This document shows, piece by piece, positions 1 to 64,000 of a stretch of DNA of 64,000 nt (position 1 is the first letter of the stretch; each line of letters begins with the position of its first letter). The DNA is from Candidatus Spongiisociaceae bacterium (GTDB lineage: Bacteria; Actinomycetota; Acidimicrobiia; Spongiisociales; Spongiisociaceae). The notes under the pieces are model-generated. The model made no database searches. It was not told the origin of the DNA and saw only the letters and a list, made by a program, of their open reading frames with translations. Where the stretch lies: assembly GCA_965262915.1 (NCBI GenBank), contig OZ253564.1:2464001-2528000 (forward strand). The letters run 5' to 3'. A program made the translations under genes and the position numbers.

Positions 1-984
1 CGGCGCGAGTCCAAGCGGATGGCCAAGGTAGCCCGACAATTGTCCGACATGCCCAAGGTGAGGGAGCGCTTCGCCGAGGGTCACATCACTTTGGACCAGG
101 CGACCGCTCTGGCCAACGCCGCGGAAAAGGTGGGGCCCGACGCGGTGGAGTCCGATCCCGACCTGTTGGAACTCGCCGACCGGCTCCTGCCGGACACCTT
201 CGGGCAGCATGCGAAGAAGTGGGCGGACCGCAAGCTGATCGAACAAGGTGTGAGCCCACTCGATCGGCAACGGCGCGCCCGGGAGGCGAAACTCTGGGTG
301 GAGGACCGGACCGGTCTCGGGGTGCTGATGGCCAAGCTACCGGCACCCCAGTTCACCCACCTGCGCCAGGCCATCGACCATCACTACCTGGAGCTTCTCC
401 GCCGTGACGGAGCCGAGGGCCTCGATCCAGACGGCGTCCGCAGCCCGAGACAACGCCTGGCAGATGCCGTTCTCGAACTCGTCACGCATCGGGACGCGCT
501 CACCGGAGAGTTCATCGCTGGGATGCCCGGTGTGAAGGCCAAGGCCTCCACCCAGGTGATCCTCGTTGCGCCGGTGGGCGTGGTGGACGGCACCGACCCC
601 GGCGGTCATGTCGAGATGATCGGCGCGGGTCCCGTACCCCGCCAGATACTCGAGACCCTCACACCGGATACGGAACTGGCCGGGATGGTCTTCGACCGGG
701 CCGGCCGTCCTCTCTGGCTGGGCCGCCGCCAACGCCTCGCCAACGCCGCCCAACGGCTCGCGGTGGCCGTACGCGACGGGGGATGCTTCGAATGCGGCGC
801 CCCCATGCACCGCTGCGAACTCCACCACATCAAAGAGTGGCACCGTGACGGTGGCCGGACCGACATCAACAACCTGGTCGCGGTCTGCCGCAGACACCAC
901 AAGTGGCTCGAAACCGAGAACCTCGTAGTCATACACACCGCCCACGGATATGAGGCCCGCCCGCGCGACGGGCCGGCGCCATGA
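1..984 (+). CDS. DUF222 / HNH endonuclease domain protein (REP13E12-like), 5' end outside window
   Basis: Frame is open from base 1. C-terminal CFECG...CELHHIKEW...TDINNLVAVCRRHH HNH/Zn motif and 'QRLADAVLEL' DUF222-type helix. Confidence 0.85.
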   Translation, partial: RRESKRMAKVARQLSDMPKVRERFAEGHITLDQATALANAAEKVGPDAVESDPDLLELADRLLPDTFGQHAKKWADRKLIEQGVSPLDRQRRAREAKLWVEDRTGLGVLMAKLPAPQFTHLRQAIDHHYLELLRRDGAEGLDPDGVRSPRQRLADAVLELVTHRDALTGEFIAGMPGVKAKASTQVILVAPVGVVDGTDPGGHVEMIGAGPVPRQILETLTPDTELAGMVFDRAGRPLWLGRRQRLANAAQRLAVAVRDGGCFECGAPMHRCELHHIKEWHRDGGRTDINNLVAVCRRHHKWLETENLVVIHTAHGYEARPRDGPAP

Positions 985-1027
985 CTCGACGTGAGGGAGA
1001 ATCGGCTGCTCGTTCTGCAGTCAGGGT

Positions 1028-2122
1028 CTAGTGTCCTGATTCGGGGATTCGTTGTAGATAGTTGGTGAGGTTGTCGAAGATTTGGTCGGCGGTTTTGTGC
1101 CAGATGAAGGGTTTGGGGTTTTGGTTCCAGTGTTGGGTCCATTGGTTGATGGCGTCGGTGAGTTCGGCTACGGATCGGTGGGTGCCTCGGCGTATCTGTT
1201 TGGTGGTGAGTTCGGAGAACCATCGCTCGACGAGGTTCATCCACGACGCGTAGGTGGGTGTGAAATGGAACGTGAACCGTGGATGGCGTTGCAGCCAGCG
1301 CCCTATGGGTTCGGTTTTGTGGGGCGACGCGTTGTCCAACACGACATGGACGTCGAGTTCTGGTGGGACTTCGCGGTTGATGAGGTTTAGGAACGTCTGG
1401 AATTTGTGGGTGCGGTTGCGTCGTGTCATGGAGGTGATGACCCGGCCGGTGGCCGTGTCGAGCGCGGCCCCGAGGTTGGTGGTGCCGTACCGGCGGTAGT
1501 CGTGGGTGCGCCGCTGGGGGGTTCCGGGCAACAGGGGCAGGATCGGCGCGGTGCGGTCGAGGGCCTGTATCTGGGATTTGTGGTCCACACACAGCACCAC
1601 CGCCGCGTCGGGCGGGTTCAGGTACAAACCCGCCAGGTCGCGGACCTTTTCCACGAACTGGGGGTCGGGAGATATCTTGAAATGCTCGGTCCGGTGCGGC
1701 TTGAGACCGAACGCCCGCCATATTCTTAGGATCGACGACTGGGACAGGCCCACGGCCCTCGCCATGGACCGGGTCGACCAGTGCGTCGCGTCTCTCGGTG
1801 TTTCCTCCAGCGTCTTGACCACCACTTCTTCTACCTTGGCGTCGTCGATGCGGCGGGGCGGCCCGGGGCGGGGATTGTCGTAGAGGCCGTCGAGACGGCG
1901 CCGGGCGAAACGGTTCCGCCACTTCGAGACCGTAACCCCGCTGCAGCCCACCTCCGCTGCGATGTCCACATTGGTGCGGCCTTCGGCCGCTCCCAGCACG
2001 ATACGAGACCGCATCGCTAACCCTTGTGCGGTGCTACGCCGCCGTATCCACCGCTCCAGCGTCTGGCGTTCCTCTTCATCCAGCTCGATAACCACTGCTT
2101 TACGACTCCGCTGCTTCTCCAT
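1028..2122 (-). CDS. IS630-family transposase
   Basis: HTH N-terminus, HWSTRSMA, VVLDNASPHK, FTPTYASWMNLVERWF motifs. Stop codon lies inside the terminal repeat. Confidence 0.95.
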   Translation of the reverse strand: MEKQRSRKAVVIELDEEERQTLERWIRRRSTAQGLAMRSRIVLGAAEGRTNVDIAAEVGCSGVTVSKWRNRFARRRLDGLYDNPRPGPPRRIDDAKVEEVVVKTLEETPRDATHWSTRSMARAVGLSQSSILRIWRAFGLKPHRTEHFKISPDPQFVEKVRDLAGLYLNPPDAAVVLCVDHKSQIQALDRTAPILPLLPGTPQRRTHDYRRYGTTNLGAALDTATGRVITSMTRRNRTHKFQTFLNLINREVPPELDVHVVLDNASPHKTEPIGRWLQRHPRFTFHFTPTYASWMNLVERWFSELTTKQIRRGTHRSVAELTDAINQWTQHWNQNPKPFIWHKTADQIFDNLTNYLQRIPESGH

Positions 2123-2203
2123 ACGCTGCTCCCACTACTGACTGACACTGACCTGCATATTCTAGCAGCATATGGCAAAGAAACTAAGGAATCAGGACAC
2201 TAG
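1028..2203 (-). mobile_element. IS630-family insertion sequence, complete
   Basis: Perfect 15-bp inverted repeats CTAGTGTCCTGATTC (1028-1042) and GAATCAGGACACTAG (2189-2203), CTAG at both ends, enclosing the transposase. Confidence 0.92.
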
Positions 2204-2271
2204 GACCGGGCGGGGGTACCTGTCCCCCGGACTGGAGTACGCGCATGTGAATACTCTGATATGCTGACTGT

Positions 2272-2550
2272 ATGCGTAAACGGCGTGTCACGATCACAGT
2301 GGACGAGGATCTTCTCGACGAGGTTAACGCTGCGGTAGCCGATGGTCACGCCCGATCGGTAAGCGAGTGGGTCGCCGGAGCCATGGCACAACGGCGGGCC
2401 AGGGATCGACGCCTCGCGGTGCTCAGCGAGTTGATCCGCGACTACGAGGCTGCACACGGGGTTATCACCGGCGACGAGATAGCCGAACAGGCGCAGCGGG
2501 ACAGGGACGCCGCCGCGGTTGCACGGATGGCAGCCCGCCGAGCTGGATGA
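2272..2550 (+). CDS. Ribbon-helix-helix antitoxin
   Basis: RVTITVDEDLL...SVSEWV RHH pattern. ATGA overlap with the PIN gene. TATGCT 6 nt upstream suggests a leaderless mRNA. Confidence 0.75.
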   Translation: MRKRRVTITVDEDLLDEVNAAVADGHARSVSEWVAGAMAQRRARDRRLAVLSELIRDYEAAHGVITGDEIAEQAQRDRDAAAVARMAARRAG

Positions 2551-2927
2551 GCGTCATTTTGGACGCGGGCGCGTTCGTGGCGCTCGAGCGTGACGATCGG
2601 GCGATGTGGCGCCGTCTCAAAGCAGCCCTGAAGTCAGGGAGTCCACCGATGACCCACGGTGGTGTGATCGCTCAGGTATGGCGCGGCGGAAACGGCCGCC
2701 AAGCCGGACTCGCCCGAGCGCTGCACGCTGTCGAGACCGTCCCCCTCGACGACGAGTTGGGCCGCCGGGCCGGTGTGCTGCTCGCCCGTTCCGGGCTGAG
2801 CGACGCAGTCGACGCAGCACTAGCGGCCATGGCCGCTCACAGTGATCAGATCATCACTTCCGACCCCGACGACCTCGCCGTCCTTGTCGCCGCCACCGAC
2901 CGCCGGGTTGACGTCGTCCCGATCTGA
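2547..2927 (+). CDS. PIN-domain toxin (VapC-like)
   Basis: Start at MSVILDAGA (ATG 2547). PIN acidic residues, DAVDA and IITSDPDDL. Confidence 0.85.
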   Translation: MSVILDAGAFVALERDDRAMWRRLKAALKSGSPPMTHGGVIAQVWRGGNGRQAGLARALHAVETVPLDDELGRRAGVLLARSGLSDAVDAALAAMAAHSDQIITSDPDDLAVLVAATDRRVDVVPI

Positions 2928-2989
2928 ACTGAACTACCTTCGTTGAGGCTTTGGGCGCTCATCTACCGGCGGTAGGTTTTCTTGTGTCC

Positions 2990-3874
2990 TCAGGGATGTT
3001 GAATCGGTCCTCTGTATGCTGCAATATGGGCGAACGCTCTGTTGCGATGATTCTGTGTAGTAAAGGTCGAACGCTCGAACCCGGCCTCTGAGAATAGTTT
3101 GTATAGTGTCGATGTATCCAGGAAGCTGTTTCTCTCCTGGTTCGCCATGAAAACTGAGATACGGTGGATCAATTCATCATGTCGTAAATCGGATACCTCG
3201 GGCCACCAAGACCGAGCATCGGTGGCCACTTGGTGCCAGCGGTTGATTCTCTGTGCGGTCTGAGCCCCTGAGTTGGAGCCTACCTGATGGAGGCGAACAG
3301 TCGTGAGAACCGCCCCTTTCGGCGACAGCGATTCATACCAGACAGCCAGCAGTTTCTTAAGGTCATTGGTAGGAAACCGAGGGAGAAATGAGTCACTTAC
3401 GATAATGTCATAGAAGGCCGGCCTTTCGTGCTCGATCGCGTTGGCGACCAACAACTCCGGGACAGGTACACCAATATGTCTCGCATACCATGATATCCCC
3501 ATCAGTGGTGTGGCACATAGATCAAGCGCGGTAACCATTCCGGAGTCGGATAGCTGGCTATGTACCAACGCATACATGGAGTAGTCGGCGCAGCCACTGA
3601 TAAGGATCCGCAGTTCGGTTCGATCGGCGCTTTGTTCGGCCATCGCCTTGCGAAAGAACGAAGCATGCCAAGAAGGAGTAGATACAAGATCTAGCAACCG
3701 AAGATACTGCCAGGTGCCATGATACCAATCGCATGATGACTGTCCGCTCTGAGCGCAAGTCCAGTTGGCCACAGTATCCAACCATGTCGCGCTCTGTGCC
3801 AGGGGCTCGGAGATCTCCCCAGCGAGATGTTTCAGGGAATCGGGGTGTCGGAACGCCAAAGTATCAAAGATCAT
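2990..3874 (-). CDS. Class I SAM-dependent methyltransferase-like protein
   Basis: ILISGCADY, VTALDLC, YDIIVSD and SLSPKGAVL motifs. Lower GC than flanks. Start taken at MIFDT; the ORF track extends to 3985. Confidence 0.7.
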   Translation of the reverse strand: MIFDTLAFRHPDSLKHLAGEISEPLAQSATWLDTVANWTCAQSGQSSCDWYHGTWQYLRLLDLVSTPSWHASFFRKAMAEQSADRTELRILISGCADYSMYALVHSQLSDSGMVTALDLCATPLMGISWYARHIGVPVPELLVANAIEHERPAFYDIIVSDSFLPRFPTNDLKKLLAVWYESLSPKGAVLTTVRLHQVGSNSGAQTAQRINRWHQVATDARSWWPEVSDLRHDELIHRISVFMANQERNSFLDTSTLYKLFSEAGFERSTFTTQNHRNRAFAHIAAYRGPIQHP

Positions 3875-4305
3875 AGAGTCGTTCGATCCGAGTTTTTTGG
3901 GAAACCGAGATTCGGAGTGGGTGGGGCCTCGAGTAGCGAGGTCGCGACCTTCATGCAGTTCCCCCTGCCTGGAACCCTTTGCCACCCCAGCAGACGATCA
4001 GGCCGTCGACTCGCAGTCCGAATCAATGGCAACGGTCGGCGGACACCGCCGCGAGATCCTCCGAGGCTGATCGATGCTCCCCTCGACCGCCGACGCGTGC
4101 CCGCGGTTCCACCCCGGTTGAATGGGAGATCTGTTGCGGTTTTCTCCGGACCCATTTCGAGTTGGACGATCTCCGTGAAGCAGACGTCCCAGCGTCGTGG
4201 ATGTAGGTTCCTGGGTGCGAGCGCACAATCGGTCGACAGCGGAATCGATGCGCGTCTCCAGGTGGATCGGTCTGGTATTTATAAGGTTATTATACACTCT
4301 GCTAG

Positions 4306-4336
4306 TTTATACTCACTGAGTGGACCATACTATAGT
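4306..4336 (+). promoter_or_regulatory. Putative MerR-type promoter/operator
   Basis: TTTATA-N19-TATAGT with the dyad ACTCA-C-TGAGT (4311-4321) in the spacer, just upstream of the MerR gene. Confidence 0.35.
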
Positions 4337-4344
4337 GAACCCGC

Positions 4345-5124
4345 GTGACGCAGACAGAATCCGGCAACATCCCCCCTCCAGGCGGCAAGACAGCCGAGAT
4401 GACCATCGACCAGCTTGCCCACGAGGCCGGGATCCCCACCTCGACCGTGCGCCTCTACCAGAACAGAGGGCTGCTCCCTCCCCCACGGCGCCAAGGCCGG
4501 CTGGGCTACTACAACGCCGAGCACCGGGACCGCCTGCGACTGATCGCTCACTTGCAGGAACGGGGGTTCTCGCTGGCTGCGATCAAAGAGACCCTGGACC
4601 ATTGGACCGAGGGCCGCTCCCTCGCCCATCTTTTGGGCGTTAGCCGGATAGCTCCCAGCCTCGAGCGCAAGCCGGTGCGTCTGTCACCCCAGGAGTTCGT
4701 CGAACGATTCGCGGGGATGGACATCACCCAGGAGGACATCCAGCGGGCCGTGCGGATCGGCTTGGTCGAACTCGAAGGCGCGGAGTTGTCGATACCCAAC
4801 GAAGCCTTCATCGATCTCGGCGCCGCCGTAGCGCGAATGGGGATTCCCGTTTCGGAGGTCCTCGACGAGCACGAGGCCCTCATGATCTCCGTCAACGGCA
4901 TCGCCGAGCGATTCCGCGAGGTGTTCCAGCGCCACTTCTGGGAACCGTTCGTCAGCAGGGGCATGCCCGCCGAGGAGATGTCCTCCCTGAGCGCGGCCGT
5001 CAACCAACTCACCGAACTGGCCACCAGCGTCGTGACCGCCGAACTGCACGAGCGTTTCGCAGTCTTCGCTGAGCAGTACCTCGCCCGGGCCGCAGAGTCG
5101 GTCGCCGAAGGACGCGACAACTGA
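4345..5124 (+). CDS. MerR-family transcriptional regulator (intact copy)
   Basis: MTIDQLAHEAGIPTSTVRLYQNRGLLPPP...RLRLIAHLQERGFSLAAIKE. Alternative start at 4399. Confidence 0.9.
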   Translation: MTQTESGNIPPPGGKTAEMTIDQLAHEAGIPTSTVRLYQNRGLLPPPRRQGRLGYYNAEHRDRLRLIAHLQERGFSLAAIKETLDHWTEGRSLAHLLGVSRIAPSLERKPVRLSPQEFVERFAGMDITQEDIQRAVRIGLVELEGAELSIPNEAFIDLGAAVARMGIPVSEVLDEHEALMISVNGIAERFREVFQRHFWEPFVSRGMPAEEMSSLSAAVNQLTELATSVVTAELHERFAVFAEQYLARAAESVAEGRDN

Positions 5125-5160
5125 CCAGCATGGCCAAACCGACATCGGGATCTTCGTGGT

Positions 5161-5355
5161 CTACTCGAAGGAGGTGCTCGCCGGTGCCCAGGTGTCGGGT
5201 CGGATGAATACACCGTTTATGAAGGCTGCTGCTTCGGCTCGGGTGGCGTTGCGGTGGGGGCAGAACAGTTCAGGTCCGCATCCCGGGGCGATCCCGACGA
5301 CGGCTCTCCTCACCCCAGTACCGACCGGTAGTTGCTCTGCCATCGCGAAGCTCAC
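5161..5355 (-). pseudogene. S-layer homology (SLH) domain fragment
   Basis: GIAPGCGPELFCPHRNATRAEAAAFI matches the SLH motif. The upstream part is not in frame. Confidence 0.55.
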
Positions 5356-5836
5356 TCCCCCGTGCGGGATGGGTGGCTCATCGGATCCGGGTGGGGAGTA
5401 CCCGCAGCTGATCCGGGTGGCCCGATGGCCGATGGTACGACCGAGCCGCTGACCCTCCCCGGGTCAGGATCGGTCGTGGAGGTCTATGGCAAGACGCTGC
5501 GGGCATCCGGCGCCGAGTCGGGGGTCGTCGATCCGGTAGAGACCTCGAACGGTGTCCTCTGCGTGCCAGGCCATGCGAACTTATCGGCCCTTCGCGTCCT
5601 GTGGGATGGTGGAGTAGCTGTTGCCGGTGCGCTGTCATGTTAGGAGGAGCCCGCGGGCGGCGTAGATGTGTACCTCGGTATCGGCAGCACATCGAACTGG
5701 CGGGTCTGGTCTCCCAGGTGGAGGTTTGCGTCGAACACCACAGGTGATGGCACAGTTCTGCCTTGGATTCTGTGCAATACTCATGGGGCAATACTCATGG
5801 GTAGGAGAAATAGCAGTTCTTCTCGGGGGTATCTCG

Positions 5837-6073
5837 ATGACACCACTGACCGAAGCCCGGAACCGTTTGAGTGAGATCGTGGACGAGGTGGTCTCCACCG
5901 GCTCCGACCTCGTCATCACGAAACACGGACGGCCTGCAGCCGTGCTCATCGGTTACGAAGAGTACGAAGCTCTTCTCGAGACGCTCAACATCCTCTCCGA
6001 CCCCGAAGCCATGGCAGCCCTGACCGAAGCCGAGCGAGATCTCGCCGCAGGAGACCTGGTGGATCTCACCTGA
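5837..6073 (+). CDS. Phd/YefM antitoxin
   Basis: MTPLTEARNRLSEIVDEV...ITKHGRPAAVL. Confidence 0.88.
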   Translation: MTPLTEARNRLSEIVDEVVSTGSDLVITKHGRPAAVLIGYEEYEALLETLNILSDPEAMAALTEAERDLAAGDLVDLT

Positions 6074-6080
6074 TCTGGCT

Positions 6081-6323
6081 ATGCCCCGGCTAACCCGCCG
6101 CGCTAGGAAGGATCTCGACAGGCTGCCCTCAGCCCTCGCGACCAAGGCATACGAGATCGTCAGACGCCTGGACGACGAGCCTGATCTAGGGAAGAAGCTG
6201 TTGGGGCCGTTGAAAGGCAAGCGTTCGACACGTCTGGGACGGTCTCATCGCATCATCTATACGATTACCGAGGACGGAGTCGTGGTTCTGACAATCGTCG
6301 CAAGGAAGGACGCCTACCGCTGA
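6081..6323 (+). CDS. RelE/ParE toxin
   Basis: RRARKDLDRL...GKKLLGPLKGKRSTRLGRSHRIIY...RKDAYR, directly after the antitoxin. Confidence 0.88.
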   Translation: MPRLTRRARKDLDRLPSALATKAYEIVRRLDDEPDLGKKLLGPLKGKRSTRLGRSHRIIYTITEDGVVVLTIVARKDAYR

Positions 6324-6345
6324 CGGTCTAGCGCCCTCCCGTCGA

Positions 6346-6381
6346 TCACGGAACAAGGATGTGTGGAAGTTTGTAGTCCAT
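6346..6381 (-). pseudogene. Possible N-terminal stub of an S8 peptidase (IetS-like)
   Basis: ATG...TGA reads MDYKLPHILVP directly after the AAA ATPase. Position and the 'PHILV' start resemble ATPase-linked S8 proteases (inference). Confidence 0.35.
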
Positions 6382-6393
6382 CCGCTTGCCCGA

Positions 6394-7372
6394 TCAGTCT
6401 TCGTTGGGGCGCCGCTCTCGGAGTGCCGCCTCTAGAGCACCCGCCGTGATCCTCTTCTCCCCCGCCAACACGATCCGTTTGGCTGCAGCCTCGGCAGCAC
6501 GAACGAGGTCCGCGTGGCTCAGGCCCGCGGTGCAACCGGGCAAGGGCATCCCAATCAACGCCCTTCGTGTCGAGCATCGCAAGCCGATTCCTCATCACGA
6601 CCACCGCTGCATCAGGATCGGGCAGCCGATACTCGACCACCTGGTCGAATCTGCGATAGAGCGCCTTGTCCAACAACCCGGGATGATTCGTCGCCGCCAC
6701 AACCACACTTATCGGGGACGCATGTTCCAGGAATTGAAGGAAGGAGTTGAGCATCCGCCTGGCTTCGCCCACATCGTTGGGCACACCGCGTTCGGCTCCG
6801 AGAGCGTCAAACTCGTCGAACAGGTAGACGGCTCTGGTCGACGCTACCGCATCGAAGACAAGGCGCAGCTGAGCTGCGGTTTCCCCCATGTACTTGCTGA
6901 TCAACACATGGAGCTGGATGGTGAAGAGCGGCAGCTTCAGACCGTGCGCAAGCGCGGCCGCTGACATGCTCTTGCCCGTACCCGGCGGGCCTAGGAGGAG
7001 AACGCGGTGGATGGGGTCAAGACCGTGGGTAGCCAGGAGGTCCGAACGACGCTGTTCCGTCAGAATGCGCTCGAGCTTCGCCCGCAACTCAAGGTCCAAC
7101 GTCATCATGTCCAGGGAGACATCTGGGTAGCTGACCGTCATCAGGCCGGCGAGTTCCCCCCGCGGCTGCACCATTGGCACGGGACGCAATGCTGTGGCCG
7201 CACGTGCCCCCTTCGCAGAATCGATCAGCTCCCGAAGGTCCTGGGCAAACCGATTCTTCCCTTCTCTGGCGGCTCTCGCGGCAACCTGAAGCGCGACGGA
7301 GTAGAAGCCGTCGTCGTCACCTTCCATATGCCGACGGACCAGCGCCTTGAAATGATCAGCGGTGAGTGCCAT
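6394..7372 (-). pseudogene. AAA ATPase (IetA-like), frameshifted near 6535
   Basis: GPPGTGKS Walker A, YLFDEFD Walker B, AATNH...RRFD. The C-terminus GLSHADLVRAAEAA continues in another frame (6394..6582). Confidence 0.8.
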
Positions 7373-7607
7373 GCGCTCCGTTCCCTTCCGGTGCCCCCCG
7401 GCCGCGCCCCACGCATCACGAGCCACTCCGGTCGCACCGACACAGACCGTGGGTTGCACTCGGTTCTCACCATCCTACGCCCACTCGGGCCGCCCGGACC
7501 TCCTATGCTGACGGCCACCCAGTTCAGACATTCCACGACTGGGCTAACGGGACTCGGAGAGCAGGGTTCGCGTGGACGTTTCCTCTCCGGTCAGAAGGAG
7601 CGCCGAG

Positions 7608-7777
7608 ATGACCATCGACCAGCTTGCTCATGAGGCGGGGATTCCCACTTCGACGGTGCGGCTCTACCAGAACAGAGGGCTGCTCCTTCCCTCGCTGCGG
7701 CAGGGCCGGATGGGTTTCTACAACGCCGAGCATCGCGACTGGCTCCGGTTGATCGCTCACCTGCAGGAACGGGGCTT
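7608..7777 (+). pseudogene. MerR regulator, truncated copy 2
   Basis: Near-identical to the gene starting at 4399 up to QERGF, where the MITE begins (CCAG at 7778). Confidence 0.85.
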
Positions 7778-7883
7778 CCAGGAGGGTGGTCAAAATCGCC
7801 TCCACTGCCCGTCGGCCGATGACATAATCCCTGGTCAGCGGGCGACGGGCACCAGCACCCGATCATTTGCACCACCCTCCTAA
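7778..7883. mobile_element. MITE family A (IS1182-like ends)
   Basis: CCAG-GAGGGTGGT ... ACCACCCTC-CTAA inverted ends, ~100 bp, no ORF. Confidence 0.75.
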
Positions 7884-7990
7884 TGTCCCGAATCTCAAGT
7901 TCGTTGTGGTGAATACAGCTTCATCGGACTGCCGCGGCCCCGACCGGACCCCGGTCCTCCCTCTCCAGGTAACCGGCTGCCACACAAGGG

Positions 7991-8019
7991 TTGATCCTGT
8001 CACACCCACGTTGTATAAT
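7991..8019 (+). promoter_or_regulatory. Promoter of RNA cassette copy 1
   Basis: TTGATC-17 bp-TATAAT with TGTCAC 10 nt before the -10 box. Same geometry in all six copies. Confidence 0.75.
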
Positions 8020-8024
8020 GTTTG

Positions 8025-8196
8025 ATAGCCGTATACACCACCGGTTCGCTTCCGACGTCAAGCGGACCGGGGCAGGGATCACAATGCTTCGCGCCGACCC
8101 TCCCCGGGGATGGGGGGAGCGCGCTCGGGGACCGATGGAGGTGGCGGCGGGGGCGGGCCCACGGGAGTGGTCCGTTCGGGCGTTTTTCGCGTTCTC
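8025..8196 (+). ncRNA. Unassigned structured RNA motif, copy 1
   Basis: CACC..., hairpin CCGGTTCGCTT/AAGCGGACCGG with GACGTC loop, GGGATCA, GGAGGTGGCGG, GCGTTTTTCGCG. Confidence 0.65.
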
Positions 8197-8286
8197 GTTG
8201 TTGGGGATCGGGTGGGTGGGTTGCTCAGCCTTGCTTCCGGGTATCTGTAGCGATTTCCTGATTCAGGACACCGGACAACTATAGCG

Positions 8287-8550
8287 TCACCGATCCGAGC
8301 GGCGCCGGTGTTGCTGGTACATGGTCTGTAGGTTGAGCCACAGCTCTGCGCTGGTGCCGAGCGCTTCGGACAAGGACGATGCCGTGTCGGCGGTGATCGG
8401 CTTCTTGGCGTCGAGGATCTCCGATACCACCAGTACGGGCTGGCCAATGATCTCGGCCAACTCGGTGACGGTCCACCCGCGCTCTTCGAGTTCATCGCGC
8501 AGGTACTCACCGGGAGGGAATGCCTCTGCAGTTGTATGGGTCACGGTCAT
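8287..8550 (-). CDS. HigA-like XRE HTH protein (orphan, possibly truncated)
   Basis: FPPGEYLRDELEERGWT..ELA...ITADTA..L...GTSAELWLNLQ. Confidence 0.8.
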   Translation of the reverse strand: MTVTHTTAEAFPPGEYLRDELEERGWTVTELAEIIGQPVLVVSEILDAKKPITADTASSLSEALGTSAELWLNLQTMYQQHRRRSDR

Positions 8551-8637
8551 GGTGTTTACCAGACCCCGCGTTTCCGCGCAGCCTCACTCATTTGACGCGA
8601 GGGTTCACGAACCACGGACCACCCTAGATACAGGTAG

Positions 8638-9891
8638 CTATGGGCCGAGGGCGGTGATCGGTGCCACTTGGACGTTGTCGGGGCGGCGGTAGGCGGGGCC
8701 GGTGGAGGTCACGACCATCAGGGCAGCCAGGTCTTCGACCCGGTGTCTAGCCATCTTGTCCCGTAGCCGGAGCAGGGATCTGGCCGCTTCGTCCACAGTG
8801 TCGGGCGCAGGACTCAGCTTGATCTCGACGGCCAGCCACGCGCCATCGTCCCGTTCGATGATGGCGTCAACTTCGAGGCCGGTGTCGTCGCGGTAGTGGA
8901 ACACGCTCCCCCGATCGGGCTGGCTGTGGATGCGGAGGTCGCGTACGACCAGTGACTCGAACAGGCACGCGAAGGTCTTGGGATCGGCCAGCAGTCGCTC
9001 GGGCGAAGCACGCAGCATCGAGGCGGCAAGTGATGGATCGACGAAGTGGCGCTTGGGAGCCTTGTGCAGGGTAGCCCTGGACCGGAGGCTGGCCGACCAC
9101 GCGGGTTGGTTCTCCACGACGAAGATGCGCTCGAGTGCATCCAAGTAGGCGCCGACAGTGGAACGGCTGAGCCGGGTGTTTCCGCCCGCGTCGGCTACGA
9201 GTGTCGTTGTCTTCGCCTCGGTGGCTACATGGCGGGCCATCGATCGCGTCAGGCGTCTCACCGCGAGCGGATCGTGCCTGACGCCGCTTGCAGAGGGCAC
9301 GTCCACCCGGATGATCTCGTTCACGTAGTCACCGACCGCTAGGCGGGCGTCGAGTTCGTCCAGCTTCAGGCTCCCGGGCCATCCCCCCACACATAGGAAC
9401 GACGCCACATCCCTCAGGCCGATCTCGGGCGGCGGGGCCGACACGGGGCGACCCCCGAACAGGCTCTGCAACGAGACCGCACCCGTAGAGGCACCCATCT
9501 CGTACAGTGACATCGGCCGCATCAATACGCGGCCAATCCGACCCACGCCGGTGTGACGAGTCGTGTCATCCTGCGGAGTTGCTGAGCCCGTGAGGATGAA
9601 GTGCCCGAACCCGACACGATCATCGCACTCCCGGCGCACTCGGTTCCATAGCTGGGGAGCGTTCTGCCACTCGTCGAGCAACCGCGGCGTGTCACCCCGC
9701 AGCACGGCGGCCGGGTCTGCCGCAGCCAGCAGCAGCGTTGCTTCATCATCGAGGCGAGCCTCACTCCGGGCCACGTTGCGCGCTGCCCACGTCTTGCCAC
9801 CTGCCCGGCAACCCTCGATCAAGACCGCTCCACGTCGCCGGAGGGCGCCATCGATCTCACGGTCGGCGACACGCGGGAGATATCCGGGCAT
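8638..9891 (-). CDS. AAA_14 ATP-binding protein with DUF4143 C-terminus
   Basis: YLPRVAD, IEGCRAGGKT, LLDEWQ, FILTGS, GGWP, KRHFVDP, YRDDTGLEVDAI..VEIK. Start taken at MPGYLPR. Confidence 0.9.
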   Translation of the reverse strand: MPGYLPRVADREIDGALRRRGAVLIEGCRAGGKTWAARNVARSEARLDDEATLLLAAADPAAVLRGDTPRLLDEWQNAPQLWNRVRRECDDRVGFGHFILTGSATPQDDTTRHTGVGRIGRVLMRPMSLYEMGASTGAVSLQSLFGGRPVSAPPPEIGLRDVASFLCVGGWPGSLKLDELDARLAVGDYVNEIIRVDVPSASGVRHDPLAVRRLTRSMARHVATEAKTTTLVADAGGNTRLSRSTVGAYLDALERIFVVENQPAWSASLRSRATLHKAPKRHFVDPSLAASMLRASPERLLADPKTFACLFESLVVRDLRIHSQPDRGSVFHYRDDTGLEVDAIIERDDGAWLAVEIKLSPAPDTVDEAARSLLRLRDKMARHRVEDLAALMVVTSTGPAYRRPDNVQVAPITALGP

Positions 9892-9956
9892 CCTGAGCGT
9901 GCGAAGTGCGCTGCCGGCGGGTCTCATGGGACTCGGAACTCCTCCCATCTGGACAC

Positions 9957-10082
9957 TACGTTGGGGAATGCCCCCCATGTCTGGGCGCCCGCCATGACCG
10001 TAGTACATTGCGGGAATTATCCGTAATACATATTGGGAATCCCCTACAACGCGTTACAGGAATGCACTGACGTTCCGGGAAT
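9957..10082. repeat. Degenerate direct repeats upstream of the DUF4143 ATPase
   Basis: TACGTTGGGGAAT (9957), TACATTGCGGGAAT (10004), TACATATTGGGAAT (10027), CGCGTTACAGGAAT (10050), GACGTTCCGGGAAT (10069). The central three are 23 bp apart. Confidence 0.6.
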
Positions 10083-10125
10083 TGGCCGGCGATGTGTTAC
10101 ATGGACTTACACATGCCGGAGAGCT

Positions 10126-10461
10126 TCAGGAGGCCTTCCTCCCCACACGGATCGGGATGCGGTACTCCTCCCCCTCGTTCTCGAACACGGCCAGTATCTG
10201 AAGCCGCGCACCGAGAGGTTCTAGGTATTTGCGGAGTCGTGATACGGTCAGGTCCTGCGCGTTCTCCAACTGCGACACGGCGGCCTGGCTGATTCCGAGT
10301 TCGGCCGCTAGTCCCGACTGGGACCAGTCGAGATGCCTGCGCATCTCGTAGAGCCCTATCTCAGCCAGGGTCTGTTGACCCAGCGCGGCGAGGCGTTCCA
10401 CAGCTCCGGGCCGCGCTATGACTTGTCTGCGCAGTTCCTTGTAGTTCCTGGTGCTCGGCAT
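10126..10461 (-). CDS. XRE HTH antitoxin
   Basis: LYEMRRHLDWSQSGLAAELGISQAAVSQLE...LRKYLEPLG. Confidence 0.85.
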   Translation of the reverse strand: MPSTRNYKELRRQVIARPGAVERLAALGQQTLAEIGLYEMRRHLDWSQSGLAAELGISQAAVSQLENAQDLTVSRLRKYLEPLGARLQILAVFENEGEEYRIPIRVGRKAS

Positions 10462-10464
10462 GTT

Positions 10465-10731
10465 CTATTCATTCCCACTCTGTCTAAGGAGGATGACCTG
10501 CCGTCCTGGGTCAAACGCGAACAGCATCCGCAACGAACCGCCCCCTGCCGATGCACGTAGTTCCCTCATGTTCTGATGACGGGATCCCCTGATAGCGCCA
10601 ACGACGGGACGTCTCAACGCGGGTCCTTGTTCCGCCAGCACCTGGACCCGATCGTCAAGGGCTTCCTGCTGGCCCACGGTGAGCGTGTGTCACCACTCCC
10701 CGAACTCGTTCGTGTACTCAACCTCCCACAA
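10465..10731 (-). pseudogene. RelE/Gp49-like toxin with an in-frame stop
   Basis: WEVEYTNEFGEW*HTL...GPALRRPVVGAIRGSRHQNMRELR..RMLFAFDP. TGA at 10690-10692 and a shortened C-terminus. Confidence 0.8.
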
Positions 10732-10890
10732 AGGGCCGGCCCAGTATAATGGATAGCTTATATCGAATCTTAGGCGAGCTCTGCTCGCAGCGGGCCTGGA
10801 GCCGTCTACCCAGCCACTACTCGACTCCACCGGGAACCACAGCCCGCAAGACTTGTCGAGGAAACGAACCCGTTCGGCAGGGCAGCGGAA

Positions 10891-11615
10891 GTGACCTTCG
10901 ACCAACTCGCATACGAGGCGGGGATTTCCTACTTCGATGGTGCGGCTCTACCAGAACAGAGGACTGCTCCCTCCCCCGCGGCGTGAGGGCCGGATGGGTT
11001 ACTACAACACCGGGCACCGTGACCGTCTGCGGCTGATCGCCCACCTTCAGGAACGGGGATTCTCCCTGGCCGCCATCAAAGAGACCCTGGACCACTGGAC
11101 CGAGGGCCGCTCCCTCGCCCATCTGCTGGGTGTCAGCCAGGTCGCTCCCATCCTCGAGCGCAAGCCCGTGCGTCTGTCACTCGAAGAGTTCGCCGCACGT
11201 TTCGTCGTGGTCGATCACCCAGGAAGACATTCAGCGGGCCGTTCAGATCGGCTTGGTCCAACTCGAAGGTGCGGAGCGGTCGGTATCCAACGAAGCCTTT
11301 ATCGATCTCGGCGCCGCCGTAGCGCGCAGGGGGATCCATGCCTCGGAGATCCTCGACGAACGCGAGGCCCTCAAGATCTCCGTCAACGGTATCGCCGACC
11401 GATTCCGCGAGGTCTTCCAACGCCACTTCTGGGACCCGTTTGTCAGCAAGGGTATGCCCGCCGAAGAGATGCCCTCCCTGACAATGGCCCTCAGCCAACT
11501 CACCGAACTGGCCACCAGCGTCGTGACCGCCGAACTGCACGTACGTTTCGCAGCCTTCGCCGAGCAGTACCTCGCCCGGGCCGCAGAATCGGTCGCCAAG
11601 GGATGCGACAACTGA
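10891..11615 (+). pseudogene. MerR regulator, frameshifted copy 3
   Basis: Colinear with 4399..5124 but with frameshifts near 10925 and 11210. Confidence 0.85.
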
Positions 11616-11709
11616 CAGCCCCGACTTGCCTGAGACCCCCAGGAACCGCGACTCCCTCACCAACCGCGACGCCACCATCGGGGAGGGCACCTACGGATTG
11701 CCACCGTGG

Positions 11710-11889
11710 GGGCCTTGCCGAATGAAGATCCGACAGGTCGCCTCGCAGCGGTTTGCCAACCCGGGGTGGGTTGTCGAGAAGAGGCCCGAGCATGTAGTCC
11801 ACGACTGCAACGGCGACCTTCGCGGGGAGGCGATCGATGGCTCGCCGTGCGGGTCGGGCAACTACCAGACCCGAAGACGCATCGGTCAC
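11710..11889 (-). pseudogene. RelE-like toxin, C-terminally disrupted
   Basis: ARRAIDRLP...LLDNPPRVGKPLRGDLSDLHSAR, then homology is lost (no YRV.Y segment). Confidence 0.7.
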
Positions 11890-12173
11890 GCCCTGCTGCG
11901 GCGAAGTTGGTCGCGGAGCGCTTCTATCTCTTCCCGGGTGGCAACATCACCATCGGCGATGGCAGCACGGCCCATTTCAATAGCTTGTACGGCAGCGGGA
12001 TCGGACAGGATGGCGACGGTCTCTTCGATGGCTTCGAGATCGGCTGTGCTGAGCATCACAGCTACCGGACGACCGTTCCGCGTAACTGTGACTCTCTCAT
12101 GCGTCGTGACGACTTGATCGACGACCTCCGACAGCTTGGCCTTGACTTCTGATAGGGAAAGCACCCTTGACAT
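11886..12173 (-). CDS. Phd/YefM antitoxin
   Basis: MSRVLSLSEVKAKLSEVVD...TRNGRPVAV. TATAAT at 12186-12181, 7 nt before the ATG, suggests a leaderless mRNA. Confidence 0.88.
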   Translation of the reverse strand: MSRVLSLSEVKAKLSEVVDQVVTTHERVTVTRNGRPVAVMLSTADLEAIEETVAILSDPAAVQAIEMGRAAIADGDVATREEIEALRDQLRRSRA

Positions 12174-12211
12174 GACCAGAATTATAGTCTGAGTGCTGTA
12201 CCGAAGGGGGG

Positions 12212-12413
12212 TTGATCCTGTCACACCGATGTCGCACAATGGTAAATAGCCGTAAACACCACCGGTCCGTTGCTGGTACCGATCGGACCGGGGCAGGGAT
12301 CAATCTGTCCGAGCACACCCTCACAGGGGAGGAGAGTTCGCGCTCGGAGCCTCGGAGGTGGCGGTTGGGGAAGGCCCGCGGCAGGGCTACGGCGGGGCGT
12401 TTTTCGCGTTCTC
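12212..12413 (+). ncRNA. RNA cassette copy 2 (promoter plus structured RNA)
   Basis: TTGATC 12212, TGTCAC 12219, CACAAT 12235. AAACACC, CCGGTCCG/CGGACCGG hairpin with GGTACC (12275), GGGATCA, GGAGGTGGCGG, GCGTTTTTCGCG. Confidence 0.65.
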
Positions 12414-12590
12414 GTCGCCCAGCCCGCCATGAGGTAACGGCATTTACCTTCAGGAACCGGCTTGAACAGCAATGCGAGTTTTGGTTGAAGGGCCCTAACG
12501 CCCTGGCCTTGTGAACGCATTCGGTTAGGCGAGAGTCGCGATGTGTGGGTTCGATCAGGACGGCGACCGACCGGATCCCGCCCTCTGATC

Positions 12591-12911
12591 CTATTCCTTC
12601 CGGTCTCGCCCGTCTCTCTTCAACACGACCGTGTAGTCCGAATCGATCTTCTTCTGGAAGCTCTGGGACGTGGTGTGCCAGTCGAGTACGTCGACCGTGA
12701 TGGGGAGATCGGACTCCTCGAAGGCATCCTGGAGCCTGCCGAGAACTCGCCAATCCAGGGGTTCGTCACCAACGATGGCAAGGTCGAGATCGGAATACTC
12801 ACGGGCGGTCCACTTCGCTCTCGAGCCGAAGACGCGCACCTCGCAGTCCGGTACGTGCTCAGCCAGTATCTGCTGCACTTCTTCGAGGTGATGCGGCTTC
12901 AGGTCAATCAT
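12591..12911 (-). CDS. Minimal nucleotidyltransferase (MNT) antitoxin
   Basis: VFGSRA...YSDLDLAI...VDVLD. Start at MIDLKP. Confidence 0.9.
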   Translation of the reverse strand: MIDLKPHHLEEVQQILAEHVPDCEVRVFGSRAKWTAREYSDLDLAIVGDEPLDWRVLGRLQDAFEESDLPITVDVLDWHTTSQSFQKKIDSDYTVVLKRDGRDRKE

Positions 12912-13326
12912 TGGAGTCTTCGAGAGTTGCCAGTAGCCGCCGGGACGCTTGGAGGAAGGCCGGTACCTCACCGTAGACTCTATCGGCTATCTCCTTCTTG
13001 TACGTGTGAGATGTGAGGTTCCTCGCGTACGTGTACTCCATCCATCCCTCCGGATCGTGGATCAGCCCCTCCCGTGCAGCGATCCGGAAGACGTGGCGTC
13101 GGGTCGTGCCCACGGTTATGGATGGATCACGATTCTCCTGAAGCCACCGCTTGATGGAGTTCCAACTCAGTTCGTAGGTGAACTCGAAGTACTGGATTAC
13201 CCCGGCTCGAAGGCCGTTCCGTTCGACCTCGGTGAATTGCTCCATGCGCCGGCGGTCTTCACCTACCGTCAAGAGATCACCGAGCGCCCCGATAGCCTTC
13301 CTAAGGCTTTCCAGTTCCAATGACAT
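12904..13326 (-). CDS. HEPN toxin / HI0074-family nucleotidyltransferase substrate-binding protein
   Basis: GVIQYFEFTYELSW...RNLTSHTY (RxxxxH), overlapping the MNT gene. Confidence 0.9.
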   Translation of the reverse strand: MSLELESLRKAIGALGDLLTVGEDRRRMEQFTEVERNGLRAGVIQYFEFTYELSWNSIKRWLQENRDPSITVGTTRRHVFRIAAREGLIHDPEGWMEYTYARNLTSHTYKKEIADRVYGEVPAFLQASRRLLATLEDSND

Positions 13327-13624
13327 GGTTCTCCAACCTTACCGTTGCGCTAGTCACGGCCGACCTTCCCGATCATGGCAAGACGACGGCGGTATGGACG
13401 GACGCAGGAGACACATGGTCGGTAGACGTTCCTATGGCGTCGTGGGTTCATTTCGCGGTTCAGGGCGAATCTCCACGAGGGAGCAGGTCGCAATCGGGTC
13501 AAGCGTGAGCAGGGTGCTTGGTCGATCGGTTCCTCCATGTGGACGCCTACCTGGATCGCGCCATTCGGTGGGATGGCCGGGCTGCTGCCGAGCATCCGGA
13601 TTGTATGTTGGGCGGTGTTAGCGT

Positions 13625-13915
13625 ATGAAGGTGAACATGACTCCATCGCATCCGGGCGACTTCGTCCGCACGGAGATCATCGAGGAACTGGGCCTGGACC
13701 TGGTGCAGGCGGCCGAGATTCTGGGAGTACGCCGGACAGCACTTTCCGAGCTTCTGAACGCCGACGCCGCCCTCTCACCGGAGATGGCCCTCCGCATCGA
13801 GAAAGCCTTCGACATCAGCATGGACATGCTGTTGCGGATGCAAGCCTGGTACGACACGGCGCGAATGCGGGCCCGGGCAGACGAAGTCGACGTCGATCGC
13901 TACCAACCCGTCTGA
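13625..13915 (+). CDS. HigA-family antitoxin (orphan)
   Basis: PSHPGDFVR...AAEILGVRR...LSPEMALRIEKAF. Confidence 0.88.
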   Translation: MKVNMTPSHPGDFVRTEIIEELGLDLVQAAEILGVRRTALSELLNADAALSPEMALRIEKAFDISMDMLLRMQAWYDTARMRARADEVDVDRYQPV

Positions 13916-14052
13916 GGTCTGCTTCATCTACCTTGTCGGGGGGCGCGTAGCAGACCGCGGCCACCGACCTCGTCCCTACGTGTCGAGCCGCATCGAGTAT
14001 GGCGATGGTTGAGCCCGAATCGACCGATGGGTCCAGGCAGTGGACCTTGGAA

Positions 14053-15792
14053 CTAACCAGCTCGAGGGCGGTATTCCAGGAGTGCAGACCGACCGGCGAT
14101 GTCCACGACACGAACCATCATCTCGCGTCCGGTGGCGTCGGTGAGGCGCAGTTCCTCTCCGAGAACGAAATGAACCGGCTGCGGGCGTCCCTGGTTGATG
14201 GCGATGTTGGAGGCGTACAGGTACGTTCTGTCGAGGTTGTCCCGGATGGGATTGAGCCGCCCTGTCACACCTGGGATATATCCGGTTGCCTCCGGGAAGA
14301 TGACCGCGCCCCCTGCGGACAGGTCATGGAGCTCCACTGTTAAGGCGCGCCGACTCGGAAGCCACTCCCGTTCCACATGTGCGAGGTGTCCGGTTGCCGC
14401 TACGAACACGCGCATCGCCAGTTGTGTCGTGTATAGATCGACGACGGTTTCTCCGTACTCGTCGGTCACTGCCCGCTTCCAGGTGTTGTTCGGAAACAGG
14501 GCCAGGACGTCCGCGCCGGTGAGGGGACTGCCTCCGGAGCGGACCGAGACAACCGCACGGGCGGGAGCTATGTCGAGGGACGCCGCCGGGATTGCCAGCA
14601 CCAGGTTGGACTCGTCGATCAACCGGTACACCGGATCCCGTCCTGCGGTCTCCCTCGTCCCCCGGAGAATGGCTGCTACCCCGTCACCGCGACGTTCCAT
14701 CAGGAACTGGCGGTTCTCCGATCCGGGAATGTCACCTACCGACAGGCGTCCGAACACCGACACGATGACGTCGTTCCTCGTGGACTGGTTGACCTCCATG
14801 TTCTCGATGGTCATACCGTTGGGGAGGGCGCCGGGCGAGTCGATCTCCAACCGATCCTCGAACATCGATAACCTGATCCGTTGGCCTCGAACCGAGTAGT
14901 CCCGGTGTGCAACCGCGTTGACCACAGCTTCGAACACCGCCTCGATGCTGTATTGGGGCATTTCGACCCGACCGGGCACCTTGCGGGCTGCGACACGCAT
15001 GTTGCGCACCACGAACCGTACCGCTCCGGCTATCTGGTGATGCAGCGGACCGGTGATCTCCTGCGCGTCGAACTGTCCCGAGGCGCGGTCGCGACCCCGA
15101 TAACGCGTCGCCATGATGGCCGCATGCGGGAACCAATCTTGCGGCTCATCGGCACAGAGCAGGATCCCACCCACTGTGGCCCGCACTACATCACCGTCGT
15201 CTCTGACCAGAAGGCGAAGATTCTTAAGGGCGGTGGCAGGGTTCGCAGCGCGGGCTGTACTGATAAGCGGCTTCCACAACCTCTCGTTCATGGTTGCAAT
15301 ACCCGTGCCGGCCACGGGTTGTCTATCGAACCATACGAACCGAGCTTGTCCTCGTTGCTGCGCGAGACGGAGGCGCTCGTCGCTGGTCATCCTGCGCTTC
15401 GAACTGCCGGCCCGGCGGTAGCACCCACCCGGACTGTCGTGCTGCGCGTAGCCCGGCGGCACTTCGACGACGACCAAGGGCATGCCTTCAATCTCCATAC
15501 GCGAGATGTGGGCGTCGATAGGAGGTTTGACCGAGGAAGCGCACGCCTCGACCAGGACGCGATCCAGAGCGTCCATCTGTGCTCTGGACATTCCCTGTAC
15601 CCGGCCATCGTCGGTGACGCCGCAGAGAAGGAATCCGCCGCGTCCGTTCGCGAACGCGGCCAACTCGTCCGCAAGATCCTGTTGACGCGGCGCCTTGAGC
15701 ACCGAGTCGACGAACTCCACCTGCTTGAACTCCCAAAGGCTGTCTTCACCAAGGCGCAGACGGCGCTCGACTCTTTCGCTAATCGAGTTCAT
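14053..15792 (-). CDS. Schlafen/AlbA_2 plus HATPase_c_4 (RecG C-terminal-like) protein with an extra C-terminal domain
   Basis: GEDSLWEFK, AFANGRGG..LCGVTDDG, EAVVNAVAHRDY, EIDSPG, ERRGDG. Start at MNSISER. Confidence 0.85.
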   Translation of the reverse strand: MNSISERVERRLRLGEDSLWEFKQVEFVDSVLKAPRQQDLADELAAFANGRGGFLLCGVTDDGRVQGMSRAQMDALDRVLVEACASSVKPPIDAHISRMEIEGMPLVVVEVPPGYAQHDSPGGCYRRAGSSKRRMTSDERLRLAQQRGQARFVWFDRQPVAGTGIATMNERLWKPLISTARAANPATALKNLRLLVRDDGDVVRATVGGILLCADEPQDWFPHAAIMATRYRGRDRASGQFDAQEITGPLHHQIAGAVRFVVRNMRVAARKVPGRVEMPQYSIEAVFEAVVNAVAHRDYSVRGQRIRLSMFEDRLEIDSPGALPNGMTIENMEVNQSTRNDVIVSVFGRLSVGDIPGSENRQFLMERRGDGVAAILRGTRETAGRDPVYRLIDESNLVLAIPAASLDIAPARAVVSVRSGGSPLTGADVLALFPNNTWKRAVTDEYGETVVDLYTTQLAMRVFVAATGHLAHVEREWLPSRRALTVELHDLSAGGAVIFPEATGYIPGVTGRLNPIRDNLDRTYLYASNIAINQGRPQPVHFVLGEELRLTDATGREMMVRVVDIAGRSALLEYRPRAG

Positions 15793-16091
15793 CACTGATC
15801 CCAGAAACCCAGGCTCTTGAGATTGGCTTCGATGGCGGCGTGCAGTCCACGGAACCCGGGCCTGTCGCTCACGCCACCGCGTCGGGAGGCAGAATATCCT
15901 CAACTCTCGGTAGACGCGGTAGCACGTTACCATCCTCTCACCCTTCCGACTTGATCCCCCCACGACAAGAGTTCCGAACCACCTCGCCGCATGTGTTTCC
16001 TGAGGATAGGCCCTGCGCACGGAGACCCATGGCCGGTTGACGCAGGTCGCCATCCACACCGTCCGCTAGCGTACGGACCTCCGGGATTCCG

Positions 16092-17567
16092 ATGAGTTCC
16101 GCCGCGGGCGGGATGAAGAAGAAGGTGGTTGAGATGGTCGTTCTCGAAGAAAAACGAAGCGCGGATAGCCAGACCAAGGAGGCTCCCGCCGCCACCTTGG
16201 CCGAGCAGGCCGGCGCCTGGGTAGCCGGATTGTCGTACGAGGACATACCTTCGCCGGTGATCGAGCGGGGCAAGGCGCTGGCGCTGGACTGCTTCGGGCT
16301 GGCACTGGTGGCGGCAAATACGCCGGTGGCGGCTACCGGGCGGCGGGCATTGGAAGCCATGGGTGGTGTCGCCGGGGGTCCCAGCACGGTTCTGGCGACC
16401 GGTGAGCGGCTTACGGCTAGGGACGCGGCTTTCCTGAACGGCTTGGCGGTGGGCGGTCTGGACTGGGACGACACGCACCTCGAGGGTGCGTTCCATGTCA
16501 GTGCTGGTGCGTTTCCTGCCGTGTTGGCGGTGGCGGAGGCGCAGGGGTGCAGCGGGCGCGAGTTCCTATTGGGTTATATCGCCGCTCTCGAAGTGTCTTG
16601 CCGGGCGGCGGCCGCGCCGAGGGATGGGATCCATCAGGCGGGGTTTGCTCCTACCGGGGTGGCGCCGCCGTTCGGATGCGCGGCTGCCACGGCGCTGCTG
16701 CTGGGTGGTGGGGCCTCCGAGATTGCCCACGCCCAAGGCATCGCCGGCAGCACGGCGGCCGGCTTGCTGGAGTTCCTGGCGGACGGGGCCTGGACCAAGA
16801 ACATCCACGGGGCGTGGTCGGCCCATGGCGGTGTGTCGGCCGGGTACCTGGCCATGGCCGGGTTCAGCGGTCCGCTGACCGTCTATGAGGGCGAGTTCGG
16901 CCTCTACCAGACGCATCTGCGTGACCCGGAGGGTGAGCTGGACCCGGGGTACTTCGCCACCCTCGGTTCTAAGTGGGAGACATTGGAGACGGCGGCCAAG
17001 CAGTACCCGGTGTGCCACTTCAGCCAGGCGTTCCTCAAGGGCTGGTTCAAGCTGTCGGAACGGCACGGGATCGAGCTCGGGAACATCCGGTCGATCGTTT
17101 GCCGGGCGCCGGACGGTGTCATCCCCACCATCTGTGAACCGCGGGGACGCCGGGACGCGCCGCTCAACGCCCACGACGCTCAGGAGAGCCTCCCCTACGT
17201 CCTCGCCGCTGCCATCCTGAGCGGGGAGATCACCGAGCGGCAGTTGACCGACGAGATGGTGCGGGACCCCGAGGTCCTGTCGTTGGCCCGTTCGATCCGC
17301 TACGAGCGCTACCCCGAGAGCCTGTTCCCCGATTCCTATGACGGGGAGATCGTCATCGAGACCACAGACGGGCGGGTGTTCCGGAGCACGGACGAGGCCG
17401 GGCGGCTGGAAGTGGACGAGATCGAGGCCAAGTTCCTGGCCAACGCCGAGCGGGCGGTGGGCCGGCGCCGGGGCAGCGCCATACACGAGGCGGTGATGAG
17501 CCTGGATGAGGCCGATTCGCTGGACGGGCTGATCGAGATGGTGTCTAGTGGTCCGTCTGCGAAATAA
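16092..17567 (+). CDS. MmgE/PrpD family protein
   Basis: AAFLNG...DWDDTH, H(V)SA, KQYPVCH, SLPY. The stop codon is supplied by the downstream MITE. Confidence 0.9.
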   Translation: MSSAAGGMKKKVVEMVVLEEKRSADSQTKEAPAATLAEQAGAWVAGLSYEDIPSPVIERGKALALDCFGLALVAANTPVAATGRRALEAMGGVAGGPSTVLATGERLTARDAAFLNGLAVGGLDWDDTHLEGAFHVSAGAFPAVLAVAEAQGCSGREFLLGYIAALEVSCRAAAAPRDGIHQAGFAPTGVAPPFGCAAATALLLGGGASEIAHAQGIAGSTAAGLLEFLADGAWTKNIHGAWSAHGGVSAGYLAMAGFSGPLTVYEGEFGLYQTHLRDPEGELDPGYFATLGSKWETLETAAKQYPVCHFSQAFLKGWFKLSERHGIELGNIRSIVCRAPDGVIPTICEPRGRRDAPLNAHDAQESLPYVLAAAILSGEITERQLTDEMVRDPEVLSLARSIRYERYPESLFPDSYDGEIVIETTDGRVFRSTDEAGRLEVDEIEAKFLANAERAVGRRRGSAIHEAVMSLDEADSLDGLIEMVSSGPSAK

Positions 17568-17707
17568 CTTGGCGTGCCCTGCTTGCCAGCGACGCCCCTC
17601 GCTGCGTTCCGCCTCCTCAACGTACGCTCCGGTGCGCCTTCGTCGGCGGGCCTTGCCAGGAACGCCGCTGCCGGCGCATCCCACGCCGCCATTTCACAGA
17701 CGGACCA
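17549..17707. mobile_element. MITE family B (159 bp)
   Basis: TGGTCCGTCTGCGAAAT / ATTTCACAGACGGACCA, 16/17 inverted match, after CTAG. Homologous to 58025-58185. Confidence 0.8.
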
Positions 17708-17717
17708 CGAACACCGA

Positions 17718-19421
17718 ATGAGCAGCATCGAAATCGATCCGATCACCCTGGCGGTGCTCGAAGGAAGTCTCCAGTCGGCGATCCGCGAGATGCGCCACGT
17801 GCTGGTGCGATCGGGACGGTCGCCGATCATCGCCATCTCCACCGACTTCTCCAACTCGATCCTCGACGCGGCCGGGGAGCAGGTCGTCCAGGGCGACGAC
17901 CAGCCCGTGCATCTGGGATCCATGCAGGTGGCGCTCAAGCAGACCATCCGCTTCTTCGGGGACGACCTCGCCGAGGGGGACGTCATCTACGTGAACGACC
18001 CCACCTACGGCGGCGGTCACCAGGCCGACATGACCATGTTCAAGCCGGTGTTCATCGACGGCGAACTGTTCGCCTGGGTGGGCAACCGGGCCCACGTCTC
18101 CGACTCGGGCGGTCCGGTGGCCGGGGGCTACAACCCGTTGGCCAGGGAGATCTACGCGGAGGGCATCCGTATGTCCCCCATCAAGATCTACGAACGAGGA
18201 AAGGTCCGGCGGGACGTGGTGACCATGCTGCTGCTGAACCTGCGGACCCCCGATGCCCACCGGGGGGACATGGGAGCGCAGATGGGGGCGCTCGGGGTAG
18301 CGGAACGCCGCATCCGCGAGCTGCACAGGTCTCTCGGCCCCGAACGCCTCCAGGCGGGATTCGCCGCGCTGCTCGACCGGGGAGAGGAGCTGGCGAGACG
18401 CGCTATCTCGGAGATTGCCGACGGTACGTATCGGGGGCATTCGGCCATGGAGGATCCCCGGGGTGGACCCCCGCTGGACATCCATTGCGCCATCGGAGTC
18501 GACGGCGACCAGATCCTCGTGAAGTTGGGGGGATCGCCGCAGATCAACCGCTACTTCAACAGCTACTTCGGGAACTCCATATCGGCCATATACGCCGGGA
18601 TGCTGACCGTCTTCCCCACCAACATCCCCCACAACGGAGGGGTCTACCGCTGCATCGACATCGACCTCGGGGAGAAGGGAACGATCGTCAACGCGGTCGA
18701 GCCCTCCCCCTCGTCGATGGCCACCTCCACTCCCTTCGACAACATCATGGAGGCGGTGGAGGCTGCTCTGGCCGAAGCGGTTCCGGAGCGGGCCGTGGCC
18801 GGCTGGTCCCACTTCTGCGGATCCACCTTCGGCGGGCTGGACACCCGCACCGGCGAGCGCTTCTCTCATCTGTCGACCATGTCCGGCATCGGCGGGGCGG
18901 GGGCGATGTGGGAGACCGACGGCTGGTCGTGCTGCAGTCCCCAGTGCACGTTCGGGGGGATGCGCACCGGCAACGTGGAGGAGATCGAGTTCCGCATCCC
19001 GATGCGGATCAACCGCTTCGAACTGGCCCCCGACACCGAAGGACCCGGGCAGTGGCGCGGGGGCTTCGGGATGGCGCTGGAGATGGAGCCGCTGGAGCCG
19101 GGCACGGTGGTGAGCTTCATCGGTGAAGGCTTGGAGATCCCCCCGCCGGGGCGGTTCGTACCCGACGGCTACCAAGACGACAGGGCGGTGTTCTCCCGCT
19201 CGATCAGAGGCCAGGACGGGGTGGTGAGACCGATCGTCCCGCACAGCGTGGTGGACCTGGACCCGGGGAGCGCGCTGGTCAGCACCAGCCCGGGTGGGGG
19301 CGGGATCGGTGATCCCCGGCTGAGGGACCGGGCCGCCATGGCCCGCGATGTCGACAACCAGCTGATCAGCCCCGAACGGGCCGCCCGCGTCTACGGCTAC
19401 GAGGGCGGCCAGGATGGCTGA
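17718..19421 (+). CDS. Hydantoinase B / oxoprolinase family protein
   Basis: IDPITLAV, VHLGSM, NDPTYGGGHQAD, AHVSD.GG, GPGQWRGG, PGGGGIGDP. Confidence 0.92.
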   Translation: MSSIEIDPITLAVLEGSLQSAIREMRHVLVRSGRSPIIAISTDFSNSILDAAGEQVVQGDDQPVHLGSMQVALKQTIRFFGDDLAEGDVIYVNDPTYGGGHQADMTMFKPVFIDGELFAWVGNRAHVSDSGGPVAGGYNPLAREIYAEGIRMSPIKIYERGKVRRDVVTMLLLNLRTPDAHRGDMGAQMGALGVAERRIRELHRSLGPERLQAGFAALLDRGEELARRAISEIADGTYRGHSAMEDPRGGPPLDIHCAIGVDGDQILVKLGGSPQINRYFNSYFGNSISAIYAGMLTVFPTNIPHNGGVYRCIDIDLGEKGTIVNAVEPSPSSMATSTPFDNIMEAVEAALAEAVPERAVAGWSHFCGSTFGGLDTRTGERFSHLSTMSGIGGAGAMWETDGWSCCSPQCTFGGMRTGNVEEIEFRIPMRINRFELAPDTEGPGQWRGGFGMALEMEPLEPGTVVSFIGEGLEIPPPGRFVPDGYQDDRAVFSRSIRGQDGVVRPIVPHSVVDLDPGSALVSTSPGGGGIGDPRLRDRAAMARDVDNQLISPERAARVYGYEGGQDG

Positions 19422-21510
19422 GCGCTTCGTCCTCGGCATCGATGTTGGAGGGACCTTCACCGACGTGGCGGGCCTGGACCGAGGGGGGCGGCCCCTCATG
19501 TTCAAGGTGCCTTCGAGGCCCGACGATCCTTCCTCGGCGGTGATGCAAGGCGTCGAATCCTTCGCCGGCGGCATCGGGGTTCCGGTCGAATCGATACTGC
19601 GGGACGCGCACCTGGTGCACGGAACAACGATGGGGATCAACACGCTCCTGACCCGGACGGGGGCCCGGACGGCTCTGCTGACCACCTCCGGCTTCCGGGA
19701 CATGCTCGAGATCAGGGTCGGATACAAGGAAGAACGGTACGAGTTGGATCTCGAACCGCCCGTCCCGCTCGTACCCCGCCGTCTCAGACTTCCGATCACC
19801 GAGCGGCTCGGTTCCGACGGGGCCGTGGTAACGCCGCTGGATGAGGAGGAGGTCCTGGCCGCCTGCGACTTCATGGTCCGCGAAGGAGTAGAGGCGGTCG
19901 CCATCTGCTTCCTGTGGTCGTTCCTCGACCCGTCCCACGAGATCCGGGCGGCAGAGCTCTGCCGACAGGGTCTCCCCGATGCTTTCGTCACCACATCGTG
20001 GGATGTCCTCCCCGAGATCCGCGAGTACAACCGGGTCAGCACCACGGTGCTCAACGCCTACGTCGGACCCAGGGTGGTGCAGTACGTCGGGGAGCTCGCC
20101 GCACGCCTGGAGGACAACGGTTTCGCCGGCACGCTCCACTTCCTCCAGAGCCACGGAGGTGTTGCCCACGCCGACGAGGTGATGCGCGTCCCGGTTCGAA
20201 CCCTCATGTCGGGTCCCGCAGCAGGACCTGCGGTGGCAGGGTTCTTCGCAGGCCAGGCCGGCATCGAGAACGCCATCTGCATAGACATGGGCGGGACCAG
20301 CTTCGACGCCAGCGTCGTCACCGCAGGATCGGTGCGCCAGTCGCGCCCGGTGGACATCGACGGGGTGCGGATCGGGCTGCCGATGGTCGACGTCCATTCC
20401 GTGGGAGGGGGCGGCGGCTCGATCGCCTGGGTCGACACCGGCATACTCCGGGTCGGGCCGTCGAGCGCCGGATCGGTTCCCGGCCCGGCCTCCTACTCCC
20501 TGGGGGGGACGTCCCCCACCGTTACCGACGCCAACATGGTCCTCGGCGTGTACAGCCCCGGTCCCATCGCCGGTGGTCTCTCTCTGGACGGCGGCCCGGC
20601 CGAGGCGGTGATCGACGGTCTGGCGGGCGAGATCGGGGTGGGCCGGATCGAAGCCGCCGACGGGGTGTGGCGGGTGCTGACCATCGACCTGGCCCAGGCG
20701 ATCCGCGACATCACCGTGGACGAGGGGCGGGATCCCCGCGACTACGTGCTGGTGGTGGGCGGAGGCTCCGGCCCGGTCCACTGCTGCGCCATCGCCGACG
20801 AGTTGGGTATCGACCGCATCATGATTCCGAAGGCGGCCTCCACCCTGTGCGCGCTCGGAGCGATCGTGATGGACGTCGTGTACGAGTTGCGGCGCTCCTA
20901 CCCGATGCAGCTGTCAGGTTCGTTCGATGTCGAGGCGATCGACACCGCGTTCGGGCAGATGGAGCGTGACCTGATCGGGATGCTGCAGGGAGAGGGACTG
21001 GCGAGCGACGGCACCAGGATCGACCGCCGGGTCGGGCTCCGCTACCGCGAGGACGAGATCCACGTCGACCGGGGCCTGGAACTCCGCTACCGGGAGCAGC
21101 TGTGGGAGATCATGGTCCCGATGGCTACCGCCTTCATCGACTTGGACACTATCGAAGGGGTGGTGGATGCCTTCCACGAGCGCCACCACGAGATCTACAC
21201 CTACTCCGAACCCGACAACGTCTGCGAGCTGGTCAGCCTGGCGGTCCGGGCCACCGTCCCGAGGCAGCTGCCCGAGATCGACTGGGATCTTGGGACTCAT
21301 GACAGCTGGGTGCGGCTCGGTGAGCGGAGCGTCCGCCACCGTGATCGCTTCCTGATCACCCCCGTGTTCGACGGCCGCAAAGCCCCCGTATCCGCACCGG
21401 TGGAAGGACCGGCACTGATCCGCGAGGAACTATGCACCGTCTTCGTGGAACCAGGCTGGACATGCACCCTCGAACCGCACGGCGCGTATTCGTTGATTCG
21501 TAGCCGGTAA
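19414..21510 (+). CDS. Hydantoinase A / oxoprolinase family protein
   Basis: GIDVGGTFTD, HGTT..N, SGPAAG, DMGGTSFD, GGGSI, TVTDAN. Confidence 0.92.
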   Translation: MAERFVLGIDVGGTFTDVAGLDRGGRPLMFKVPSRPDDPSSAVMQGVESFAGGIGVPVESILRDAHLVHGTTMGINTLLTRTGARTALLTTSGFRDMLEIRVGYKEERYELDLEPPVPLVPRRLRLPITERLGSDGAVVTPLDEEEVLAACDFMVREGVEAVAICFLWSFLDPSHEIRAAELCRQGLPDAFVTTSWDVLPEIREYNRVSTTVLNAYVGPRVVQYVGELAARLEDNGFAGTLHFLQSHGGVAHADEVMRVPVRTLMSGPAAGPAVAGFFAGQAGIENAICIDMGGTSFDASVVTAGSVRQSRPVDIDGVRIGLPMVDVHSVGGGGGSIAWVDTGILRVGPSSAGSVPGPASYSLGGTSPTVTDANMVLGVYSPGPIAGGLSLDGGPAEAVIDGLAGEIGVGRIEAADGVWRVLTIDLAQAIRDITVDEGRDPRDYVLVVGGGSGPVHCCAIADELGIDRIMIPKAASTLCALGAIVMDVVYELRRSYPMQLSGSFDVEAIDTAFGQMERDLIGMLQGEGLASDGTRIDRRVGLRYREDEIHVDRGLELRYREQLWEIMVPMATAFIDLDTIEGVVDAFHERHHEIYTYSEPDNVCELVSLAVRATVPRQLPEIDWDLGTHDSWVRLGERSVRHRDRFLITPVFDGRKAPVSAPVEGPALIREELCTVFVEPGWTCTLEPHGAYSLIRSR

Positions 21511-21533
21511 CCGGTCGCTGGGGAGAGATGGAT

Positions 21534-21836
21534 TCAAGAGACGCGGGACAGCAGCAGTGAGCCGATTTCCTCGGCTAGCTCGCCAGGCAACCTGGGGAGA
21601 ATGTCGGCACGTTCCTGATCGGACAGCGGGGCTAGGTGACGTGCTGATACATAGGCCGGAAGGGAGAGGGTGACCTCGATCCGCTCTTCCAGAGAGCACT
21701 GGAGGAAGACGGCAGCGGCAAGCTCACCGAGTTCGCCAAGTTCTTCGGCGGTCGGGGGTCGACCGCCGACATCCTCGAACGTCATATTGGGATCTTCCGA
21801 CAACGCGATTATCTCTTGGTAGTTCAGTTGTGTCAC
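21534..21836 (-). CDS. Hypothetical protein
   Basis: 100-aa ORF with plausible composition. The helical C-terminus is only weakly MgtE_N-like. Confidence 0.4.
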   Translation of the reverse strand: MTQLNYQEIIALSEDPNMTFEDVGGRPPTAEELGELGELAAAVFLQCSLEERIEVTLSLPAYVSARHLAPLSDQERADILPRLPGELAEEIGSLLLSRVS

Positions 21837-21881
21837 CGATCACAGACTACTACAACGACTACCTAACATACCTCCCGGTGA

Positions 21882-22770
21882 TCATTGTCCACTACCCAAC
21901 TCCCTAGGAGGAGGCGGGGTGGTCTTCGGAGACCCCACCGGGGTTCCTGACGGCCGGACAATCTTGGTTGGGCAGACGCGCTGCTGCGGAGCGGCTGCCC
22001 AGAGCCGGTCAATGGGTAGTGCATAGATCCGGTCTTGGGGGTACGTGGCCCACTCGCCGGTATGGAAAGCGACGCCGGCCTTGAATCGGGTTCCGAGTTC
22101 GTCGCGCAGGGTCTGCAGACCGCGTCCGCTCCGGGCCTGCCATCCTCCTGCTGCCTTGATTTCGAACGCTACGACGGCACCGTCGGGTAGTTCCACCACC
22201 AGGTCGACTTCGAGCCCGCCCCTGGTGCGCCAGTGCCCGACGGTGGGTGTGTGGTCCATCCAGGAGGCCTGTTTGAGTATCTCGCCGACGGCGAAGGTCT
22301 CGAGAAGATGACCGAACTGTTGCAGCGCCGTGGGGTCGCGTCCGGCCAGCCGGTCCGATGAGAGGCCGAGGAGTCGTGCCGCGACTCCGGAGTCGACGAC
22401 GTGCAGCTTGGGTAGCCGGGTCGCTCGGGCGCGCAGCGTCGTTCCCCAGGCCGGTATGCGTTGGATGAGGAACGAGGATTCCAGGAGGCCGGTGTAGTTG
22501 TGTGCCGTTTTCTGTTTGAGTTCGGCTGCGGCCCCGGCGGATGTCATGTTCAGTACCTGGCCGGTCTGGGAAGCCAGCCGATGGAACAGCCGGCGCAGTC
22601 CCGCCATGTCCCGGATGTTGGAGATGTCGTCGGATATACGCTCGAGGCACAGTTCGATGTAGTTGTCGAACCATCGTTGCCGGGCAACCGCGCTCATCGT
22701 CCGGGTGGGTGGGAAACCTCCATCAACCACCCGTTGGATGTATTGCTCACGGATCGTACCGGACCGGTAG
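21882..22770 (-). pseudogene. 5'-truncated DUF4143 ATP-binding protein (paralog of 29109..30383)
   Basis: Highly similar to the C-terminal half of the 29-kb gene. The Walker A/B region is missing. Confidence 0.85.
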
Positions 22771-22921
22771 CATCATCGTTCCCACGGCACACCACTCCGG
22801 CGAACATGACACTGTCGCCGGTATAATCGATGCTTTCCGCGAGGTCTGAACCTATTCCGAACCCAGAAAGGCACAGGTACTATCGGCCTGTGCCAGCATC
22901 CGCATTGACGAGAAACAACAT

Positions 22922-23992
22922 ATGACATCGACGGGGGTCTCTTCCGGAGAACCGCAGCTAACCGTCATGACGGTGACGGGTCCGGTCGCCGCCGACGATA
23001 TCGGAATAGCGCTCGTTCACGAGCATATTTTCCTCGACATGCGACAGTCATATACGGAGCACCATCCAGACGCGCAATACGGCCCGCCGCAGATTCACAT
23101 GCTGGGAGAATGGCGCCGTGACTACTCCAAGTTCCCGGACTTCATGGTCCTTGATGACGTAGATCTAGCCATCTCCGAGATTTCCAGATTCGCCGAATAC
23201 GGCGGGAAGACCATTGTGGATGCGACTCCGATCGGCGCTCGCCCTCAGTCCCGCCAGCTTTACCCGGCTGGGCTAAGGACAGTTTCTGTAGAGGCTGGTG
23301 TCAATGTGATCGCAGGGTGCGGGTTCTACATCCAAGCATCCCATCCGGAGTACGTGAGGACGTCAAGCTCCCGATTCCTGGCTGAGAGGATCGTCTCCGA
23401 GATAGAGCACGGCCTCGAGGGGACTGACATCAGACCTGGTGTGATCGGCGAGATCGGGCTCAGCCAGCCGGTCGAAGAGGACGAATGGAAGGTCCTCGGA
23501 GCCGCATGCGAGGCGCAGAAACAAACGGGACTCCCGCTCTACATACATCCCTATTTCGGGGCTAGGAGCAGGATTGCTCCTGAGGTCGCCAAGTTCATGC
23601 TACGCAAGGGCGTAGATCCGCAGAAGATCAACATGTGCCACATGGACGGCTACATGAACCTCGACTATCAGAGACGTGTAGCAGACCTGGGCGTATTCAT
23701 CTCATTCGACAACTTCGGCCTGGAGAACTACTACGACTCTATCGACTTCAGCTATAACAGCCATGACTCGCAACGTCACGAACACCTACTCAAGCTGCTG
23801 GCACTCGGTTACCGCGACCAGATTCTGGTGTCCCAGGATACCTGCTACAAGACCCAGCTCACACGGTACGGAGGTTACGGCTACGCACATATCCTACGGA
23901 ATATTGTGCCGGCCTTGCGCTACGCGGGGGTTGACGACGCCACATTGGAGCGTATTCTCGTCAAGAACCCGTATCGACTGCTCAGCCGCTAG
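22922..23992 (+). CDS. Phosphotriesterase-family amidohydrolase
   Basis: MTVTGPV...HEHIF, TIVDAT, GVIGEIG, IH, CHMD, SQD. Confidence 0.92.
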   Translation: MTSTGVSSGEPQLTVMTVTGPVAADDIGIALVHEHIFLDMRQSYTEHHPDAQYGPPQIHMLGEWRRDYSKFPDFMVLDDVDLAISEISRFAEYGGKTIVDATPIGARPQSRQLYPAGLRTVSVEAGVNVIAGCGFYIQASHPEYVRTSSSRFLAERIVSEIEHGLEGTDIRPGVIGEIGLSQPVEEDEWKVLGAACEAQKQTGLPLYIHPYFGARSRIAPEVAKFMLRKGVDPQKINMCHMDGYMNLDYQRRVADLGVFISFDNFGLENYYDSIDFSYNSHDSQRHEHLLKLLALGYRDQILVSQDTCYKTQLTRYGGYGYAHILRNIVPALRYAGVDDATLERILVKNPYRLLSR

Positions 23993-24124
23993 CTAACAGG
24001 TTCGACGGGAGATACAACGCCGGGACCCGGAACGGCGGCCCCAACATTAGAACCGGACACCTTCACGTCGACAGGAGACGGGCAGGCCCCGTGCGGCACG
24101 GTCTGCCCGTCGGTGGCCGCAGGT

Positions 24125-24328
24125 TCAGCCGGCCCAGAACCCCTTGCGATGGGAGATGCCCAGCGCTTTGCGACAGGCGGGACAAGCGTAGATGTACCGC
24201 TTGCCGAACCGGAACTGCGCAGTCCCCCTTCCCGTCGTTCGGACAGTGCGCGCCTCTACCTCGTTGAGCGGCGACTCGCAGTGGGGACACAGGGGCACAA
24301 GGTCAAAGGACTCCTTGACGACCGTCAT
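24125..24328 (-). CDS. Small zinc-ribbon protein
   Basis: CPHC...CPACRKALGISHRKGFW. AAGGAG RBS before MTVVK. Confidence 0.65.
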   Translation of the reverse strand: MTVVKESFDLVPLCPHCESPLNEVEARTVRTTGRGTAQFRFGKRYIYACPACRKALGISHRKGFWAG

Positions 24329-24435
24329 GGCAAGCTCCTTTCGGCGGACCGCGGCAGGGTACGGCGTTGGGTACTGTCCACAAAAGCGCGGCAACCGGCC
24401 ATTGGGTCCGCTCATCCAACCACGGGAGGCACGAT

Positions 24436-25638
24436 GTGAACTGCACCCCCCTGTATCTGCATCCGGGCCGGATCGGTTCGCTCATGCTGCCCAACCGTCT
24501 GGTGCGGGCCGCCACCTCCGAGACGATGGCCACGCCGAAGGGCGTCGTGGTGGATTCCTATGTGGAGCTGTACCGCCGGCTCGCCGAAGGAGGAGCGGGT
24601 CTGATCCTCACCGGGCACATGTACGTGGATCCTCGCGGGCAGGCCAGCGCCAAGCAGACCGGCATCCACCACGACGGGCTGATTCCGGCTCTGCGGCGGG
24701 CCACCGACGCGGTACACGACGCCGGCGGGCGGATCTTCGCCCAGATCGGGCACTGCGGCAGCCAGACCAAGGTGTCGGGCGTCACGCCGGTGGCACCGTC
24801 GCCGGTACCCAATGCCATGTACGGCATCCGCCCGGAGGTGTTGACCTCGGCGGATATAGAAGCGCTCGTGCGCGCCTTCGGCGAGGCGGCACGGCGGGCG
24901 GTCGCCGCCGGGTTCGACGGCATCCACATCCACGGTGGAAACGGCTATCTGATCTCGGAGTTCTGCTCGCCGCACGCGAATACCCGCACCGACGGCTGGG
25001 GTGGCGACGCCGAGCGGCGGAGCCGCTTCATGTTCGAGGTGTACGGCGCGGTGCGGGCAGCGGTCGGGGACGGCTTTCCCGTGACCGCTCGCCTCGCCGT
25101 CGAGGACTCGGTGCCCGGCGGGTTGCAGCGGGAGGAGTCGTTGCAGCGGGCCCGGATCCTGGCGGAGCGCGGCATCGACGGCTTCGAGACGACCTACGGC
25201 GTGATGCGCAGCTACCTGGAGAACATCCGTCCGTACGTGGCGGTGCAGCGGGCGCAGGCGTGGCGCAATCTGGTGGTGCAGCGGGCCTGGAAACCCGCCG
25301 GTGCGGAGGCCTACTACCGGCCCTTCGCTCGTGCAGTGAAGCAGGCCACGGGCCTGCCCGTGATCCTCGTGGGCGGCGTCCGCACCACAGACTCGATGAT
25401 CGATATCCTCACCAGCGGCGATGCGGACTTCCTGGCGATGGCCCGCCCGTTCATCCGCGAACCCGATCTGGTACGCAAGCTGGCGGCCGGCCGCACGGGA
25501 GCCATGGCGTGCGTCTCGTGCAACATGTGCCTGGCACACGACGGCTTCGATCCGCTGCGCTGCTGGCGCACCAGCCCTCGCAGCGTCGCCGTGCACATCC
25601 GCAAGCATTACTGGACCAACCGGCGTCGAGGACAATGA
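24436..25638 (+). CDS. NADH:flavin oxidoreductase (Old Yellow Enzyme family)
   Basis: PNRLVRAAT, QIGHCG, AGFDGIHIHGGNGYL, RTDGWGG, CVSCNMC. GGAGG RBS before GTG 24436. Confidence 0.92.
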   Translation: MNCTPLYLHPGRIGSLMLPNRLVRAATSETMATPKGVVVDSYVELYRRLAEGGAGLILTGHMYVDPRGQASAKQTGIHHDGLIPALRRATDAVHDAGGRIFAQIGHCGSQTKVSGVTPVAPSPVPNAMYGIRPEVLTSADIEALVRAFGEAARRAVAAGFDGIHIHGGNGYLISEFCSPHANTRTDGWGGDAERRSRFMFEVYGAVRAAVGDGFPVTARLAVEDSVPGGLQREESLQRARILAERGIDGFETTYGVMRSYLENIRPYVAVQRAQAWRNLVVQRAWKPAGAEAYYRPFARAVKQATGLPVILVGGVRTTDSMIDILTSGDADFLAMARPFIREPDLVRKLAAGRTGAMACVSCNMCLAHDGFDPLRCWRTSPRSVAVHIRKHYWTNRRRGQ

Positions 25639-25658
25639 GCCCTTCAGCACCCTCCCAG

Positions 25659-25950
25659 TGTCCTGATTCCGGGATCAGTCATGGATACTCGGGACGTGCC
25701 GGCGTTGGCACCGGGCAGGCCTTGGGGGACCGAGAACGCGAAAAACGTGGGACCGGATCCCTCCGACGGGCCCACCCCCGACCGCCACCTCCTCGGTTCC
25801 CGAACGCGTCCCGCCATCCCCTGCGAGGGGTCGGCTCCGACAACATGATCCCTGCCCCGGTCCGGTCGGTACCGCAAGACGGACCGGTGGTGTTTACGGC
25901 TACTTACCATTATGCAACGGGACTGTGACACGTCAATCCTCTTGTGGCGG
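25659..25950 (-). ncRNA. RNA cassette copy 3 with retained IS630-type 3' end
   Basis: TTGACG 25936-31, TGTCAC, CATAAT 25914-09. GGTACC loop at 25868, TTTTTCGCG. TGTCCTGATTC at 25659 is identical to the IS630 TIR. Confidence 0.65.
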
Positions 25951-26000
25951 CGAGGCCGGTTCCTGCGGGGGTGCTGTGAGTGGGTTGGCATGCCGGTCCG

Positions 26001-26618
26001 TCAGGCCAGGTGCTCGATCAGCCGGTCCAACACGGTCGGTAGGTTCCGGAGAAAGAAGTCGTCTGCCTGGGCAGTTCTGCATCTCGATTCAACAAGTGAC
26101 CAGTCGATACGATCCTGCGCTGCGATTGCTAGGGCCACTGCTTCGTCCCAGGTCACAGGCGTTCCATCGGTTGCCTGCACGAGACGATCCACCATCAGGT
26201 CGTTGACCGAGATGACCCGGACCACCACACCTCCGACCTCGATTTGCTTGGGTGGGTCCTCCCCGAACAGCGTCTCGGCCGGCACCTCTATAGCGATCTC
26301 CTCATCGCCGGTGCCGCAGACCCAATGCCGCCCGTCGCGGACAAACCCCAGCCGAGCCAGCACTGCCTTGTCTCGGGAGTCGACAGGGCCGACCATGTCG
26401 ATGTCCGTCATTCGCTGACGGCCGGTGTGGATCATCTGAGCCGCGCCACCGACCAGCACGAGCGGCGCCCGTACAGCAGTGTCGAAAGCAGCAACTGCTA
26501 GGAGGACCCGCTCAGCACTGTCCGGCGACGCCCGCAGTGCCAAGGCGATCAGTTCGGAAGCTCTCAACCCAGAAGCCGCCGCTCGACCGTAGTATCGATG
26601 CCGCGGGCCTGTTTCCAC
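26001..26618 (-). CDS. Putative nucleotidyltransferase-fold protein
   Basis: VLVGGAA...RMTDIDMV motif. Start uncertain. Confidence 0.6.
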   Translation of the reverse strand: METGPRHRYYGRAAASGLRASELIALALRASPDSAERVLLAVAAFDTAVRAPLVLVGGAAQMIHTGRQRMTDIDMVGPVDSRDKAVLARLGFVRDGRHWVCGTGDEEIAIEVPAETLFGEDPPKQIEVGGVVVRVISVNDLMVDRLVQATDGTPVTWDEAVALAIAAQDRIDWSLVESRCRTAQADDFFLRNLPTVLDRLIEHLA

Positions 26619-26902
26619 ACCATCCGCTGCTCGACATCACGCGCCGGAATGCCGCGTTCGGCCAACCGTCGGGCACCCTCGGCCATCCGAGCCTTTACGT
26701 CGGCCAGTGTGAGAGGAGCAGGAGCCGAGAGCACCAACTCCACCCCCAACGCACATGCTATCCGAGCCAGCGTGGAGTACCTGGCATCCACCTTCCCTGC
26801 TTCGATACGGGACAGGTTCGGTTGAGCGATGCCCGTCATGGCCGACAACTGGGAAAGCGTTATCCCCTTGTCTAACCGGATCTCTCGCAACTGCCGATAC
26901 AT
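26564..26902 (-). CDS. XRE HTH regulator
   Basis: LREIRLDKGITLSQLSAMTGIAQPNLSRIEAG. Confidence 0.85.
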   Translation of the reverse strand: MYRQLREIRLDKGITLSQLSAMTGIAQPNLSRIEAGKVDARYSTLARIACALGVELVLSAPAPLTLADVKARMAEGARRLAERGIPARDVEQRMVWKQARGIDTTVERRLLG

Positions 26903-27230
26903 GCTCACCTCAATATAGTTAATGTGATATGCGAGCGGGAAAATCGCGGGCACGCAGCTAACGCCCGGCCCGTAGCCTATGACCGCGTCCGGCCTGCCTC
27001 CGGAGTGCCCCGATCGGTGATCGATACGGGGCCTACTGGCTGGGACGATGGTCGGTAACGCCACTCTGTATGCTCCGCTGTTGCCATCGTTGGGGGCGAA
27101 GTGAGGGTGCCGGGTTCGAAGTGCGTATTCGCTCGAGTCGCGAAGACCCACCAGGGTCCGGAGATCCTATCCCTCTGCGTGGCTCCGACTACGGCTGTAT
27201 TGTCTGGCCGAGAGTCAAGGAGGGTGACTG

Positions 27231-28928
27231 ATGGCGGAGACGGCTTTTCTTCCTGCCGGTATCGACGTTCGCAACAACGTGAGGGTGCCGATGCGTGACG
27301 GGGTCGAGCTCTCCATCGACATCTACTTCCCGGCCAAGGGCGGAGGACCGTTCCCGGTGATCCTGGCGCGGACACCGTACGACAACATGTCGGAGGGCTT
27401 GGTCGATTCCGCCATCTTCTTCGCCCAGAACGGCTATGCCTTCGCCGCCCAGGACTGCCGCGGGCGCAACGACTCGGACGGCCGCTTCAACCCGTGGGTC
27501 CAGGAGTTCGAGGACGGGCACGACACGGTCGAGTGGCTCGGCTCGCAGGTCTGGTGCGACGGGAACATCGGCATGCACGGCGACTCGTACGTGGGCGGTG
27601 TGCAGTGGATGGCGGCCGTCATGGGCAGCCCGTATCTGAAGGCGATCGTTCCCCGGGTCATCGGTGACGACCTCCACAATTCGCCGCACTACCAGAGTGG
27701 GGCGTTCACGTTGCACCTCAACGCCACTTGGAGCTACCGCATGGGGGGACGCACCTGGCAGCTGATCGACCGGTTCAACTGGAAGCGCATTTTCCCGGTG
27801 CTGCCGCTGCGGGCCATACCGGCGTTCGGCGGCAAGGACGTTCACTTCTTTCAGGACTGGTTGGACCATCCCGACTACGACGACTACTGGAAGCCCCTGG
27901 CGATCAAGGAACAGTACGAGAAGGTGAGGATTCCGGTGCTGCAGATCGGCGGCTGGTACGACATCTTCGCCGGTGGGACGATGAACAACTTCGTCGGGAT
28001 GCAGCAGCGGGGCGGCTCCGAGCTAGCTCGCAACCACCAGCGGGTCGTCATGGGGCCGTGGCACCACCACACCAACACCGAGACCCACGCGGGGGAGATC
28101 GACTTCGGCAAGGCCTCGGTGCTGGATGTCAACGAGATCCAACTGCGGTGGTACGACCACTGGCTGAAGGGCGAGGACAACGGGGTCGATGCGGATCCGC
28201 CATTGCGTATCTACACGATGGGCACCGACGAGTGGCGCGACGAGCACGAGTGGCCGCTAGCTCGGACCGAGTTCACTCCCTGGTACTTCCACAGCGACGG
28301 GTCGGCCAACTCCCTCCTGGGCGACGGAGCCCTGTCCACCGAGTCGTGCACCGACGAGCCGGCCGACGGATACGTCTACAACCCCGGGTACCCGACCCCC
28401 ACCATGGGCGGGACCACCTGCTGCAATCCCGAGATCGTCGACTGGGGCTCCTTCGACCAACGACCGGTCGAGTACCGCAACGATGTCCTCGTGTACACGT
28501 CGCAGCCGCTCGAAGAGGATCTCGAGGTCACCGGGCCGGTGGTTGTCAAGCTGTTCGCCGGCACCGACGGGAAGGATACGGACTTCACCGCGAAGCTCGT
28601 CGATGTCCATCCGGACGGGTTCGCCAGGAACCTCTGCGACGGCATCATCCGCGGCCGGTACCGGGAGGGCGCCGAGCGCCAGGTGTTGCTGGAGCCGGAT
28701 GAGGTCTACGAGTTCACGATCGATCTTTGGGTCACCAGCAACGTGTTCAGGAGGGGACACAGCATCAGGGTGGAGATCGCGAGCAGCAACTTCCCCCGCT
28801 TCGACCGCAACCTCAACACGGGCAACCCGATTGCCGACGACGACCAGATCCGGGTTGCCCGCCAGACCGTCCACCACGACACGACCCGGCCCTCCCACAT
28901 AGTGCTGCCGGTGATACCTCCTGGTTGA
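27231..28928 (+). CDS. CocE/NonD family hydrolase
   Basis: MRDGVEL, RTPY, QDCRGR, GDSYVG, GGWYD, GPWHH, SSNFPRFDRN. Confidence 0.95.
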   Translation: MAETAFLPAGIDVRNNVRVPMRDGVELSIDIYFPAKGGGPFPVILARTPYDNMSEGLVDSAIFFAQNGYAFAAQDCRGRNDSDGRFNPWVQEFEDGHDTVEWLGSQVWCDGNIGMHGDSYVGGVQWMAAVMGSPYLKAIVPRVIGDDLHNSPHYQSGAFTLHLNATWSYRMGGRTWQLIDRFNWKRIFPVLPLRAIPAFGGKDVHFFQDWLDHPDYDDYWKPLAIKEQYEKVRIPVLQIGGWYDIFAGGTMNNFVGMQQRGGSELARNHQRVVMGPWHHHTNTETHAGEIDFGKASVLDVNEIQLRWYDHWLKGEDNGVDADPPLRIYTMGTDEWRDEHEWPLARTEFTPWYFHSDGSANSLLGDGALSTESCTDEPADGYVYNPGYPTPTMGGTTCCNPEIVDWGSFDQRPVEYRNDVLVYTSQPLEEDLEVTGPVVVKLFAGTDGKDTDFTAKLVDVHPDGFARNLCDGIIRGRYREGAERQVLLEPDEVYEFTIDLWVTSNVFRRGHSIRVEIASSNFPRFDRNLNTGNPIADDDQIRVARQTVHHDTTRPSHIVLPVIPPG

Positions 28929-29108
28929 GGCCGAGCTCTTCGCTCAAGAACCGTTATCAGTTGCCGGTAGTCAGTGGTGCGACCGGGCAACAGGACCAGG
29001 TCTTGAGGGTCCTTTGCGCTGGTCGGTGGCCAACCAAGGCCACCGTGCACCCAGACCGTGGCTGAGGGTCTCTACCGTTGGGCCCACTACGCGGCCAGTG
29101 TCTTGTGG

Positions 29109-30383
29109 TCAGTTGCCCTGATCGAGGACCGTTGTCCAGAGCCGGTCGATGGGCATCGCATGGATGCGGTCCTCAGGATGGCTGTTCCATTCTCCGGTGT
29201 GGAACGCTACGCCGGCTTTGAAGCGGTCTCCGAGTTCGTCGCGCAGGGTTCGCAGGCCGCGCCCGCTTCGAGGCTGCCAGCCTCCTGCTGCTTTGATCTC
29301 GAACGCCAATACGGAACCGTCGGACTGTTCCACGACCAGGTCGACTTCAAGGCCTCCTCTGGTTCGCCAGTGCCCGACTGTGGGTGTGTGGTCCATCCAC
29401 GACACTTGCTTGAGAATCTCACCTACGGTGAACGTCTCGAGCAGATGACCGAACTGCTGCAGGGCCGTCCCGTCCCGTCTCGCTAGCCGATCCTCTGAGA
29501 GGCCGAGGAGTCGTGCCGCTAGTCCGGAGTCGACGATGTGAAGCTTGGGGTGTTTGGTCGCTCGGGCGCGCAGAGTGGTTCGCCAGGCCGGTAGACGGCT
29601 GATAAGGAAGGAGGACTCGAGGAGGCCCGTGTAGGTGTGGGCTGTCTTTTGTTTGAGTCCCGCGGCGTCTCCTGCAGACGTAACATTCAGTACTTGGCCG
29701 GTCTGGGAAGCGAGCCGGTGGAACATCCGGCGCAGTCCAGCCGGGTCGCGTACATTGGACAGTTCGTCGCGTATTTGTTCGAGGCATAATTCGACATAGT
29801 TGTCGTACCATCGTTGCCGGCCGGCTGTGCTCATCGGCCGCGTTGGAGGGAAACCGCCTTGAACCACCCGCTGTACGTACTGTTCGCGGGCCGTAGCGGA
29901 TCGGTATCCGTCGTGCAGGGATTCGGGGTCGGTGAAGAGCCTGTCGACCAGGTTCTCGCGGACGGATGCAGCTTCTCCTTGAGAAAACGGGTAGAGGGGC
30001 AGCCGGTAGAGCCTGCCTGTGAGGAACCGTGACAGATCGGGCCGTACGGTGTCGCTTACCGTCGACCCCGTGAGGACGAACTGGCCGGGCGATCCGTCCT
30101 GGTTGAGTTGGTTCTTGATGGCGGCTAGCAGTCCGGGAACGTGCTGGTACTCGTCGATTAGCACGGGACGGGGTCCTGTGACGAGGATTCGGGGGTCCAG
30201 TCGGGCGAAGGTGCGTGTGGCAGGATCGTCGAGGTCGATCATCTCCACCGAAAACGACGCGGCAAGGGAGCGGAGGAGCGTGGTCTTCCCAACGGACCGG
30301 GGTCCTTGAACCAACACCACCGGGATCTCTTCCATCCGGAGACGGACTATCCCCTCGAGTTGTCGAGCAACCGTTGCCGTCAC
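29109..30383 (-). CDS. AAA_14 ATP-binding protein with DUF4143 C-terminus
   Basis: QGPRSVGKT, LIDEYQ, FVLTGS, GGFP, KLHIVDSG, WRTRGGLEVDLV..FEIK. Confidence 0.92.
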   Translation of the reverse strand: MTATVARQLEGIVRLRMEEIPVVLVQGPRSVGKTTLLRSLAASFSVEMIDLDDPATRTFARLDPRILVTGPRPVLIDEYQHVPGLLAAIKNQLNQDGSPGQFVLTGSTVSDTVRPDLSRFLTGRLYRLPLYPFSQGEAASVRENLVDRLFTDPESLHDGYRSATAREQYVQRVVQGGFPPTRPMSTAGRQRWYDNYVELCLEQIRDELSNVRDPAGLRRMFHRLASQTGQVLNVTSAGDAAGLKQKTAHTYTGLLESSFLISRLPAWRTTLRARATKHPKLHIVDSGLAARLLGLSEDRLARRDGTALQQFGHLLETFTVGEILKQVSWMDHTPTVGHWRTRGGLEVDLVVEQSDGSVLAFEIKAAGGWQPRSGRGLRTLRDELGDRFKAGVAFHTGEWNSHPEDRIHAMPIDRLWTTVLDQGN

Positions 30384-30423
30384 CTCGGGGTCCTTGCCTC
30401 TCGTCAGCTACCGGGTGTCTAAG

Positions 30424-30505
30424 TTACACGATTGGCCAACTGTTTATTACAGCATTGGCCTATTGGTTGTTACTAGATCGACATGCCTGATCTGCCGAAT
30501 TGGCC
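30424..30505. repeat. Degenerate 23-bp-period repeats upstream of the DUF4143 ATPase
   Basis: TTACACGATTGGCC (30424), TTACAGCATTGGCC (30447), TTACTAGATCGACA (30470), ATTGGCC (30499). Confidence 0.6.
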
Positions 30506-30671
30506 TGAACTGCCCACCCGCGGCAAGCCGTGGTCGTAGCTGGGTTGGGGGCGCAGGAATCCGGATGCCCCGCACAATTCGAGGACCGCTGCGGGCATTG
30601 TCGCTAGCCTGAGCTACGGCCTCGATCGGAACCGATCCACTGGCGGCCACATAATCTATTGGGAGGTTCAC

Positions 30672-32117
30672 ATGCGTCCGACTGTTGCCGACCTTCCTTG
30701 GAGTCAGTTGCCGGAACCTCTGACGAGGAGACTGGCCGACTGGGCATACGACCTTTCTTACGCGGATCTAGGCCAAGAAGAGCGCGAGGCGGTGGTGCGC
30801 CTGTGCCGGGACTTCGTGGTGATATCGCTGGCTGCCTCGACCGGTCGGGGCGTGGGCGAGTCGTCGGGCCCCGGCCTGGAGCCCTTGGTGAAGCTGGCCG
30901 CTCTCTATCCCGGTTCGTGCACCATCCTCGGACGGGATGTGACCACCACGCCCCAGCATGCGGCCATAGTGAACGGCGCCTTTGCCCACACCCTCAACCT
31001 GATGGACGTGCATCGGTGGAGCGCTCCAACCCATATCTGTCCCGGGGTCTTTCCGGCGGTCTTTGCCCTGGCGGAGACCAGGGAGGTTGCCTTCCCCGAG
31101 TTCGCGGTGGCGGTGGTGGTGGGCGTGGAGGGGATAGCCAAGCTGGGTATGGCGCTCAACGTCGGCCAGGGGGTGATCGACACCACCGACGCCAACGCTC
31201 CCGGAGCGGCGCTGGCGGGCGCCAAGTTGCTCGGCCTGGACCGGGACGGGCATGCCGATGCGTTGGGGATCGGTGCCTACCTGGCGGTGGGCGGCACCAT
31301 CTCGCTCGAGTTGACCTCTCCCGGGTACTGGACCAGGCCGCTGCTCAGCGGTTGGCAACCCGGTACCGGCGTGATCTCCGCCATGCTGGCCCGGGAGGGG
31401 CTGCGGGGGTCCCCTCGGGTGCTGGAGGCCGCCACGGGCTTCCTGAACGCGCGGAGCCTGGTTCCCGACCCCGCTCCCCTGTCGGCGCTCGGCGACCCGT
31501 TCGAGGTCACGCGGGTGGGTCTGAAGCCTTACCCGACCACCAGGTACATCCACTCGGAGATCGAGGCCCTGCTGCGCATCGTCGTGGAGGAGGATCTGGC
31601 CCCTGACGACGTGGAGAGGGTCGTGATCGAGAAACCGCGGTCCATGCACCTGGTCACTGGAACGGATGACCGCCTCGATCCGTCCGCCCCAGAGGTGGCC
31701 CGCCTCAGCTCGTTCTTCTTCGCCGCCAAGGTCATCAAGGATCGCCGGGCCTGGCTGGATGCCCTCGAACCCGCCTCGCTTCATGACGCCGAGACGAAGC
31801 AACTCATGGACCGGGTCGAGTGTCGACCGGCTGCGGATCTGGATGCCTTCTTCCCGGAGGGATTGCCGGCGAGGGTGACGGTGGAGAAACGGGACGGGAC
31901 TTCGGTTACCAGGACGATCCACCACCCGCGGGGTGAGCCGGAGCGGCCGCTGTCCGAGGCCGAGCTCATGGCCAAGTACAACGCCTTGTACGACTACTGC
32001 CTCTCGGACTCGATGCCGAGGGCTCGTTTCGACGAGATCCTGGCCCGGTGCTCCGAGTTGGAGAGTTGCGAGGACATCGGGGCCTTCGTCGGTTCTCTCG
32101 GCGCCGATGCGTCCTGA
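30672..32117 (+). CDS. MmgE/PrpD family protein
   Basis: AAIVNGAFAH, KPYPTTRYIH, HPRGEPERPLS. Confidence 0.88.
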   Translation: MRPTVADLPWSQLPEPLTRRLADWAYDLSYADLGQEEREAVVRLCRDFVVISLAASTGRGVGESSGPGLEPLVKLAALYPGSCTILGRDVTTTPQHAAIVNGAFAHTLNLMDVHRWSAPTHICPGVFPAVFALAETREVAFPEFAVAVVVGVEGIAKLGMALNVGQGVIDTTDANAPGAALAGAKLLGLDRDGHADALGIGAYLAVGGTISLELTSPGYWTRPLLSGWQPGTGVISAMLAREGLRGSPRVLEAATGFLNARSLVPDPAPLSALGDPFEVTRVGLKPYPTTRYIHSEIEALLRIVVEEDLAPDDVERVVIEKPRSMHLVTGTDDRLDPSAPEVARLSSFFFAAKVIKDRRAWLDALEPASLHDAETKQLMDRVECRPAADLDAFFPEGLPARVTVEKRDGTSVTRTIHHPRGEPERPLSEAELMAKYNALYDYCLSDSMPRARFDEILARCSELESCEDIGAFVGSLGADAS

Positions 32118-32164
32118 TCCGCAAGTCCGGTAGTCCTCCGGATACCTGAGAAAGGAAGCGTGAC

Positions 32165-32584
32165 ATGTCCCTCCCCGCCGCCGACAAGGTCGAGATCCAC
32201 GAACTGGTAGCCCGATACAACCGGGCTATCGACTCGGGCGATGTGGAGGGCTGGGTGGATACCTTCCTCCCGGACGGGGTGTTCGAGGGTCTGGTGGTCC
32301 CCACCTTCCGGGGCCACGACGAGTTACGGGCCTTCGCCACCGAATTCTGGACCGAACCCGAGTACGCCGAGTGGCGGGGCGCCCAGCACTGGACCACCAA
32401 CATGATCATCGATGGCGAGGGTGACCGAGCCACCCTGTTCGCCTACCACATAATGTTCACGCCCCACGGTCCGGGTGCCAACCCTGCCCTGCTGGCCGCC
32501 TACGACGACGAACTTCGCAAAGTGGATGGCCGGTGGCGCTTCTCCCGGCGCCGCGTGATCGAGTTCCCCGGCGACGTGGCCTGA
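32165..32584 (+). CDS. SnoaL-like / NTF2 family protein
   Basis: DKVEIHELVARYNRAIDSGD..W...F.PDG, YDDELRKVDGRWRF. Confidence 0.88.
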   Translation: MSLPAADKVEIHELVARYNRAIDSGDVEGWVDTFLPDGVFEGLVVPTFRGHDELRAFATEFWTEPEYAEWRGAQHWTTNMIIDGEGDRATLFAYHIMFTPHGPGANPALLAAYDDELRKVDGRWRFSRRRVIEFPGDVA

Positions 32585-32769
32585 CCCGCAGAGTCAGCCT
32601 GCCTAGCGCTGTGAAGGGTGGGCGCCGGTCCCGTGGGCTGCATGCGCCGGGAGGTGGTGAGTTTCGGCCGATGATCAGAGCCCGGTAGACCAGGAGCCGG
32701 CCATTGGCGAAGGAATGGCTGATTGACGCCGCACTCCACGCTTGCGGGTAATCGCCGAATCCCGCGTCA

Positions 32770-32974
32770 GGTCGCGAAAAACGCGACCGCCGGCTTGTCC
32801 TCCGGGCCCTCCCCCGCCACCACCGTTCCTGAGTTCCGAGCGCGTTCTGCCCGCACCTGGGGGGCTGTCCGGCACCTAGATTCGTGATCCCTCGGGCGGT
32901 CGAAATGACGTCCGGTTCGAGACCGCCGGGTGTTTGACACCAACCAATATGCCACAGGGTTGTGACAGGTTCAA
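32770..32974 (-). ncRNA. RNA cassette copy 4
   Basis: TTGAAC 32974-69, TGTCAC, CATATT. AAACACC, GACGTC loop (32907), GGGATCA, GGTGGTGGCG, GGTCGCG-TTTTT-CGCGACC. Confidence 0.6.
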
Positions 32975-33038
32975 CCCTCTCGAGCGGGCAAGTTCCTCCC
33001 CGGATGGGCTTCCGGCCACCCGAGAGCCGTGTGGCGGG

Positions 33039-34088
33039 TCAGTCGCCCAGGGAGTCGACGATGTGCATGATCCCGTCTCTGGCCATGGGGTTGGGCAGGT
33101 AGCTGCTGAAACCGGGGTAGAGCGGGAAGATGATCGGCAGGGTGATGCCGGCCGCCCGGTACACGTCGATCTTCTCCCGGCACATCTCCGGCGTTCCGTA
33201 GACGGTCACCGCGTCGGCCATCTCGTCGTCGATCAGGTCCACGGCGGCCTCCATGTCCCCCGCCTCGACCCGTTCGGTCACTTGGCGGGCGATCTCTCCC
33301 TTGCCGCGGCGGTTGAAGTAGGTGCGGTAGTAGTGGTACGAGGACATGTGGATGGCCACGTCGTGCTTGGCCGCCAGCTTGGCGGCCTCCACGTCCTCGC
33401 TGACCGAGGTCGGCAGGTAGCACCCGAGCTCGATCTCGGCCGGATCCCGACCTACCCGGGCCGCTCCCCTGGCCACAGCCTCCTTCATGACCGGCACGAA
33501 GTCGAGCGGCACGAAGATCGGCGCCACCCCGTCGGCGATCTCGCCGGCCAACTCGAAGGTCTTCTCGGCCAGCGCACCGTAGAAGATCTCGATGTTGTCG
33601 CGGTACGGTCCCAGCCACGGCTCGTAGTCGCGGACGTGGAAGACCTCACCCCGGTAGCGGACCGGCTCGCCCTGGTAGGCGCCCTTGATGACGGCGCGGG
33701 TCAACTCGGTGGTCTCGCGCAGCCTCTGCAGCGGCCGCTCGAAGGGGGAAGGCCGGTTGATCTCCACGTCGTCGCGCATCAGGTGGATCTCGCGATGGCC
33801 GACCCCCAGGCCCAGGCGGAACCGGCCCTCGGAGATGGAGTCGACGGTGGCGGCGGCGATGGCGATGGTGGTCGGGTTGCGGGTGAACACCGTCGCCACG
33901 CCGGTGCCCAGGATTATCTGCTCGGTCTCGCGGGCGCATGCGGCCAGGAAACAGAACGGGTCCGAGAAGCTCTCGATTATGTAGGCGGACTCGTAGCCGC
34001 GCCGGTCGGCCAGCTTGACCACGTCGATGAGATCGTTGATCGGCATGCCTCCCCAGAGGCCGAGCCCGAGCCTGTCCATGTGAAACAC
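33039..34088 (-). CDS. LLM-class flavin/F420-dependent oxidoreductase
   Basis: LGTGV...RNP..IA..AATVD.ISEGRFRLGLG, ELAGEIADG. Confidence 0.92.
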   Translation of the reverse strand: MFHMDRLGLGLWGGMPINDLIDVVKLADRRGYESAYIIESFSDPFCFLAACARETEQIILGTGVATVFTRNPTTIAIAAATVDSISEGRFRLGLGVGHREIHLMRDDVEINRPSPFERPLQRLRETTELTRAVIKGAYQGEPVRYRGEVFHVRDYEPWLGPYRDNIEIFYGALAEKTFELAGEIADGVAPIFVPLDFVPVMKEAVARGAARVGRDPAEIELGCYLPTSVSEDVEAAKLAAKHDVAIHMSSYHYYRTYFNRRGKGEIARQVTERVEAGDMEAAVDLIDDEMADAVTVYGTPEMCREKIDVYRAAGITLPIIFPLYPGFSSYLPNPMARDGIMHIVDSLGD

Positions 34089-34177
34089 CCGCCTTTCTGT
34101 CGTCGCTGTCGTCGTCCCTCAGACCATGCGCTGGTGGGCGAGCATCGAGCTCGCGAGAAATACGCTACGCAAAGGGG

Positions 34178-34385
34178 TTGACCTTGTCACACCCGTGCCG
34201 CACAATAGGTGATACCAAACACCGGTGCGGCATCGAACCGGACGTCCTTCGGCCGCCCGCGGGATCATCAAGCTCGGAACCAGGTCGGCATCACCGAAGG
34301 CAGCGGCAGGACGCGTTCCGACCCCAGGAAAGGTGGTGGTGGGGGTGGGCCCGCCGGAGGGTCGGCGGGGGCGATTTTCGCGACC
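34178..34385 (+). ncRNA. RNA cassette copy 5
   Basis: TTGACC 34178, TGTCAC 34185, CACAAT 34201. AAACACC, GACGTC loop (34241), GGGATCA, GGTGGTGGTG, GCGATTTTCGCGACC. Confidence 0.6.
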
Positions 34386-34458
34386 TGGGGGCGTGGATCC
34401 AGCTTGGCCGGGCACCCGGTCGACGTGGTCGACTGCACCTTGGCCGGGGGTGCGGTGA

Positions 34459-35466
34459 TCACGTCCCATCCGCTGTGCCAGGCGTCTGCGCCCGATCCGT
34501 TACGAGGTTCCTCGGGCGGGTGGAACGGGCCAGCAGCCGGGTGTCGGCGGCGAACTCCCCGGACCGGATGCACGACACCGAGTGCTTGTCGCCGTAGTCC
34601 TCCTCGGGAGGTTCCGCCTCCGAACAGGCGGCGATCGACCATGGGCAGCGGGGCTCCAGCGGGCATCCGGGGGGTCGCTCCATCGGGCTGGGGATCTCAC
34701 CGATGAGCTCCACCGGGGCCATCGGGACGGTCGGGTCCAATTCGAGAGCCGACTGCATCAGCGCCCGGGTGTAGGGGTGCAACGGGTCGACGAACAGCCG
34801 GTCGGTCGGGCCCCGCTCGACGATCTTTCCCAAGTACATGATGGCGACCCGCTCGGTGACCGACCGGATGGCGAGCAGGTCGTGGCTGATCAGCAGGATG
34901 GCGGTGGACGAGCTTCCCCGGAGCCGCTTGATCAGCTCCAGCACCCCGGCCCGGGCGTCGGGATCCAGCGCGGTGGTGGGCTCGTCGAGGATCAGCAGGT
35001 CGGGTTCGAGGATCAGGGCCCGGGCTATCGAGGCCCGCTGCAGCAGTTCCTCGGGGAGGCCGTCGCAGTTCAGCAGCAGGTGGGTGCGGTCGAGTCCGAC
35101 CAGGGCGGCCGCCTCCTCCACCCGGGTCGCCAACTCGGCACCTCTCCGGACACCGTGGGCGAGCAGCGGATCGGCGATCGCCTCCCACACCTGGAAACGC
35201 CGGTTTACCGAGTCGCGCGGCTCCTGGAACACCATCCCGACCTGCGCATCGTCCGTGCCCCAGGTGATGGTCCCGCCGTCTGGCGCCAGCAGCCCGGCCA
35301 GGCACCGTCCCACCGTGCTCTTGCCGGAGCCACTCTCGCCGATCAGCCCCAGCACCTCGCCCCGGTCGATCCGGAAGGAGGCTTCCGCCACGGCCACCAG
35401 CCGGTCCCCACCCTCGAGGCGGAAGACCTTGCGCAGCCGCTCGACGGTCACCACCCGGCTCATCAC
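34459..35466 (-). CDS. Peptide/nickel ABC transporter ATP-binding protein
   Basis: GESGSGKS, ILDEPTTALD, HPYTRAL, GCPLEPRC. Confidence 0.9.
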   Translation of the reverse strand: MMSRVVTVERLRKVFRLEGGDRLVAVAEASFRIDRGEVLGLIGESGSGKSTVGRCLAGLLAPDGGTITWGTDDAQVGMVFQEPRDSVNRRFQVWEAIADPLLAHGVRRGAELATRVEEAAALVGLDRTHLLLNCDGLPEELLQRASIARALILEPDLLILDEPTTALDPDARAGVLELIKRLRGSSSTAILLISHDLLAIRSVTERVAIMYLGKIVERGPTDRLFVDPLHPYTRALMQSALELDPTVPMAPVELIGEIPSPMERPPGCPLEPRCPWSIAACSEAEPPEEDYGDKHSVSCIRSGEFAADTRLLARSTRPRNLVTDRAQTPGTADGT

Positions 35467-36245
35467 ACCCTCGCCCGCGCCAGCATGGCCGCCCCCGTAT
35501 TGCTCTGCGGTCCGGAGAAGAAAGCCACAGGCGTGGTGTGCTCCACCACCCGGCCCCGCTCGAGCACCGTGATCGTGTCCGAATAGTGCGCCACCACCCC
35601 CAGGTCCTGGGTGGCGATGACCAGCGTGAAGCCTTTCTGCTCCCGCAGCGATGCCAGGAGGTCCATCAGTTGGCGCTGGATGGTGACATCGAGACCCCCG
35701 GTCGGATCGTCGGTCGCCAGGACGCTGGGTTCGAGCAGCAGGGCGAAGCCGAGCAGCACCCGCTTGCGCATACCGCCGCTGAGCTCATCGGGCAAAGATG
35801 CCAGGACCCGGTCGGGATCGGCGATGCCCAGGTCGAGGAGGGCGGTGCGGGCCCGGTCCCGGATGGCGGCCCTCCGCTGCGACCTCCGCCGGCTCTGGCC
35901 GGCCAGCACCGAACAGACATCCTCGAAGTGGCGCCCCACCCTTATGACCGGGTTCAGTGCCTCCCTTCCGGAAGCGGGTACGAACAGCAGCCGTCTCCGT
36001 CGCATGACCAGCCGCTCGGCCGGGTCGAGAGTGGCCGGTTCGAGGCCGTCGACGGTCAACCGGCCGCTGACACGGGCCGCCGCGGGCCACATGCCGACCA
36101 GAGCACGGAGGAGAACCGTCTTGCCCGCCTCCCTCTCACCGATGAAGGCGTGGGTGAGGCCCGGGGCCAGATCGAAGGTGACCTCATCCAGCAGGCGCTT
36201 GTCGCCGATGGCGAGCGTGAAACGGTCGGCGGTGATGCCGCTCAT
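35463..36245 (-). CDS. Peptide/nickel ABC transporter ATP-binding protein
   Basis: GEREAGKT, ELSGGMRKR, DDPTGGLDVTIQ. Start at MSGIT. Confidence 0.85.
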   Translation of the reverse strand: MSGITADRFTLAIGDKRLLDEVTFDLAPGLTHAFIGEREAGKTVLLRALVGMWPAAARVSGRLTVDGLEPATLDPAERLVMRRRRLLFVPASGREALNPVIRVGRHFEDVCSVLAGQSRRRSQRRAAIRDRARTALLDLGIADPDRVLASLPDELSGGMRKRVLLGFALLLEPSVLATDDPTGGLDVTIQRQLMDLLASLREQKGFTLVIATQDLGVVAHYSDTITVLERGRVVEHTTPVAFFSGPQSNTGAAMLARARV

Positions 36246-37129
36246 CCGAACATCCTGTCCGCCCAGCGGTGGGACCTGGACAGAGTACCCGAACCTCCGC
36301 GGGACGGCGCCTCCCTGAGGCCCTCCCCCAGCAGCGAGAAGCCGAAGATGGTGAAGGCCAGCGACAGTCCGGGGAACAGCGACGGCCACCACTCCCCCGT
36401 GCCGAGCTGGTTCGAGCCCTCGGAGATCATCACCCCCCACTCCGCGGTGGGAAGGCGGACGCCCGCACCGACGAAGCTCAGGCCGGCGGTCAGCAGGATC
36501 GAGAAACCGATCATCACCGACACCAGGGAGGCGGCCGGACCCAGCGCGTTGGGCAGGACATGCCGGAAGGCGATCCGCAGCCGACTCCAGCCGGCGATGA
36601 TGGCCGCCTCGACGAACGGTTCTTCCCGCAACACCAGGATTCCGGTGCGGATCTGCCGCACGAACACCGGGGTGTTGACGAAGGCCAGGCCGAGTATCAG
36701 GTTGACGGGACCGGCCCCGAGCACCGCCACCAGTGCCAGGGCGAACACGAACACCGGGAAGGCCTGCATGACATCCATACCCCGCATGATGACCTGGGCC
36801 GAGAAGCCGCCGATCCGTCCGCGGTCCTCGAACATCCCGGCGACTGTCCCCAGCGGGATGCCTATGAAGAACGCCAGAAGGGTGGCCGCCAGCCCCACGG
36901 TCAGGTCGACGCGGGGGGCGTAGAGAGTTCTGGTAAGAATATCCATGCCCCTGCGGTCCGTGCCGAAGAGGAAATCACCGTCGGGTCCCGACAGTATCTC
37001 GCCGGTCAACTCCTCCGACCCGTACGGGGTGATCACCGGGGCGAGGAGAGCCAGCAGGACTATCAGGCCCACGATGGCCGCGCCCCATACCGTCTTGGCC
37101 CCGTAGCGGTCGAACACCTCCCGGATCAT
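36242..37129 (-). CDS. ABC transporter permease (DppC-like)
   Basis: FGTDRRGMDI, FVEAA..G, RHVLPN, EWG.MI. Confidence 0.92.
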   Translation of the reverse strand: MIREVFDRYGAKTVWGAAIVGLIVLLALLAPVITPYGSEELTGEILSGPDGDFLFGTDRRGMDILTRTLYAPRVDLTVGLAATLLAFFIGIPLGTVAGMFEDRGRIGGFSAQVIMRGMDVMQAFPVFVFALALVAVLGAGPVNLILGLAFVNTPVFVRQIRTGILVLREEPFVEAAIIAGWSRLRIAFRHVLPNALGPAASLVSVMIGFSILLTAGLSFVGAGVRLPTAEWGVMISEGSNQLGTGEWWPSLFPGLSLAFTIFGFSLLGEGLREAPSRGGSGTLSRSHRWADRMFG

Positions 37130-38202
37130 GCCGACTCCGCCCTACCCAGGCGCGGATCCACCATCCAGAGGACCACGTCGACGAGCAGGTAGTTGACGAT
37201 GTTGAACACCGCGGCCAGCAGGATGAAACCCTGGAGGGCGGCGAAGTCGGCGCCTCTCAGAGCCGAGACGGCGTACTGCCCCACTCCACCCCACGAGTAG
37301 ATCTGCTCGACGAGAACCGCTCCTCCCAGAAGGAAGCCGTAGGTGATGCCGGCCACCGTCGCCACCGGCGGCAGGGCCAAGCGGACGACGCGCCGGTCGG
37401 TGAGCCGCTGGCGGATCCCGGCGCTGGCATACAGATCGTTGAAACCGGCCCGCATGGCCTCTTCGGAAGCGGCATTGGCGACTTTCACGATCAAGCCCGA
37501 GTAGACGAGCGTGAGGGTGAGCACGGGCAGGGCAAGGTGCTGGAGTGCCAGCCATAGCGTCGATAGGTCACCGGCCAGGAGCGAGTCGATGGTCAGCAAG
37601 CCGGTGACCCGGTCGGGTGGGGTGGCGAACCCGAGACGGCCGATGGGAGGCGGGAGGATCCCCCACGTATAGGAGAACAGGAACGCGAGGATCAGCGCCA
37701 GCCAGAAGTCCGGAATCGACCCGGAGAACATGGCATAGCCGAAGATCACCTTGCCCTTGCCCCGCATGCGCCGCCGAGCCATGGCGAAGCCCAGCGGGAT
37801 TCCCAGCACCAGGGAGACGAGCATCGCCAGCGAGATGAGCTCGAGGGTGGCCGGGGCCCGCTGGACCAGATCGTCGAAGACCGGCCTTCCGCTGGTGATC
37901 GAATCACCCAGGTCCCCCTGCGCAAGGTTGACGAGGAACGTCCAGAACTGGACAGGCAGGGACTCGTCGAGCCCCAAATGGCGACGGATGGATGCCAGTA
38001 CCCGTTCGCTCGCGGCGGGTCCGGCTATGACTCGGGCGGGGTCTCCCGGGACGAGGCGGATCAGGAAGAAAGCCGCCGTTGCCGCGCCGACCAACTGGAT
38101 GATCACGAAGCGGCCCCGACGAGCGACCAGGCGGCCGAGCCGCCCTAGACCACTCCGCTTCCCGGCGCTTCCCCTAGCCGCCTCTGTCGGCGTAGCAGTC
38201 AC
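37126..38202 (-). CDS. ABC transporter permease (DppB-like)
   Basis: PGDPA, GLDESL, GDLGDS, PATLEL, GAVLVEQI. Confidence 0.92.
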   Translation of the reverse strand: MTATPTEAARGSAGKRSGLGRLGRLVARRGRFVIIQLVGAATAAFFLIRLVPGDPARVIAGPAASERVLASIRRHLGLDESLPVQFWTFLVNLAQGDLGDSITSGRPVFDDLVQRAPATLELISLAMLVSLVLGIPLGFAMARRRMRGKGKVIFGYAMFSGSIPDFWLALILAFLFSYTWGILPPPIGRLGFATPPDRVTGLLTIDSLLAGDLSTLWLALQHLALPVLTLTLVYSGLIVKVANAASEEAMRAGFNDLYASAGIRQRLTDRRVVRLALPPVATVAGITYGFLLGGAVLVEQIYSWGGVGQYAVSALRGADFAALQGFILLAAVFNIVNYLLVDVVLWMVDPRLGRAESA

Positions 38203-38297
38203 TTAACGGTCTGCACGACCCGACGGTGACCCGCCGCGGCGACAGAGTGCAATCGTCATCCTCCAGCACTCTCCTGTAGCACGGATAGACGGTAGGA

Positions 38298-38336
38298 CCG
38301 GTGCCGGACGGGCTCCCACCCGCCCGGCACCCGGTT
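38298..38336 (-). terminator. GC-rich stem-loop after the substrate-binding protein gene
   Basis: CCGGTGCCGGACGGG...CCCGCCCGGCACCCGG inverted repeat between the SBP and permease genes. Confidence 0.5.
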
Positions 38337-38341
38337 GCTTC

Positions 38342-40114
38342 CTACGAACGGCTCAGGTCGTAGAACCAGATCTGGTTGTTCGGGTACCACGTGTAACCCT
38401 CGATGTCGGGAGCGAATCCGTACCTCGTCGGCGCGCCCACCACCGAGAGGTGCGGAACGTCGTCAGCCATGATCTGCTGGATCTCGGTGACCAATGCGGT
38501 CCGCTCCGCGCCCGGCAGGACCGCCAGCGCCTCGGCGATGGCCGCGTCGAAGCGCTCGTTGGTGAACCCGCCGAAGCTCAGGAAACCGGTCGGACCCGAG
38601 ACATACAGAAGGTAGTGGTACGGGATGTCGGAAACGATGGCGTAGCCCTGGTGCAGCACCATGCCGATGTCGCCGGAGTTACCGACCTCGATATAGGCGG
38701 CTGCCGGCCGGGCGTCGATCTCGACGTTGACCCCTATCTGCGCCAGCGAGTCCCGGAGCAGAACTGCGACATTGTCGTGGTCGGCCACGTCGGCGTTGAT
38801 CAGAAGCGGGATGTCGAACCCGTCCGGATACCCTGCCTCGGCCAGCAACTGCTTCGCCGTCTCGATGTCGCCGTCGGCGGGATAGGGCCACACCTCGCCG
38901 GCGTAGTCGGGATACGAGGAGGGCGCCACCATCGACAGCGGGGCGGCGTCTCCCCCGTACACGTCGTTGATGATCCGGGATTGGTTGACCGCGTACTGCA
39001 TCGCCCGCCTGACCGCCGGGTCGGTGGTCGGCCCGGAGCCTTCGCGGGTGTTCATGGCAGCGAAGATCACCTGGTTACGAACGGCGGAGACTGTCTTGCC
39101 CTCTTCGGGGCTCAGCGACGCGAGTTCCCGGCTGGACAGGTTCTCGGCTATGTCGATCTGGCCCTGCTTGAGCAAGGCGAGGCGCTGTGACGAGTCGGGG
39201 ATCTCCCGGTAGATGATCTCGGAGAAGAAGGGCTCACCTCGCCAGTAGTTCTCGTTGGCCTTGAGCACCAGCTGGGAACCCGGGGTGAACTCCTCCACAT
39301 AGTAGGGGCCGAACCCCATCTGGTTCCGCTTCATCCACTCGGTCGCCCACGGGTCGTCATCGGTGGCGTTCGCCTTGGCCACCGTCGAATCCGCCGGGCT
39401 GATGGTCTGGAGCTGCATGGCCCGGTAGAACAGCGGGTTGGGAGCGGTGATGGTTATCTCCACGGTCCAGTCGTCGATCACCTTGACGTTGTCCATCGAC
39501 GGGATCTTGGCGACCCCGACTACGAAGGCGCCGACCACGGCAACGCCGAAGTTACGTTCGATCATCCAGCGCAAGTCCTCGGAGGTGAATTCGTTACCCT
39601 CCGCGCTCATCACGCCCTGGCGGAGATGCAGGGTGTAGGTGAGGTTGTCGGCCGAGACCTCGGTCCGCTCGACCAGGGCGGGGAGCATCCCTGCGTCTCC
39701 CTTGCGCAGCTCTGTGGCTCCGCGCACACCGCCGGGTCCTTCCTCCGACTCGAACCAGTAGAGGGAGTCGAGGACCGTGGTGATGATCTCTACGGACTCC
39801 TGTCCGGGTGCGAACTCCGGGTCCAGTGTGACGGGAAGAGCGGCCACTCCGACGATCAGCCGGCGATTCTCGTCCGAGGGCATCTCCTCGGGTTCTTCGG
39901 GCATCTCCTCGGGTTCTTCGGGCATTTCCTCGGGTTCTTCGGGCATTTCCTCAGGTCCCTCGGCCGCGGCCTGGGTGGTGGTGGCAGCCCGTGTGGTGGT
40001 CGGGTCCGCCTCGTCGTCACCACCGCACGCGGCGCCGACCAAGGTAAGTACCAGCAGAATCCCCAACAGTTTCCGGATCCGGTTCGCAATCATCACGCTC
40101 TCCTCTCGCGTCAC
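38342..40114 (-). CDS. ABC transporter substrate-binding lipoprotein (family 5)
   Basis: Lipobox GAAC, TLDP, YTLHLRQGV, GFGPY, VRRAMQYAVN. Confidence 0.92.
   Translation of the reverse strand: MTREESVMIANRIRKLLGILLVLTLVGAACGGDDEADPTTTRAATTTQAAAEGPEEMPEEPEEMPEEPEEMPEEPEEMPSDENRRLIVGVAALPVTLDPEFAPGQESVEIITTVLDSLYWFESEEGPGGVRGATELRKGDAGMLPALVERTEVSADNLTYTLHLRQGVMSAEGNEFTSEDLRWMIERNFGVAVVGAFVVGVAKIPSMDNVKVIDDWTVEITITAPNPLFYRAMQLQTISPADSTVAKANATDDDPWATEWMKRNQMGFGPYYVEEFTPGSQLVLKANENYWRGEPFFSEIIYREIPDSSQRLALLKQGQIDIAENLSSRELASLSPEEGKTVSAVRNQVIFAAMNTREGSGPTTDPAVRRAMQYAVNQSRIINDVYGGDAAPLSMVAPSSYPDYAGEVWPYPADGDIETAKQLLAEAGYPDGFDIPLLINADVADHDNVAVLLRDSLAQIGVNVEIDARPAAAYIEVGNSGDIGMVLHQGYAIVSDIPYHYLLYVSGPTGFLSFGGFTNERFDAAIAEALAVLPGAERTALVTEIQQIMADDVPHLSVVGAPTRYGFAPDIEGYTWYPNNQIWFYDLSRS
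39878..39952. repeat. 21-bp in-frame tandem repeat (EEMPEEP), about 3.5 copies
   Basis: GGGCATYTCCTCGGGTTCTTC repeated in the SBP linker. Confidence 0.9.
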
Positions 40115-40252
40115 CCCCCTACAGGTAACGCTCTCACGACCTCACGAATATAGTGCCTAGGGTCAGGGCCGTCCATAGGTGGGTCGCCGGCCGGTGGACG
40201 TGGGGTGGTTAGGCAGCGTTGACAGGTGGCTCGGTCGTGGTCGGTGGTCGGC

Positions 40253-41098
40253 CTAGCCGTCGCCCAGCTTGACGAAGAGGTCTGCCCCGGTAGGAGTGGA
40301 CAGGTGCACCCGTCCTGAGTCGGCCGGGAGGTGGACCAGGTCTCCCCGGCCTGCGGTTCGGTCGTCGATACCCAACTCCCCCGACGTGACATATCCGATC
40401 AGCAGACGGCCGAGCCGGTGCGGCTCCCGGTCTCGGTAGCCGGGGTGGAAGCGGGCCAGCAGGGAGCAAGAGCCGCTGATCCAGTTCCTGCTCAGCATCT
40501 TGACGGACAGGGACGGGTGGTCGAGGTTCCGCATCCAGTCTTCCCCCCGCGCCAGGACCGTCGCCGGGACCCAGGGCATGAGCGACGATGGCAGCCGGCG
40601 TATCCATCCCCGGGGGCCTACGGCCGTCTCCAGGTCTTCGAACAGGACGTTGCGACCGAGATCGTCGGAGGGCCGTACCCGCCGGGAGGCCGGCCCGCTC
40701 CGGTCGCCTTCGCTGACCCCCTCCTGCATCAACAGGCCCAGGAAACCTGTCGGGGCACGGGCTGCATGGACCCACCCAGGAGGTCGCCAGAAGTAGTCGC
40801 CCGCCGCCACTTCACCCTCCCCGTCGATCTCGCAGCCACCTTCGAGCACCAGACACTCCTCCACCGAGTCGTGATAGGCGGGACCGGGGTCGGCGAAGCC
40901 CGGCAGCAGGCGTACGAGGTCGATCCGCCGGGTGGTTTCGGGGTCGTCGAGCAGCGTTTTCTGCTCCCATAGGGAGTAGGTGGCCGCCAACTCCGCTTCC
41001 GGCCCCACGTTGCCCGCGTAGCCGTCCGGCATCCCTTCCACCGTGTCGAGCCCCCTGACCGGGGCGACCTGCTCGCCGCGGACCACCTGCGCAGTCAT
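40253..41098 (-). CDS. Tandem cupin-domain protein
   Basis: YHDSVEECLVLEG...GDYFWRPPGWVH. Confidence 0.75.
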   Translation of the reverse strand: MTAQVVRGEQVAPVRGLDTVEGMPDGYAGNVGPEAELAATYSLWEQKTLLDDPETTRRIDLVRLLPGFADPGPAYHDSVEECLVLEGGCEIDGEGEVAAGDYFWRPPGWVHAARAPTGFLGLLMQEGVSEGDRSGPASRRVRPSDDLGRNVLFEDLETAVGPRGWIRRLPSSLMPWVPATVLARGEDWMRNLDHPSLSVKMLSRNWISGSCSLLARFHPGYRDREPHRLGRLLIGYVTSGELGIDDRTAGRGDLVHLPADSGRVHLSTPTGADLFVKLGDG

Positions 41099-42495
41099 CC
41101 CGGCCCTCGGTCGGCGGTGGGCGGCTCCGGGTGCCGGGGAGTCCAGCCCGCCAGTTCCTGGACTACGGCGCCGCCGTCCAGCACCTCCGGTTCCGCGTGT
41201 GGCCGGCCGATCACCTGGATTCCGATCGGAAGGCCGTCCGGCGACCAGCCGACCGGGATGCTGGCCGCCGGGTGCCCGGTGAGCGAGCAGAGGGACAGGG
41301 GCCGGATGAGGGTCAGGTCGCGGGGCGTCACGACCCCGTCCGGAAACGCCAACTCCTCCTTGTCGGGAAACGGTGCGGTGACGTGTTGGGAGGGCGCTAC
41401 CACCAGATCGGCCGTGTCGAGGATACTGTTGAGGCGGTCCCGGTAGACGCCCCGCAGGCGCTGCGCGTCCACGTAGTCCACCGCACGCAACTCCATGCCG
41501 AGTTCCAGGTAGGCGAGGACGTCGTCACCGTAAAGGTCGGGGCGCTCCTCGAGCCGACGGCGGTGATAGGCGGACGCCTCTGCGGCCAGGATGACGAAGA
41601 TGGTGGCTATCACCTCCCCGGGATCGGCCACCTCCACCTCCTCGATCTCCGCCCCGGCGTCCGAGAGGCGGTCGAGGACCGAACGGAGCACGGACCCGAC
41701 CTCCGGTTGCATCGGCGTCATGAGTTCGCTCAGCAGAGCCACCTTGCGCACCGGCCTTCCGGTAGGTGGCCGGAGCGCGGCTGCCAGGGTGGCGGGATCG
41801 GTCGGGTCGGGTCCGACCATCAGCTCGATCAGTGCCCGGCTGTCGTCGATGGTGCGGGTCATCGGACCTACCGTGTCCAGCGACCAGGCCAGGGGTACGA
41901 CCCCTCGGTATGACACGTTGCCGTAGGTGGGTTTCAGTCCCGCCAATCCGCACAGCGCCGCGGGTTCCCTGACGGAGCCCGCGCTGTCGGTTCCCAGAGC
42001 TCCGAAGGCCTCTCCGGTGGCGACCGCGGCGCCCGATCCACCGCTGGATCCGCCCGGCATCCGGCTCGTGTCCCATGGGTTGCGGGTCGGAGGGGTCAGA
42101 GCCCCGTACGCGAACTCGTGGGTGTTGGACTTGGCGAGGATGATCGCACCCGCCGCCCGGAGACGGCCGACGACGGTGGCGTCATCGGTGGCCACATTCC
42201 CGGCCATCTGCCTCGAACCGGCTTCGGTGGGTGCTCCGGCTACATCGATGAGGTCCTTCACGACGATAGGCACCCCGTGGAGCGGTCCCCGCCACCTCCC
42301 CGAAGCTGCCTCCGCGTCGCGGGCGGCCGCCTCCTCGAGTGATTGGTCGGCCAGGACGAACGGCAGGGCGGCGATGTGCGGTTCCCACAACTCGATCTGG
42401 CGGAGGCAGGCTTCCACCAGGTCCCTGGCGGACAAGCGGCCCGAGCGGACCTCCCCGGCGGCCTCGATCAGCGACAGCCGGGCGATCCCGGTCAT
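41095..42495 (-). CDS. Amidase-signature family enzyme
   Basis: LHGVPIVVKD, PGGSSGGS, GTDSAGSVREPA. Confidence 0.93.
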   Translation of the reverse strand: MTGIARLSLIEAAGEVRSGRLSARDLVEACLRQIELWEPHIAALPFVLADQSLEEAAARDAEAASGRWRGPLHGVPIVVKDLIDVAGAPTEAGSRQMAGNVATDDATVVGRLRAAGAIILAKSNTHEFAYGALTPPTRNPWDTSRMPGGSSGGSGAAVATGEAFGALGTDSAGSVREPAALCGLAGLKPTYGNVSYRGVVPLAWSLDTVGPMTRTIDDSRALIELMVGPDPTDPATLAAALRPPTGRPVRKVALLSELMTPMQPEVGSVLRSVLDRLSDAGAEIEEVEVADPGEVIATIFVILAAEASAYHRRRLEERPDLYGDDVLAYLELGMELRAVDYVDAQRLRGVYRDRLNSILDTADLVVAPSQHVTAPFPDKEELAFPDGVVTPRDLTLIRPLSLCSLTGHPAASIPVGWSPDGLPIGIQVIGRPHAEPEVLDGGAVVQELAGWTPRHPEPPTADRGPG

Positions 42496-42662
42496 CGGGA
42501 CCGGTCTGCGGGGAACGGATCGACGACGTACACGACGGGCAGCACCCGGTCGCGTGGCAGCTGCATGGCTACGGAACGGACCGTTCCGGCCAGCACCGTG
42601 GCCAGGTCCGGGGCTTCTACCTCCTCGCCGCCCGGCTCGTCGCGGGTTCGGTCATCGCCCAT
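42492..42662 (-). CDS. 56-aa small protein translationally coupled to the amidase
   Basis: Open frame MGDDRTRDEPGGEEVEAPDLATVLAGTVRSVAMQLPRDRVLPVVYVVDPFPADRSR whose TGA overlaps the amidase ATG (ATGA). Confidence 0.55.
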   Translation of the reverse strand: MGDDRTRDEPGGEEVEAPDLATVLAGTVRSVAMQLPRDRVLPVVYVVDPFPADRSR

Positions 42663-42685
42663 CGGTCATCCCGAGGCGTGTCGAC

Positions 42686-43483
42686 TCATCCCGCCACGAA
42701 CCGGGCCACCCGCTCGGCGTACTCCTCCGGTACGCGGATGGGTAACTGGCCGGGCAATCCGGGAACAATCGAGATGCGGGCATCGGGGATCAGGGCGGCG
42801 GCCGGTTCGTCCTGATCGGCGAATATGTCGAACTCGGCGTCGAGCAGCAGGGTCGGGCAGGAGAGGCGTCGCAGGCCGGGCTCGGGGTCGTACCGGAAGG
42901 CGGCGTTGTAGGCCCACTCGTACCGATCCAGCACCGACAGGACATGGATCGCGCCCACATGCAGGACCGCCGGGTCCGAGTCTGCGCCCCAGATTCTCCG
43001 GTAGCGCTGCCAGGCCCATTCCAGATGCTTCCCCTCGGAGGTGGGTTGCATCGGCGGTGACCAGGATGCCAGGTATTGGCGGCGTTCCTCCTCGGTCATC
43101 AGCGGCACGCCGGTGAGGATGGCGTGGGTCGCACGACCGGGTTCGGCCTGCAGCGCTACCTCGAGGGCCAGTGACGCCCCCGTGTGGACTCCGGCGACCG
43201 CGAACGTGTCGAGGCCGAGGGCGTCGGCGGCCTCGAGCAGCATGGCCGAGTAGTCGGGTATCTCGAACCTGTCGTGGGGAGGCGGATCGGAATGCCCGTA
43301 TCCGGGAGTGTCGAAGGCGTAAGCACGCATGCGCCTGCCCAACTGCGGCAGGGCCCGTTGGTAGGCCATGCCCGACAGCGGCGACTCGTGGAAAAACAGG
43401 GCGGCCGGGCCGCGCTGCCCGGATGTGCGGTAGTGGACCTGGCCCCACTCGACATCCACATAGCCTCGCCGTACCGAATGCAT
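42686..43483 (-). CDS. Alpha/beta hydrolase
   Basis: RRGYVD..WGQVHYR, FHESP, DTPGYG.SD. Atypical nucleophile elbow GVHTG. Confidence 0.85.
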   Translation of the reverse strand: MHSVRRGYVDVEWGQVHYRTSGQRGPAALFFHESPLSGMAYQRALPQLGRRMRAYAFDTPGYGHSDPPPHDRFEIPDYSAMLLEAADALGLDTFAVAGVHTGASLALEVALQAEPGRATHAILTGVPLMTEEERRQYLASWSPPMQPTSEGKHLEWAWQRYRRIWGADSDPAVLHVGAIHVLSVLDRYEWAYNAAFRYDPEPGLRRLSCPTLLLDAEFDIFADQDEPAAALIPDARISIVPGLPGQLPIRVPEEYAERVARFVAG

Positions 43484-43535
43484 ATGCGGCGGAATGGTAC
43501 CGTGTGGCGGTGGAATCGGTGATGCGTCCGAGAAC

Positions 43536-45110
43536 ATGACGGCCGGCCTTCCTTCCGGCCTCCGCCAGGCTCTGCACGACATCCTCGGGAAGGACTCGGT
43601 CTTGGAGGGCGAGGACGACCGGCGCTTCTTCTCCCATGACATCTTCGAGGCCGGGGCGACAGCCGCGGCAGTGATCCGCCCCGGCACGGTCGAGCAACTC
43701 GCCACCGCGGTGCGCAACGTGACTACGGTCGGGTTCGCCGTCGTACCGAGGGGAGGCGGGGTCTCCTACACCGGCGGCTACCTCCCCGAGAGCGCCGCGT
43801 CGGTCATGGTCGACACACGGGCGCTCGACCGGGTGATAGATGTCAACACCACCGACATGTACGTGACGGTGGAGGCCGGCTGCACCTGGGAGCAACTCAG
43901 CGAGGTTCTCGAAGGGACCGGGACCAGGACCCCGTTCGGTGGGCCTTTCTCCGGCCGGTACGCCACCGTAGGCGGAACCCTGTCCCAGAACGCCATCCTG
44001 TGGGGATCGGCCGCCCACGGCGGGGCTGCCGACTCGGTGCTCGGACTGGGAGTGATACTGGCCGACGGCACGCTGGTGCGTACGGGGTCCGCCGCGACGT
44101 CGGCGGGGTCGCCCTTCCATCGCTACTTCGGTCCCGACCTGACCGGCGCCTTCCTGGGCGATTCGGGCGCTCTCGGGATCAAGGTCGAGGCCACCCTGCC
44201 TCTGATGCCGAAGCCCGCCGCCGCCCGGTTCGCCTCGTTCTCCTTCCGGGACCGGCGCAGGTTCGTGGACGCCATGGCCGACGTGGCGCGGTCGGGCACG
44301 GCCTCCACCTGCTTCGGGCTCGATCCGCTGCTCCAGTACCAGCGGGTCCGCAAGACCCGGCTGCGGGAAGGAGCCCGGAAGCTGCGAGGGGTGGTCGCCA
44401 CCGCGGAGACCACGGTGGCAGGCCTGAGGGAGGCGGCCGCGGTGGCCCTGCGAGGACGGCGGGTGGCCGACGTACACGGCTACGCGCTGCATGTGATCGT
44501 CGAGGGCCGCTCCGCCGAGGCGGCCGATGCCGCCATCGCCGAGATAACAGCCATGAGCCGTGCGGGCAGCCGCCAACTCCCCGATTCGGTCCCCCGGGTC
44601 ATGGTCGGCAACCCCTACGTGAGCCTGGCCGCCACGCTGGGGCCCGAGGGCGAGCGGTGGATCCCCACCCACGGCATCTTCCCGCTGTCGGCCGTGAACG
44701 ACGCCTGGGACCGGCTCGACAAGCTGTTCGCCCACTTCGCCGCACCGATAGAGCGGTTCGGGATCGTGACCGGTCTCCTGACGGCGGTGGTGGGCACGGG
44801 AGGCTGCATCCTGGAGGTGGTGCTGTACTGGCCCGGACCCCGCAACCTGTGGCACGAGCGGATGCTGGACCCCTCCAAGCTCAGCCGCTACCGGGACTTC
44901 GAGGACGACCCCGAAGTGGACCGCGTCATCGTGGAGTTGCGGTCCCGGCTCATCGAAACGTTCCATCAGGCCGGGGCGGCCCACCTGCAGATCGGCAAGC
45001 GATACCCCTACCTGGACGGGCTCGATCCCGGCGCCAGGGGCCTGCTGGAAGCGATCAAGGACCACGTCGATCCGCACCGCCTGACCAACCCCGGCTCGCT
45101 GGGCCTCTGA
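43536..45110 (+). CDS. FAD-binding oxidoreductase (GlcD/VAO-like)
   Basis: VPRGGGVSYTGG, VEAGCTW, ATVGG, GALGI, DPHRLTNPG. Confidence 0.9.
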   Translation: MTAGLPSGLRQALHDILGKDSVLEGEDDRRFFSHDIFEAGATAAAVIRPGTVEQLATAVRNVTTVGFAVVPRGGGVSYTGGYLPESAASVMVDTRALDRVIDVNTTDMYVTVEAGCTWEQLSEVLEGTGTRTPFGGPFSGRYATVGGTLSQNAILWGSAAHGGAADSVLGLGVILADGTLVRTGSAATSAGSPFHRYFGPDLTGAFLGDSGALGIKVEATLPLMPKPAAARFASFSFRDRRRFVDAMADVARSGTASTCFGLDPLLQYQRVRKTRLREGARKLRGVVATAETTVAGLREAAAVALRGRRVADVHGYALHVIVEGRSAEAADAAIAEITAMSRAGSRQLPDSVPRVMVGNPYVSLAATLGPEGERWIPTHGIFPLSAVNDAWDRLDKLFAHFAAPIERFGIVTGLLTAVVGTGGCILEVVLYWPGPRNLWHERMLDPSKLSRYRDFEDDPEVDRVIVELRSRLIETFHQAGAAHLQIGKRYPYLDGLDPGARGLLEAIKDHVDPHRLTNPGSLGL

Positions 45111-45352
45111 GAGCGGCGCCGGCCGAGCGGGTCGGCTCCATCCGACCGGATTGCCCCGCCGGAGGCACCAGGCGCTTGCCGGCGGTGACCGATCCGGCTC
45201 GTCGGTGTCGCACTCGCGGTCACGTAGCACCTGTCCGCGGGCCTGGCGAGTAGGGCCCGGTCTCGACCCGGCGGGCGGGCCGAGCGATACCCTATAGTTG
45301 CGCGCAGGGCGGCTATCCGTCGCCAACCCGGACACGGGGATCTGGAGACGAC

Positions 45353-46408
45353 ATGAACGAGTCGACCGCTACGGTGCCGAGAATGACCAGCCGGGAGCGA
45401 GTGCTGGCTGCGCTCCGACGGGAGCCGGTGGACAGAACGCCCGTCGCCAACCCGACCTCCGTGGCGACGGTCGAGCTCATGGATCTGGTGGATGCCTACT
45501 TCCCCGAGGCCAACCGCGACCCGGAACTGATGGCCCGCCTGGCCGCCACGGGTCATACCGAACTCGGTTTCGACAGCATCATGCCGGTGTTCTCGATCAT
45601 CCAGGAATCCTCCGCCCTCGGATGCAAGATGCAATGGGAACAGAAGGACAACTGGCCGACGGTCCGGATGCGGGAGCCGATCTGGGAGCAACCCGAGGAC
45701 ATCAACATTCCCGATGGCTTCCTGGACCATCAGGACACCAGGTGCGTGCTCGACGCGATCAAGATCCTGAGGCGGGAGTTCGGCGACGACGTGGCGATCA
45801 TCGGCAAGACGATGGGACCCTGGACTCTGGGGTACCACTGCTTCGGGGTCGAACCGTTCCTGCTGATGTCCTACGACGACGAGGCCAAGACCAAGGACGC
45901 TCTCGATCGCATGAAGGAGATCTCGGTGCTGTTCGGTGTAGCCCAGATAGAAGCCGGCGCCGACGCGCTCACCTTTCCTGATCATGCCACCGGGGACCTC
46001 GTATCCGGGGACTACTACTACCGCTACCTGAAGGACCTCCACATCGAGATGGTCGAACGCATCCCGGTTCCTTTGATCCTGCACATCTGCGGGCGGACGG
46101 TGGACCGGATGGGGTTCATAGCCGACACGGGAATGGCCGCCTTCCACTACGACTCCAAGAACAAGCCGCAGGAGTCCATGGAGGCCGTCCACGGCGGCAT
46201 CGCGCTGGTCGGCAACGTGAACAACCCCGAGACGCTCTTCTCCAGGGGACCGGCCGAAGTGCGGCAGCAGGTCCTGGCCAACCTCGAAGCCGGCGTGCAG
46301 ATGGTCGCCCCGGAGTGCGCCATCCCCCTCCAGACTCCCATCGAGAACCTGCTCGAGATCCCCAAGACCGTGCGGGACTGGCACGCCGAGCGTGCCTCGG
46401 CGGCTTGA
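45353..46408 (+). CDS. MtaA/CmuA-family methylcobamide methyltransferase (URO-D fold)
   Basis: SRERVLAAL, GPWTL, AQIEAGAD, LHICG Zn motif, GNV, APECAI. Confidence 0.85.
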   Translation: MNESTATVPRMTSRERVLAALRREPVDRTPVANPTSVATVELMDLVDAYFPEANRDPELMARLAATGHTELGFDSIMPVFSIIQESSALGCKMQWEQKDNWPTVRMREPIWEQPEDINIPDGFLDHQDTRCVLDAIKILRREFGDDVAIIGKTMGPWTLGYHCFGVEPFLLMSYDDEAKTKDALDRMKEISVLFGVAQIEAGADALTFPDHATGDLVSGDYYYRYLKDLHIEMVERIPVPLILHICGRTVDRMGFIADTGMAAFHYDSKNKPQESMEAVHGGIALVGNVNNPETLFSRGPAEVRQQVLANLEAGVQMVAPECAIPLQTPIENLLEIPKTVRDWHAERASAA

Positions 46409-46425
46409 GGGGAGACGCAGGAGAC

Positions 46426-47178
46426 ATGGCGGAACTGTCCGACATCGGCAACGAGATCATCCGGTTCGAGATCGAGGACTACCTGGAACGGCCGGAGGAG
46501 ATAAGCCGCAACATCGAGCTCTTCAGCCGGGCCCGGCCGCTCATGCAGGACATCGCCGCAGCCCTGATCGAGGGCGAGCACCACGATGTCGACCGCCTCA
46601 CGCAGCACGCGCTCGACGAGGGTATAGAGGCCCTCGAGGTCATGGACGACGGCCTGATCGCCGGGATGGGCATCGTCGGTATCAAGTTCAGGGAGAACTT
46701 CATCTTCGTGCCCGAGGTTCTGGCGTGTGCCCGCGCCATGAAGGCCGGAATGCGCTACATCGAACCCATTCTCTCCGCCTCGGGGGTCAAGCCGGCCGGG
46801 ACGGTGATCATGGGAACCGTCAAGGGCGACCTCCATGACATCGGCAAGAACCTGTGCATCATGATGCTGAGAGGCTCCGGGTTCGTCGTCGTGGATCTGG
46901 GGGTCGACACGTCGCCGGACGAGTTCATCGATGCGGTCGAGGAACACGAGGCGAAGGTGCTGGGAATGTCCGCGTTGCTGACCACGACCATGCCGAACAT
47001 GGGCCGGACGATCGAGGCGTTCATCGATGAAGACCTCCGCGACGAGGTGCAGATCATGGTGGGTGGCGCCCCGGTCACCCAGGAGTTCGCCGACGACATG
47101 GGCGCCGACGGCTACGGCAAGGACGCGCTCGCCTGCGTAGCCCTGGCCAAGCAGCTCATCGCGGATGCGCAGGCCTGA
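46426..47178 (+). CDS. Corrinoid (cobalamin-binding) protein
   Basis: GLIAGM..VG.KF, GTVKGDLHDIGKNL, MSALLTTTM, VGGAPVT. Confidence 0.93.
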   Translation: MAELSDIGNEIIRFEIEDYLERPEEISRNIELFSRARPLMQDIAAALIEGEHHDVDRLTQHALDEGIEALEVMDDGLIAGMGIVGIKFRENFIFVPEVLACARAMKAGMRYIEPILSASGVKPAGTVIMGTVKGDLHDIGKNLCIMMLRGSGFVVVDLGVDTSPDEFIDAVEEHEAKVLGMSALLTTTMPNMGRTIEAFIDEDLRDEVQIMVGGAPVTQEFADDMGADGYGKDALACVALAKQLIADAQA

Positions 47179-47221
47179 AGGTGTCGCGGACGGGAGTTGC
47201 CGACGGCTCTGCGATAGCAAG

Positions 47222-47289
47222 TGGTCTTTCTGTGAGACGGCGGCGTGGCATGTGTGCAGAGCACGGCAAGTTGTCTTGCAGACAGACCA
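47222..47289. mobile_element. MITE family B, internally deleted (68 bp)
   Basis: TGGTCTTTCTGTGA...GCACGGCAAGTTG..TGCAGACAGACCA. Confidence 0.7.
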
Positions 47290-47320
47290 CCAGACCCGAC
47301 GGCAGGATCATTTGAACCCG

Positions 47321-48064
47321 GTGAGGCACGACCGGAGCCGGATCGAGGAGTTCAAGCACGACCTGGACCTGTACGGGTTCGTGGTCGTCGAGGATCTGAT
47401 CACCGCCTCCGACGCCGACCGCCTCGCCTGTCTTCTCGAATCGCTGATCCGTGAGCATCTTCCGTCGCAGGGCAACGACCTCGCGCTGCGGGGTGTCCTC
47501 AACTACATGGATCCCGAGGACTACGGACGGCTCAGTCCCCTGCTGGCCCATCCGGTATGCCTGGAGTTGGCCCATCACGCCCTGGGTGAATCCGTCCAGA
47601 TGGTGGAGGCGACGGCTCTGCTACGGAAACCTGGAGCGCCGGCCCACCCGCTGCATTGCACGGCTCCGGCCGCATGGTTCGCAGAGCAGGGTTTTCCGAT
47701 TCCGCGGTACCGTGTCGTGCTGCCGTTCTCCTGGATTCTGACCGATCTGACGCACGAGAGCGGTTCACGGTTGTTCATGCCCTTGAGTCAGCTATCGGGT
47801 CGGCTTCCGGATCCCGACCATCCCTACAAGCATGTGACCCGGATCGAGGCACCCGCCGGCTCCTTCGTCCTCTTCAACGGAGCAACCTGGCATGGGCTGG
47901 CGGCCAACGATTCCCTCTCGCATCAGCGTGTCGAGTTGGCGAGTGGGTACATGCCCGGTTGGTACGACGTACGCACTTCCGGCTATCGCCTGTTGGAATC
48001 GTCTGTTTGGGAGCGGATGCCGCCGGAGGTGCAGGCGCTCAACCCGCATGTGGCCGAGGAGTAG
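47321..48064 (+). CDS. Phytanoyl-CoA dioxygenase (PhyH) family protein
   Basis: YGFVVVEDL, HP..L, LH, APAGS.VLFNGATWHG..AN...R. Start approximate. Confidence 0.8.
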   Translation: MRHDRSRIEEFKHDLDLYGFVVVEDLITASDADRLACLLESLIREHLPSQGNDLALRGVLNYMDPEDYGRLSPLLAHPVCLELAHHALGESVQMVEATALLRKPGAPAHPLHCTAPAAWFAEQGFPIPRYRVVLPFSWILTDLTHESGSRLFMPLSQLSGRLPDPDHPYKHVTRIEAPAGSFVLFNGATWHGLAANDSLSHQRVELASGYMPGWYDVRTSGYRLLESSVWERMPPEVQALNPHVAEE

Positions 48065-48119
48065 CACCCGCGCGGGTAATCGGTCCGGCTGCTGCACCCG
48101 ATCCCGCCACCCGTTCGTC

Positions 48120-49265
48120 TCAGGCGGCGTGCGCCGCGACGAGCGATTCGTTGAGTTCTATCCCGAGGCCCGGGCCTGCCGGCACCTCGATGATCCCGGC
48201 TCGCACGCGTTCCGGAGGGTCGGTGATATCGGCTCGCCAGGCCACCTGACCCCACTGCAGTTCGAGGCTGTCGAGATTCTCGATGCCGGCGGCGAACTGG
48301 AGGGCCGCCGCGGTCGCGACGGGACCGCACGCGTTGTGGGGCGACACCGATACTCCCGCGGCGCCGGCCATGGCCGCGATGTGCCGCCCCTCCAGGATTC
48401 CACCGCAATGCATGGCGTCGGGCATCACCACGTCGAGCACATCCCGCCGGCACAGCGGCGCGAACCCTGCCGCCCCGAAGAGCAGTTCGCCGCCTGCGAC
48501 ACGTTGGGGTATGGACGCCTTGATCCGGGCTGTCGTGACCGCGTCGGTCGGGTCGGTTGGTTCCTCGTACCAGTCGAGACCGGCCGGCTCGAGCCTCCGG
48601 GCGATGTCGACGGCGCGCTCGAAGTCGAAGTACCGGTGGCAGTCGACTCGGATGGCCACTCCCTCTCCGACCGCTTCTCGCATGGCCACCACGCAGTCGA
48701 TACCGAGATCGGCGGCCCGCCGCGCCGCCTCGACGCCATCCTCGGGTGTGGGAAAGCCATCGAACGGTGCAGCCTTGACGGTGGAGAATCCCGCACCCGC
48801 GGCGCGCTCTGCACTGCGGGCGAAGCCGGCGGGTGATCGATCCGTCGTCGTCAGGTTGATGTTGGCGTAGAGCAGGACCTCCGACCGGAGAGCGCCCCCC
48901 ATCAGCACGTGGACGGGGGCGTCGAGAGCCTTCCCCGTTATGTCCCACAAGGCCTGCTCGATGGCGCTCATGGCGGTCCGGGCCCGGAGGCCGCCGCGCG
49001 CGGCGCTTGCCATGGCCCGGGAGCGGTACTGCTGGATGTCGAGAGGGGAACATCCATCGACCAGACGGAAGAATTCACCCAGCTCGTCGAGCCGGGTGGC
49101 TGTTCCTAGCGACGCCTCCCCGAGACCGGTGAGGCCCTTGTTGGTGTGCAGGCGCACGAACAGCCACACGTTACGAGGGCTGACCCGGATGGGAATCGTC
49201 TCCAGTTCGGTCACCGCCGGCGGCCCGCTCCCGTACAACAGTTGCCTCCGCTCGCCGCTGAGCAC
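48120..49265 (-). CDS. Mandelate racemase / galactonate dehydratase-like enolase
   Basis: WLFVRL.T..G.TGLGEA, ALWDI.GK, VDCH, WYEEP, GGE, PHN, PGLGIE. Confidence 0.9.
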   Translation of the reverse strand: MLSGERRQLLYGSGPPAVTELETIPIRVSPRNVWLFVRLHTNKGLTGLGEASLGTATRLDELGEFFRLVDGCSPLDIQQYRSRAMASAARGGLRARTAMSAIEQALWDITGKALDAPVHVLMGGALRSEVLLYANINLTTTDRSPAGFARSAERAAGAGFSTVKAAPFDGFPTPEDGVEAARRAADLGIDCVVAMREAVGEGVAIRVDCHRYFDFERAVDIARRLEPAGLDWYEEPTDPTDAVTTARIKASIPQRVAGGELLFGAAGFAPLCRRDVLDVVMPDAMHCGGILEGRHIAAMAGAAGVSVSPHNACGPVATAAALQFAAGIENLDSLELQWGQVAWRADITDPPERVRAGIIEVPAGPGLGIELNESLVAAHAA

Positions 49266-49393
49266 CGATCCTATTGCGCGGGGGCAGTACCCGCCCTAGA
49301 GCAGAACTCATCTGGGTATCAAGGGCTGGTGCGAACTACAATGGTATCCGATCTGATCATTGTAATAGTCAAAGCTCATTGGGAGAACCACAG

Positions 49394-49663
49394 ATGAGAG
49401 AAATCACGATGACCACCACACAGCGCAACCAGGTGACCATCCCGGTCGAGGTTCGGCGCCTTCTCGGCCTCAAGCCCAGGGACAAGGTCGCGTTCACCAT
49501 CGAGGACGGAGGTACCGTGCGCATTGATGCCGCTCCTTTCAGTCTGGAGTCGGCATTCGGATCCGTGACACCTGACCGCACCCCCGAAGACTTCGACCAG
49601 GTCTCCCGAGACGCCAAGGATGCCAAGGCCGCGCAGACCGCACGGGAACTCGGCGAGGCATGA
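49394..49663 (+). CDS. AbrB/MazE-type antitoxin
   Basis: TQRNQVTIPVEVRRLLGLKPRDKV. Confidence 0.88.
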   Translation: MREITMTTTQRNQVTIPVEVRRLLGLKPRDKVAFTIEDGGTVRIDAAPFSLESAFGSVTPDRTPEDFDQVSRDAKDAKAAQTARELGEA

Positions 49664-50073
49664 GGTTCCTGGACACCAACATCATCCTCAGATACCTGAC
49701 TCGCGATGACGAAGCCAAGGCAGAGGCCTGTTACCGGCTGTTCCAGAGCGTCAAGAACGGGGAGGAGGAACTGTTCACCTGTGAGGCCATCGTCACCGAG
49801 GTTGTCTACGTGCTCTCCTCCCCGCCTGCCGGTTACCGATTGAGCCACGATGACATCAGAGCCCGGCTGGTGCCGATACTGTCACTCCGAGGTCTGCGGC
49901 TCCTGCACAAGCGGGTCTATGTCCGGGCGCTGGACATCTATGCATCCTCCCCGTCCCTGGACTTCGAGGATGCTCTTGCAGTAGCTCACATGGAGAGGCA
50001 GGGCATAACCGAGATCGTGAGCTATGACAGGGATTTCGATCGGGTGGCACAGGTGCAGCGGACCGAGCCTTAG
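49660..50073 (+). CDS. PIN-domain toxin (VapC-like)
   Basis: FLDTNIILR...E...DFEDA...SYDRDFD. Confidence 0.9.
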   Translation: MRFLDTNIILRYLTRDDEAKAEACYRLFQSVKNGEEELFTCEAIVTEVVYVLSSPPAGYRLSHDDIRARLVPILSLRGLRLLHKRVYVRALDIYASSPSLDFEDALAVAHMERQGITEIVSYDRDFDRVAQVQRTEP

Positions 50074-50287
50074 CTCGGGCGAAGAGCAGGTCCCCCCTTC
50101 GCCGGACGTGCCCGTGGCGACACGACGTAATCCTCTGAGGCGTCCGGTTGACGCGGTCCCTGATCCGCCTGCTCCGTCCCCTGGTAGACATAGACACCTC
50201 TTGGCGGACGGACCACTAGCCAGGCGATCGTGATCTACGATTGGCGCCGGGATCGCCGCCGAAACCGACTCTGGGAAGGTTGCCGGA

Positions 50288-51802
50288 ATGTCCTCGCCAA
50301 CGCTCGAAGTGCCTCGCAGGGGTCCCAACGTATTGTGGATCTGCACCGATCAGCAGCGCTTCGATACGCTGGGGTGTTACGGCAACCCCTTCGTGAACAC
50401 CCCCAACATCGACCGCCTGGCCGGCCGCGGCGTGCTCTTCACCAACTTCTACACCCAGAGCCCCGTCTGCGCGCCGAGCCGGGCCGGCTTCCTCACCGGC
50501 CGCTACCCACGCACCACCCGTCTCCGGCAGAACGGCACGGCCATCCCGGAGGACGAGGTCCCGGTCACGCGCCTACTGGCGGATGCCGGGTATGTCTGCG
50601 GGCTGGTGGGCAAGCTCCATCTGGGCTGGGATTTCTCCGAATCGGGCGGCGTGGCGGTGACCGAGCGCCGGATCGACGACGGATACAGCTACTTCCATTG
50701 GTCCATGACCTCGTTCCCGGACTGGCGGCTCGGGATCGACCAGGCGCGCACCAACGAATACAGCCACTGGCTGCGGGCCAAGGGCGTCTCCTTCGAGTAC
50801 ACACCCTTCCGGGGATCGAAGTACGTGGAGACCGGCATCGACGCCGAGCACCACCAGACCGCGTGGTGCGCCGAGAAGGCGATCACCTTCATAGAGGCCA
50901 ACGCCCCGTTTGACAACCCGTGGCTGCTCTCCGTCAACCCCTTCGACCCGCACCATCCGTTCGACCCGCCTCGCGAATATCTCGAGCCGTACCTCGACCG
51001 GCTCGACGAAATCCCTCTTCCGAACTACTCGCCGGGCGAACTGCGGGACAAGCCGATCTTCCAGCGGCTCTGCCACGAGGGGGCCTACAACGTTCCGGGC
51101 GCTTTCCGCTTCGACGGCATGGACGGCGAGGACCACCGGCTGATACGCGCCGCCTACTGGGCGATGGTCGACCTGATCGACACGCAGGTTGGGCGGATGG
51201 TGGCGGCCCTGGAGAGGACCGGGCAGCTCGAGGACACGATGATCATCCTGACCTCCGACCACGGCGAGATGCTGGGTGATCACGGCATCTACCTGAAGGG
51301 GCCGTTCTTCTACGAGCCGGCCATACGGGTGCCGTTCATCGTGTCGTGGCCGGCGGCGATCCCTCCGGGCCGCAGGAGCGAGGCGTTGGTGGAGGCAGTC
51401 GACATAGCGCCGACCCTGCTGGACATGGCCGGCCTGCCCCGAGCGCCAGGCATGCAGGGACGGTCCCTATGGCCGCTGCTGAGCGGTGTGGGGGATCTGA
51501 ACCGGCACCGGGACGACGTGTACAGCGAGTACTACAACGCCAGCGTGATGTTCAGCGATCCCGATCCCCTGGCGTTCATGACGATGGTGCGCAGCGAGCG
51601 GTACAAGATCGTCGCCGTGCACGGGCACGAGACCGGAGAACTCTACGACCTGGCCGAGGATCCCGGCGAGACCCGCAACAGTTGGGACGACCCCGCCTAC
51701 CGGGATGTCCGGTTCTCGATGCTCAAGACGCTGGCCGACCGGATTGCGTGGACGGTGGACCCGCTCCCGGTCCGCTCGAAACACCATCCCATGACCTCCT
51801 AG
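50288..51802 (+). CDS. Sulfatase
   Basis: PNVLWICTDQQR, CAPSR, GKLH, PHHP, SDHGEMLGDHG...KG. Confidence 0.95.
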   Translation: MSSPTLEVPRRGPNVLWICTDQQRFDTLGCYGNPFVNTPNIDRLAGRGVLFTNFYTQSPVCAPSRAGFLTGRYPRTTRLRQNGTAIPEDEVPVTRLLADAGYVCGLVGKLHLGWDFSESGGVAVTERRIDDGYSYFHWSMTSFPDWRLGIDQARTNEYSHWLRAKGVSFEYTPFRGSKYVETGIDAEHHQTAWCAEKAITFIEANAPFDNPWLLSVNPFDPHHPFDPPREYLEPYLDRLDEIPLPNYSPGELRDKPIFQRLCHEGAYNVPGAFRFDGMDGEDHRLIRAAYWAMVDLIDTQVGRMVAALERTGQLEDTMIILTSDHGEMLGDHGIYLKGPFFYEPAIRVPFIVSWPAAIPPGRRSEALVEAVDIAPTLLDMAGLPRAPGMQGRSLWPLLSGVGDLNRHRDDVYSEYYNASVMFSDPDPLAFMTMVRSERYKIVAVHGHETGELYDLAEDPGETRNSWDDPAYRDVRFSMLKTLADRIAWTVDPLPVRSKHHPMTS

Positions 51803-53568
51803 GAGGGTGCTGAGCAATCCGTCTGAAGGGGTGCTGCTTGAACCCTGGGATGTGCTGTTGGCTGGTGTGGGTTGGTGGGAGGCTGCCGGTTGGGGGGTGG
51901 TGGTGCTGGTTGTCGGGGTGGAGTTGCCCCGGTTTTTGGGGTTGCCGGTGGGTTTGGTGGTTTAGGTGGGGTTGAGTGCCCAGCCGGTGGTTGTGTGGGT
52001 GAGTCCGAGGTTGATGAGGCGTTGTAGGTTGATGGCTGCTGTTGGGGTGGTGAGCCATTGCTGGTTGGGTTTGATTCCTCGGTGTGGGACACGTCTGGGG
52101 TTGCGGCGGGTGAGCCAGGCGATGGTCCGCTCGACGGACGGCCGGTGGTTCCGGTAGGTGTCCTGCGTTTCTTCTTTGGCCCACCGTGCTTTGTTCGCGG
52201 CGCGACGGTCGTGGTGTTTGTCGACTGCGATGGTCCGTCCACGCTTGGAGGTGGTGCATCGTGCCCGCAGGGGGCAGCCGTTGCACCGCTTGGCGAACGG
52301 GGCGGTACCACCGGGGCGTATGCGGGTGGTGTGCCCGGCGGGACACGTCACCGTCCGGGCTCCGGTGTCGACCTCGAAGTCGTCGCGGTGATAGCCGTCT
52401 TCGATGTGGGGTTTGCGTACGATTGGTTTGGTCACCGGGGTGTGACCAAGATCGTCGAACGTTTCAAGCGCCGCACCGGACGCGTACGCGGAGTCGGCGA
52501 CGATTTCGGCACCCGGGGGTGCTTCGGCAACGAGATCCGCAATGCTGTCGGCGTCTGGGGTGTTGGCAGCGGTTAGGTGGGCGGCGGTGACCAGCCCGGT
52601 TTCGGGTTCGGTAGTCACATGGGCCTTGTACCCGTCCCGTTTGCGGGTCCGGGTCTTGTGACCGTGCCTGGCTTCGGGGTCCACCGTCGATATGGTCCGA
52701 TCTCGGGCCACACGCCGCGCTATCCGCCATCGGCCTTCCCGGTGGGGATCCGGTTCCACATCTTGGCCCGTAACCACTCCCAACAGACCTATTGCGTCGG
52801 CCTGTTCGGGGTTCAGCTTTATGTCCTCCACCCCTTCGATCAGCGCCAGCCCGTCGGTGACCAAACCGTTGATCAGTTCCGATCGGCTGTCGGGATCGGA
52901 CCAGTCACAGGACGGTTTCGCCTTCGATTCGTAGTCATGGGCCACCAGCACCAGGTCGGCTGCCTGCGGGATCAGACGTCGGCAACGCCTTATCTGCGAC
53001 GAGATCATCGTCACCGTGTCCCCGGTAGCAACCGCGTCGTGCAGAATGGTCGAGTCCAACGCACGGCGTCCCCTGTTCGCCAACACCCCACAGGCGGCGA
53101 CCACCTCCCGCACCGCGTCGAAGATACGCTCAGGACGGTCACTCGCCCTAAGCCTCGCTCGCCACAACGTCAGCACCGTCGGGTGGAACCCCCCATCGGT
53201 CAACGACAGACCAGCCGCCGCTTTCCAAGCTATGTCACGACGCAGCCGCTGGACCGCTTCCCGATCCGACAGGCCCTCCAACGCCTGGAGGACCATCACC
53301 GCCCCAATCACCGAGCCCGGTATCGACGGGCGGCCCCGCGGGCCGAACAAATCCCCAAACATCTCAGCGGGAAACAGACGCCGGCGGTGCTCAGCCAAAA
53401 ACTGATACACCGAACCCTCCGGAACCAACTCCCCACACAGTTCCATAGCGTCCAGAAACTCACGATCACCACGTTCACTACCCTGCATACCACCTACAAT
53501 AATCCCAACAAACCCAAAACGCGAACAAGCCAACACCCAACAGACCGACTAAATCAGCAGTCCCCTAG
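51799..53568 (-). mobile_element. IS1182-family insertion sequence
   Basis: CTAG-GAGGGTGCTGA ... TCAGCAGTCCC-CTAG imperfect inverted ends with CTAG duplicated. Inserted at the sulfatase stop codon. Confidence 0.8.
51962..53488 (-). CDS. IS1182-family transposase
   Basis: GRPSIP, LSDREA, LDST, STVDPEARHGHK, GYKAH, ADSAY, CPAG, C.GCPLR..C, RPSVER. Confidence 0.9.
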   Translation of the reverse strand: MQGSERGDREFLDAMELCGELVPEGSVYQFLAEHRRRLFPAEMFGDLFGPRGRPSIPGSVIGAVMVLQALEGLSDREAVQRLRRDIAWKAAAGLSLTDGGFHPTVLTLWRARLRASDRPERIFDAVREVVAACGVLANRGRRALDSTILHDAVATGDTVTMISSQIRRCRRLIPQAADLVLVAHDYESKAKPSCDWSDPDSRSELINGLVTDGLALIEGVEDIKLNPEQADAIGLLGVVTGQDVEPDPHREGRWRIARRVARDRTISTVDPEARHGHKTRTRKRDGYKAHVTTEPETGLVTAAHLTAANTPDADSIADLVAEAPPGAEIVADSAYASGAALETFDDLGHTPVTKPIVRKPHIEDGYHRDDFEVDTGARTVTCPAGHTTRIRPGGTAPFAKRCNGCPLRARCTTSKRGRTIAVDKHHDRRAANKARWAKEETQDTYRNHRPSVERTIAWLTRRNPRRVPHRGIKPNQQWLTTPTAAINLQRLINLGLTHTTTGWALNPT

Positions 53569-53671
53569 GAGGGTGGTCTAAAACGGTGGGGAGCAACGGC
53601 CCGTCTTCCTTTGGACAGGCATAATGTCATCGGTCGACGGGCCGTGAAGGGGTTTTACACCACCCTCCTAG
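53565..53671. mobile_element. MITE family A
   Basis: CTAG-GAGGGTGGT...ACCACCCTC-CTAG. Confidence 0.8.
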
Positions 53672-54054
53672 TCTCCCGACTCGGGAAGCCGTTCCGGATA
53701 CTCGGACTGAACCGTCCTTCCCATGCCGGCAGGACCGAGGGGATCGAGAACGCGAAAAACGCCGGACCGGACCCTGCCGGCGGGCCCTCCCCCAACCGCC
53801 ACCTCCTCGGCTCCGGCCGCGTTCCTCCCTCCCCGAGAGGCTCGGCTTCGACAACAGGATCCCTGGCCCGGTCCGGTCGGTACCGCAACGGACCGGCGGT
53901 GTTTACGGCTACTTACCAGTATGCAACGGGATTGTGATACGGTCAACCCCCTTGTGGCAGCGCGGTCGGTCCGGCGGGGGTTCTTCGGGCGATTCGGCGT
54001 GCCCGCCGTGCGCCGACGCGGGTCCTGGGTACAGCGAACCACAGATTCGGGACA
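53672..54054 (-). mobile_element. IS630-derived element carrying RNA cassette copy 6 (complete, 383 bp)
   Basis: Ends TCTCCCGACTC (53672) and GATTCGGGACA (54044-54054). Colinear with 7884-8270. Confidence 0.75.
53745..53946 (-). ncRNA. RNA cassette copy 6
   Basis: TTGACC 53946-41, TATCAC, CATACT. AAACACC, GGTACC loop (53879), GGGATC, GGAGGTGGCGG, GCGTTTTTCGCG. Confidence 0.65.
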
Positions 54055-54165
54055 CCGGGAGCGTGCTCGGGAACGGATGGGTGATGGGCCCGACGATCGA
54101 TGACAGGATGGCGGCTCAGCGGACGGCGGGCCAACCGTTATCACCGTTCTTCAGTACCCTCCTAG
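54055..54165. mobile_element. MITE family A, diverged
   Basis: CCGG-GAGCGTGCTCGGGAACGG ... CCGTTCTTCAGTACCCTC-CTAG. Confidence 0.6.
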
Positions 54166-54370
54166 AGATCGATCCGCCAAACACCGGCCGCTGCCCACCG
54201 AGCACCGAACGCGGCGGGACGTCCCACGAGCGACAAGGTCGACTCCCACGCTCCCGCGCAGCGTCGGCGGTTCACTTCGGTCGCGATCGTCGGCGTCCGA
54301 TGTCAGGAAGTGCCGGCGAGGCCGCGCAGATACACGTCATCGGGTGTTTTCCCGGCTAAGTTCGGTACGC

Positions 54371-57223
54371 GTGCCAATCCGTATCCAGGTGACTGCTTCC
54401 GAGGACCCCAGAGCGGGCCAAGTCGTCGATGTTGCTCGTCTACTGGGGGTGCCGGGTCTGGTCGCCTGCCGGGTCAGCAGGGTCCACTACCTGCACGGGG
54501 ACCTGTCCGCGGCCGACGTCGACCGGCTGTGCCGCGAAGTCCTGGTCGACCCGGTAGTGGACGAGGTGACCGTGGGTTCCCCATTGCCCATCCCACACCC
54601 GGCGGTGGAGGTTGCACCGCGTCCGGGCGTGACGGATACTGAGGCCCGGGAGCTGGAACGGGCCGCAGCCGCCCTGGGCCTACCCCCGGTGCGGGCTTCC
54701 ACCGCCCGCCGTTACGAGTTGATCGGCGACCTGGATGAGGCCGAGGTCTCCGCCATCAGCAGGCGGCTGCTGGCCAACGAGACGATCGAGCTGCACTCGC
54801 TCGGTACGGTCCAGCCCTGTTTCGACTGGGCAGCTCCCGCGGGGGTCCGGGTCGATGTCGTGGAGCTGTCCGGTTTGGCGGACGCCGATCTGCTGCGCCT
54901 CAGCCGGGAACGTCTGCTCTCGCTCGACCTGGCCGAGATGCGGGCCATCCGGGAGCACTTCCGGCGTGAGGGAAGGGATCCGACCGACGCCGAGCTCGAG
55001 ACGCTGGCCCAGACCTGGTCGGAACACTGCATGCACAAGACGTTCCGGGCTCGCATCCGCCTGGAGCACACGAGGGCGGACGGTTCGGTCACGGTCTCCT
55101 CCCACGAGGGCCTGCTGGCCGCGCTCAGGGCGGTTACCGAGGAGATCGCCCCACCCTGGCTCCGCTCCGCGTTCGATGACAACGCAGGCATCGTGGCCTT
55201 CGACAGTGACCTCGACCTCGCCTTCAAGGTCGAGACCCACAACCATCCATCGGCGCTCGAACCCTTCGGGGGCGCCAATACGGGTATCGGCGGGGTGGTC
55301 CGGGACGTGATGGGAGTGTCGGCGCGTCCCATCGCCTGCACGAACGTCCTGTGTTTCGGGCCCCCCGACCCGCCCGACCGTGACCTCCCTCCGGGCGTGC
55401 TCCATCCCCGTCGGGTGCGCGACGGCGTGGTGGCCGGAATTGGCGACTACGGCAACAAGCTGGGCCTTCCCACCGTCAACGGCGCGGTGCTCTACGACGA
55501 GGGATACGTCGCCAACCCGCTCGTCTACTGCGGGGCGTTGGGCCTGCTTCCGGCAGGCTCACATCCCACCGATCCGCGGGCCGGTGACCGGATCATCGCT
55601 ATCGGAGGCCGGACCGGCCGGGACGGCATCCACGGAGCCACCTTCTCCTCGGCGGGAATGGACGAGGCTACCGCCGAGCAGGCCGGGACGGCCGTACAGA
55701 TCGGCGACCCGATCACCCAGAAGGGTTGCATCGAGGTGGTCGAGCAGGCTCGCGACCGGCGCCTCTACAACGCCATCACCGACTGCGGGGCAGGCGGGTT
55801 CTCCTCCGCGGTGGGAGAGATGGGCGAGCACCTCGGCGCCGAGGTGGACCTGGCGGGCGCACCCCTCAAGTACGAGGGGCTGGAACCGTGGGAGATCTGG
55901 CTCTCAGAGGCCCAGGAGCGCATGGTTCTGGCGGTGCCGTCCGGCCGGGTCGAGACCCTGGCTGACCTGTGCGAGCGCAACGAGGTGGAGATGACCGACC
56001 TCGGGTCGTTCACGGGAACCGGGCGTCTGGTGGTGCGGCACGGTGATATCCCGGTGGTCGACCTTGCCATGGAGTTCCTCCACCGCGGGGTCCCGGGCAG
56101 GGAGATGGTCGGGCGCTGGGCCGACCCGGTACCCGGGCCCGTGGAAGTGCCCGACGTCGACCCCACCCGGCTCGTCCTCGACCTCCTGTCCCATCCGACC
56201 GTCGCCTCCAAGGAGGCCATCGTCCGCACCTACGACCACGAGGTGCGGGGCGGCACCGTCGGCCGTCCGTTCGTCGGGGTCCACGCCGACGGCCCCGGAG
56301 ACGGCGCGGTGCTCAAGCCCCTGGGCACCTGGCACCATGACGCGGCCGTGGCGCTGGCGGTCGGTATCAATCCGCGTATCGGCCGGATCGATCCCTGGTC
56401 GATGGCGCTGCATGCCATCGACGAAGCCGTCCGGAATCTCGTTGCGGTGGGGGCCGATCCGGGACGGGTCGCCCTGCTCGACAACTTCTGCTGGGGCGAC
56501 CCCACCAAACCCGACCGACTCGGATCGCTCGTCAGGGCGGTGGAGGGGTGCGTGGAGGGAGCGCGCCGCTACCGCATGCCGTTCATTTCCGGGAAGGACA
56601 GCCTCTTCAACGAATTCGCCGGAGAGGCAATCCCCGGAACGCTGCTCATCTCGGCCCTCGGGCTGGTACCCGACCTCCACCGCACGGTTGCCAGCGCATT
56701 CACCCGGGCCGGTTGCGACCTCTGGCTGGTCGGCGACCCGTCGGACCGGCTCGGCGGCTCTGTGGTCGACGACCTGTTGGGTATCGGTGACCGCCGGGTA
56801 CCTCCGGCCCTGGACGATCCGCTGGAGCGGTACATCGCTGTTCACCGGCTGATCGCCGAGGGGAGCGTCACCGCCGCCCACGACGTGAGCGACGGTGGCA
56901 TAGCGGTGGCGATCGCCGAGATGGCCATCGGCGGAAGGCTGGGGGTCGAGGCAACCGTCCCGACGGCAGGGCCAGGCATCGTCGCCGCGCTCACCAACGA
57001 GGCGCCCGGACGGCTGCTGCTGGAGTCGCCTCGGGCGAGGCGTGGCCACCTCGCGGCCCGGCTCGGTCCGGTGGGCCGGCGCATCGGTGTGGTGACCGGG
57101 GGCTCCTCGGTCGGGATCGGTGTCGCCGGGCCGGGCGGACCGCATCCGGTACACGCAGGGCCGGTTACGATCGACCTCGATGCGGCTGTACGGGCCTTCA
57201 CCGGACGGAGGGGAAAGTCGTGA
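54371..57223 (+). CDS. purL: Phosphoribosylformylglycinamidine synthase subunit PurL with N-terminal PurS-like extension
   Basis: QTWSEHCMHK, KVETHNHPSALEP..GANTG, DCGAGG, SEAQERM, ISGKDS, HDVSDGG. N-terminal PGVTD and LLAN motifs. Confidence 0.95.
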   Translation: MPIRIQVTASEDPRAGQVVDVARLLGVPGLVACRVSRVHYLHGDLSAADVDRLCREVLVDPVVDEVTVGSPLPIPHPAVEVAPRPGVTDTEARELERAAAALGLPPVRASTARRYELIGDLDEAEVSAISRRLLANETIELHSLGTVQPCFDWAAPAGVRVDVVELSGLADADLLRLSRERLLSLDLAEMRAIREHFRREGRDPTDAELETLAQTWSEHCMHKTFRARIRLEHTRADGSVTVSSHEGLLAALRAVTEEIAPPWLRSAFDDNAGIVAFDSDLDLAFKVETHNHPSALEPFGGANTGIGGVVRDVMGVSARPIACTNVLCFGPPDPPDRDLPPGVLHPRRVRDGVVAGIGDYGNKLGLPTVNGAVLYDEGYVANPLVYCGALGLLPAGSHPTDPRAGDRIIAIGGRTGRDGIHGATFSSAGMDEATAEQAGTAVQIGDPITQKGCIEVVEQARDRRLYNAITDCGAGGFSSAVGEMGEHLGAEVDLAGAPLKYEGLEPWEIWLSEAQERMVLAVPSGRVETLADLCERNEVEMTDLGSFTGTGRLVVRHGDIPVVDLAMEFLHRGVPGREMVGRWADPVPGPVEVPDVDPTRLVLDLLSHPTVASKEAIVRTYDHEVRGGTVGRPFVGVHADGPGDGAVLKPLGTWHHDAAVALAVGINPRIGRIDPWSMALHAIDEAVRNLVAVGADPGRVALLDNFCWGDPTKPDRLGSLVRAVEGCVEGARRYRMPFISGKDSLFNEFAGEAIPGTLLISALGLVPDLHRTVASAFTRAGCDLWLVGDPSDRLGGSVVDDLLGIGDRRVPPALDDPLERYIAVHRLIAEGSVTAAHDVSDGGIAVAIAEMAIGGRLGVEATVPTAGPGIVAALTNEAPGRLLLESPRARRGHLAARLGPVGRRIGVVTGGSSVGIGVAGPGGPHPVHAGPVTIDLDAAVRAFTGRRGKS

Positions 57224-58011
57224 CTCCCCCACCGATCCTGATCCTTCACGCGCCGGGAACCAACCGTGACACGGAGGCCGCGGTGGCTGTGGAGTTGGCG
57301 GGAGGCGACCCGCGCATCGTGTCCACGCACGACCTCCGGACGGGAGCAGCCTCGATGTCCGACTTCGGCGGCTTGGTGCTGCCGGGCGGGTTCTCGTACG
57401 GCGACGCGCTGGGAGCCGGAGTGCGCCTGGCCCTCGAGCTCCGCACCTGGTTGTACGGGGAACTCGCCGACGCGGTCCGGCTGGGGCGGCCCGTGCTCGG
57501 AATCTGCAACGGATTCCAGACGCTCCTCAAGTCCGGCCTGCTAGGGGGATCGGACGGACCGGGAGAGCGACGGCGGGTAACGCTCACCGACAATGCCGGC
57601 GGGCGCTTCGAATGCCGGTGGGTGACGTTGCGCGTCGAGCCGGGTAGCCGGTCAGGGTGGCTGGGCTCCTTGGCGGGTATGAGCATCCGCTGCCCGGTGG
57701 CCCATGGCGAAGGCCGGGTGGCGGTGAGCGATCCCGAGGTCGTCGGGATCCTCGAAGGTGAAGGAATGGTCGCCTTCCGCTACCTGTCGGAGGACGGCCG
57801 AGGAGGCGGGGACCGGTTGGCGGGCGGGCTGTACCCGGCCAACCCCAACGGGTCGGTGGGTGACATCGCCGGTCTCTGCGATGCCACCGGGGCGGTGGTC
57901 GGGCTCATGCCGCATCCCGAAGACCATGTGGTCGACTGGCAAAGACCCGGGGGACCACCCGGAGCGCGGGGTCTTCCCCTCTTCGAGGCGTTCGTCGACG
58001 CCGCCCGATGA
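57220..58011 (+). CDS. purQ: FGAM synthase glutaminase subunit
   Basis: PGTNRD, PGGFSYGD, GICNGFQ, AHGEG, NPNGS, GLMPHPE. Confidence 0.95.
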   Translation: MTPPPILILHAPGTNRDTEAAVAVELAGGDPRIVSTHDLRTGAASMSDFGGLVLPGGFSYGDALGAGVRLALELRTWLYGELADAVRLGRPVLGICNGFQTLLKSGLLGGSDGPGERRRVTLTDNAGGRFECRWVTLRVEPGSRSGWLGSLAGMSIRCPVAHGEGRVAVSDPEVVGILEGEGMVAFRYLSEDGRGGGDRLAGGLYPANPNGSVGDIAGLCDATGAVVGLMPHPEDHVVDWQRPGGPPGARGLPLFEAFVDAAR

Positions 58012-58024
58012 GCGGCCCGGCTAG

Positions 58025-58185
58025 TGGTCTGTCTGTGAAATGGCGGCGTGCCATGCGTAGGCAGCGGCGTTCCTCGCAAGGCTCGCCGACGAAGGCGTAC
58101 CCTCAGCGGTACGTTGAGGAGGCGGAACCCAGCGAGGGGCGTCGATGGCAAGCAGGGCACGGCAAGTTGTTTTGCAGACAGACCA
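58025..58185. mobile_element. MITE family B (161 bp) between purQ and purC
   Basis: CTAG-TGGTCTGTCTGTGAAAT ... TGCAGACAGACCA. Inverted homolog of 17549-17707. Confidence 0.8.
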
Positions 58186-58198
58186 CAAGGTTGAGTTC

Positions 58199-59173
58199 GT
58201 GATCACCGACCTGGGGCCGGCCCTGGCCCATCCCTTCACCGGGATCGAAGCCTCCGACGTGCACGACATCGGTCCCGTCGTGCGGGGCAAGGTCCGTGAC
58301 GTGGTCTATCTGGGTGACCGGCTGGCATTGATCGCCACCGATCGTCTGTCGGCGTTCGACCGGGTGTTGGGAACGGTGCCCTATCGGGGCCAGATCCTCA
58401 ACCAGCTGTCGGCCTGGTGGTTCGAGCGAATCGCCGATCTGGTTCCCACCCACATGGTGGAGGTGCCGGACCCCAACGTGATGATCGCCCGCAAGTGCCT
58501 GCCCCTGCCGGTGGAGGTCGTGGTGCGGAGCCGGCTGACCGGGACGACCGGCACATCGGCGTGGACCCTCTACGCGGCCGGCGCCCGCCATGTCTACGGC
58601 ATCCGGTTCCCCGACGGTATGGAGAAGAACGACCCGCTCCCCCGACCGATAATCACCCCGACCACGAAAGGGGCCATGGGCGCCCACGATCGTCCGATCA
58701 CCGAGCGGGACATCGTGGAGAGCGGCCTGGTTGAGGCCCGGTGCTGGGATGAGGTGCGGAGCATCGCTCTCGCCGTGTTCGAGCGGGGCCAGGAGACGGC
58801 CGCGGAGGCAGGGCTGGTGCTGGTCGACACCAAGTACGAGTTCGGTCTCGACCGGGAGGGCCGCGTGGTCATCATCGACGAGGTCCACACGCCCGACTCG
58901 TCACGGTTCTGGAGGGTGGCAACCGTCGAGGAGCGCCTCGCGGCCGGCAAAGAGCCAGAGAACCTCGACAAGGAACTCGTGCGTCTCGCCTATGCCGCTC
59001 AGGGTTTCACCGGCGACGGCGACCCGCCACCTCTCGGAACCGAACTGGCGGTCAGCGCCGCCCGGGCCTATCTGGAGGTGTTCGAGGCGCTCACCCGCCG
59101 CCCACTTGTTCCGGCCTCCTACCCGGCCGCCCCACGAGTCGTTACCGCGATTTGCCCGTACGGTCGTTCATAA
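58199..59173 (+). CDS. purC: SAICAR synthetase
   Basis: GKVRD, TDRLSAFD, PVEVVVR, TPTTK, VDTKYEFG, DEVHTPDSSRFW. Confidence 0.95.
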   Translation: MITDLGPALAHPFTGIEASDVHDIGPVVRGKVRDVVYLGDRLALIATDRLSAFDRVLGTVPYRGQILNQLSAWWFERIADLVPTHMVEVPDPNVMIARKCLPLPVEVVVRSRLTGTTGTSAWTLYAAGARHVYGIRFPDGMEKNDPLPRPIITPTTKGAMGAHDRPITERDIVESGLVEARCWDEVRSIALAVFERGQETAAEAGLVLVDTKYEFGLDREGRVVIIDEVHTPDSSRFWRVATVEERLAAGKEPENLDKELVRLAYAAQGFTGDGDPPPLGTELAVSAARAYLEVFEALTRRPLVPASYPAAPRVVTAICPYGRS

Positions 59174-59202
59174 TGGTGGCTCAGGATCCGCCGGGTGGCC
59201 GG

Positions 59203-59267
59203 TGGTCGGTCTGTGAAACGGCGTCGATGGCAAGCAGGGCACGGCAAGTTGTTTTGCAGACAGACCA
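59203..59267. mobile_element. MITE family B, internally deleted (65 bp), between purC and purE
   Basis: The right ~45 bp are identical to the end of 58025-58185. Confidence 0.8.
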
Positions 59268-59306
59268 CCTAACCGCCCGTAAGCGGAGGGCGGAGGAGAG
59301 AAGAGC

Positions 59307-59798
59307 GTGACCGGGCACCCGCTCGTCGGCGTCATCATGGGCAGCGAGTCCGACTGGCCCACGATGCGCCGCGCCGCAGAGGTACTCGAAGACTTCGGCG
59401 TTCCGTACGAGTGCAAGGTCGTGTCGGCGCACCGCACCCCCGACCTGATGGTGGAATACGCCGAGTCGGCATCCGGGCGAGGGCTCGAAGCCATCATCGC
59501 CGGGGCCGGTGGCGCCGCCCACCTGCCGGGGATGGTGGCCGGCCACACGATCATCCCGGTTATAGGTGTTCCGATCATGAGCCGCGCCCTGAGGGGTATG
59601 GATTCGCTCCTGTCGATCGTGCAGATGCCGGCCGGTGTACCGGTCGCCACCATGGCCATCGGCGAGGCGGGGGCCACCAACGCCGGTCTCTACGCGGTGG
59701 CGATGCTGGCCCGCCACGATCCGCAGCTGGCCGGTCGGCTCACCGCGTACCGGGAGGGGCGGGCCGCGGCCGTCCACGATATCGAGCTCGAGTTGTGA
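59307..59798 (+). CDS. purE: N5-CAIR mutase
   Basis: [37 protein letters not shown]. Confidence 0.97.
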
Positions 59799-60961
59799 TG
59801 GACCGTGCCATAGCTCCCGGAGGCACCATCGGCATCGTGGGTGGTGGACAGCTGGGAAGGATGCTGTCCTTCGAGGCGCACCGGCTCGGGTACCGGGTGG
59901 CCGTGCTGACCGGAGGGGCCAAGGACACCCCGGGCGGGCGGGTTGCGGACCTCGAGGTCGCGGCGGCCTACGACGACGACCTGGCCGTGCAGCGGTTCGT
60001 CGATCTCTCCGATGTCATCACATGGGAGTTCGAGAATGTCGAAGTACCTCTGCTGGCGGAGCTGGCCGCCCGTCCGGGCGTACCGCTCCGGCCGGCCGGT
60101 TCGGTCATCGAGGCTGCTCAGGACCGGGCTCGGGAGCGCCGCGCCCTGATAGCCGCCGGGGCGCCGGTGGCGGCCTATCGCGAAGTCGCGACCGCAGCCG
60201 GGCTGGTCCGCGCCGTAGCGGACCTCGGCCTACCGGTCATCGCCAAGCGCGCCCGCTTCGGATACGACGGCCGCGGCCAGGTCCGGCTCACGACCGGCGA
60301 GGAGCCTGAGGCGGGCGGGGTTTTCCATGCGCTGGGTGGTGAACGCCTGATAGTCGAGGAGGTGGTTCCCTTCGATGCGGAGATCTCGGTCGTCGTGGCC
60401 CGGGGTATCGACGGCGTGGTGGCCCATCACGGCGTAATGGAAAACGTCCACGTCAACCGGATCCTCGACACGACCGTCACACCGCCCGTGTCGGTCTCCC
60501 CCGGCGTGGCCGGAGCGGCCGTGGAACTCGCAACCACGATCGCCCGGCACCTTGACCTGGTCGGGGTGCTGTGCGTCGAGATGTTCGCAGCGGCCGGAGG
60601 CCTGGTGGTGAACGAGATCGCCCCTCGTCCCCACAACAGCGGCCACTGCACCATCGAGGCGGCCTCGACCAGCCAGTTCGGCCAGCAACTGCGCGCCATA
60701 TGCGGCCTGCCCCTCGGTGACGGCTCCTGCCGTCCGGCAGCCATGGTGCAGCTTCTCGGGGACCTGTGGGACGATCCCTCCGGCAACCCACCTGCATGGT
60801 CGGAGGCCATAGCCGACCCTGCCGTGCACCTCCATCTCTACGGCAAAGAGGAGGTGCGTCCCGGTCGTAAGATGGGCCACATCACATGCACCGACACCAC
60901 AGCCGAGCGGGCCTTGCAGCGCGCTCTGGCGGCTCGTCGCAGGCTCCGGCGGCGGTCATGA
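59798..60961 (+). CDS. purK: N5-CAIR synthetase
   Basis: GIVGGGQLGRM, EFENV, GYDGRGQ, NEIAPRPHNSGH, RKMGH. Confidence 0.96.
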   Translation: MDRAIAPGGTIGIVGGGQLGRMLSFEAHRLGYRVAVLTGGAKDTPGGRVADLEVAAAYDDDLAVQRFVDLSDVITWEFENVEVPLLAELAARPGVPLRPAGSVIEAAQDRARERRALIAAGAPVAAYREVATAAGLVRAVADLGLPVIAKRARFGYDGRGQVRLTTGEEPEAGGVFHALGGERLIVEEVVPFDAEISVVVARGIDGVVAHHGVMENVHVNRILDTTVTPPVSVSPGVAGAAVELATTIARHLDLVGVLCVEMFAAAGGLVVNEIAPRPHNSGHCTIEAASTSQFGQQLRAICGLPLGDGSCRPAAMVQLLGDLWDDPSGNPPAWSEAIADPAVHLHLYGKEEVRPGRKMGHITCTDTTAERALQRALAARRRLRRRS

Positions 60962-62388
60962 TTCCCGGGTTGGACTGTGACAGCCCCCGTGAGGAGTGCG
61001 GGGTGGTCGGCGTGTACGCAACCGGCCGGGAGGCGGCCCGGATAACGTTCTTCGGCCTCTTCGCCCTGCAGCATCGGGGTCAGGAAGCCGCCGGGATCGT
61101 CAGCTACGACAGCGTCTTCGCCCATGTGCACAAGGGCGAAGGGCTGGTCGGCTCGGTCTTCAACGAAGACATCCTCTCGTCCCTGAAAGGCCCCGCCGCC
61201 ATCGGCCACACCCGCTACAGCACCACTGGCGGATCCACCCTCCGCAATGCCCAACCGCAGGTGATCGAGACCATCGACGGCCCGCTGGCAGTGGCGCACA
61301 ACGGCAACCTCGTGAACGCGCCCCAGCTTCGCCGGGAGCTTCTCGAGCGGGGCGTCGGCCTGCAGACCTCTTCCGACACCGAGCTGATGGTGCACATCCT
61401 CACTGGGGCGGGCGGTAGCTGGCTGGACCGGATCCGGGCGCTCATGAGGCAGGCCGAGGGAGCCTACTCGCTCACGATCCTCACTCGCGAGGCCGTCTAC
61501 GGAGTCCGCGACCCGTGGGGATTCCGTCCCCTCGCCATCGGGGAGATCGACGGTGGCTACGTACTGGCATCGGAAACCTGCGCCTTCTCGACCACCGGCG
61601 CCAAATTCGTGCGCGAGCTGCAGCCGGGGGAGATCGTCCGGATCGACGCTCTCGGGCTCCATATCGAACAGGGCGCGCCGCCGCTGCCCCGAGCCTTCTG
61701 CACCTTCGAACACATCTACTTCTCCCGGCCCGACACCGTCCACGACGGCAACCTCGTGCACAGCGTCCGCCAGCGCCTCGGCCGCGAGCTGGCCCGGGAA
61801 GCCCCGGTCGAAGCCGACCTGGTCCTGTCCGTACCCGACTCGGGAACGCCCCACGCGGTCGGATTCGCCCAGGAGGCGGGCCTGCCCTACACCGAGGGGC
61901 TGATCAAGAACCGCTACGTGGGCCGGACCTTCATCGAACCGACCCAGGAGCTCCGCGACGCCGGCGTGGCCATGAAGTTCAATCCCCTCAGGGACAACCT
62001 CGCAGGCCGGCGGATCGTCATGGTCGACGATTCGATCGTGAGGGGGACGACCGCCGGGCAGCTGGTGCGCATGTTGCGTGATGCCGGGGCCTCGGAAGTG
62101 CACGTGCGGGTGGCGTGTCCCGCCATCACCAATCCCTGCTACATGGGGATCGATATGGCCGGCCCGGAGGATCTGATCGCCTCCCGCATGTCGGTTCCCG
62201 AGATCTGCGAGGAGATCGGCGCCGACTCCCTCGCCTTCCTCTCGCTTGAGGGTCTGATGAGTGCGCTCGATGCCGACGACGGCTACTGCAACGCCTGCTT
62301 CACCGGCAAGTACCCGTTCGAGCCCGAGCGCTTCGTCCAGCTGCAACTCGGCCTGAAGGACCGCTTCGCCTCGGTGTGGGGAGAATGA
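60958..62388 (+). CDS. purF: Amidophosphoribosyltransferase
   Basis: Propeptide-EECG, LQHRGQ, GHTRYST, HNGN, VDDSIVRGTT, Fe-S cysteines (CTFE, CYMG, CNAC). Confidence 0.97.
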   Translation: MIPGLDCDSPREECGVVGVYATGREAARITFFGLFALQHRGQEAAGIVSYDSVFAHVHKGEGLVGSVFNEDILSSLKGPAAIGHTRYSTTGGSTLRNAQPQVIETIDGPLAVAHNGNLVNAPQLRRELLERGVGLQTSSDTELMVHILTGAGGSWLDRIRALMRQAEGAYSLTILTREAVYGVRDPWGFRPLAIGEIDGGYVLASETCAFSTTGAKFVRELQPGEIVRIDALGLHIEQGAPPLPRAFCTFEHIYFSRPDTVHDGNLVHSVRQRLGRELAREAPVEADLVLSVPDSGTPHAVGFAQEAGLPYTEGLIKNRYVGRTFIEPTQELRDAGVAMKFNPLRDNLAGRRIVMVDDSIVRGTTAGQLVRMLRDAGASEVHVRVACPAITNPCYMGIDMAGPEDLIASRMSVPEICEEIGADSLAFLSLEGLMSALDADDGYCNACFTGKYPFEPERFVQLQLGLKDRFASVWGE

Positions 62389-62392
62389 GCAC

Positions 62393-63709
62393 GTGACCAC
62401 GGTGCTCGTGGTAGGTGGAGGAGGCCGTGAGCATGCGCTCTGCTGGTCCCTCGGCAAGTCCGCCCGCGTGGACCGGATCCTGGTGGCGCCCGGCAACGCC
62501 GGCACTGCCCTGGCGGAGCGTTGCGAGAACATCGCCGTCGGCGCCGGTGACCTAGCCGGGTTGGTGGCCGCGGCCCGGCGCGAGTCGGTCGACCTGGTGG
62601 CGGTGGGTCCCGAAGCCCCGCTGGCTGCGGGACTGGCCGATGCGCTGGATGCGGACGGTATCCCCACCTTCGGACCCAGCGCCGCTTGCGCCCGCCTCGA
62701 GGCCTCGAAGGCCTACTGCAAGACGTTCCTCGACGCGCTCTCGATACCGACCGGCGCGTCGGCCACGTTCCGCGAGCCGGAGCCCGCCCTGGCGTATCTC
62801 GAGCGGCTCCCGTCCGTCCCCGTCATCAAGGCCAGCGGGCTGGCGGGCGGCAAGGGAGTGGTGGTCGCCGAGACACATGGAGAGGCGGCTGCGGCCATCC
62901 GCGCCATGCTGGTCGACGGACGGTTCGGGGAAGCAGGTCGTGAGCTCGTGGTCGAGGAGCGGCTGTGGGGCACCGAGGTATCGGTGCTTGCCTTCAGCGA
63001 CGGGAGCGGCTTCGCTGTGATGCCGGCGGCCCAGGACCACAAGCGGCTCCTCGACGGGGACCGCGGACCGAACACCGGAGGGATGGGCGCCTTCGTCCCG
63101 TCGCCGGTTGCCACCGGCGCGCTCGTCGACGAAGTGGCCGACCGCATCATCCGCCCGACCCTCGACGCACTCGGCGAGGCCGGTACACCGTATCGGGGAG
63201 TGATCTACTTCGGGCTGATGCTCACCGACGCCGGACCCAAGGTGCTGGAGATCAACTGCCGCCTGGGAGACCCGGAAACCCAGGCGGTCCTGCCGCTCCT
63301 GGAGAGCGATCTCTACGAGGTGATGGTCGCATGCGCCACCGGTTCGCTCGACGGCGTCGCCGTCGACTGGTCGCGGTCCGCTTCCACCACCCTGGTGATG
63401 GCGTCCGCCGGTTACCCGACCACCTCGGCGCTGCCCGTACCGATCACGGGCCTCGACGAGGCCATGCATGAAGGATGCCTGGTGTTCCATGCCGGGACCG
63501 ACCGTATCGACGGCGTGACCCTTGCCACCGGCGGGAGGGTGCTGGGCGTCACCGCTCTGGGGAGCACCCTGGGGGAGGCGACCGAGCGTGCCTACGCGGG
63601 GGTGGAAGTCATCTCCTTCCCGGGTGCGCACTACCGTCGGGATATCGGCCGCCGCCTCGCACCCGAACCGGCCCCATCGCCGCCGTTCCGGGAAGTGGGC
63701 GTCGGATGA
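62393..63709 (+). CDS. purD: Phosphoribosylamine-glycine ligase
   Basis: GGGGREHAL, PGNAG, GLAGGKGV, QDHKR..DGD.GPNTGGMG, GDPETQ. Confidence 0.97.
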   Translation: MTTVLVVGGGGREHALCWSLGKSARVDRILVAPGNAGTALAERCENIAVGAGDLAGLVAAARRESVDLVAVGPEAPLAAGLADALDADGIPTFGPSAACARLEASKAYCKTFLDALSIPTGASATFREPEPALAYLERLPSVPVIKASGLAGGKGVVVAETHGEAAAAIRAMLVDGRFGEAGRELVVEERLWGTEVSVLAFSDGSGFAVMPAAQDHKRLLDGDRGPNTGGMGAFVPSPVATGALVDEVADRIIRPTLDALGEAGTPYRGVIYFGLMLTDAGPKVLEINCRLGDPETQAVLPLLESDLYEVMVACATGSLDGVAVDWSRSASTTLVMASAGYPTTSALPVPITGLDEAMHEGCLVFHAGTDRIDGVTLATGGRVLGVTALGSTLGEATERAYAGVEVISFPGAHYRRDIGRRLAPEPAPSPPFREVGVG

Positions 63710-64000
63710 TCACCTACCGTGACTCGGGAGTCGACATAGATGCCGGTAACCGGACCGTGGCCCTCCTGGCCTCACCGGTGGCCTCCACCGCCACCGATCA
63801 GGTACTGGCGGGCGGGGGAGGATTCGGCGGCCTGTACGCGGCGGACCGGCTCGGACCCGGGAAGGTGCTGGTGGCATCTACCGACGGTGTCGGCACGAAG
63901 GTCGAGCTGGCAGGCCGCTACAACCGCTGGCACGGGGTGGGGATCGATGTGGTCAACCATTGCATCAACGACATCCTGGTGGTGGGCGCCGAGCCGATGT
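63706..64000 (+). CDS. purM: AIR synthetase, partial (runs off the window)
   Basis: MITYRDSGVDIDAGN...GGFGG...STDGVGTK...NHCINDI. Confidence 0.93.
   Translation, partial: MITYRDSGVDIDAGNRTVALLASPVASTATDQVLAGGGGFGGLYAADRLGPGKVLVASTDGVGTKVELAGRYNRWHGVGIDVVNHCINDILVVGAEPM

Follow-up and report, generated by a model that had tools for sequence, protein, structure and literature searches.

The window analysed here is a stretch of 64,000 nucleotides from the genome of a Candidatus Spongiisociaceae bacterium, a lineage placed in the class Acidimicrobiia. It contains exactly six copies of a cassette of approximately 215 nt each, a number on which nhmmer and a covariance model agreed. Each copy comprises a promoter and a predicted RNA, and some copies are bounded by ends of the type carried by the autonomous IS630 of the same window. 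These elements are listed below, with positions counted from the first letter of the window.

1032..2199, minus strand: autonomous IS630, with an intact transposase of 364 aa (1028-2122) and CTAG on both sides.
7884..8270, plus strand: copy 1, an IS630-type unit of 387 nt composed of left end, spacer, promoter, RNA, spacer and right end.
7884..7908, plus strand: left IS630-type end of copy 1, TGTCCCGAATC-N4-GTTCG.
8246..8270, plus strand: right IS630-type end of copy 1, the last 30 nt of the unit matching the IS630 right end at 23/30.
12207..12415, plus strand: copy 2, promoter and RNA with loop GGTACC; no IS630 ends.
25659..25942, minus strand: copy 3, promoter and RNA with loop GGTACC; right end with the exact terminal repeat (25659), left end missing.
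32768..32979, minus strand: copy 4, promoter and RNA; no IS630 ends; missing from the syntenic locus L063.
34173..34388, plus strand: copy 5, promoter and RNA without IS630 ends; shared with L063 at the corresponding position and conserved better than its flanks.
53672..54054, minus strand: copy 6, a second two-ended IS630-type unit, of 383 nt, with loop GGTACC and the -26 hexamer TATCAC.

An earlier note on this DNA had described copies 1 and 6 as units of approximately 385 bp with a common left end about 107 nt upstream of the -35 box. This description was confirmed in coordinates and sequence: the units measure 387 and 383 bp, both open with TGTCCCGAATCT, and the TTGA hexamer follows 107 nt downstream. 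Their left ends are identical at 16/20 and 21/30 nt. The proposed homology of the right ends of copies 1, 3 and 6 to the 3' end of the IS630 also held, the last 30 nt matching at 23/30, 24/30 and 21/30, respectively, and the exact terminal repeat claimed for copy 3, the 11-mer TGTCCTGATTC, is present at its right end. Both ends were found in two of the six window copies, one end in one, and none in the remaining three (copies 2, 4 and 5). The flanking tetramers are CTAA/CCGG for copy 1 and CCGG/CTAG for copy 6, and neither copy has an intact CTAG on both sides. The two-ended units look old, since overall identity between copies 1 and 6 is only 66% and their spacers have fallen to background (48-51%, against a baseline of 46%), while the promoter (73%), the RNA (76%) and the ends (80% for the left, 64% for the right) stand at 64-80%.

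The transposase of the window IS630 has an intact frame and scored 266 bits as an IS630 equivalog (cut-off 100), and the element contains neither a cassette nor a TGTCAC-N10 promoter. The 11-mer TGTCCTGATTC occurs exactly three times in the window, at both IS630 ends and in copy 3, compared with 0.05 expected, and five times with at most one mismatch, compared with 0.85 expected. The left ends of copies 1 and 6 differ from it at two positions and the right end of copy 6 at three, so that the 11-mer by itself does not make these ends significant. Two-mismatch 11-mers are no commoner than chance (16 in the window, compared with 15.1 expected), and support for the left ends therefore had to come from elsewhere; all three ends rest on a longer motif, on their matching positions and on the pattern in other genomes described below. 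Four related IS630s, from plasmids of Streptomyces, Pseudonocardia, Rhodococcus and Cupriavidus and taken from the best 25 of 1425 plasmid matches, carry the same end motif, namely CTAG directly followed by TGTC(C/A/G)TGAGTC-N4-5-(A/G)TT, mostly with TTCG. Judged by this motif, the cassette ends can be firmly assigned to the IS630 type. Since four related IS630s share the motif, the element at 1028 is not assignable as the parent.

The earlier note had also read the right ends as vestigial transposase frames, and the sequences are indeed present as quoted: YL*RFPDSGH in copy 1, EYP*LIPESGH in copy 3 and EYPERLPESGD* in copy 6, beside YLQRIPESGH* in the transposase. However, in this IS630 subgroup the last transposase codons sit within the terminal repeat, and the left ends give similar readings (QRT*DSGH* in copy 1, QRTTDSGHR in copy 6 and ETKESGH* in the IS630 itself). 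The frames are therefore no evidence for a replaced transposase, and we rejected a transposase remnant at these ends. The cassette units also showed no homology to the IS630 body.

A pattern scan of genome contigs gave at least 117 loci from at least 25 genomes, with long flanks (up to 6 kb) for 80 of them. Among the 117 loci listed, 89 were assigned to Acidimicrobiia or Ca. Spongiisocius/Spongiisociaceae and 28 only to "bacterium", several of the latter being orthologous to loci in the named genomes. One locus, L063, is 82-85% identical to approximately 11 kb of the window, which makes membership of the window in this family most likely, and one chromosome of 3.67 Mb contains at least 16 pattern matches. 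A rebuilt profile gave at least 135 distinct copies, and the mean identity between cassette copies is about 61-64%; the counts that follow refer to copies passing score and flank filters, with n given in each case.

The distribution of ends among non-window copies was determined with a 28-nt profile built from seven window ends, with the 99th percentile of random sequence as threshold. Without restriction on position, inward ends were found on the right of 16/116 copies and on the left of 10/112, compared with one and one in the opposite orientation; both ends were present in 4/110 and either end in 19/110. In a second count, with distance windows chosen from the data themselves, the right end was found in 28/116 and the left end in 10/99 (opposite-orientation controls, one and one), both ends in 3/97 and either end in 30/97, the last rising to 45/97 at the 95th percentile. 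One end only was present in 15-27 of these copies. CTAG flanks 11 of the 28 right ends in the position-restricted count, and the L037 copy has CTAG on both sides. Strong ends were concentrated at cassettes: 30 of the 44 in 0.96 Mb of loci lie within 200 nt of one, although five of the 30 are window ends used to train the profile, and two of the other 14 are those of the window IS630 itself.

On a tree of 118 cores, the copies with ends formed three groups, which differ in the distance from TTTTCGCG to the right end that follows it (about +20, +45 or +79 nt). The window copies 1, 3 and 6 are members of the +79 group, whose branches were not strongly supported, and the relaxed +20 label on the tree probably includes false positives (L021, L031 and L091). 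In the +45 lineage, many pairwise homologies stop at +42 to +52, which is the position of the right repeat, and the left boundaries are ragged. The ends show a continuum of decay across lineages. In four groups of 10-14 copies, one of them the clade to which copies 4 and 5 belong, few or no copies have IS630 ends. Another of the four is the youngest expansion, which consists of 11 copies in OZ241842.1, pairwise 82-94% identical, with a different left boundary and no IS630 end detected by the profile.

The suggestion that the cassette travels in an IS630-derived element mobilised in trans thus survives in part. Inward ends at lineage-fixed distances, above controls, and homology that stops at the right end in one lineage support the view that some cassette lineages were carried in non-autonomous IS630-type elements; on the other side, most copies have no detectable end and the parent is not identifiable. 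The earlier note had named two findings as contrary to its reading, namely that most copies lack IS630-like ends and that empty-site alleles are missing; half of this objection applies, either end being present in only 19/110 to 30/97 copies. The carriage interpretation is partly supported, and appears to hold for part of the family only. For at least three lineages, this distribution makes it very probable that they spread as passengers of non-autonomous elements with IS630 ends. The mover acting in trans would have been a CTAG-targeting IS630 transposase, for example the one at 1028-2122. Copies 1, 3 and 6 would fall within one passenger lineage, and other lineages would have lost their ends or moved otherwise. 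The search for an autonomous IS630 containing the RNA, which the earlier note had suggested, found none among the loci listed; tblastn matched only the window's own element among the matches listed, and no IS630 transposase was present in the 117 loci listed.

Syntenic sites were compared for empty alleles. Nine queries were flagged with a syntenic partner that lacked the cassette and had a shorter gap; six of these pairs were aligned, together with copy 4 against L063, while L034/L062 duplicates L043/L062 and L054/L071 was read by eye. L029/L041 proved to be paralogous. The cassette is missing at six syntenic sites, which are all too diverged for exact junctions and none of which corresponds to a two-ended copy; the empty CTAG sites expected in relatives were thus not recovered as precise sites at the syntenic positions compared. 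Copies have been lost or gained between relatives.

We addressed the retention of the cassette with 17 orthologous pairs, in which two loci were used twice. The promoter was 87% and the RNA 88% identical, compared with 68% for the adjacent intergenic flanks. Identity in the RNA exceeded that at fourfold sites in all 13 pairs having such sites (fourfold mean 79%), and the part of the RNA outside the search pattern was still 86% identical and above the flanks in 16/17 pairs. The promoter and RNA are kept under purifying selection after the ends and spacers decay, a conclusion in which we have high confidence; and since most orthologous copies are without intact ends, the selection is not on the cassette's own mobility. 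Among 85 copies, 37 lie between convergent genes and six between divergent genes, and the next gene is co-directional in 23, opposite in 60 and not called in two. Among the 134 neighbours that were scanned, no protein family turned up repeatedly next to the cassette. With the next gene opposite in 60/85 and no recurring neighbour family, a riboswitch or 5' leader is unlikely.

The promoter of copy 1 is organised as follows.

7991..8019, plus strand: -35-like TTGATC (7991-7996), PafBC -26-like TGTCAC (7998-8003), a gap of 10 nt and the -10 box TATAAT (8014-8019).

Beyond the -35/-10 pair, the best-conserved promoter element was TGTCAC placed exactly 10 nt before the -10 box: this spacing gave 119 matches, compared with 6-35 for each other spacing in the range of 7-13 nt. 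The hexamer is present in 80/104 anchored copies, and copy 6 has ATC in place of the GTC triplet. All five matches to the promoter pattern in the window lie within cassettes, compared with 0.39 expected. This arrangement is like that of the PafBC/RecA-NDp regulon, which is described as having tGTCnn-N10-tA-N3-T geometry with repair genes behind the motif (PMC8635444, PMC8223512, PMC6789036); the PafBC consensus is given as tGTCgg(N10)tA(N3)T (PMC8635444), with a GTC triplet reported to be conserved across actinobacteria (PMC8635444, PMC8223512). The cassette has the GTC at -26, the 10-nt spacer and a SigA -10. It is unlike the regulon as these reports present it in that the transcript is non-coding, multi-copy and mostly provided with a -35-like TTGA. 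In particular, TTGA lies within 12 nt upstream in 73/104 copies, but PafBC promoters are reported to have no -35 (PMC8635444). A crude WYL motif scan found no pafBC in the 0.96 Mb of loci.

Outside the cassettes, the loose promoter pattern was not enriched (33 matches, compared with 23-36 in shuffled sequence), and a strict pattern, composed after seeing the matches, gave 15 compared with 0-11 in shuffles. Seven of these 15 precede DUF222-HNH genes (four), rmuC (two) or imuA'-imuB (one), and all four DUF222-HNH genes with their 5' end inside the loci have the cassette-type promoter. Two of these host-gene promoters contain a GAAC-N4-GTTC palindrome, which resembles an SOS box. Five HNH genes have been reported as mitomycin C-induced in a RecA-dependent manner (PMC8151990), and LexA may thus also contribute to the DUF222 link. 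In the rmuC genes, the ATG lies 7 nt after the -10 box, an offset equal to that of the P1 base in the cassette, and on this ground we placed the putative +1 at A8027. By its motif and spacing, the cassette promoter is probably the host version of a PafBC/RecA-NDp-type promoter, TGTCAC-N10-(T/C)A-N3-T, often with an added -35, from which the RNA would be made, starting at A8027, on DNA damage.

The predicted product of copy 1 has the following features.

8027..8196, plus strand: predicted RNA of approximately 170 nt, with the putative +1, A8027, at the base of the long-range helix P1.
8054..8059, plus strand: self-complementary hexamer GACGTC in the loop of P2, a candidate kissing loop.

After P1, the predicted order is hairpin P2, a conserved GGGATCA, a variable arm P3, a G-rich linker, hairpin P5 and TTTTCGCGTTCTC; across the family, the RNA is approximately 170-210 nt long and predicted to be structured. 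The fold was counted for P1, P2 and the loop hexamer in 62 non-redundant copies of standard length out of 80, while P2b, P3, P5 and a CGCG pseudoknot were read by eye and excluded from the counts. In the counted elements, 89% of cells were paired and 13/21 pairs showed two-sided changes, above every slid control; the relatedness of the copies inflates the shuffle test of the fold. The variation in P1 consists mostly of C-G/U-G changes on the sense strand; the 3' side of P1 shares sequence with the search pattern, which inflates the conservation of this helix. In 51/60 copies, or 58/60 with G-U, the hexamer of the P2 loop is self-complementary, as it is in a wider set in 86/101 copies compared with 28% of shuffled loops. 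It occurs in five forms, GACGTC, GGTACC, GGCGCC, CGATCG and TCCGGA, the last in L079 variants. Computed pairing between like loops was -11 to -13 kcal/mol, compared with -1 to -4 between unlike loops. Since the innermost bases of the hexamer are unable to pair within one hairpin, pairing of two molecules would be the simplest reading. Single-sequence folding was no better than shuffles (z = 0.31 for copy 1; mean z over 35 copies of -0.35 for sense and -0.48 for antisense), RNAalifold found P1 in one run and only P2 in another, and the raw mutual information mostly reflected phylogeny and misalignment. Toward the 3' end, CGCG/CGCG long-range pairing is possible but never varies, and hence has no covariation support; a GG-repeat and a GGGGGAGGG tract are conserved, and conservation stops abruptly after TTCTC. 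From the two-sided changes and the loop pairing, it is fairly likely that the RNA forms a long-range helix from +1 and exposes a self-complementary loop, and that copies sharing a hexamer would dimerise by kissing between these loops.

The RNA is unclassified and resembles no family against which its sequence was compared. Indels measure 1-2 nt in 34/36 cases and the sequence is therefore not coding, so a small protein product was rejected. Rfam 15 gave no match at gathering score in the window, none at E<=10 for copy 3, and in 20 of the 117 loci only three chance matches (E 3.3-6.6). With copy 3 as query, phage records gave one 31-nt chance match and plasmid records none. The RNA had no significant match to IS630 or IS1182, the best being E 0.093 against the transposase gene, and antisense regulation of either element is not supported on this basis. 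The idea that the RNA regulates transposition, raised in the earlier note, thus finds no RNA-transposon match to build on, nor an IS630 transposase in the loci listed. A miniature DUF222-HNH element was likewise not supported, the only match to the window DUF222 gene being 34 nt at 76% (E 0.28), with no cassette at DUF222 ends. No IscB, TnpB or IS110 was found among the 134 neighbours, in 11 further proteins or beside the window copies, and, apart from other cassette copies and their ends, nothing in the window significantly matched the variable segments of copies 1 and 6.

Taken together, these results lead us to lean toward a damage-induced, probably dimerising RNA gene that spread partly as an IS630 passenger and was then retained. 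Retention of the promoter and RNA, with decay of the ends and spacers, is seen in the orthologous pairs and in all likelihood has a reason beyond the cassette's own mobility. As to function, we tentatively suggest a trans-acting dimeric scaffold or decoy in the host damage response, its dose raised by copy number; selection on each copy is hard to square with a pure dosage effect. A more far-reaching version, which we regard as doubtful, would make this a new class of non-coding RNA, switched by PafBC, self-assembling by kissing through interchangeable palindromes, amplified to dozens of copies on IS630 and other non-autonomous transposons, and domesticated copy by copy, as a DNA-transposed bacterial counterpart of stress-induced SINE-like RNAs.

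Alternatively, the whole family might be a deletion derivative of IS630, with every copy placed by IS630, age alone accounting for the end-less copies, and the RNA working on behalf of the transposon as its regulator or helper. Ends in three separate RNA lineages, their continuum of decay and the concentration of strong IS630-type ends at cassettes agree with such an origin, and a decayed ancestral wrapper would explain the low detection. Nevertheless, it is the youngest clade that has no IS630 ends and a different left boundary, the L029 copy at 2441 has IS1182-type ends on both sides, the RNA has neither homology nor an antisense match to the transposase gene, the loci listed contain no IS630 transposase, and the window IS630 is without the RNA and the promoter. 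Immobile copies are conserved as well. We consider this explanation unlikely.

The main rival of the RNA gene turns on the selection of each copy, which fits a positional role. According to it, a cis-acting DNA site is selected, for example for replication restart or recombination, where damage-induced transcription of a G-rich stretch would produce an R-loop or single-stranded DNA beside the protein-binding motif TTTTCGCGTTCT, the RNA being a local intermediate. This motif occurs in phased repeats of approximately 22 nt downstream of some copies (L054, L067, L069 and L071) and upstream, direct or inverted, of several others, and it occurs inverted in two L079 variants; the conserved GG-repeat and GGGGGAGGG tract, and a folding energy that favours neither strand, fit as well. 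However, P1 starts at the putative +1 and varies by sense-strand C-G/U-G changes, and the loop palindrome switches sequence completely and tolerates G-U, so that strand pairing is likelier than a protein site. We therefore regard a cis-acting site as improbable.

A selfish ribonucleoprotein is a poor candidate. The RNA would be its scaffold or guide, as for trans-acting omega-RNAs, and the protein, for example a DUF222-HNH nuclease, would be encoded elsewhere. The promoter type common to 4/4 DUF222-HNH genes with a 5' end in the loci would be expected of any damage-induced gene, and the abrupt end of conservation after TTCTC and the possible CGCG/CGCG pairing near the 3' end would agree with such a role, although the pair never varies. 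In addition, no protein family recurs among the 134 neighbours, the DUF222 genes have no cassette directly at either end, and the variable segments of copies 1 and 6 are without a significant match elsewhere in the window.

Self-complementary hexamers in hairpin loops are known from the retroviral dimer initiation site, and OLE, ROOL and GOLLD are RNAs that multimerise by kissing loops; the cassette RNA is much shorter than these three and is dispersed in many copies with transposon ends. The omega-RNA or reRNA of IscB and TnpB and the bridge RNA of IS110 are like the cassette in size, in having their own promoter and in their link to mobile DNA. Unlike them, the cassette has no adjacent nuclease or recombinase gene, has IS630-type ends and shows no guide-target match within the window.

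RUP of Streptococcus pneumoniae and Correia/NEMIS of Neisseria are described as IS630-related MITEs (PMC2229807, PMC3184786). As presented in these reports, they are like the cassette in being short, multi-copy and intergenic, in having no transposase but repeats like those of an IS630 of the same genome, in a TA-containing target, which is putative for the cassette, and in their tendency to adjoin other IS ends (PMC2229807, PMC3184786). Among the hallmarks of such MITEs, inward repeats at both ends are present in copies 1 and 6 and in 3-4 of about 100 outside copies; no transposase lies inside, homology between paralogues ends at the right repeat in many pairs of the +45 lineage, and the same genome has an intact IS630 transposase. 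Correia elements carry promoters, but these are described as transcribing flanking DNA rather than the element, and RUP is described as highly conserved, 107 bp long and without other motif (PMC2229807, PMC3184786); by comparison, the cassette units measure about 330-390 bp, have a promoter and RNA interior conserved better than the ends, and are mostly end-less. The cassette is also like MIC231 of Bacillus cereus, in which two IS ends without a transposase enclose a passenger (PMC6199540); this passenger is moved in trans, as that of the cassette units would be. However, MIC231 as reported is of the IS231/IS4 family and 0.7-3 kb long with protein-coding genes (PMC6199540), and units of 383-387 bp with IS630-type ends and a non-coding passenger therefore fall outside the MICs so defined.

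The mini-transposons covered by these reports carry protein genes as passengers, and the interiors of the MITEs either contain few motifs or affect adjacent genes. A search of open-licence PMC and bioRxiv literature found no description of the element or the RNA, although it could be listed among the motifs in the supplements of large RNA screens. A 2019 account knew of no mycobacterial small RNA tied to the DNA-damage response (PMC6789036). Thus, although IS630 MITEs and passenger-carrying mini-transposons are already known, the passenger here appears to be a complete RNA gene that outlives its vehicle, which would make it a traceable case of transposon-driven amplification followed by retention. 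Its promoter would also tie an unclassified predicted structured RNA to the actinobacterial PafBC damage response. If the RNA were untranscribed or inert, the finding would reduce to an ancient, degraded family of MITEs carried by an uncultured sponge symbiont and would be of modest interest.

The two-ended copies and copy 3 have IS1182-type neighbours in the window.

7781..7880: IS1182-type MITE with ends GGAGGGTG, abutting the left end of copy 1.
51802..53564, minus strand: autonomous IS1182, with transposase at 51962-53536.
53568..53668: IS1182-type MITE between copy 6 and the IS1182.
54059..54163: IS1182-type MITE on the far side of copy 6.

The IS1182 at 51802..53564 likely drives the MITEs with GGAGGGTG ends. 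Copy 3 abuts an IS1182-type end at 25655, and the L029 copy at 2441 is bracketed by IS1182-type rather than IS630-type ends. That cassettes and IS630 ends coincide only through shared insertion hot spots, namely rare CTAG sites in intergenic junk, is hardly credible: CTAG is indeed under-represented (52 compared with 87 expected in the window, 628 compared with 1188 in the loci) and in the window these sites are also crowded by IS1182 MITEs, but the ends on either side of the cassette point inward and keep to distances fixed for each lineage across different genomes, with the opposite orientation in one of approximately 115, which largely refutes this explanation. The MITE at 7781..7880 is preceded by a truncated merR fragment (7572-7779).

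In the window, GGAGGGTG-type ends lay directly beside all three of cassette copies 1 (7884-8270, plus strand), 3 (25659-25942, minus strand) and 6 (53672-54054, minus strand), and an intact IS1182 with the same ends was also observed:
7781-7880, IS1182-type MITE of about 100 bp, GGAGGGTG ends
25655, IS1182-type end adjoining copy 3
51802-53564, intact IS1182, GGAGGGTG ends
53568-53668, IS1182-type MITE of about 100 bp, GGAGGGTG ends
54059-54163, IS1182-type MITE of about 100 bp, GGAGGGTG ends
Copies 1, 3 and 6, all adjoining IS1182-type ends, form part of nests of CTAG-targeting elements. Such ends were rare beside the outside cassettes, being found upstream of 0/109 and downstream of 4/116 among the matches listed. 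At one outside locus (L029, about 2300-2710), IS1182-type ends flank the cassette on both sides and point inward. The variable P3 arm of the predicted RNA in copy 1 (8115-8138) matched an IS1182-type MITE end (54057-54080) at 21 of 24 nucleotides (E 0.023), a similarity that is probably due to chance.

A third family of repeats, roughly 165 bp long and bearing GTGGTC(T/C)GTCTG at its ends, also adjoins CTAG and includes shorter copies with internal deletions; it is likely one more MITE. Members were found at outside loci L009, L010, L045 and L075, among the matches listed, and at four places in the window:
17545-17708
47217-47293
58021-58189
59198-59268

The youngest cassette clade, on OZ241842.1, comprised at least 11 copies (in L011, L028, L039, L060, L076, L086, L090, L091 and L105), none of which carried detectable IS630 ends. 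Their left boundary lay past an AT-rich (T)AAAT, next to which came a short hairpin, and their 3' tails were ragged, with the -35 region repeated in them. Motif repetition was also observed around other outside cassettes: TTTTCGCGTTCT recurred every ~20-23 nt downstream of the cassette in L054, L067 and L071, and also in L069 (1930-2130), a spacing that resembles phased protein-binding sites. An extra TTTTCGCG motif stood immediately upstream of the promoter, inverted in L040, L043, L048 and L057 and direct in L001, L012, L022 and L035. Two divergent cassette variants in L079 (8981-9240 and 11026-11285) had an inverted terminal motif and the loop palindrome TCCGGA.

In L041 (6137-6180), a PafBC-type promoter and an SOS-box-like palindrome precede imuA'-imuB, with a cassette 70 nt upstream. 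In L071 (4690-4830), a second PafBC-type promoter, carried by the other strand, faces a truncated cassette. DUF222-HNH genes (window 19-984; L010, L013, L044, L052) had a damage-type promoter with the start close downstream in 4/4 cases having a visible 5' end.

Toxin-antitoxin-type and defence-like genes were densely packed at 2260-13330 and 26001-27151 of the window, including PIN, Phd/YefM, HTH antitoxins, nucleotidyltransferase modules and AAA-DUF4143, together with:
14053-16059, Schlafen/AlbA_2, a further gene of these types
4345, 7572 (truncated) and 10928, three related merR copies
The block at 24062-27196 was missing from the syntenic locus L063; besides copy 3, it contains a flavin oxidoreductase and an HTH-nucleotidyltransferase pair. 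A 21-nt tandem repeat was observed within a solute-binding protein gene (39878-39961).

Follow-up and report, generated by a model that had tools for sequence, protein, structure and literature searches.

A multicopy cassette predicted to encode a small, possibly dimerising structured RNA in Candidatus Spongiisociaceae, carried in part by an IS630-type MITE

Six copies of a promoter-RNA cassette and an IS630-family element

The window analysed here is the whole stretch of 64,000 nt from the genome of a Candidatus Spongiisociaceae bacterium (OZ253564.1, 2464001–2528000). It contains six copies of one cassette, in which a promoter precedes a predicted RNA of some 160 nt, together with an autonomous insertion element that we take to be a member of the IS630 family from its DDE_3 and HTH domains and from the general traits of that family. 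Elements of the IS630/Tc1-mariner group encode a DDE_3 transposase with an N-terminal HTH, measure about 1.1–1.2 kb and insert at TA, often within CTAG. Some of the cassettes lie within, or beside the remains of, a miniature inverted-repeat element (MITE) with ends of the IS630 type. The features are as follows.

1031–2200, minus strand: autonomous IS630-family element of 1170 bp, with a 364-aa DDE_3 + HTH transposase (ORF 1028–2122)
7880–8271, no strand assigned: IS630-type MITE of about 392 bp round copy 1, with a degenerate left end CTAATGTCCCGAATC (7880–7894) and a right end GATTCAGGACAC (8260–8271)
7991–8019, plus strand: promoter of copy 1, with -35 box TTGATC (7991–7996), a 17-nt spacer that includes TGTCACA, and -10 box TATAAT (8014–8019)
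8027–8188, plus strand: predicted RNA of copy 1, about 162 nt, its start placed from the -10 box
8027–8188, plus strand: parts of the copy 1 RNA, in order P1, P2 (GACGUC loop), P3 (GGGAUCA loop), P4, G-run, hairpin and U5
12212–12405, plus strand: copy 2, with promoter 12212–12240, predicted RNA 12248–12405 and GGUACC loop; a bare cassette without MITE arms
25658–25669, no strand assigned: MITE end GTGTCCTGATTC, terminator side of copy 3; promoter-side end missing
25740–25936, minus strand: copy 3, with promoter 25936–25909 (16-nt spacer), predicted RNA 25901–25740 and GGUACC loop
32776–32974, minus strand: copy 4, of the subfamily without conserved flanks, with promoter 32974–32946, predicted RNA 32938–32776 and GACGUC loop
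34178–34379, plus strand: copy 5, of the subfamily without conserved flanks, with promoter 34178–34206, predicted RNA 34214–34379 and GACGUC loop
53754–53946, minus strand: copy 6, with promoter 53946–53918, predicted RNA 53910–53754 and GGUACC loop
54044–54055, no strand assigned: MITE end GATTCGGGACAC, promoter side of copy 6; opposite end degenerate

A sequence-only reading of this DNA had described six diverged copies with a common order of motifs. The six do show the motifs in the order described and can be aligned end to end, with a mean column identity of 76% and 79 invariant columns, and an nhmmer search seeded with them retrieved exactly these six from the window. All of them had also been placed between genes; a crude GC3-based gene caller agrees, except for a doubtful ORF over copy 1. 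Additionally, no Rfam 15 family matched anywhere in the window at gathering score (the best E-value round copy 1 was 0.64, and round copies 4 and 5 there were no matches up to E = 5), in line with the earlier statement that the RNA could be assigned to no known family.

Size, age and distribution of the family

A genome-wide nhmmer search of the single 5.05-Mb contig gave 63 matches, with E-values down to 1e-52, of which 56 are near-full copies. The family first seen as six copies is therefore real in its six members but far larger, with 56 in this genome and many in relatives. Pairwise identity among the 56 own copies ranges from 0.46 to 0.99 and has a median of 0.58, a divergence that marks these RNA gene copies as old. 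Four variants outside the window (at 215376, 603896, 759397 and 3025226 of contig G000:C1) have a central domain larger by about 60 nt; the loop of their first hairpin contains the palindrome UCCGGA, with GAUCA directly after it.

The covariance model R1, whose construction is described below, was searched over 150 genomes of the order, comprising 18 others of the window's own family and 132 from 11 sister families. It found the RNA in 14 of the 18 (4/4 in genus g1, 8/9 in g7, 2/3 in g4 and 0/2 in g3), most of which are multicopy too, and in none of the 132 genomes of the sister families. Weak BLAST matches in two other families (E = 6e-5 and 9e-4) were discarded, as R1 gave no confirmation of them. 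The pattern of the most conserved 3′ part occurs in more than 114 stretches of public genomes; among the matches listed are metagenome-assembled genomes (MAGs) labelled Acidimicrobiia, Ca. Spongiisocius, Ca. Spongiisociaceae or plain "bacterium". A profile run on those public loci gave at least 131 matches, at least 107 of them full length and including the promoter. Plasmid and phage collections contained no similar DNA.

Copy 5 and two copies from elsewhere in the genome (e01 and e09), all of them flank-less, are syntenic in three congeneric genomes, and several foreign copies have 300 bp of flank on both sides in common with copies in other MAGs, as orthologues would. The site of copy 4 is empty in the congeneric genome G002, with neither clean ends nor a target duplication in the comparison of filled and empty site, and copies in genome G004 and in genus g7 occupy sites that are empty in this genome. 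The RNA family is old within one family of Acidimicrobiia, where it is kept in many copies; a sponge habitat is suggested for these bacteria by their names only.

A conserved promoter with a candidate operator

Every unit carries a G-run, a TTGAC-like -35 box, a 17-nt spacer with TGTCACA and a CATAAT-like -10 box. The -35 box, the spacer of 16–17 nt and the -10 box are at the same place in all six window copies, the spacer being of 16 nt only in copy 3, and the second A and last T of the -10 box are kept in 54 of the 56 own copies. The heptamer TGTCACA is conserved, per base, in 86–98% of own and 74–96% of foreign copies, which exceeds the conservation of the -35 box, here as well as in the other MAGs. 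It forms a TGT-N-ACA palindrome between the -35 and -10 boxes (e.g., 7998–8004 in copy 1), and suggests itself as a candidate operator through which a single regulator might act on all copies. The likely start is a purine 7–8 nt past the -10 box, which is also the first base of P1.

Scanning positions 25000–35000 of the window with a consensus promoter gave only two sites, which coincide with the promoters of copies 3 and 5; shuffled sequences would give 1.1 ± 1.1, and copy 4 fell below the cut-off of the scan. Judging from these motifs, the unit has its own sigma-70-like promoter at a fixed distance from the predicted RNA. Among the RNA runs on record, none was listed as containing positions 25000–34999, and contigs from two runs guessed to be RNA were scattered and of low depth, on genes and cassette alike.

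Predicted fold and covariation

The comparative model was built by eye on many copies, then turned into a seed alignment and from this into R1. In the model, the 5′ end of the RNA is paired with the distal GGUGGYGG (P1a and P1b); the hairpin P2 comprises about 10 bp, a bulge and a loop of about 10 nt; P3 is a short stem capped by GGGAUCA; and the hairpin P4, long and irregular, has a bulged base and the motif ACGCG in its 3′ strand. P4 is followed by a linker, the run GGGGGNGGGCCC, a hairpin and four to five U residues, a run that occurs in all copies. The minimum free energy (MFE) fold of copy 1 coincides with this model. Of the 56 own copies R1 matched 51, missing the four large-insert variants and one further copy (e40); it was built from one subfamily and places the structure poorly on the other, as seen in the three syntenic pairs compared.

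In the alignment of the 51 own copies, which was fitted to the model so that its counts lean towards it, 82.7% of cells were paired versus 73.2 ± 0.6 after shuffling (0 of 500 shuffles as high), a control that overstates significance because the copies are kin. Sliding the partners by 1–3 columns reduced pairing to 28–49%, and two-sided changes occurred in 30 of the 41 pairs versus 19.1 ± 2.0 in shuffles. A second alignment, also fitted to the model, comprised 98 R1 matches from 100 loci of other MAGs; its 94 distinct sequences had 76.1% of cells paired, versus 68.0 ± 0.4 after shuffling and 35–49% after sliding. Most of the signal is in P1 and P2 (93–98% and 85–92% paired, respectively, in the foreign alignment), as exemplified by a P1 pair that reads AU 28, GC 24, GU 10 and UG 9 in the foreign sequences. 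P4a and P4b were 65–85% paired, with clear AU/GC exchanges. For P3 the range was 58–85%, and an alignment-free test found a stem of at least four pairs in 51% of copies versus 33% of shuffles. The terminator helices were 60–69% paired as aligned, with a mean z-score of -0.7 for the last 40 nt, and a consensus terminator scan caught one of the three copies in its 10-kb stretch (25000–35000). Covariation support is strong for P1 and P2 and weak for P3, P4 and the terminator.

Both the pairing of the 5′ segment with the distal segment, with compensatory changes, and the hairpin stem that is altered yet stays paired had been proposed on the six window copies, and they hold on the 51 own and 94 foreign distinct sequences. 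The broader claim of an RNA under structural selection stands firmly for P1 and P2 and less so for P3, P4 and the terminator, and folding energies are not lower than those of shuffles, with z-scores of +0.21 for copy 1, +1.42 for copy 5 and a mean of +0.41 over the 56 copies. From the model-fitted alignment, RNAalifold recovered no more than P1b and P2; on plain MAFFT alignments, RNAalifold and averaged pair probabilities gave little past P1, P2 and the terminator, the subfamilies differing in register, and the output of a naive all-pairs scan and of mutual information was dominated by columns rich in G-U and by shifts from one subfamily to another. Two further elements were dropped from the model: a pseudoknot of the GGGAUC loop with GAUCCC further downstream, which exists in one subfamily only, and P5, a mini-hairpin after P4 without conservation.

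Within P1 and P2, G-U pairs outnumber A-C mismatches about 2.7-fold (43 vs. 16 in own copies, 136 vs. 48 in foreign copies), an excess that fits an RNA read from the promoter strand. Altogether, we regard it as likely that the unit is a real structured RNA family.

A self-complementary loop that switches between palindromes

The loop of P2 contains a hexamer that is self-complementary by Watson-Crick pairing in 42 of the 51 copies from this genome and in 74 of the 86 from other MAGs, and in 49 of 51 and 83 of 86, respectively, when G-U pairs are allowed, versus 11–16% (31–39% with G-U) of shuffled P2 loops. The sequence itself varies, including GACGUC, GGUACC, GGCGCC, GCGCGC, CGAUCG and UCCGGA, and the variants GGCGUC and GAUGUC are self-complementary as RNA only. 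The strongest base-pairing mutual information in the alignments is that of the two inner hexamer pairs, the neighbouring central bases reading CG in 109 sequences and UA in 33. These central bases covary and yet are neighbours that cannot pair inside one hairpin, which makes a second molecule the partner to be expected. Intermolecular kissing loops of the large RNAs OLE and GOLLD have been argued from the same switching of a loop from palindrome to palindrome (PMC12286853, in part); for example, the core of the OLE loop L9.3 switches from GGCC to GAUC or AGCU, according to that part of the paper. Such switching would be the signature of a symmetric kissing-loop dimer, and we give even odds to a dimerisation of this RNA through the P2 loop.

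Relationship to an IS630-family element

In part of one subfamily the cassette is framed by common arms, of about 110 bp on the upstream and about 75 bp on the downstream side, which end in inverted repeats GTGTCCTGAKTC with CTA...TAG flanks and make up a unit of 387–393 bp. The autonomous element has the same CTA...TAG flanks, and its ends of about 33 bp match those of the RNA-bearing MITE. These terminal 33 bp, with 79–91% identity, are all that the two have in common; their insides are unrelated, and the autonomous element contains no RNA cassette. The genome has 12 intact copies of the latter that are 99–100% identical, which point to a recent burst. By its ends, the cassette-bearing unit is an IS630-family MITE in 19 of the 56 own copies, which carry one or both such ends at a constant distance (both in 9), whereas 37 have none; likewise, one or both ends were found in 20 of 107 foreign copies and none in the other 87. 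Within the window, one or both ends are preserved at copies 1, 3 and 6 and neither at copies 2, 4 and 5. Conservation of the copies without arms ends exactly at the promoter and at the U-run. An IS630-like transposase was found in four of seven genomes of the window's genus and in none of 12 genomes of g7 or three of g4, genera in which the RNA is present.

The initial reading held that copies 2, 4 and 5 had lost their transposon ends. For copies 4 and 5 the direction was probably the reverse: they belong to the older, flank-less subfamily and copy 5 is syntenic, so that capture of one sublineage by a MITE is most likely. The presence of multiple RNA copies where no IS630-like transposase was found also makes capture likelier than loss of ends. 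Loss is possible for copy 2, because its sequence is of the MITE-borne type and its flanks are bare. The simplest and most likely history is that an old family of RNA genes slowly gained and lost copies, and that a MITE captured one of its branches, which was then amplified in this lineage.

A second short repeat of about 105 bp, with ends GGAGGGTG...CACCCTCC, occurs at about 7780–7882 of the window and beside many MITE copies elsewhere in the genome; it borders directly on the RNA-bearing MITE, at CTAG/CTAA and in some cases on either side of it, and looks nested or inserted side by side at the same target. Downstream of copy 6, a gene for a 524-aa DDE transposase (DUF772, DDE_Tnp_1, DDE_Tnp_1_6; 51962–53536, minus strand) belongs to an element different from the IS630-like one, and related copies lie near two other cassettes.

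The cassette could be no more than the inside of a non-autonomous transposon, a selfish DNA repeat whose recent spread and DNA-level constraints would account for its conservation while the RNA is functionless. Such a repeat is consistent with the transposon ends of the 19 own copies, with the dozen near-identical transposase copies, with the filled and empty sites noted above (copy 4 against G002; copies of G004 and g7 against this genome) and with folding energies that carry no thermodynamic signal. We consider it unlikely, given that 37 of 56 own and 87 of 107 foreign copies lack any such end, that the RNA is multicopy in g7 (8/9 genomes), where the transposase was found in 0 of 12, and that the arm-less copies are conserved up to, and not beyond, the promoter and the U-run. 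Moreover, copies as old as these, with their median identity of 0.58, keep the invariant bases of the -10 box, compensated stems and a loop that remains palindromic while its sequence changes, and both the G-U excess and the loops GGCGUC and GAUGUC speak for pairing at the RNA level.

Partner genes and neighbouring genes

An RNA carried by a mobile element might instead serve that element, as an antisense regulator, guide or cofactor of its transposase or of another enzyme. We find this quite doubtful. It would suit the copies that are cargo of the IS630-type MITE, and copies of the MITE-borne type have 17–18 nt complementary, with two mismatches, to the transposase mRNA (RNA bases about 36–53); however, 12 of 200 shuffles equalled this complementarity, which is thus probably due to chance, and most copies of the other subfamily lack it. 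Further, the transposase was found in none of the 12 g7 and three g4 genomes, from genera that bear the RNA, and the autonomous element comes without the cassette. The search for mobile enzymes covered IS630-like transposases, reverse transcriptases and TnpB. It gave no match to the reverse transcriptase domain (PF00078) in the genome, which is 96.4% complete, and two TnpB-like ORFs, none of them adjacent to a cassette. A retron msr-msd or other retroelement RNA was rejected on the first count, and a TnpB/IscB omega RNA on the second, with two TnpB-like ORFs against 56 RNA copies and the nearest about 5 kb from a copy (e08).

Clustering of the four nearest genes of all copies revealed no recurrent family either, the largest cluster having 7 members out of about 220. 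A promoter, a structured RNA and a terminator-like hairpin are the usual layout of a leader that acts in cis on the downstream gene, as riboswitches and attenuators do. For this unit such a role is very improbable, because 18 of 56 copies have the downstream gene on their own strand and 38 have it on the other, according to crude GC3-based gene calls that also show no common downstream family.

The unit is non-coding. Among 124 copies, the distances between two invariant motifs fall about equally into the three residue classes modulo 3 (43, 41 and 40) and the best frame is open in 79, which bears out the earlier remark that no ORF is conserved among the copies.

Some observations concern the placement of the copies. 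Copies 4 and 5 diverge round a gene for a luciferase-like monooxygenase (33039–34088, minus strand), and a congener has copy 5 only. The GC skew places the origin of replication near 5.04 Mb and the terminus near 2.87 Mb; with the direction of replication so inferred, 38 of 56 copies are transcribed against it (binomial p = 0.010), a bias that may arise because copies tend to be directed towards the 3′ end of the gene that follows.

Proposed mechanism and its meaning

The reading that we favour, with a probability of roughly 0.6, is that of a stand-alone, promoter-driven RNA of about 160 nt that pairs with a second copy through its P2 loop and acts in trans. A sigma-70-type promoter would drive the RNA from each stand-alone unit, and its first bases would pair with the distal GGUGGYGG to form P1, closing a junction of the three hairpins P2 to P4. 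Since the P2 loop presents a self-complementary hexamer, two such RNAs would most likely join by a symmetric kissing loop, and the dimer might then act in trans as a scaffold or as a binder of partners, not on the neighbouring gene. We infer from the sequence that the RNA is transcribed, where it starts and ends, that it dimerises and that it acts in trans.

The motifs GGGA and GGA are found at single-stranded positions of the model, in the P3 loop, the internal loop of P4, the linker and the 3′ G-run. They could point to binding of a protein or of a C/U-rich RNA, a speculation to which we attach little probability at most. A wider reading, rather unlikely in our estimation, joins several of these features. 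According to it, these would be abundant, lineage-specific RNAs in which P2 dimers and a further contact through the GAUC of the P3 loop lead to chains or rings; they would be expressed from dozens of paralogues with their own promoters and a shared TGTCACA operator, and would spread as transposon cargo, the functional unit of such uncultivated symbionts being the RNA assembly and not the pairing with a target.

To our knowledge, almost nothing is known of the RNA biology of these uncultivated Acidimicrobiia. If the cassette is expressed, it represents an undescribed family of structured RNAs with hundreds of diverged natural variants in few genomes, and such rich comparative data make the fold, the loop-loop contact and the promoter operator directly testable. 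If the favoured reading is true, the recent finding of RNA-only homo-oligomers, made on a few giant bacterial RNAs, would be extended to an RNA that is small and highly multicopy, and a bacterial DNA transposon would be able to capture and amplify a whole RNA gene. Should the wider reading of joint assembly hold as well, this MITE would be the first in bacteria to spread an entire gene for a structured RNA, and could be likened to a SINE that is DNA-borne.

Comparison with known systems

The RNA is a member of no described RNA family, resembling kissing-loop RNAs in its predicted workings and MITE cargo in the way it travels. Our search of full texts outside subscription journals, without supplementary files, retrieved no paper on the RNA, on Spongiisocius or on non-coding RNAs of sponge Acidimicrobiia.

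CsrB/RsmZ sponges have repeated GGA motifs, and in Y RNAs the paired 5′ and 3′ ends close a body of several hairpins. The RNA described here is like the former in repeating GGA/GGGA in a loop and in single-stranded parts, and like the latter in its paired ends closing a multi-hairpin body. It differs from them in that no gene for the respective partner was found, as there was no match to CsrA (PF02599) or to Ro60/TROVE (PF05731) in the 96.4%-complete genome.

The closest parallel to the P2 loop is in OLE, GOLLD and ROOL, whose variants, as part of one paper describes them, also switch a self-complementary loop core between palindromes (PMC12286853). Pairing of such loop cores within one chain is sterically impossible, as argued in the same part of that paper. 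The cassette RNA has no sequence or Rfam match to these three and is of about 160 nt versus 600–800 nt; it has dozens of individually promoted copies per genome, and its oligomerisation is predicted from sequence alone.

Prokaryotic MITEs that carry RNAs or promoters include the source of the Coxiella QMITE-derived RNAs Cbsr3, Cbsr13 and Cbsr16 and the Correia elements, with their promoters (PMC10969869, in part). The RNA-bearing unit is similar to MITEs with small RNAs, as far as that part of the source describes them, in being a short non-autonomous transposon with terminal inverted repeats, a sigma-70-like promoter and a small RNA (PMC10969869). The known MITE-derived small RNAs and promoters arise from the element itself, according to the same part of the source (PMC10969869), whereas the cargo here is not a by-product of inverted repeats but a complete predicted gene with promoter, structured RNA and terminator-like hairpin; additionally, copies free of MITE arms make up the majority and occur in the genera in which no transposase was found. 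As in IS630-family MITEs, the ends and the CTA...TAG flanks of the unit are those of a larger element, here of 1170 bp; unlike in them, what lies inside this MITE is an RNA gene.

Follow-up and report, generated by a model that had tools for sequence, protein, structure and literature searches.

A multicopy RNA gene family of Acidimicrobiia with a self-complementary hairpin loop, a candidate kissing-loop dimer

Introduction

In the antisense systems of ColE1 (RNAI/RNAII), R1 (CopA/CopT) and IS10 (RNA-OUT), pairing between two RNAs starts loop to loop, and the loop sequence sets the incompatibility classes. The partner in these systems is a complementary RNA from the opposite strand. RNAs can also pair with their own kind, and functional homodimers of this sort are described as rare in nature (PMC7357161). 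The examples treated in that account, the HIV-1 DIS and the oskar 3'UTR, dimerise through a GC-rich palindrome of 6 nt located in an apical loop; compensatory changes keep the dimer, and conversion to an extended duplex is possible (PMC7357161).

Bacterial RNA self-assembly has become a live topic after recent cryo-EM work (PMC12286853, PMC12990946). The non-coding RNAs OLE, ROOL, GOLLD, ARRPOF and HYER1 (with palindromic pairing in D3) are reported in these sources to self-associate by kissing loops or palindromes (PMC12990946, PMC12286853), and the homo-oligomeric RNAs covered in one of them are 255-833 nt long (PMC12990946). Small RNA genes have been linked to mobile DNA as well: in Coxiella, MITEs overlapping sRNA genes have been described (PMC5896051).

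Here we analysed a 64-kb stretch of Candidatus Spongiisociaceae DNA (the window), in which a hairpin with a palindromic apical loop recurs six times. An earlier note, made from the letters of the window, had proposed that the corresponding RNA dimerises or multimerises through this loop.

Results

Six copies of one hairpin within the window

The two hexamers singled out in the earlier note lie where it had placed them. A search of the window sequence found GACGTC at 8054, 32907 and 34241 and GGTACC at 12275, 25868 and 53879, and a base-by-base check of the coordinates showed that each of the six lies in the apical loop of a homologous first hairpin. The hairpin coordinates were verified individually for all six copies. 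An oriented alignment placed copies 1, 2 and 5 on the (+) strand and copies 3, 4 and 6 on the (-) strand, and all six loci align as one repeated unit of ~240 bp. GACGTC and GGTACC differ at positions 2-5 and both are palindromic, which confirms that four positions have changed with palindromy kept. Neither word is rare in the window, where GACGTC occurs 21 times and GGTACC 20 times in total; the palindrome signal is the position of the hexamers in the hairpin, not their number.

Copy 1 (8025-8191, +) belongs to subfamily A3 and was matched by cmsearch at 78.1 bits (E 4.7e-19) and by nhmmer. Its hairpin P2 (8041-8070, +) has an 11-bp stem with one G.U pair and an 8-nt loop, CCGACGUC, in which the hexamer occupies 8054-8059. 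A promoter-like site, TTGATC-17-TATAAT, lies at 7991-8019 (+), with 10 of 12 matches in a consensus scan and 0.0 expected in shuffles. The copy is enclosed in an IS630-type MITE of ~393 bp (7881-8273, +), delimited by its bounding inverted repeats (TIR matches) and by a flank alignment of sister copies.

Matches to the covariance model define copy 2 (subfamily A; 12246-12408, +), with P2 at 12262-12291 (+) and GGTACC at 12275-12280, and copy 3 (subfamily A1; 25737-25903, -), with P2 at 25857-25887 (-) and GGTACC at 25868-25873. Copy 3 is MITE-borne; a single TIR is present at 25656-25669, and the other end of this MITE was not found. Copy 4 (subfamily B; 32773-32941, -; cmsearch 161.4 bits) has no MITE, its P2 lying at 32895-32927 (-) and its GACGTC at 32907-32912. 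Copy 5, also of subfamily B (34211-34382, +; covariance-model match), carries P2 at 34227-34256 (+), GACGTC at 34241-34246 within GGACGUCC, and a promoter-like site at 34178-34206 (+; consensus scan, ~0 expected in shuffles). Copy 6 (subfamily A2; 53751-53912, -) has P2 at 53868-53896 (-) and GGTACC at 53879-53884, inside a MITE at 53669-54057.

The hairpin is one helix of a predicted small RNA gene

The hairpin forms helix P2 of a structured RNA gene of ~165 nt. The unit consists of a -35/-10 promoter-like block, a predicted transcribed part of ~165 nt, a G+C-rich hairpin, a U-run and CGCG. The window's genome (5.06 Mb, 64.4% G+C) contains 53 copies by profile search (nhmmer) and 54 by covariance model, among them 25 of subfamily A, 23 of subfamily B and 4 outliers.

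The structure was derived from subfamily B alone; with all 52 copies in a plain MAFFT alignment, RNAalifold returned just 8 pairs. For subfamily B, RNAalifold predicts a three-way junction, in which P1 pairs the 5' end (ACCA..CACC) with the GGUGG-rich 3' segment GGUG.G.UGGU and P3-P5 form a long arm. In this arm GGGAUCA and ACGCG are conserved and unpaired, and a conserved G-tract, GGGGGNGG, stands before the terminator-like end. Subfamily A has GCCG..CACC and GGUG.G.CGGY as its P1 strands, a double compensatory change relative to subfamily B. Covariance model R1 was built from this subfamily B-derived structure. Among 95 matches in other genomes, the fraction of paired cells is 82.9%; sliding the partners by 1-3 columns lowers it to 30-48%. 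Of the 38 pairs, 35 show changes on both sides; this alignment was fitted to R1 and leans towards the model, and the margin is nonetheless large. The stem pairs of P2 (helices 3 and 4 of the model) covary among homologs.

The -35/-10 blocks are conserved in all aligned copies. The terminator was read mainly by inspection, from a conserved U-run behind a G+C hairpin; in a simple terminator scan, copy 1 had a single weak match and copy 5 had none. Judged from these comparative features, the unit is most plausibly a small RNA gene with its own promoter-like site, a terminator-like end and a fold backed by covariation, and we infer that it is transcribed. Among the sequencing runs on record, no RNA run contained the locus, and the contigs of two runs presumed to be RNA covered only short parts of adjoining coding genes.

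Searches against Rfam (release 15) gave no match in the whole window at the gathering threshold, and the best score in a permissive search around copy 1 was 17.7 bits, against a family threshold of 61. Literature searches, with supplements outside their scope, found no published description of this RNA. The RNA is a new RNA family, with no match to any described family in the sources searched.

Several further features of the unit were noted. Between the -35 and -10 of nearly all copies lies a conserved block, CTGTCACA (7999-8012 in copy 1), inside which TGTCACA is a 7-nt palindrome; this block may serve as an operator or belong to an extended promoter. Every copy also has a conserved G-rich stretch, GGUGGYGG(N1-3)GGGGNGGGCCC, at RNA positions ~120-145 (for example, window 8143-8165), and the G-runs of the tail GGUGGYGG..GGGGGNGGG are sufficient for a candidate two-tier quadruplex. 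In subfamily A only, the stretch opens with a perfect Shine-Dalgarno-like AGGAGGUG (SD-like GGAGGUG). Many 1-2-nt indels between the copies speak against a coding reading of the unit.

The RNA gene is multicopy in one family of Acidimicrobiia

Sixteen of the 24 other genomes of the window's family carry 5-64 matches each (model R1, E <= 1e-5), which by genus amounts to 7 of 7, 7 of 8 and 2 of 3 genomes. When weaker E-values of 1e-6 to 1e-3 were admitted, a genome of a different genus (G015) yielded 57 matches of ~158 nt whose loops carry GCCGGC, GGCGCC or CGCCGGCG, and these weak matches point to a divergent, equally multicopy subfamily.

Outside the family, model R1 had no match in 16 genomes representing 11 further families of the same order, nor in 150 class-wide genomes, the latter searched with strict filters under which the window's own genome gave just 18 matches. 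A loop-blind pattern scan with one genome per species found 121 loci, and the 32 of these that match the profile at E <= 1e-6 lie in records titled as Acidimicrobiia MAGs, as Candidatus Spongiisocius or Spongiisociaceae, or as 'bacterium' only. Among the genomes searched, the RNA is restricted to one Acidimicrobiia family.

Subfamily A is carried by an IS630-type MITE, and subfamily B units come and go

Eighteen of the 25 subfamily A copies, falling into three main sub-lineages, share flanks far beyond the RNA gene. The whole repeat is ~390 bp long and ends in inverted repeats adjoining CTAG; the RNA gene fills its interior, it has no transposase gene, and the MITE-borne copies are near-identical. 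The same end motif pairs up into twelve 1170-bp and four ~390-bp elements in this genome, and CTAG stands at both ends of nearly all copies of the elements that share these ends. Duplication of TA within a CTAG target is the rule in the IS630 family. One autonomous 1170-bp insertion sequence with the same TIRs lies in the window at 1029-2202 (-; TIR matches), and its transposase ORF (1028-2122, -) has DDE_3 and helix-turn-helix domains, which assigns the element to the IS630 family. Since the ends of the subfamily A MITE are those of this element, subfamily A is the cargo of an IS630-type MITE.

Other mobile DNA was seen nearby. A repeat ending in ...CCACCCTCCTAG abuts several MITE copies (window 7860-7880; upstream or downstream in other copies), which suggests that a further element family also has CTAG as its target and nests with the MITE. 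The region around copy 6 is rich in mobile DNA, and a second transposase gene adjoins this copy (51962-53536, -); its DDE_Tnp_1 domain with DUF772 is a combination that we take to be typical of the IS5/IS1182 families.

Outside the gene, subfamily B copies have nothing in common but the terminator end and an A-tract that lies ~20 nt before the -35 block. This A-tract block, TCGCGAAAAC, and the terminator end, GTTTTCGCGA, are reverse complements, which gives the unit short inverted ends; these are candidates for a UP element, an opposite-sense terminator or a mobility signal. At the site syntenic to copy 4 in two congeners, ~470 nt of intergenic DNA including the copy are replaced by ~50 nt. 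Copy 5 is present in one congener, and two others have 2.7-2.9 kb instead. Subfamily B units are gained and lost between congeners, and neither a target-site duplication nor a clean boundary could be defined from the empty sites. Between copies 4 and 5 (window 32773-34382) lies a gene for a luciferase-like monooxygenase (33039-34088, -), from which both copies are directed outwards, much as in a composite transposon; in congeners this gene is accompanied by one or neither copy.

The P2 loop is self-complementary in most homologs

The loop had been called always palindromic in the earlier note. This is true of all six window copies and too strong for the genome. There, 44 of 51 full-length copies have a Watson-Crick palindrome (>= 6 nt) with its centre at the P2 apex (26 GACGUC, 16 GGUACC, 1 CUCGAG and 1 CGAUCG). 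Of the remaining seven, five keep self-complementarity through wobble pairs (GGCGUC, GAUGUC), and two (GGCGAC, GGCGGC) are broken.

A tabulation of loops across homologs, in which mostly non-palindromic loops would have refuted the earlier note by its own criterion, supported the palindrome well beyond this genome. The pooled set comprised 134 full-length sequences: 51 copies of this genome, 29 of a complete congener, 31 loci found by pattern and 23 from three further genomes. Rows shorter than 140 nt were dropped, and the palindrome centre had to lie within 4 nt of the P2 midpoint. In this set 104 of 134 apices carry a Watson-Crick palindrome of at least 6 nt and 49 one of at least 8 nt, whereas the same statistic gives 17 of 134 in the P3-P5 arm and 22 of 134 in the 3' tail, our control regions. 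When the apex was defined by the fold (minimum loop 6), the palindrome of at least 6 nt appeared in 84 of 132, against 21 predicted by shuffling the loop letters; MFE-based loop calling misplaces some apices and undercounts. Two broader measures were of little use: the longest palindrome anywhere in a region is a poor statistic because the control regions hold the conserved GGGCCC and ACGCGU, and with G.U allowed in a wide window the result, 129 of 134 observed against 82 expected, is uninformative.

The words are diverse. At least eleven palindromic cores occur (GACGUC, GGUACC, GGCGCC, GCCGGC, CGGCCG, CGAUCG, GUCGAC, GCGCGC, ACGCGU, AUCGAU and CUCGAG), in loop words 6-10 nt long; eleven distinct cores need at least ten coordinated switches. 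Apex words in other genomes also include GGCGCGCC, GACGCGUC, CCGAUCGG and UCGAUCGA, with GACGUC and GGUACC appearing as (C)GACGUC(G) and (C)GGUACC(G). The homolog sets from four genomes (G004, G015, G017 and G018) were chosen by a model with a GACGUC loop consensus, which favours that class.

Among the 97 sequences in which the hexamer aligns without indels, 74 are Watson-Crick self-complementary, 18 are so only through wobble pairs (GGCGUC 15 times, GAUGUC twice, GGUGCC once) and five are broken, each of the latter keeping two of its three pairs; the other 37 of the 134 lie in insert columns outside this count and are mostly of the GGUACC and CCGAUCGG types, next to some rows that have no palindrome or align poorly. 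Single transitions from GACGUC are seen only where a wobble pair preserves pairing (GGCGUC and GAUGUC), and those that would break a pair (AACGUC, GACAUC and GACGCC) are absent from the 97 aligned hexamers. If positions 1-6, 2-5 and 3-4 are treated as pairs, 98.4% of 185 external cells and 97.3% of 111 own-genome cells pair. At 'pair' 2-5 the external set has AU 38, GU 11, GC 6, CG 4, UA 1, UG 1 and no unpaired combination.

Samples collected blind to the loop behave in the same way. A palindrome is present in 23 of the 31 pattern-found loci. A metagenome sample gave 17 loci, two of them apparent chance matches; by reading of their loops, the other 15 were classed as 11 Watson-Crick, 3 wobble and 1 neither. 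Many palindromes, joined by G.U-tolerant intermediates, are what selection for trans loop-loop pairing predicts.

Common descent accounts for part of these counts. Loop classes largely follow subfamilies, so many palindromes are inherited rather than independent, and in this genome, where one subfamily was spread by a MITE, part of the loop pattern reflects common descent. On a tree built without P2 (n=134), the loop class changes at least 42 times, against 67-71 in the shuffled labelings listed (5 of 200); this is a rough FastTree of short sequences, and tree error inflates the count of changes. Subfamily B copies are ~76% identical to each other yet retain the palindromic word.

Dimerisation and its alternatives

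We are highly confident that self-complementarity of the P2 loop is kept by selection at the RNA level, in a structured RNA. The inner pairs of the hexamer are impossible within one loop and the wobble variants are not DNA palindromes, which together argue for selection on RNA-RNA pairing in trans. Kissing-loop homodimerisation is in our view the best reading of the palindrome, one we consider somewhat likelier to be right than wrong. Against it, 30 of the 134 sequences have no central Watson-Crick palindrome, and the five broken hexamers of the 97 aligned are not self-complementary.

A different partner in trans is an unlikely explanation. Here the loop would pair with other RNAs, such as mRNAs or antisense transcripts holding the same palindrome, rather than with a second copy. 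A palindrome does pair equally well with any RNA that has the same word, the genome contains GACGTC 1293 times and GGTACC 1902 times, and many antisense RNAs, including ColE1 RNAI and IS10 RNA-OUT, start pairing at their loops. However, a 6-nt word gives no target specificity, and a fixed target would conserve one sequence, not palindromicity. The complementarity of the RNA to the IS630-type element and its transposase mRNA was no better than in shuffled controls, and no extended match to this mRNA exceeded them.

We consider it improbable that the palindrome is the mere top of the hairpin, extending P2 within one molecule (for example by a G-C pair that closes an ACGU or GUAC tetraloop), with no role in trans. 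In MFE folds, short stems often do appear at the apex (G[ACGU]C or CG[GUAC]CG), and position 1-6 is nearly always G-C. Yet pairs 2-5 and 3-4 would leave a loop of 2 or 0 nt, and they stay complementary through changes on both sides. As only the outer pair of the hexamer can form in cis, the conserved complementarity of 2-5 and 3-4 is not explained by the hairpin itself. A tetraloop needs no palindrome, whereas the central tetramers ACGU, GUAC, GCGC, CCGG, GGCC, GAUC, UCGA and CGCG are all palindromic, and the two other hairpin apices of the same RNAs have such words in 3 of 134 and 4 of 134 cases.

The symmetry might instead be read on the DNA by a dimeric protein, for which P2 could be an operator at +30, the core and crossover spacer of a recombinase, or a restriction-modification site. 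We give this idea little credence. Arms of 8-11 bp around a spacer of 6-10 bp resemble recombinase core sites, and lox and dif are built of inverted arms around a spacer; moreover, units are gained and lost between congeners, and all cores are classical 6-8-bp palindromes. The 18 of 97 aligned hexamers that are self-complementary through G.U only are, however, not palindromes as DNA, and the arms of P2 covary freely, G.U pairs included, with no single protein-recognition sequence kept. These two observations argue against a protein site at the DNA level. At least eleven cores would also require as many protein specificities, and no protein gene recurs near the 53 copies beyond spurious ORFs over the repeat and common families.

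That the palindromes were merely inherited, without selection, from a few founder copies amplified by transposition is very improbable: subfamily A copies are indeed MITE-borne and near-identical, with classes that follow subfamilies, but at least eleven cores in diverged copies need repeated coordinated double substitutions, class changes on the tree and in the shuffled labelings are as given above, and the diverged subfamily B copies have retained the word.

In the kissing-loop model, an RNA of ~165 nt would be transcribed from its own sigma-70-like promoter and end at a G+C-rich hairpin and U-run. The P2 loops of two such molecules would then kiss, giving a homodimer that might later convert to an extended duplex, and different palindromes would define classes that pair only with their own kind. 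We infer both the formation of the dimer and whatever it does from the sequence pattern. Nearest-neighbour energies, which ignore loop geometry, are -8 to -15 kcal/mol for same-class loop duplexes and -1.7 to -4.6 for GACGUC with GGUACC. They favour pairing within a class, as the earlier note had expected for its two non-cross-pairing classes, while the number two does not hold for the family, which has far more. Counting against the model, the 5' flank of the loop is pyrimidine-rich (CC, UUGC or CCG), without the purines that stabilise the kissing complex of the HIV-1 DIS, and a 3' flank of 0-1 nt (in many B copies an A) places the hexamer against the 3' strand of the stem.

As to function, we suggest only tentatively, and with doubt, that these RNA genes recognise their own kind via a switchable palindromic kissing loop, either as a copy-number or self-nonself sensor or with the dimer as an assembly unit of an RNA or RNP. 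As a second-order process in RNA concentration, dimerisation would let the loop serve a selfish RNA gene as such a sensor. If so, new palindromes would found 'incompatibility classes' that escape the sensor, an RNA-only analogue of plasmid incompatibility within a chromosome. If the alternative is true, a new RNA or RNP assembly, peculiar to this Acidimicrobiia family, would be built from the dimers.

Discussion

Comparative data alone suggest selection for the self-pairing of one loop in a compact, well-covarying RNA. Evolution has already supplied natural palindrome swaps and wobble intermediates, so that a few transcripts would suffice to test the dimer hypothesis directly. The copy number of 15-64 per genome of 2.3-5 Mb (5-64 matches at E <= 1e-5), the restriction to one family and the partial spread by an IS630-type MITE are unusual, and they raise the question of whether the RNA is a host tool or a selfish gene.

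Like subfamily A, IS630-family MITEs share their ends with a full-length element: the RNA gene sits in an element of ~390 bp whose TIRs are those of the 1170-bp IS630 element, with CTAG at both ends. Unlike MITE-associated sRNAs, the RNA gene also exists without a MITE, as subfamily B shows, and occurs in genomes throughout the family; this makes it cargo or a passenger rather than something that the MITE generates. The antisense loops of ColE1, R1 and IS10 differ from the P2 loop, which is complementary to itself.

Among bacterial RNAs that self-associate, OLE, ROOL, GOLLD, ARRPOF and HYER1 have, to our knowledge, not been reported as dispersed multicopy genes. In contrast to them, the present RNA is ~165 nt long and matches no Rfam family. 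With a single obvious site for self-pairing, it is expected to form dimers and not cages.

The closest likeness is to the HIV-1 DIS and oskar, with which P2 shares a self-complementary word of ~6 nt in an apical loop, an analogy rather than homology and one known here from sequence. As in the HIV-1 DIS, self-complementarity is kept through compensatory changes among natural variants. Unlike the DIS, P2 has no conserved unpaired flanking purines that would stack on the loop-loop helix, its flanks being pyrimidine-rich. Unlike both systems, this RNA is bacterial, chromosomal and multicopy and has no link to genome packaging or localisation; its words span 6-10 nt, and many palindromes occur in one family, with two main ones in one genome. 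The predicted dimer would place a known dimerisation device in a new setting, in which many orthogonal palindromes serve one multicopy, partly transposon-borne family of bacterial RNA genes.
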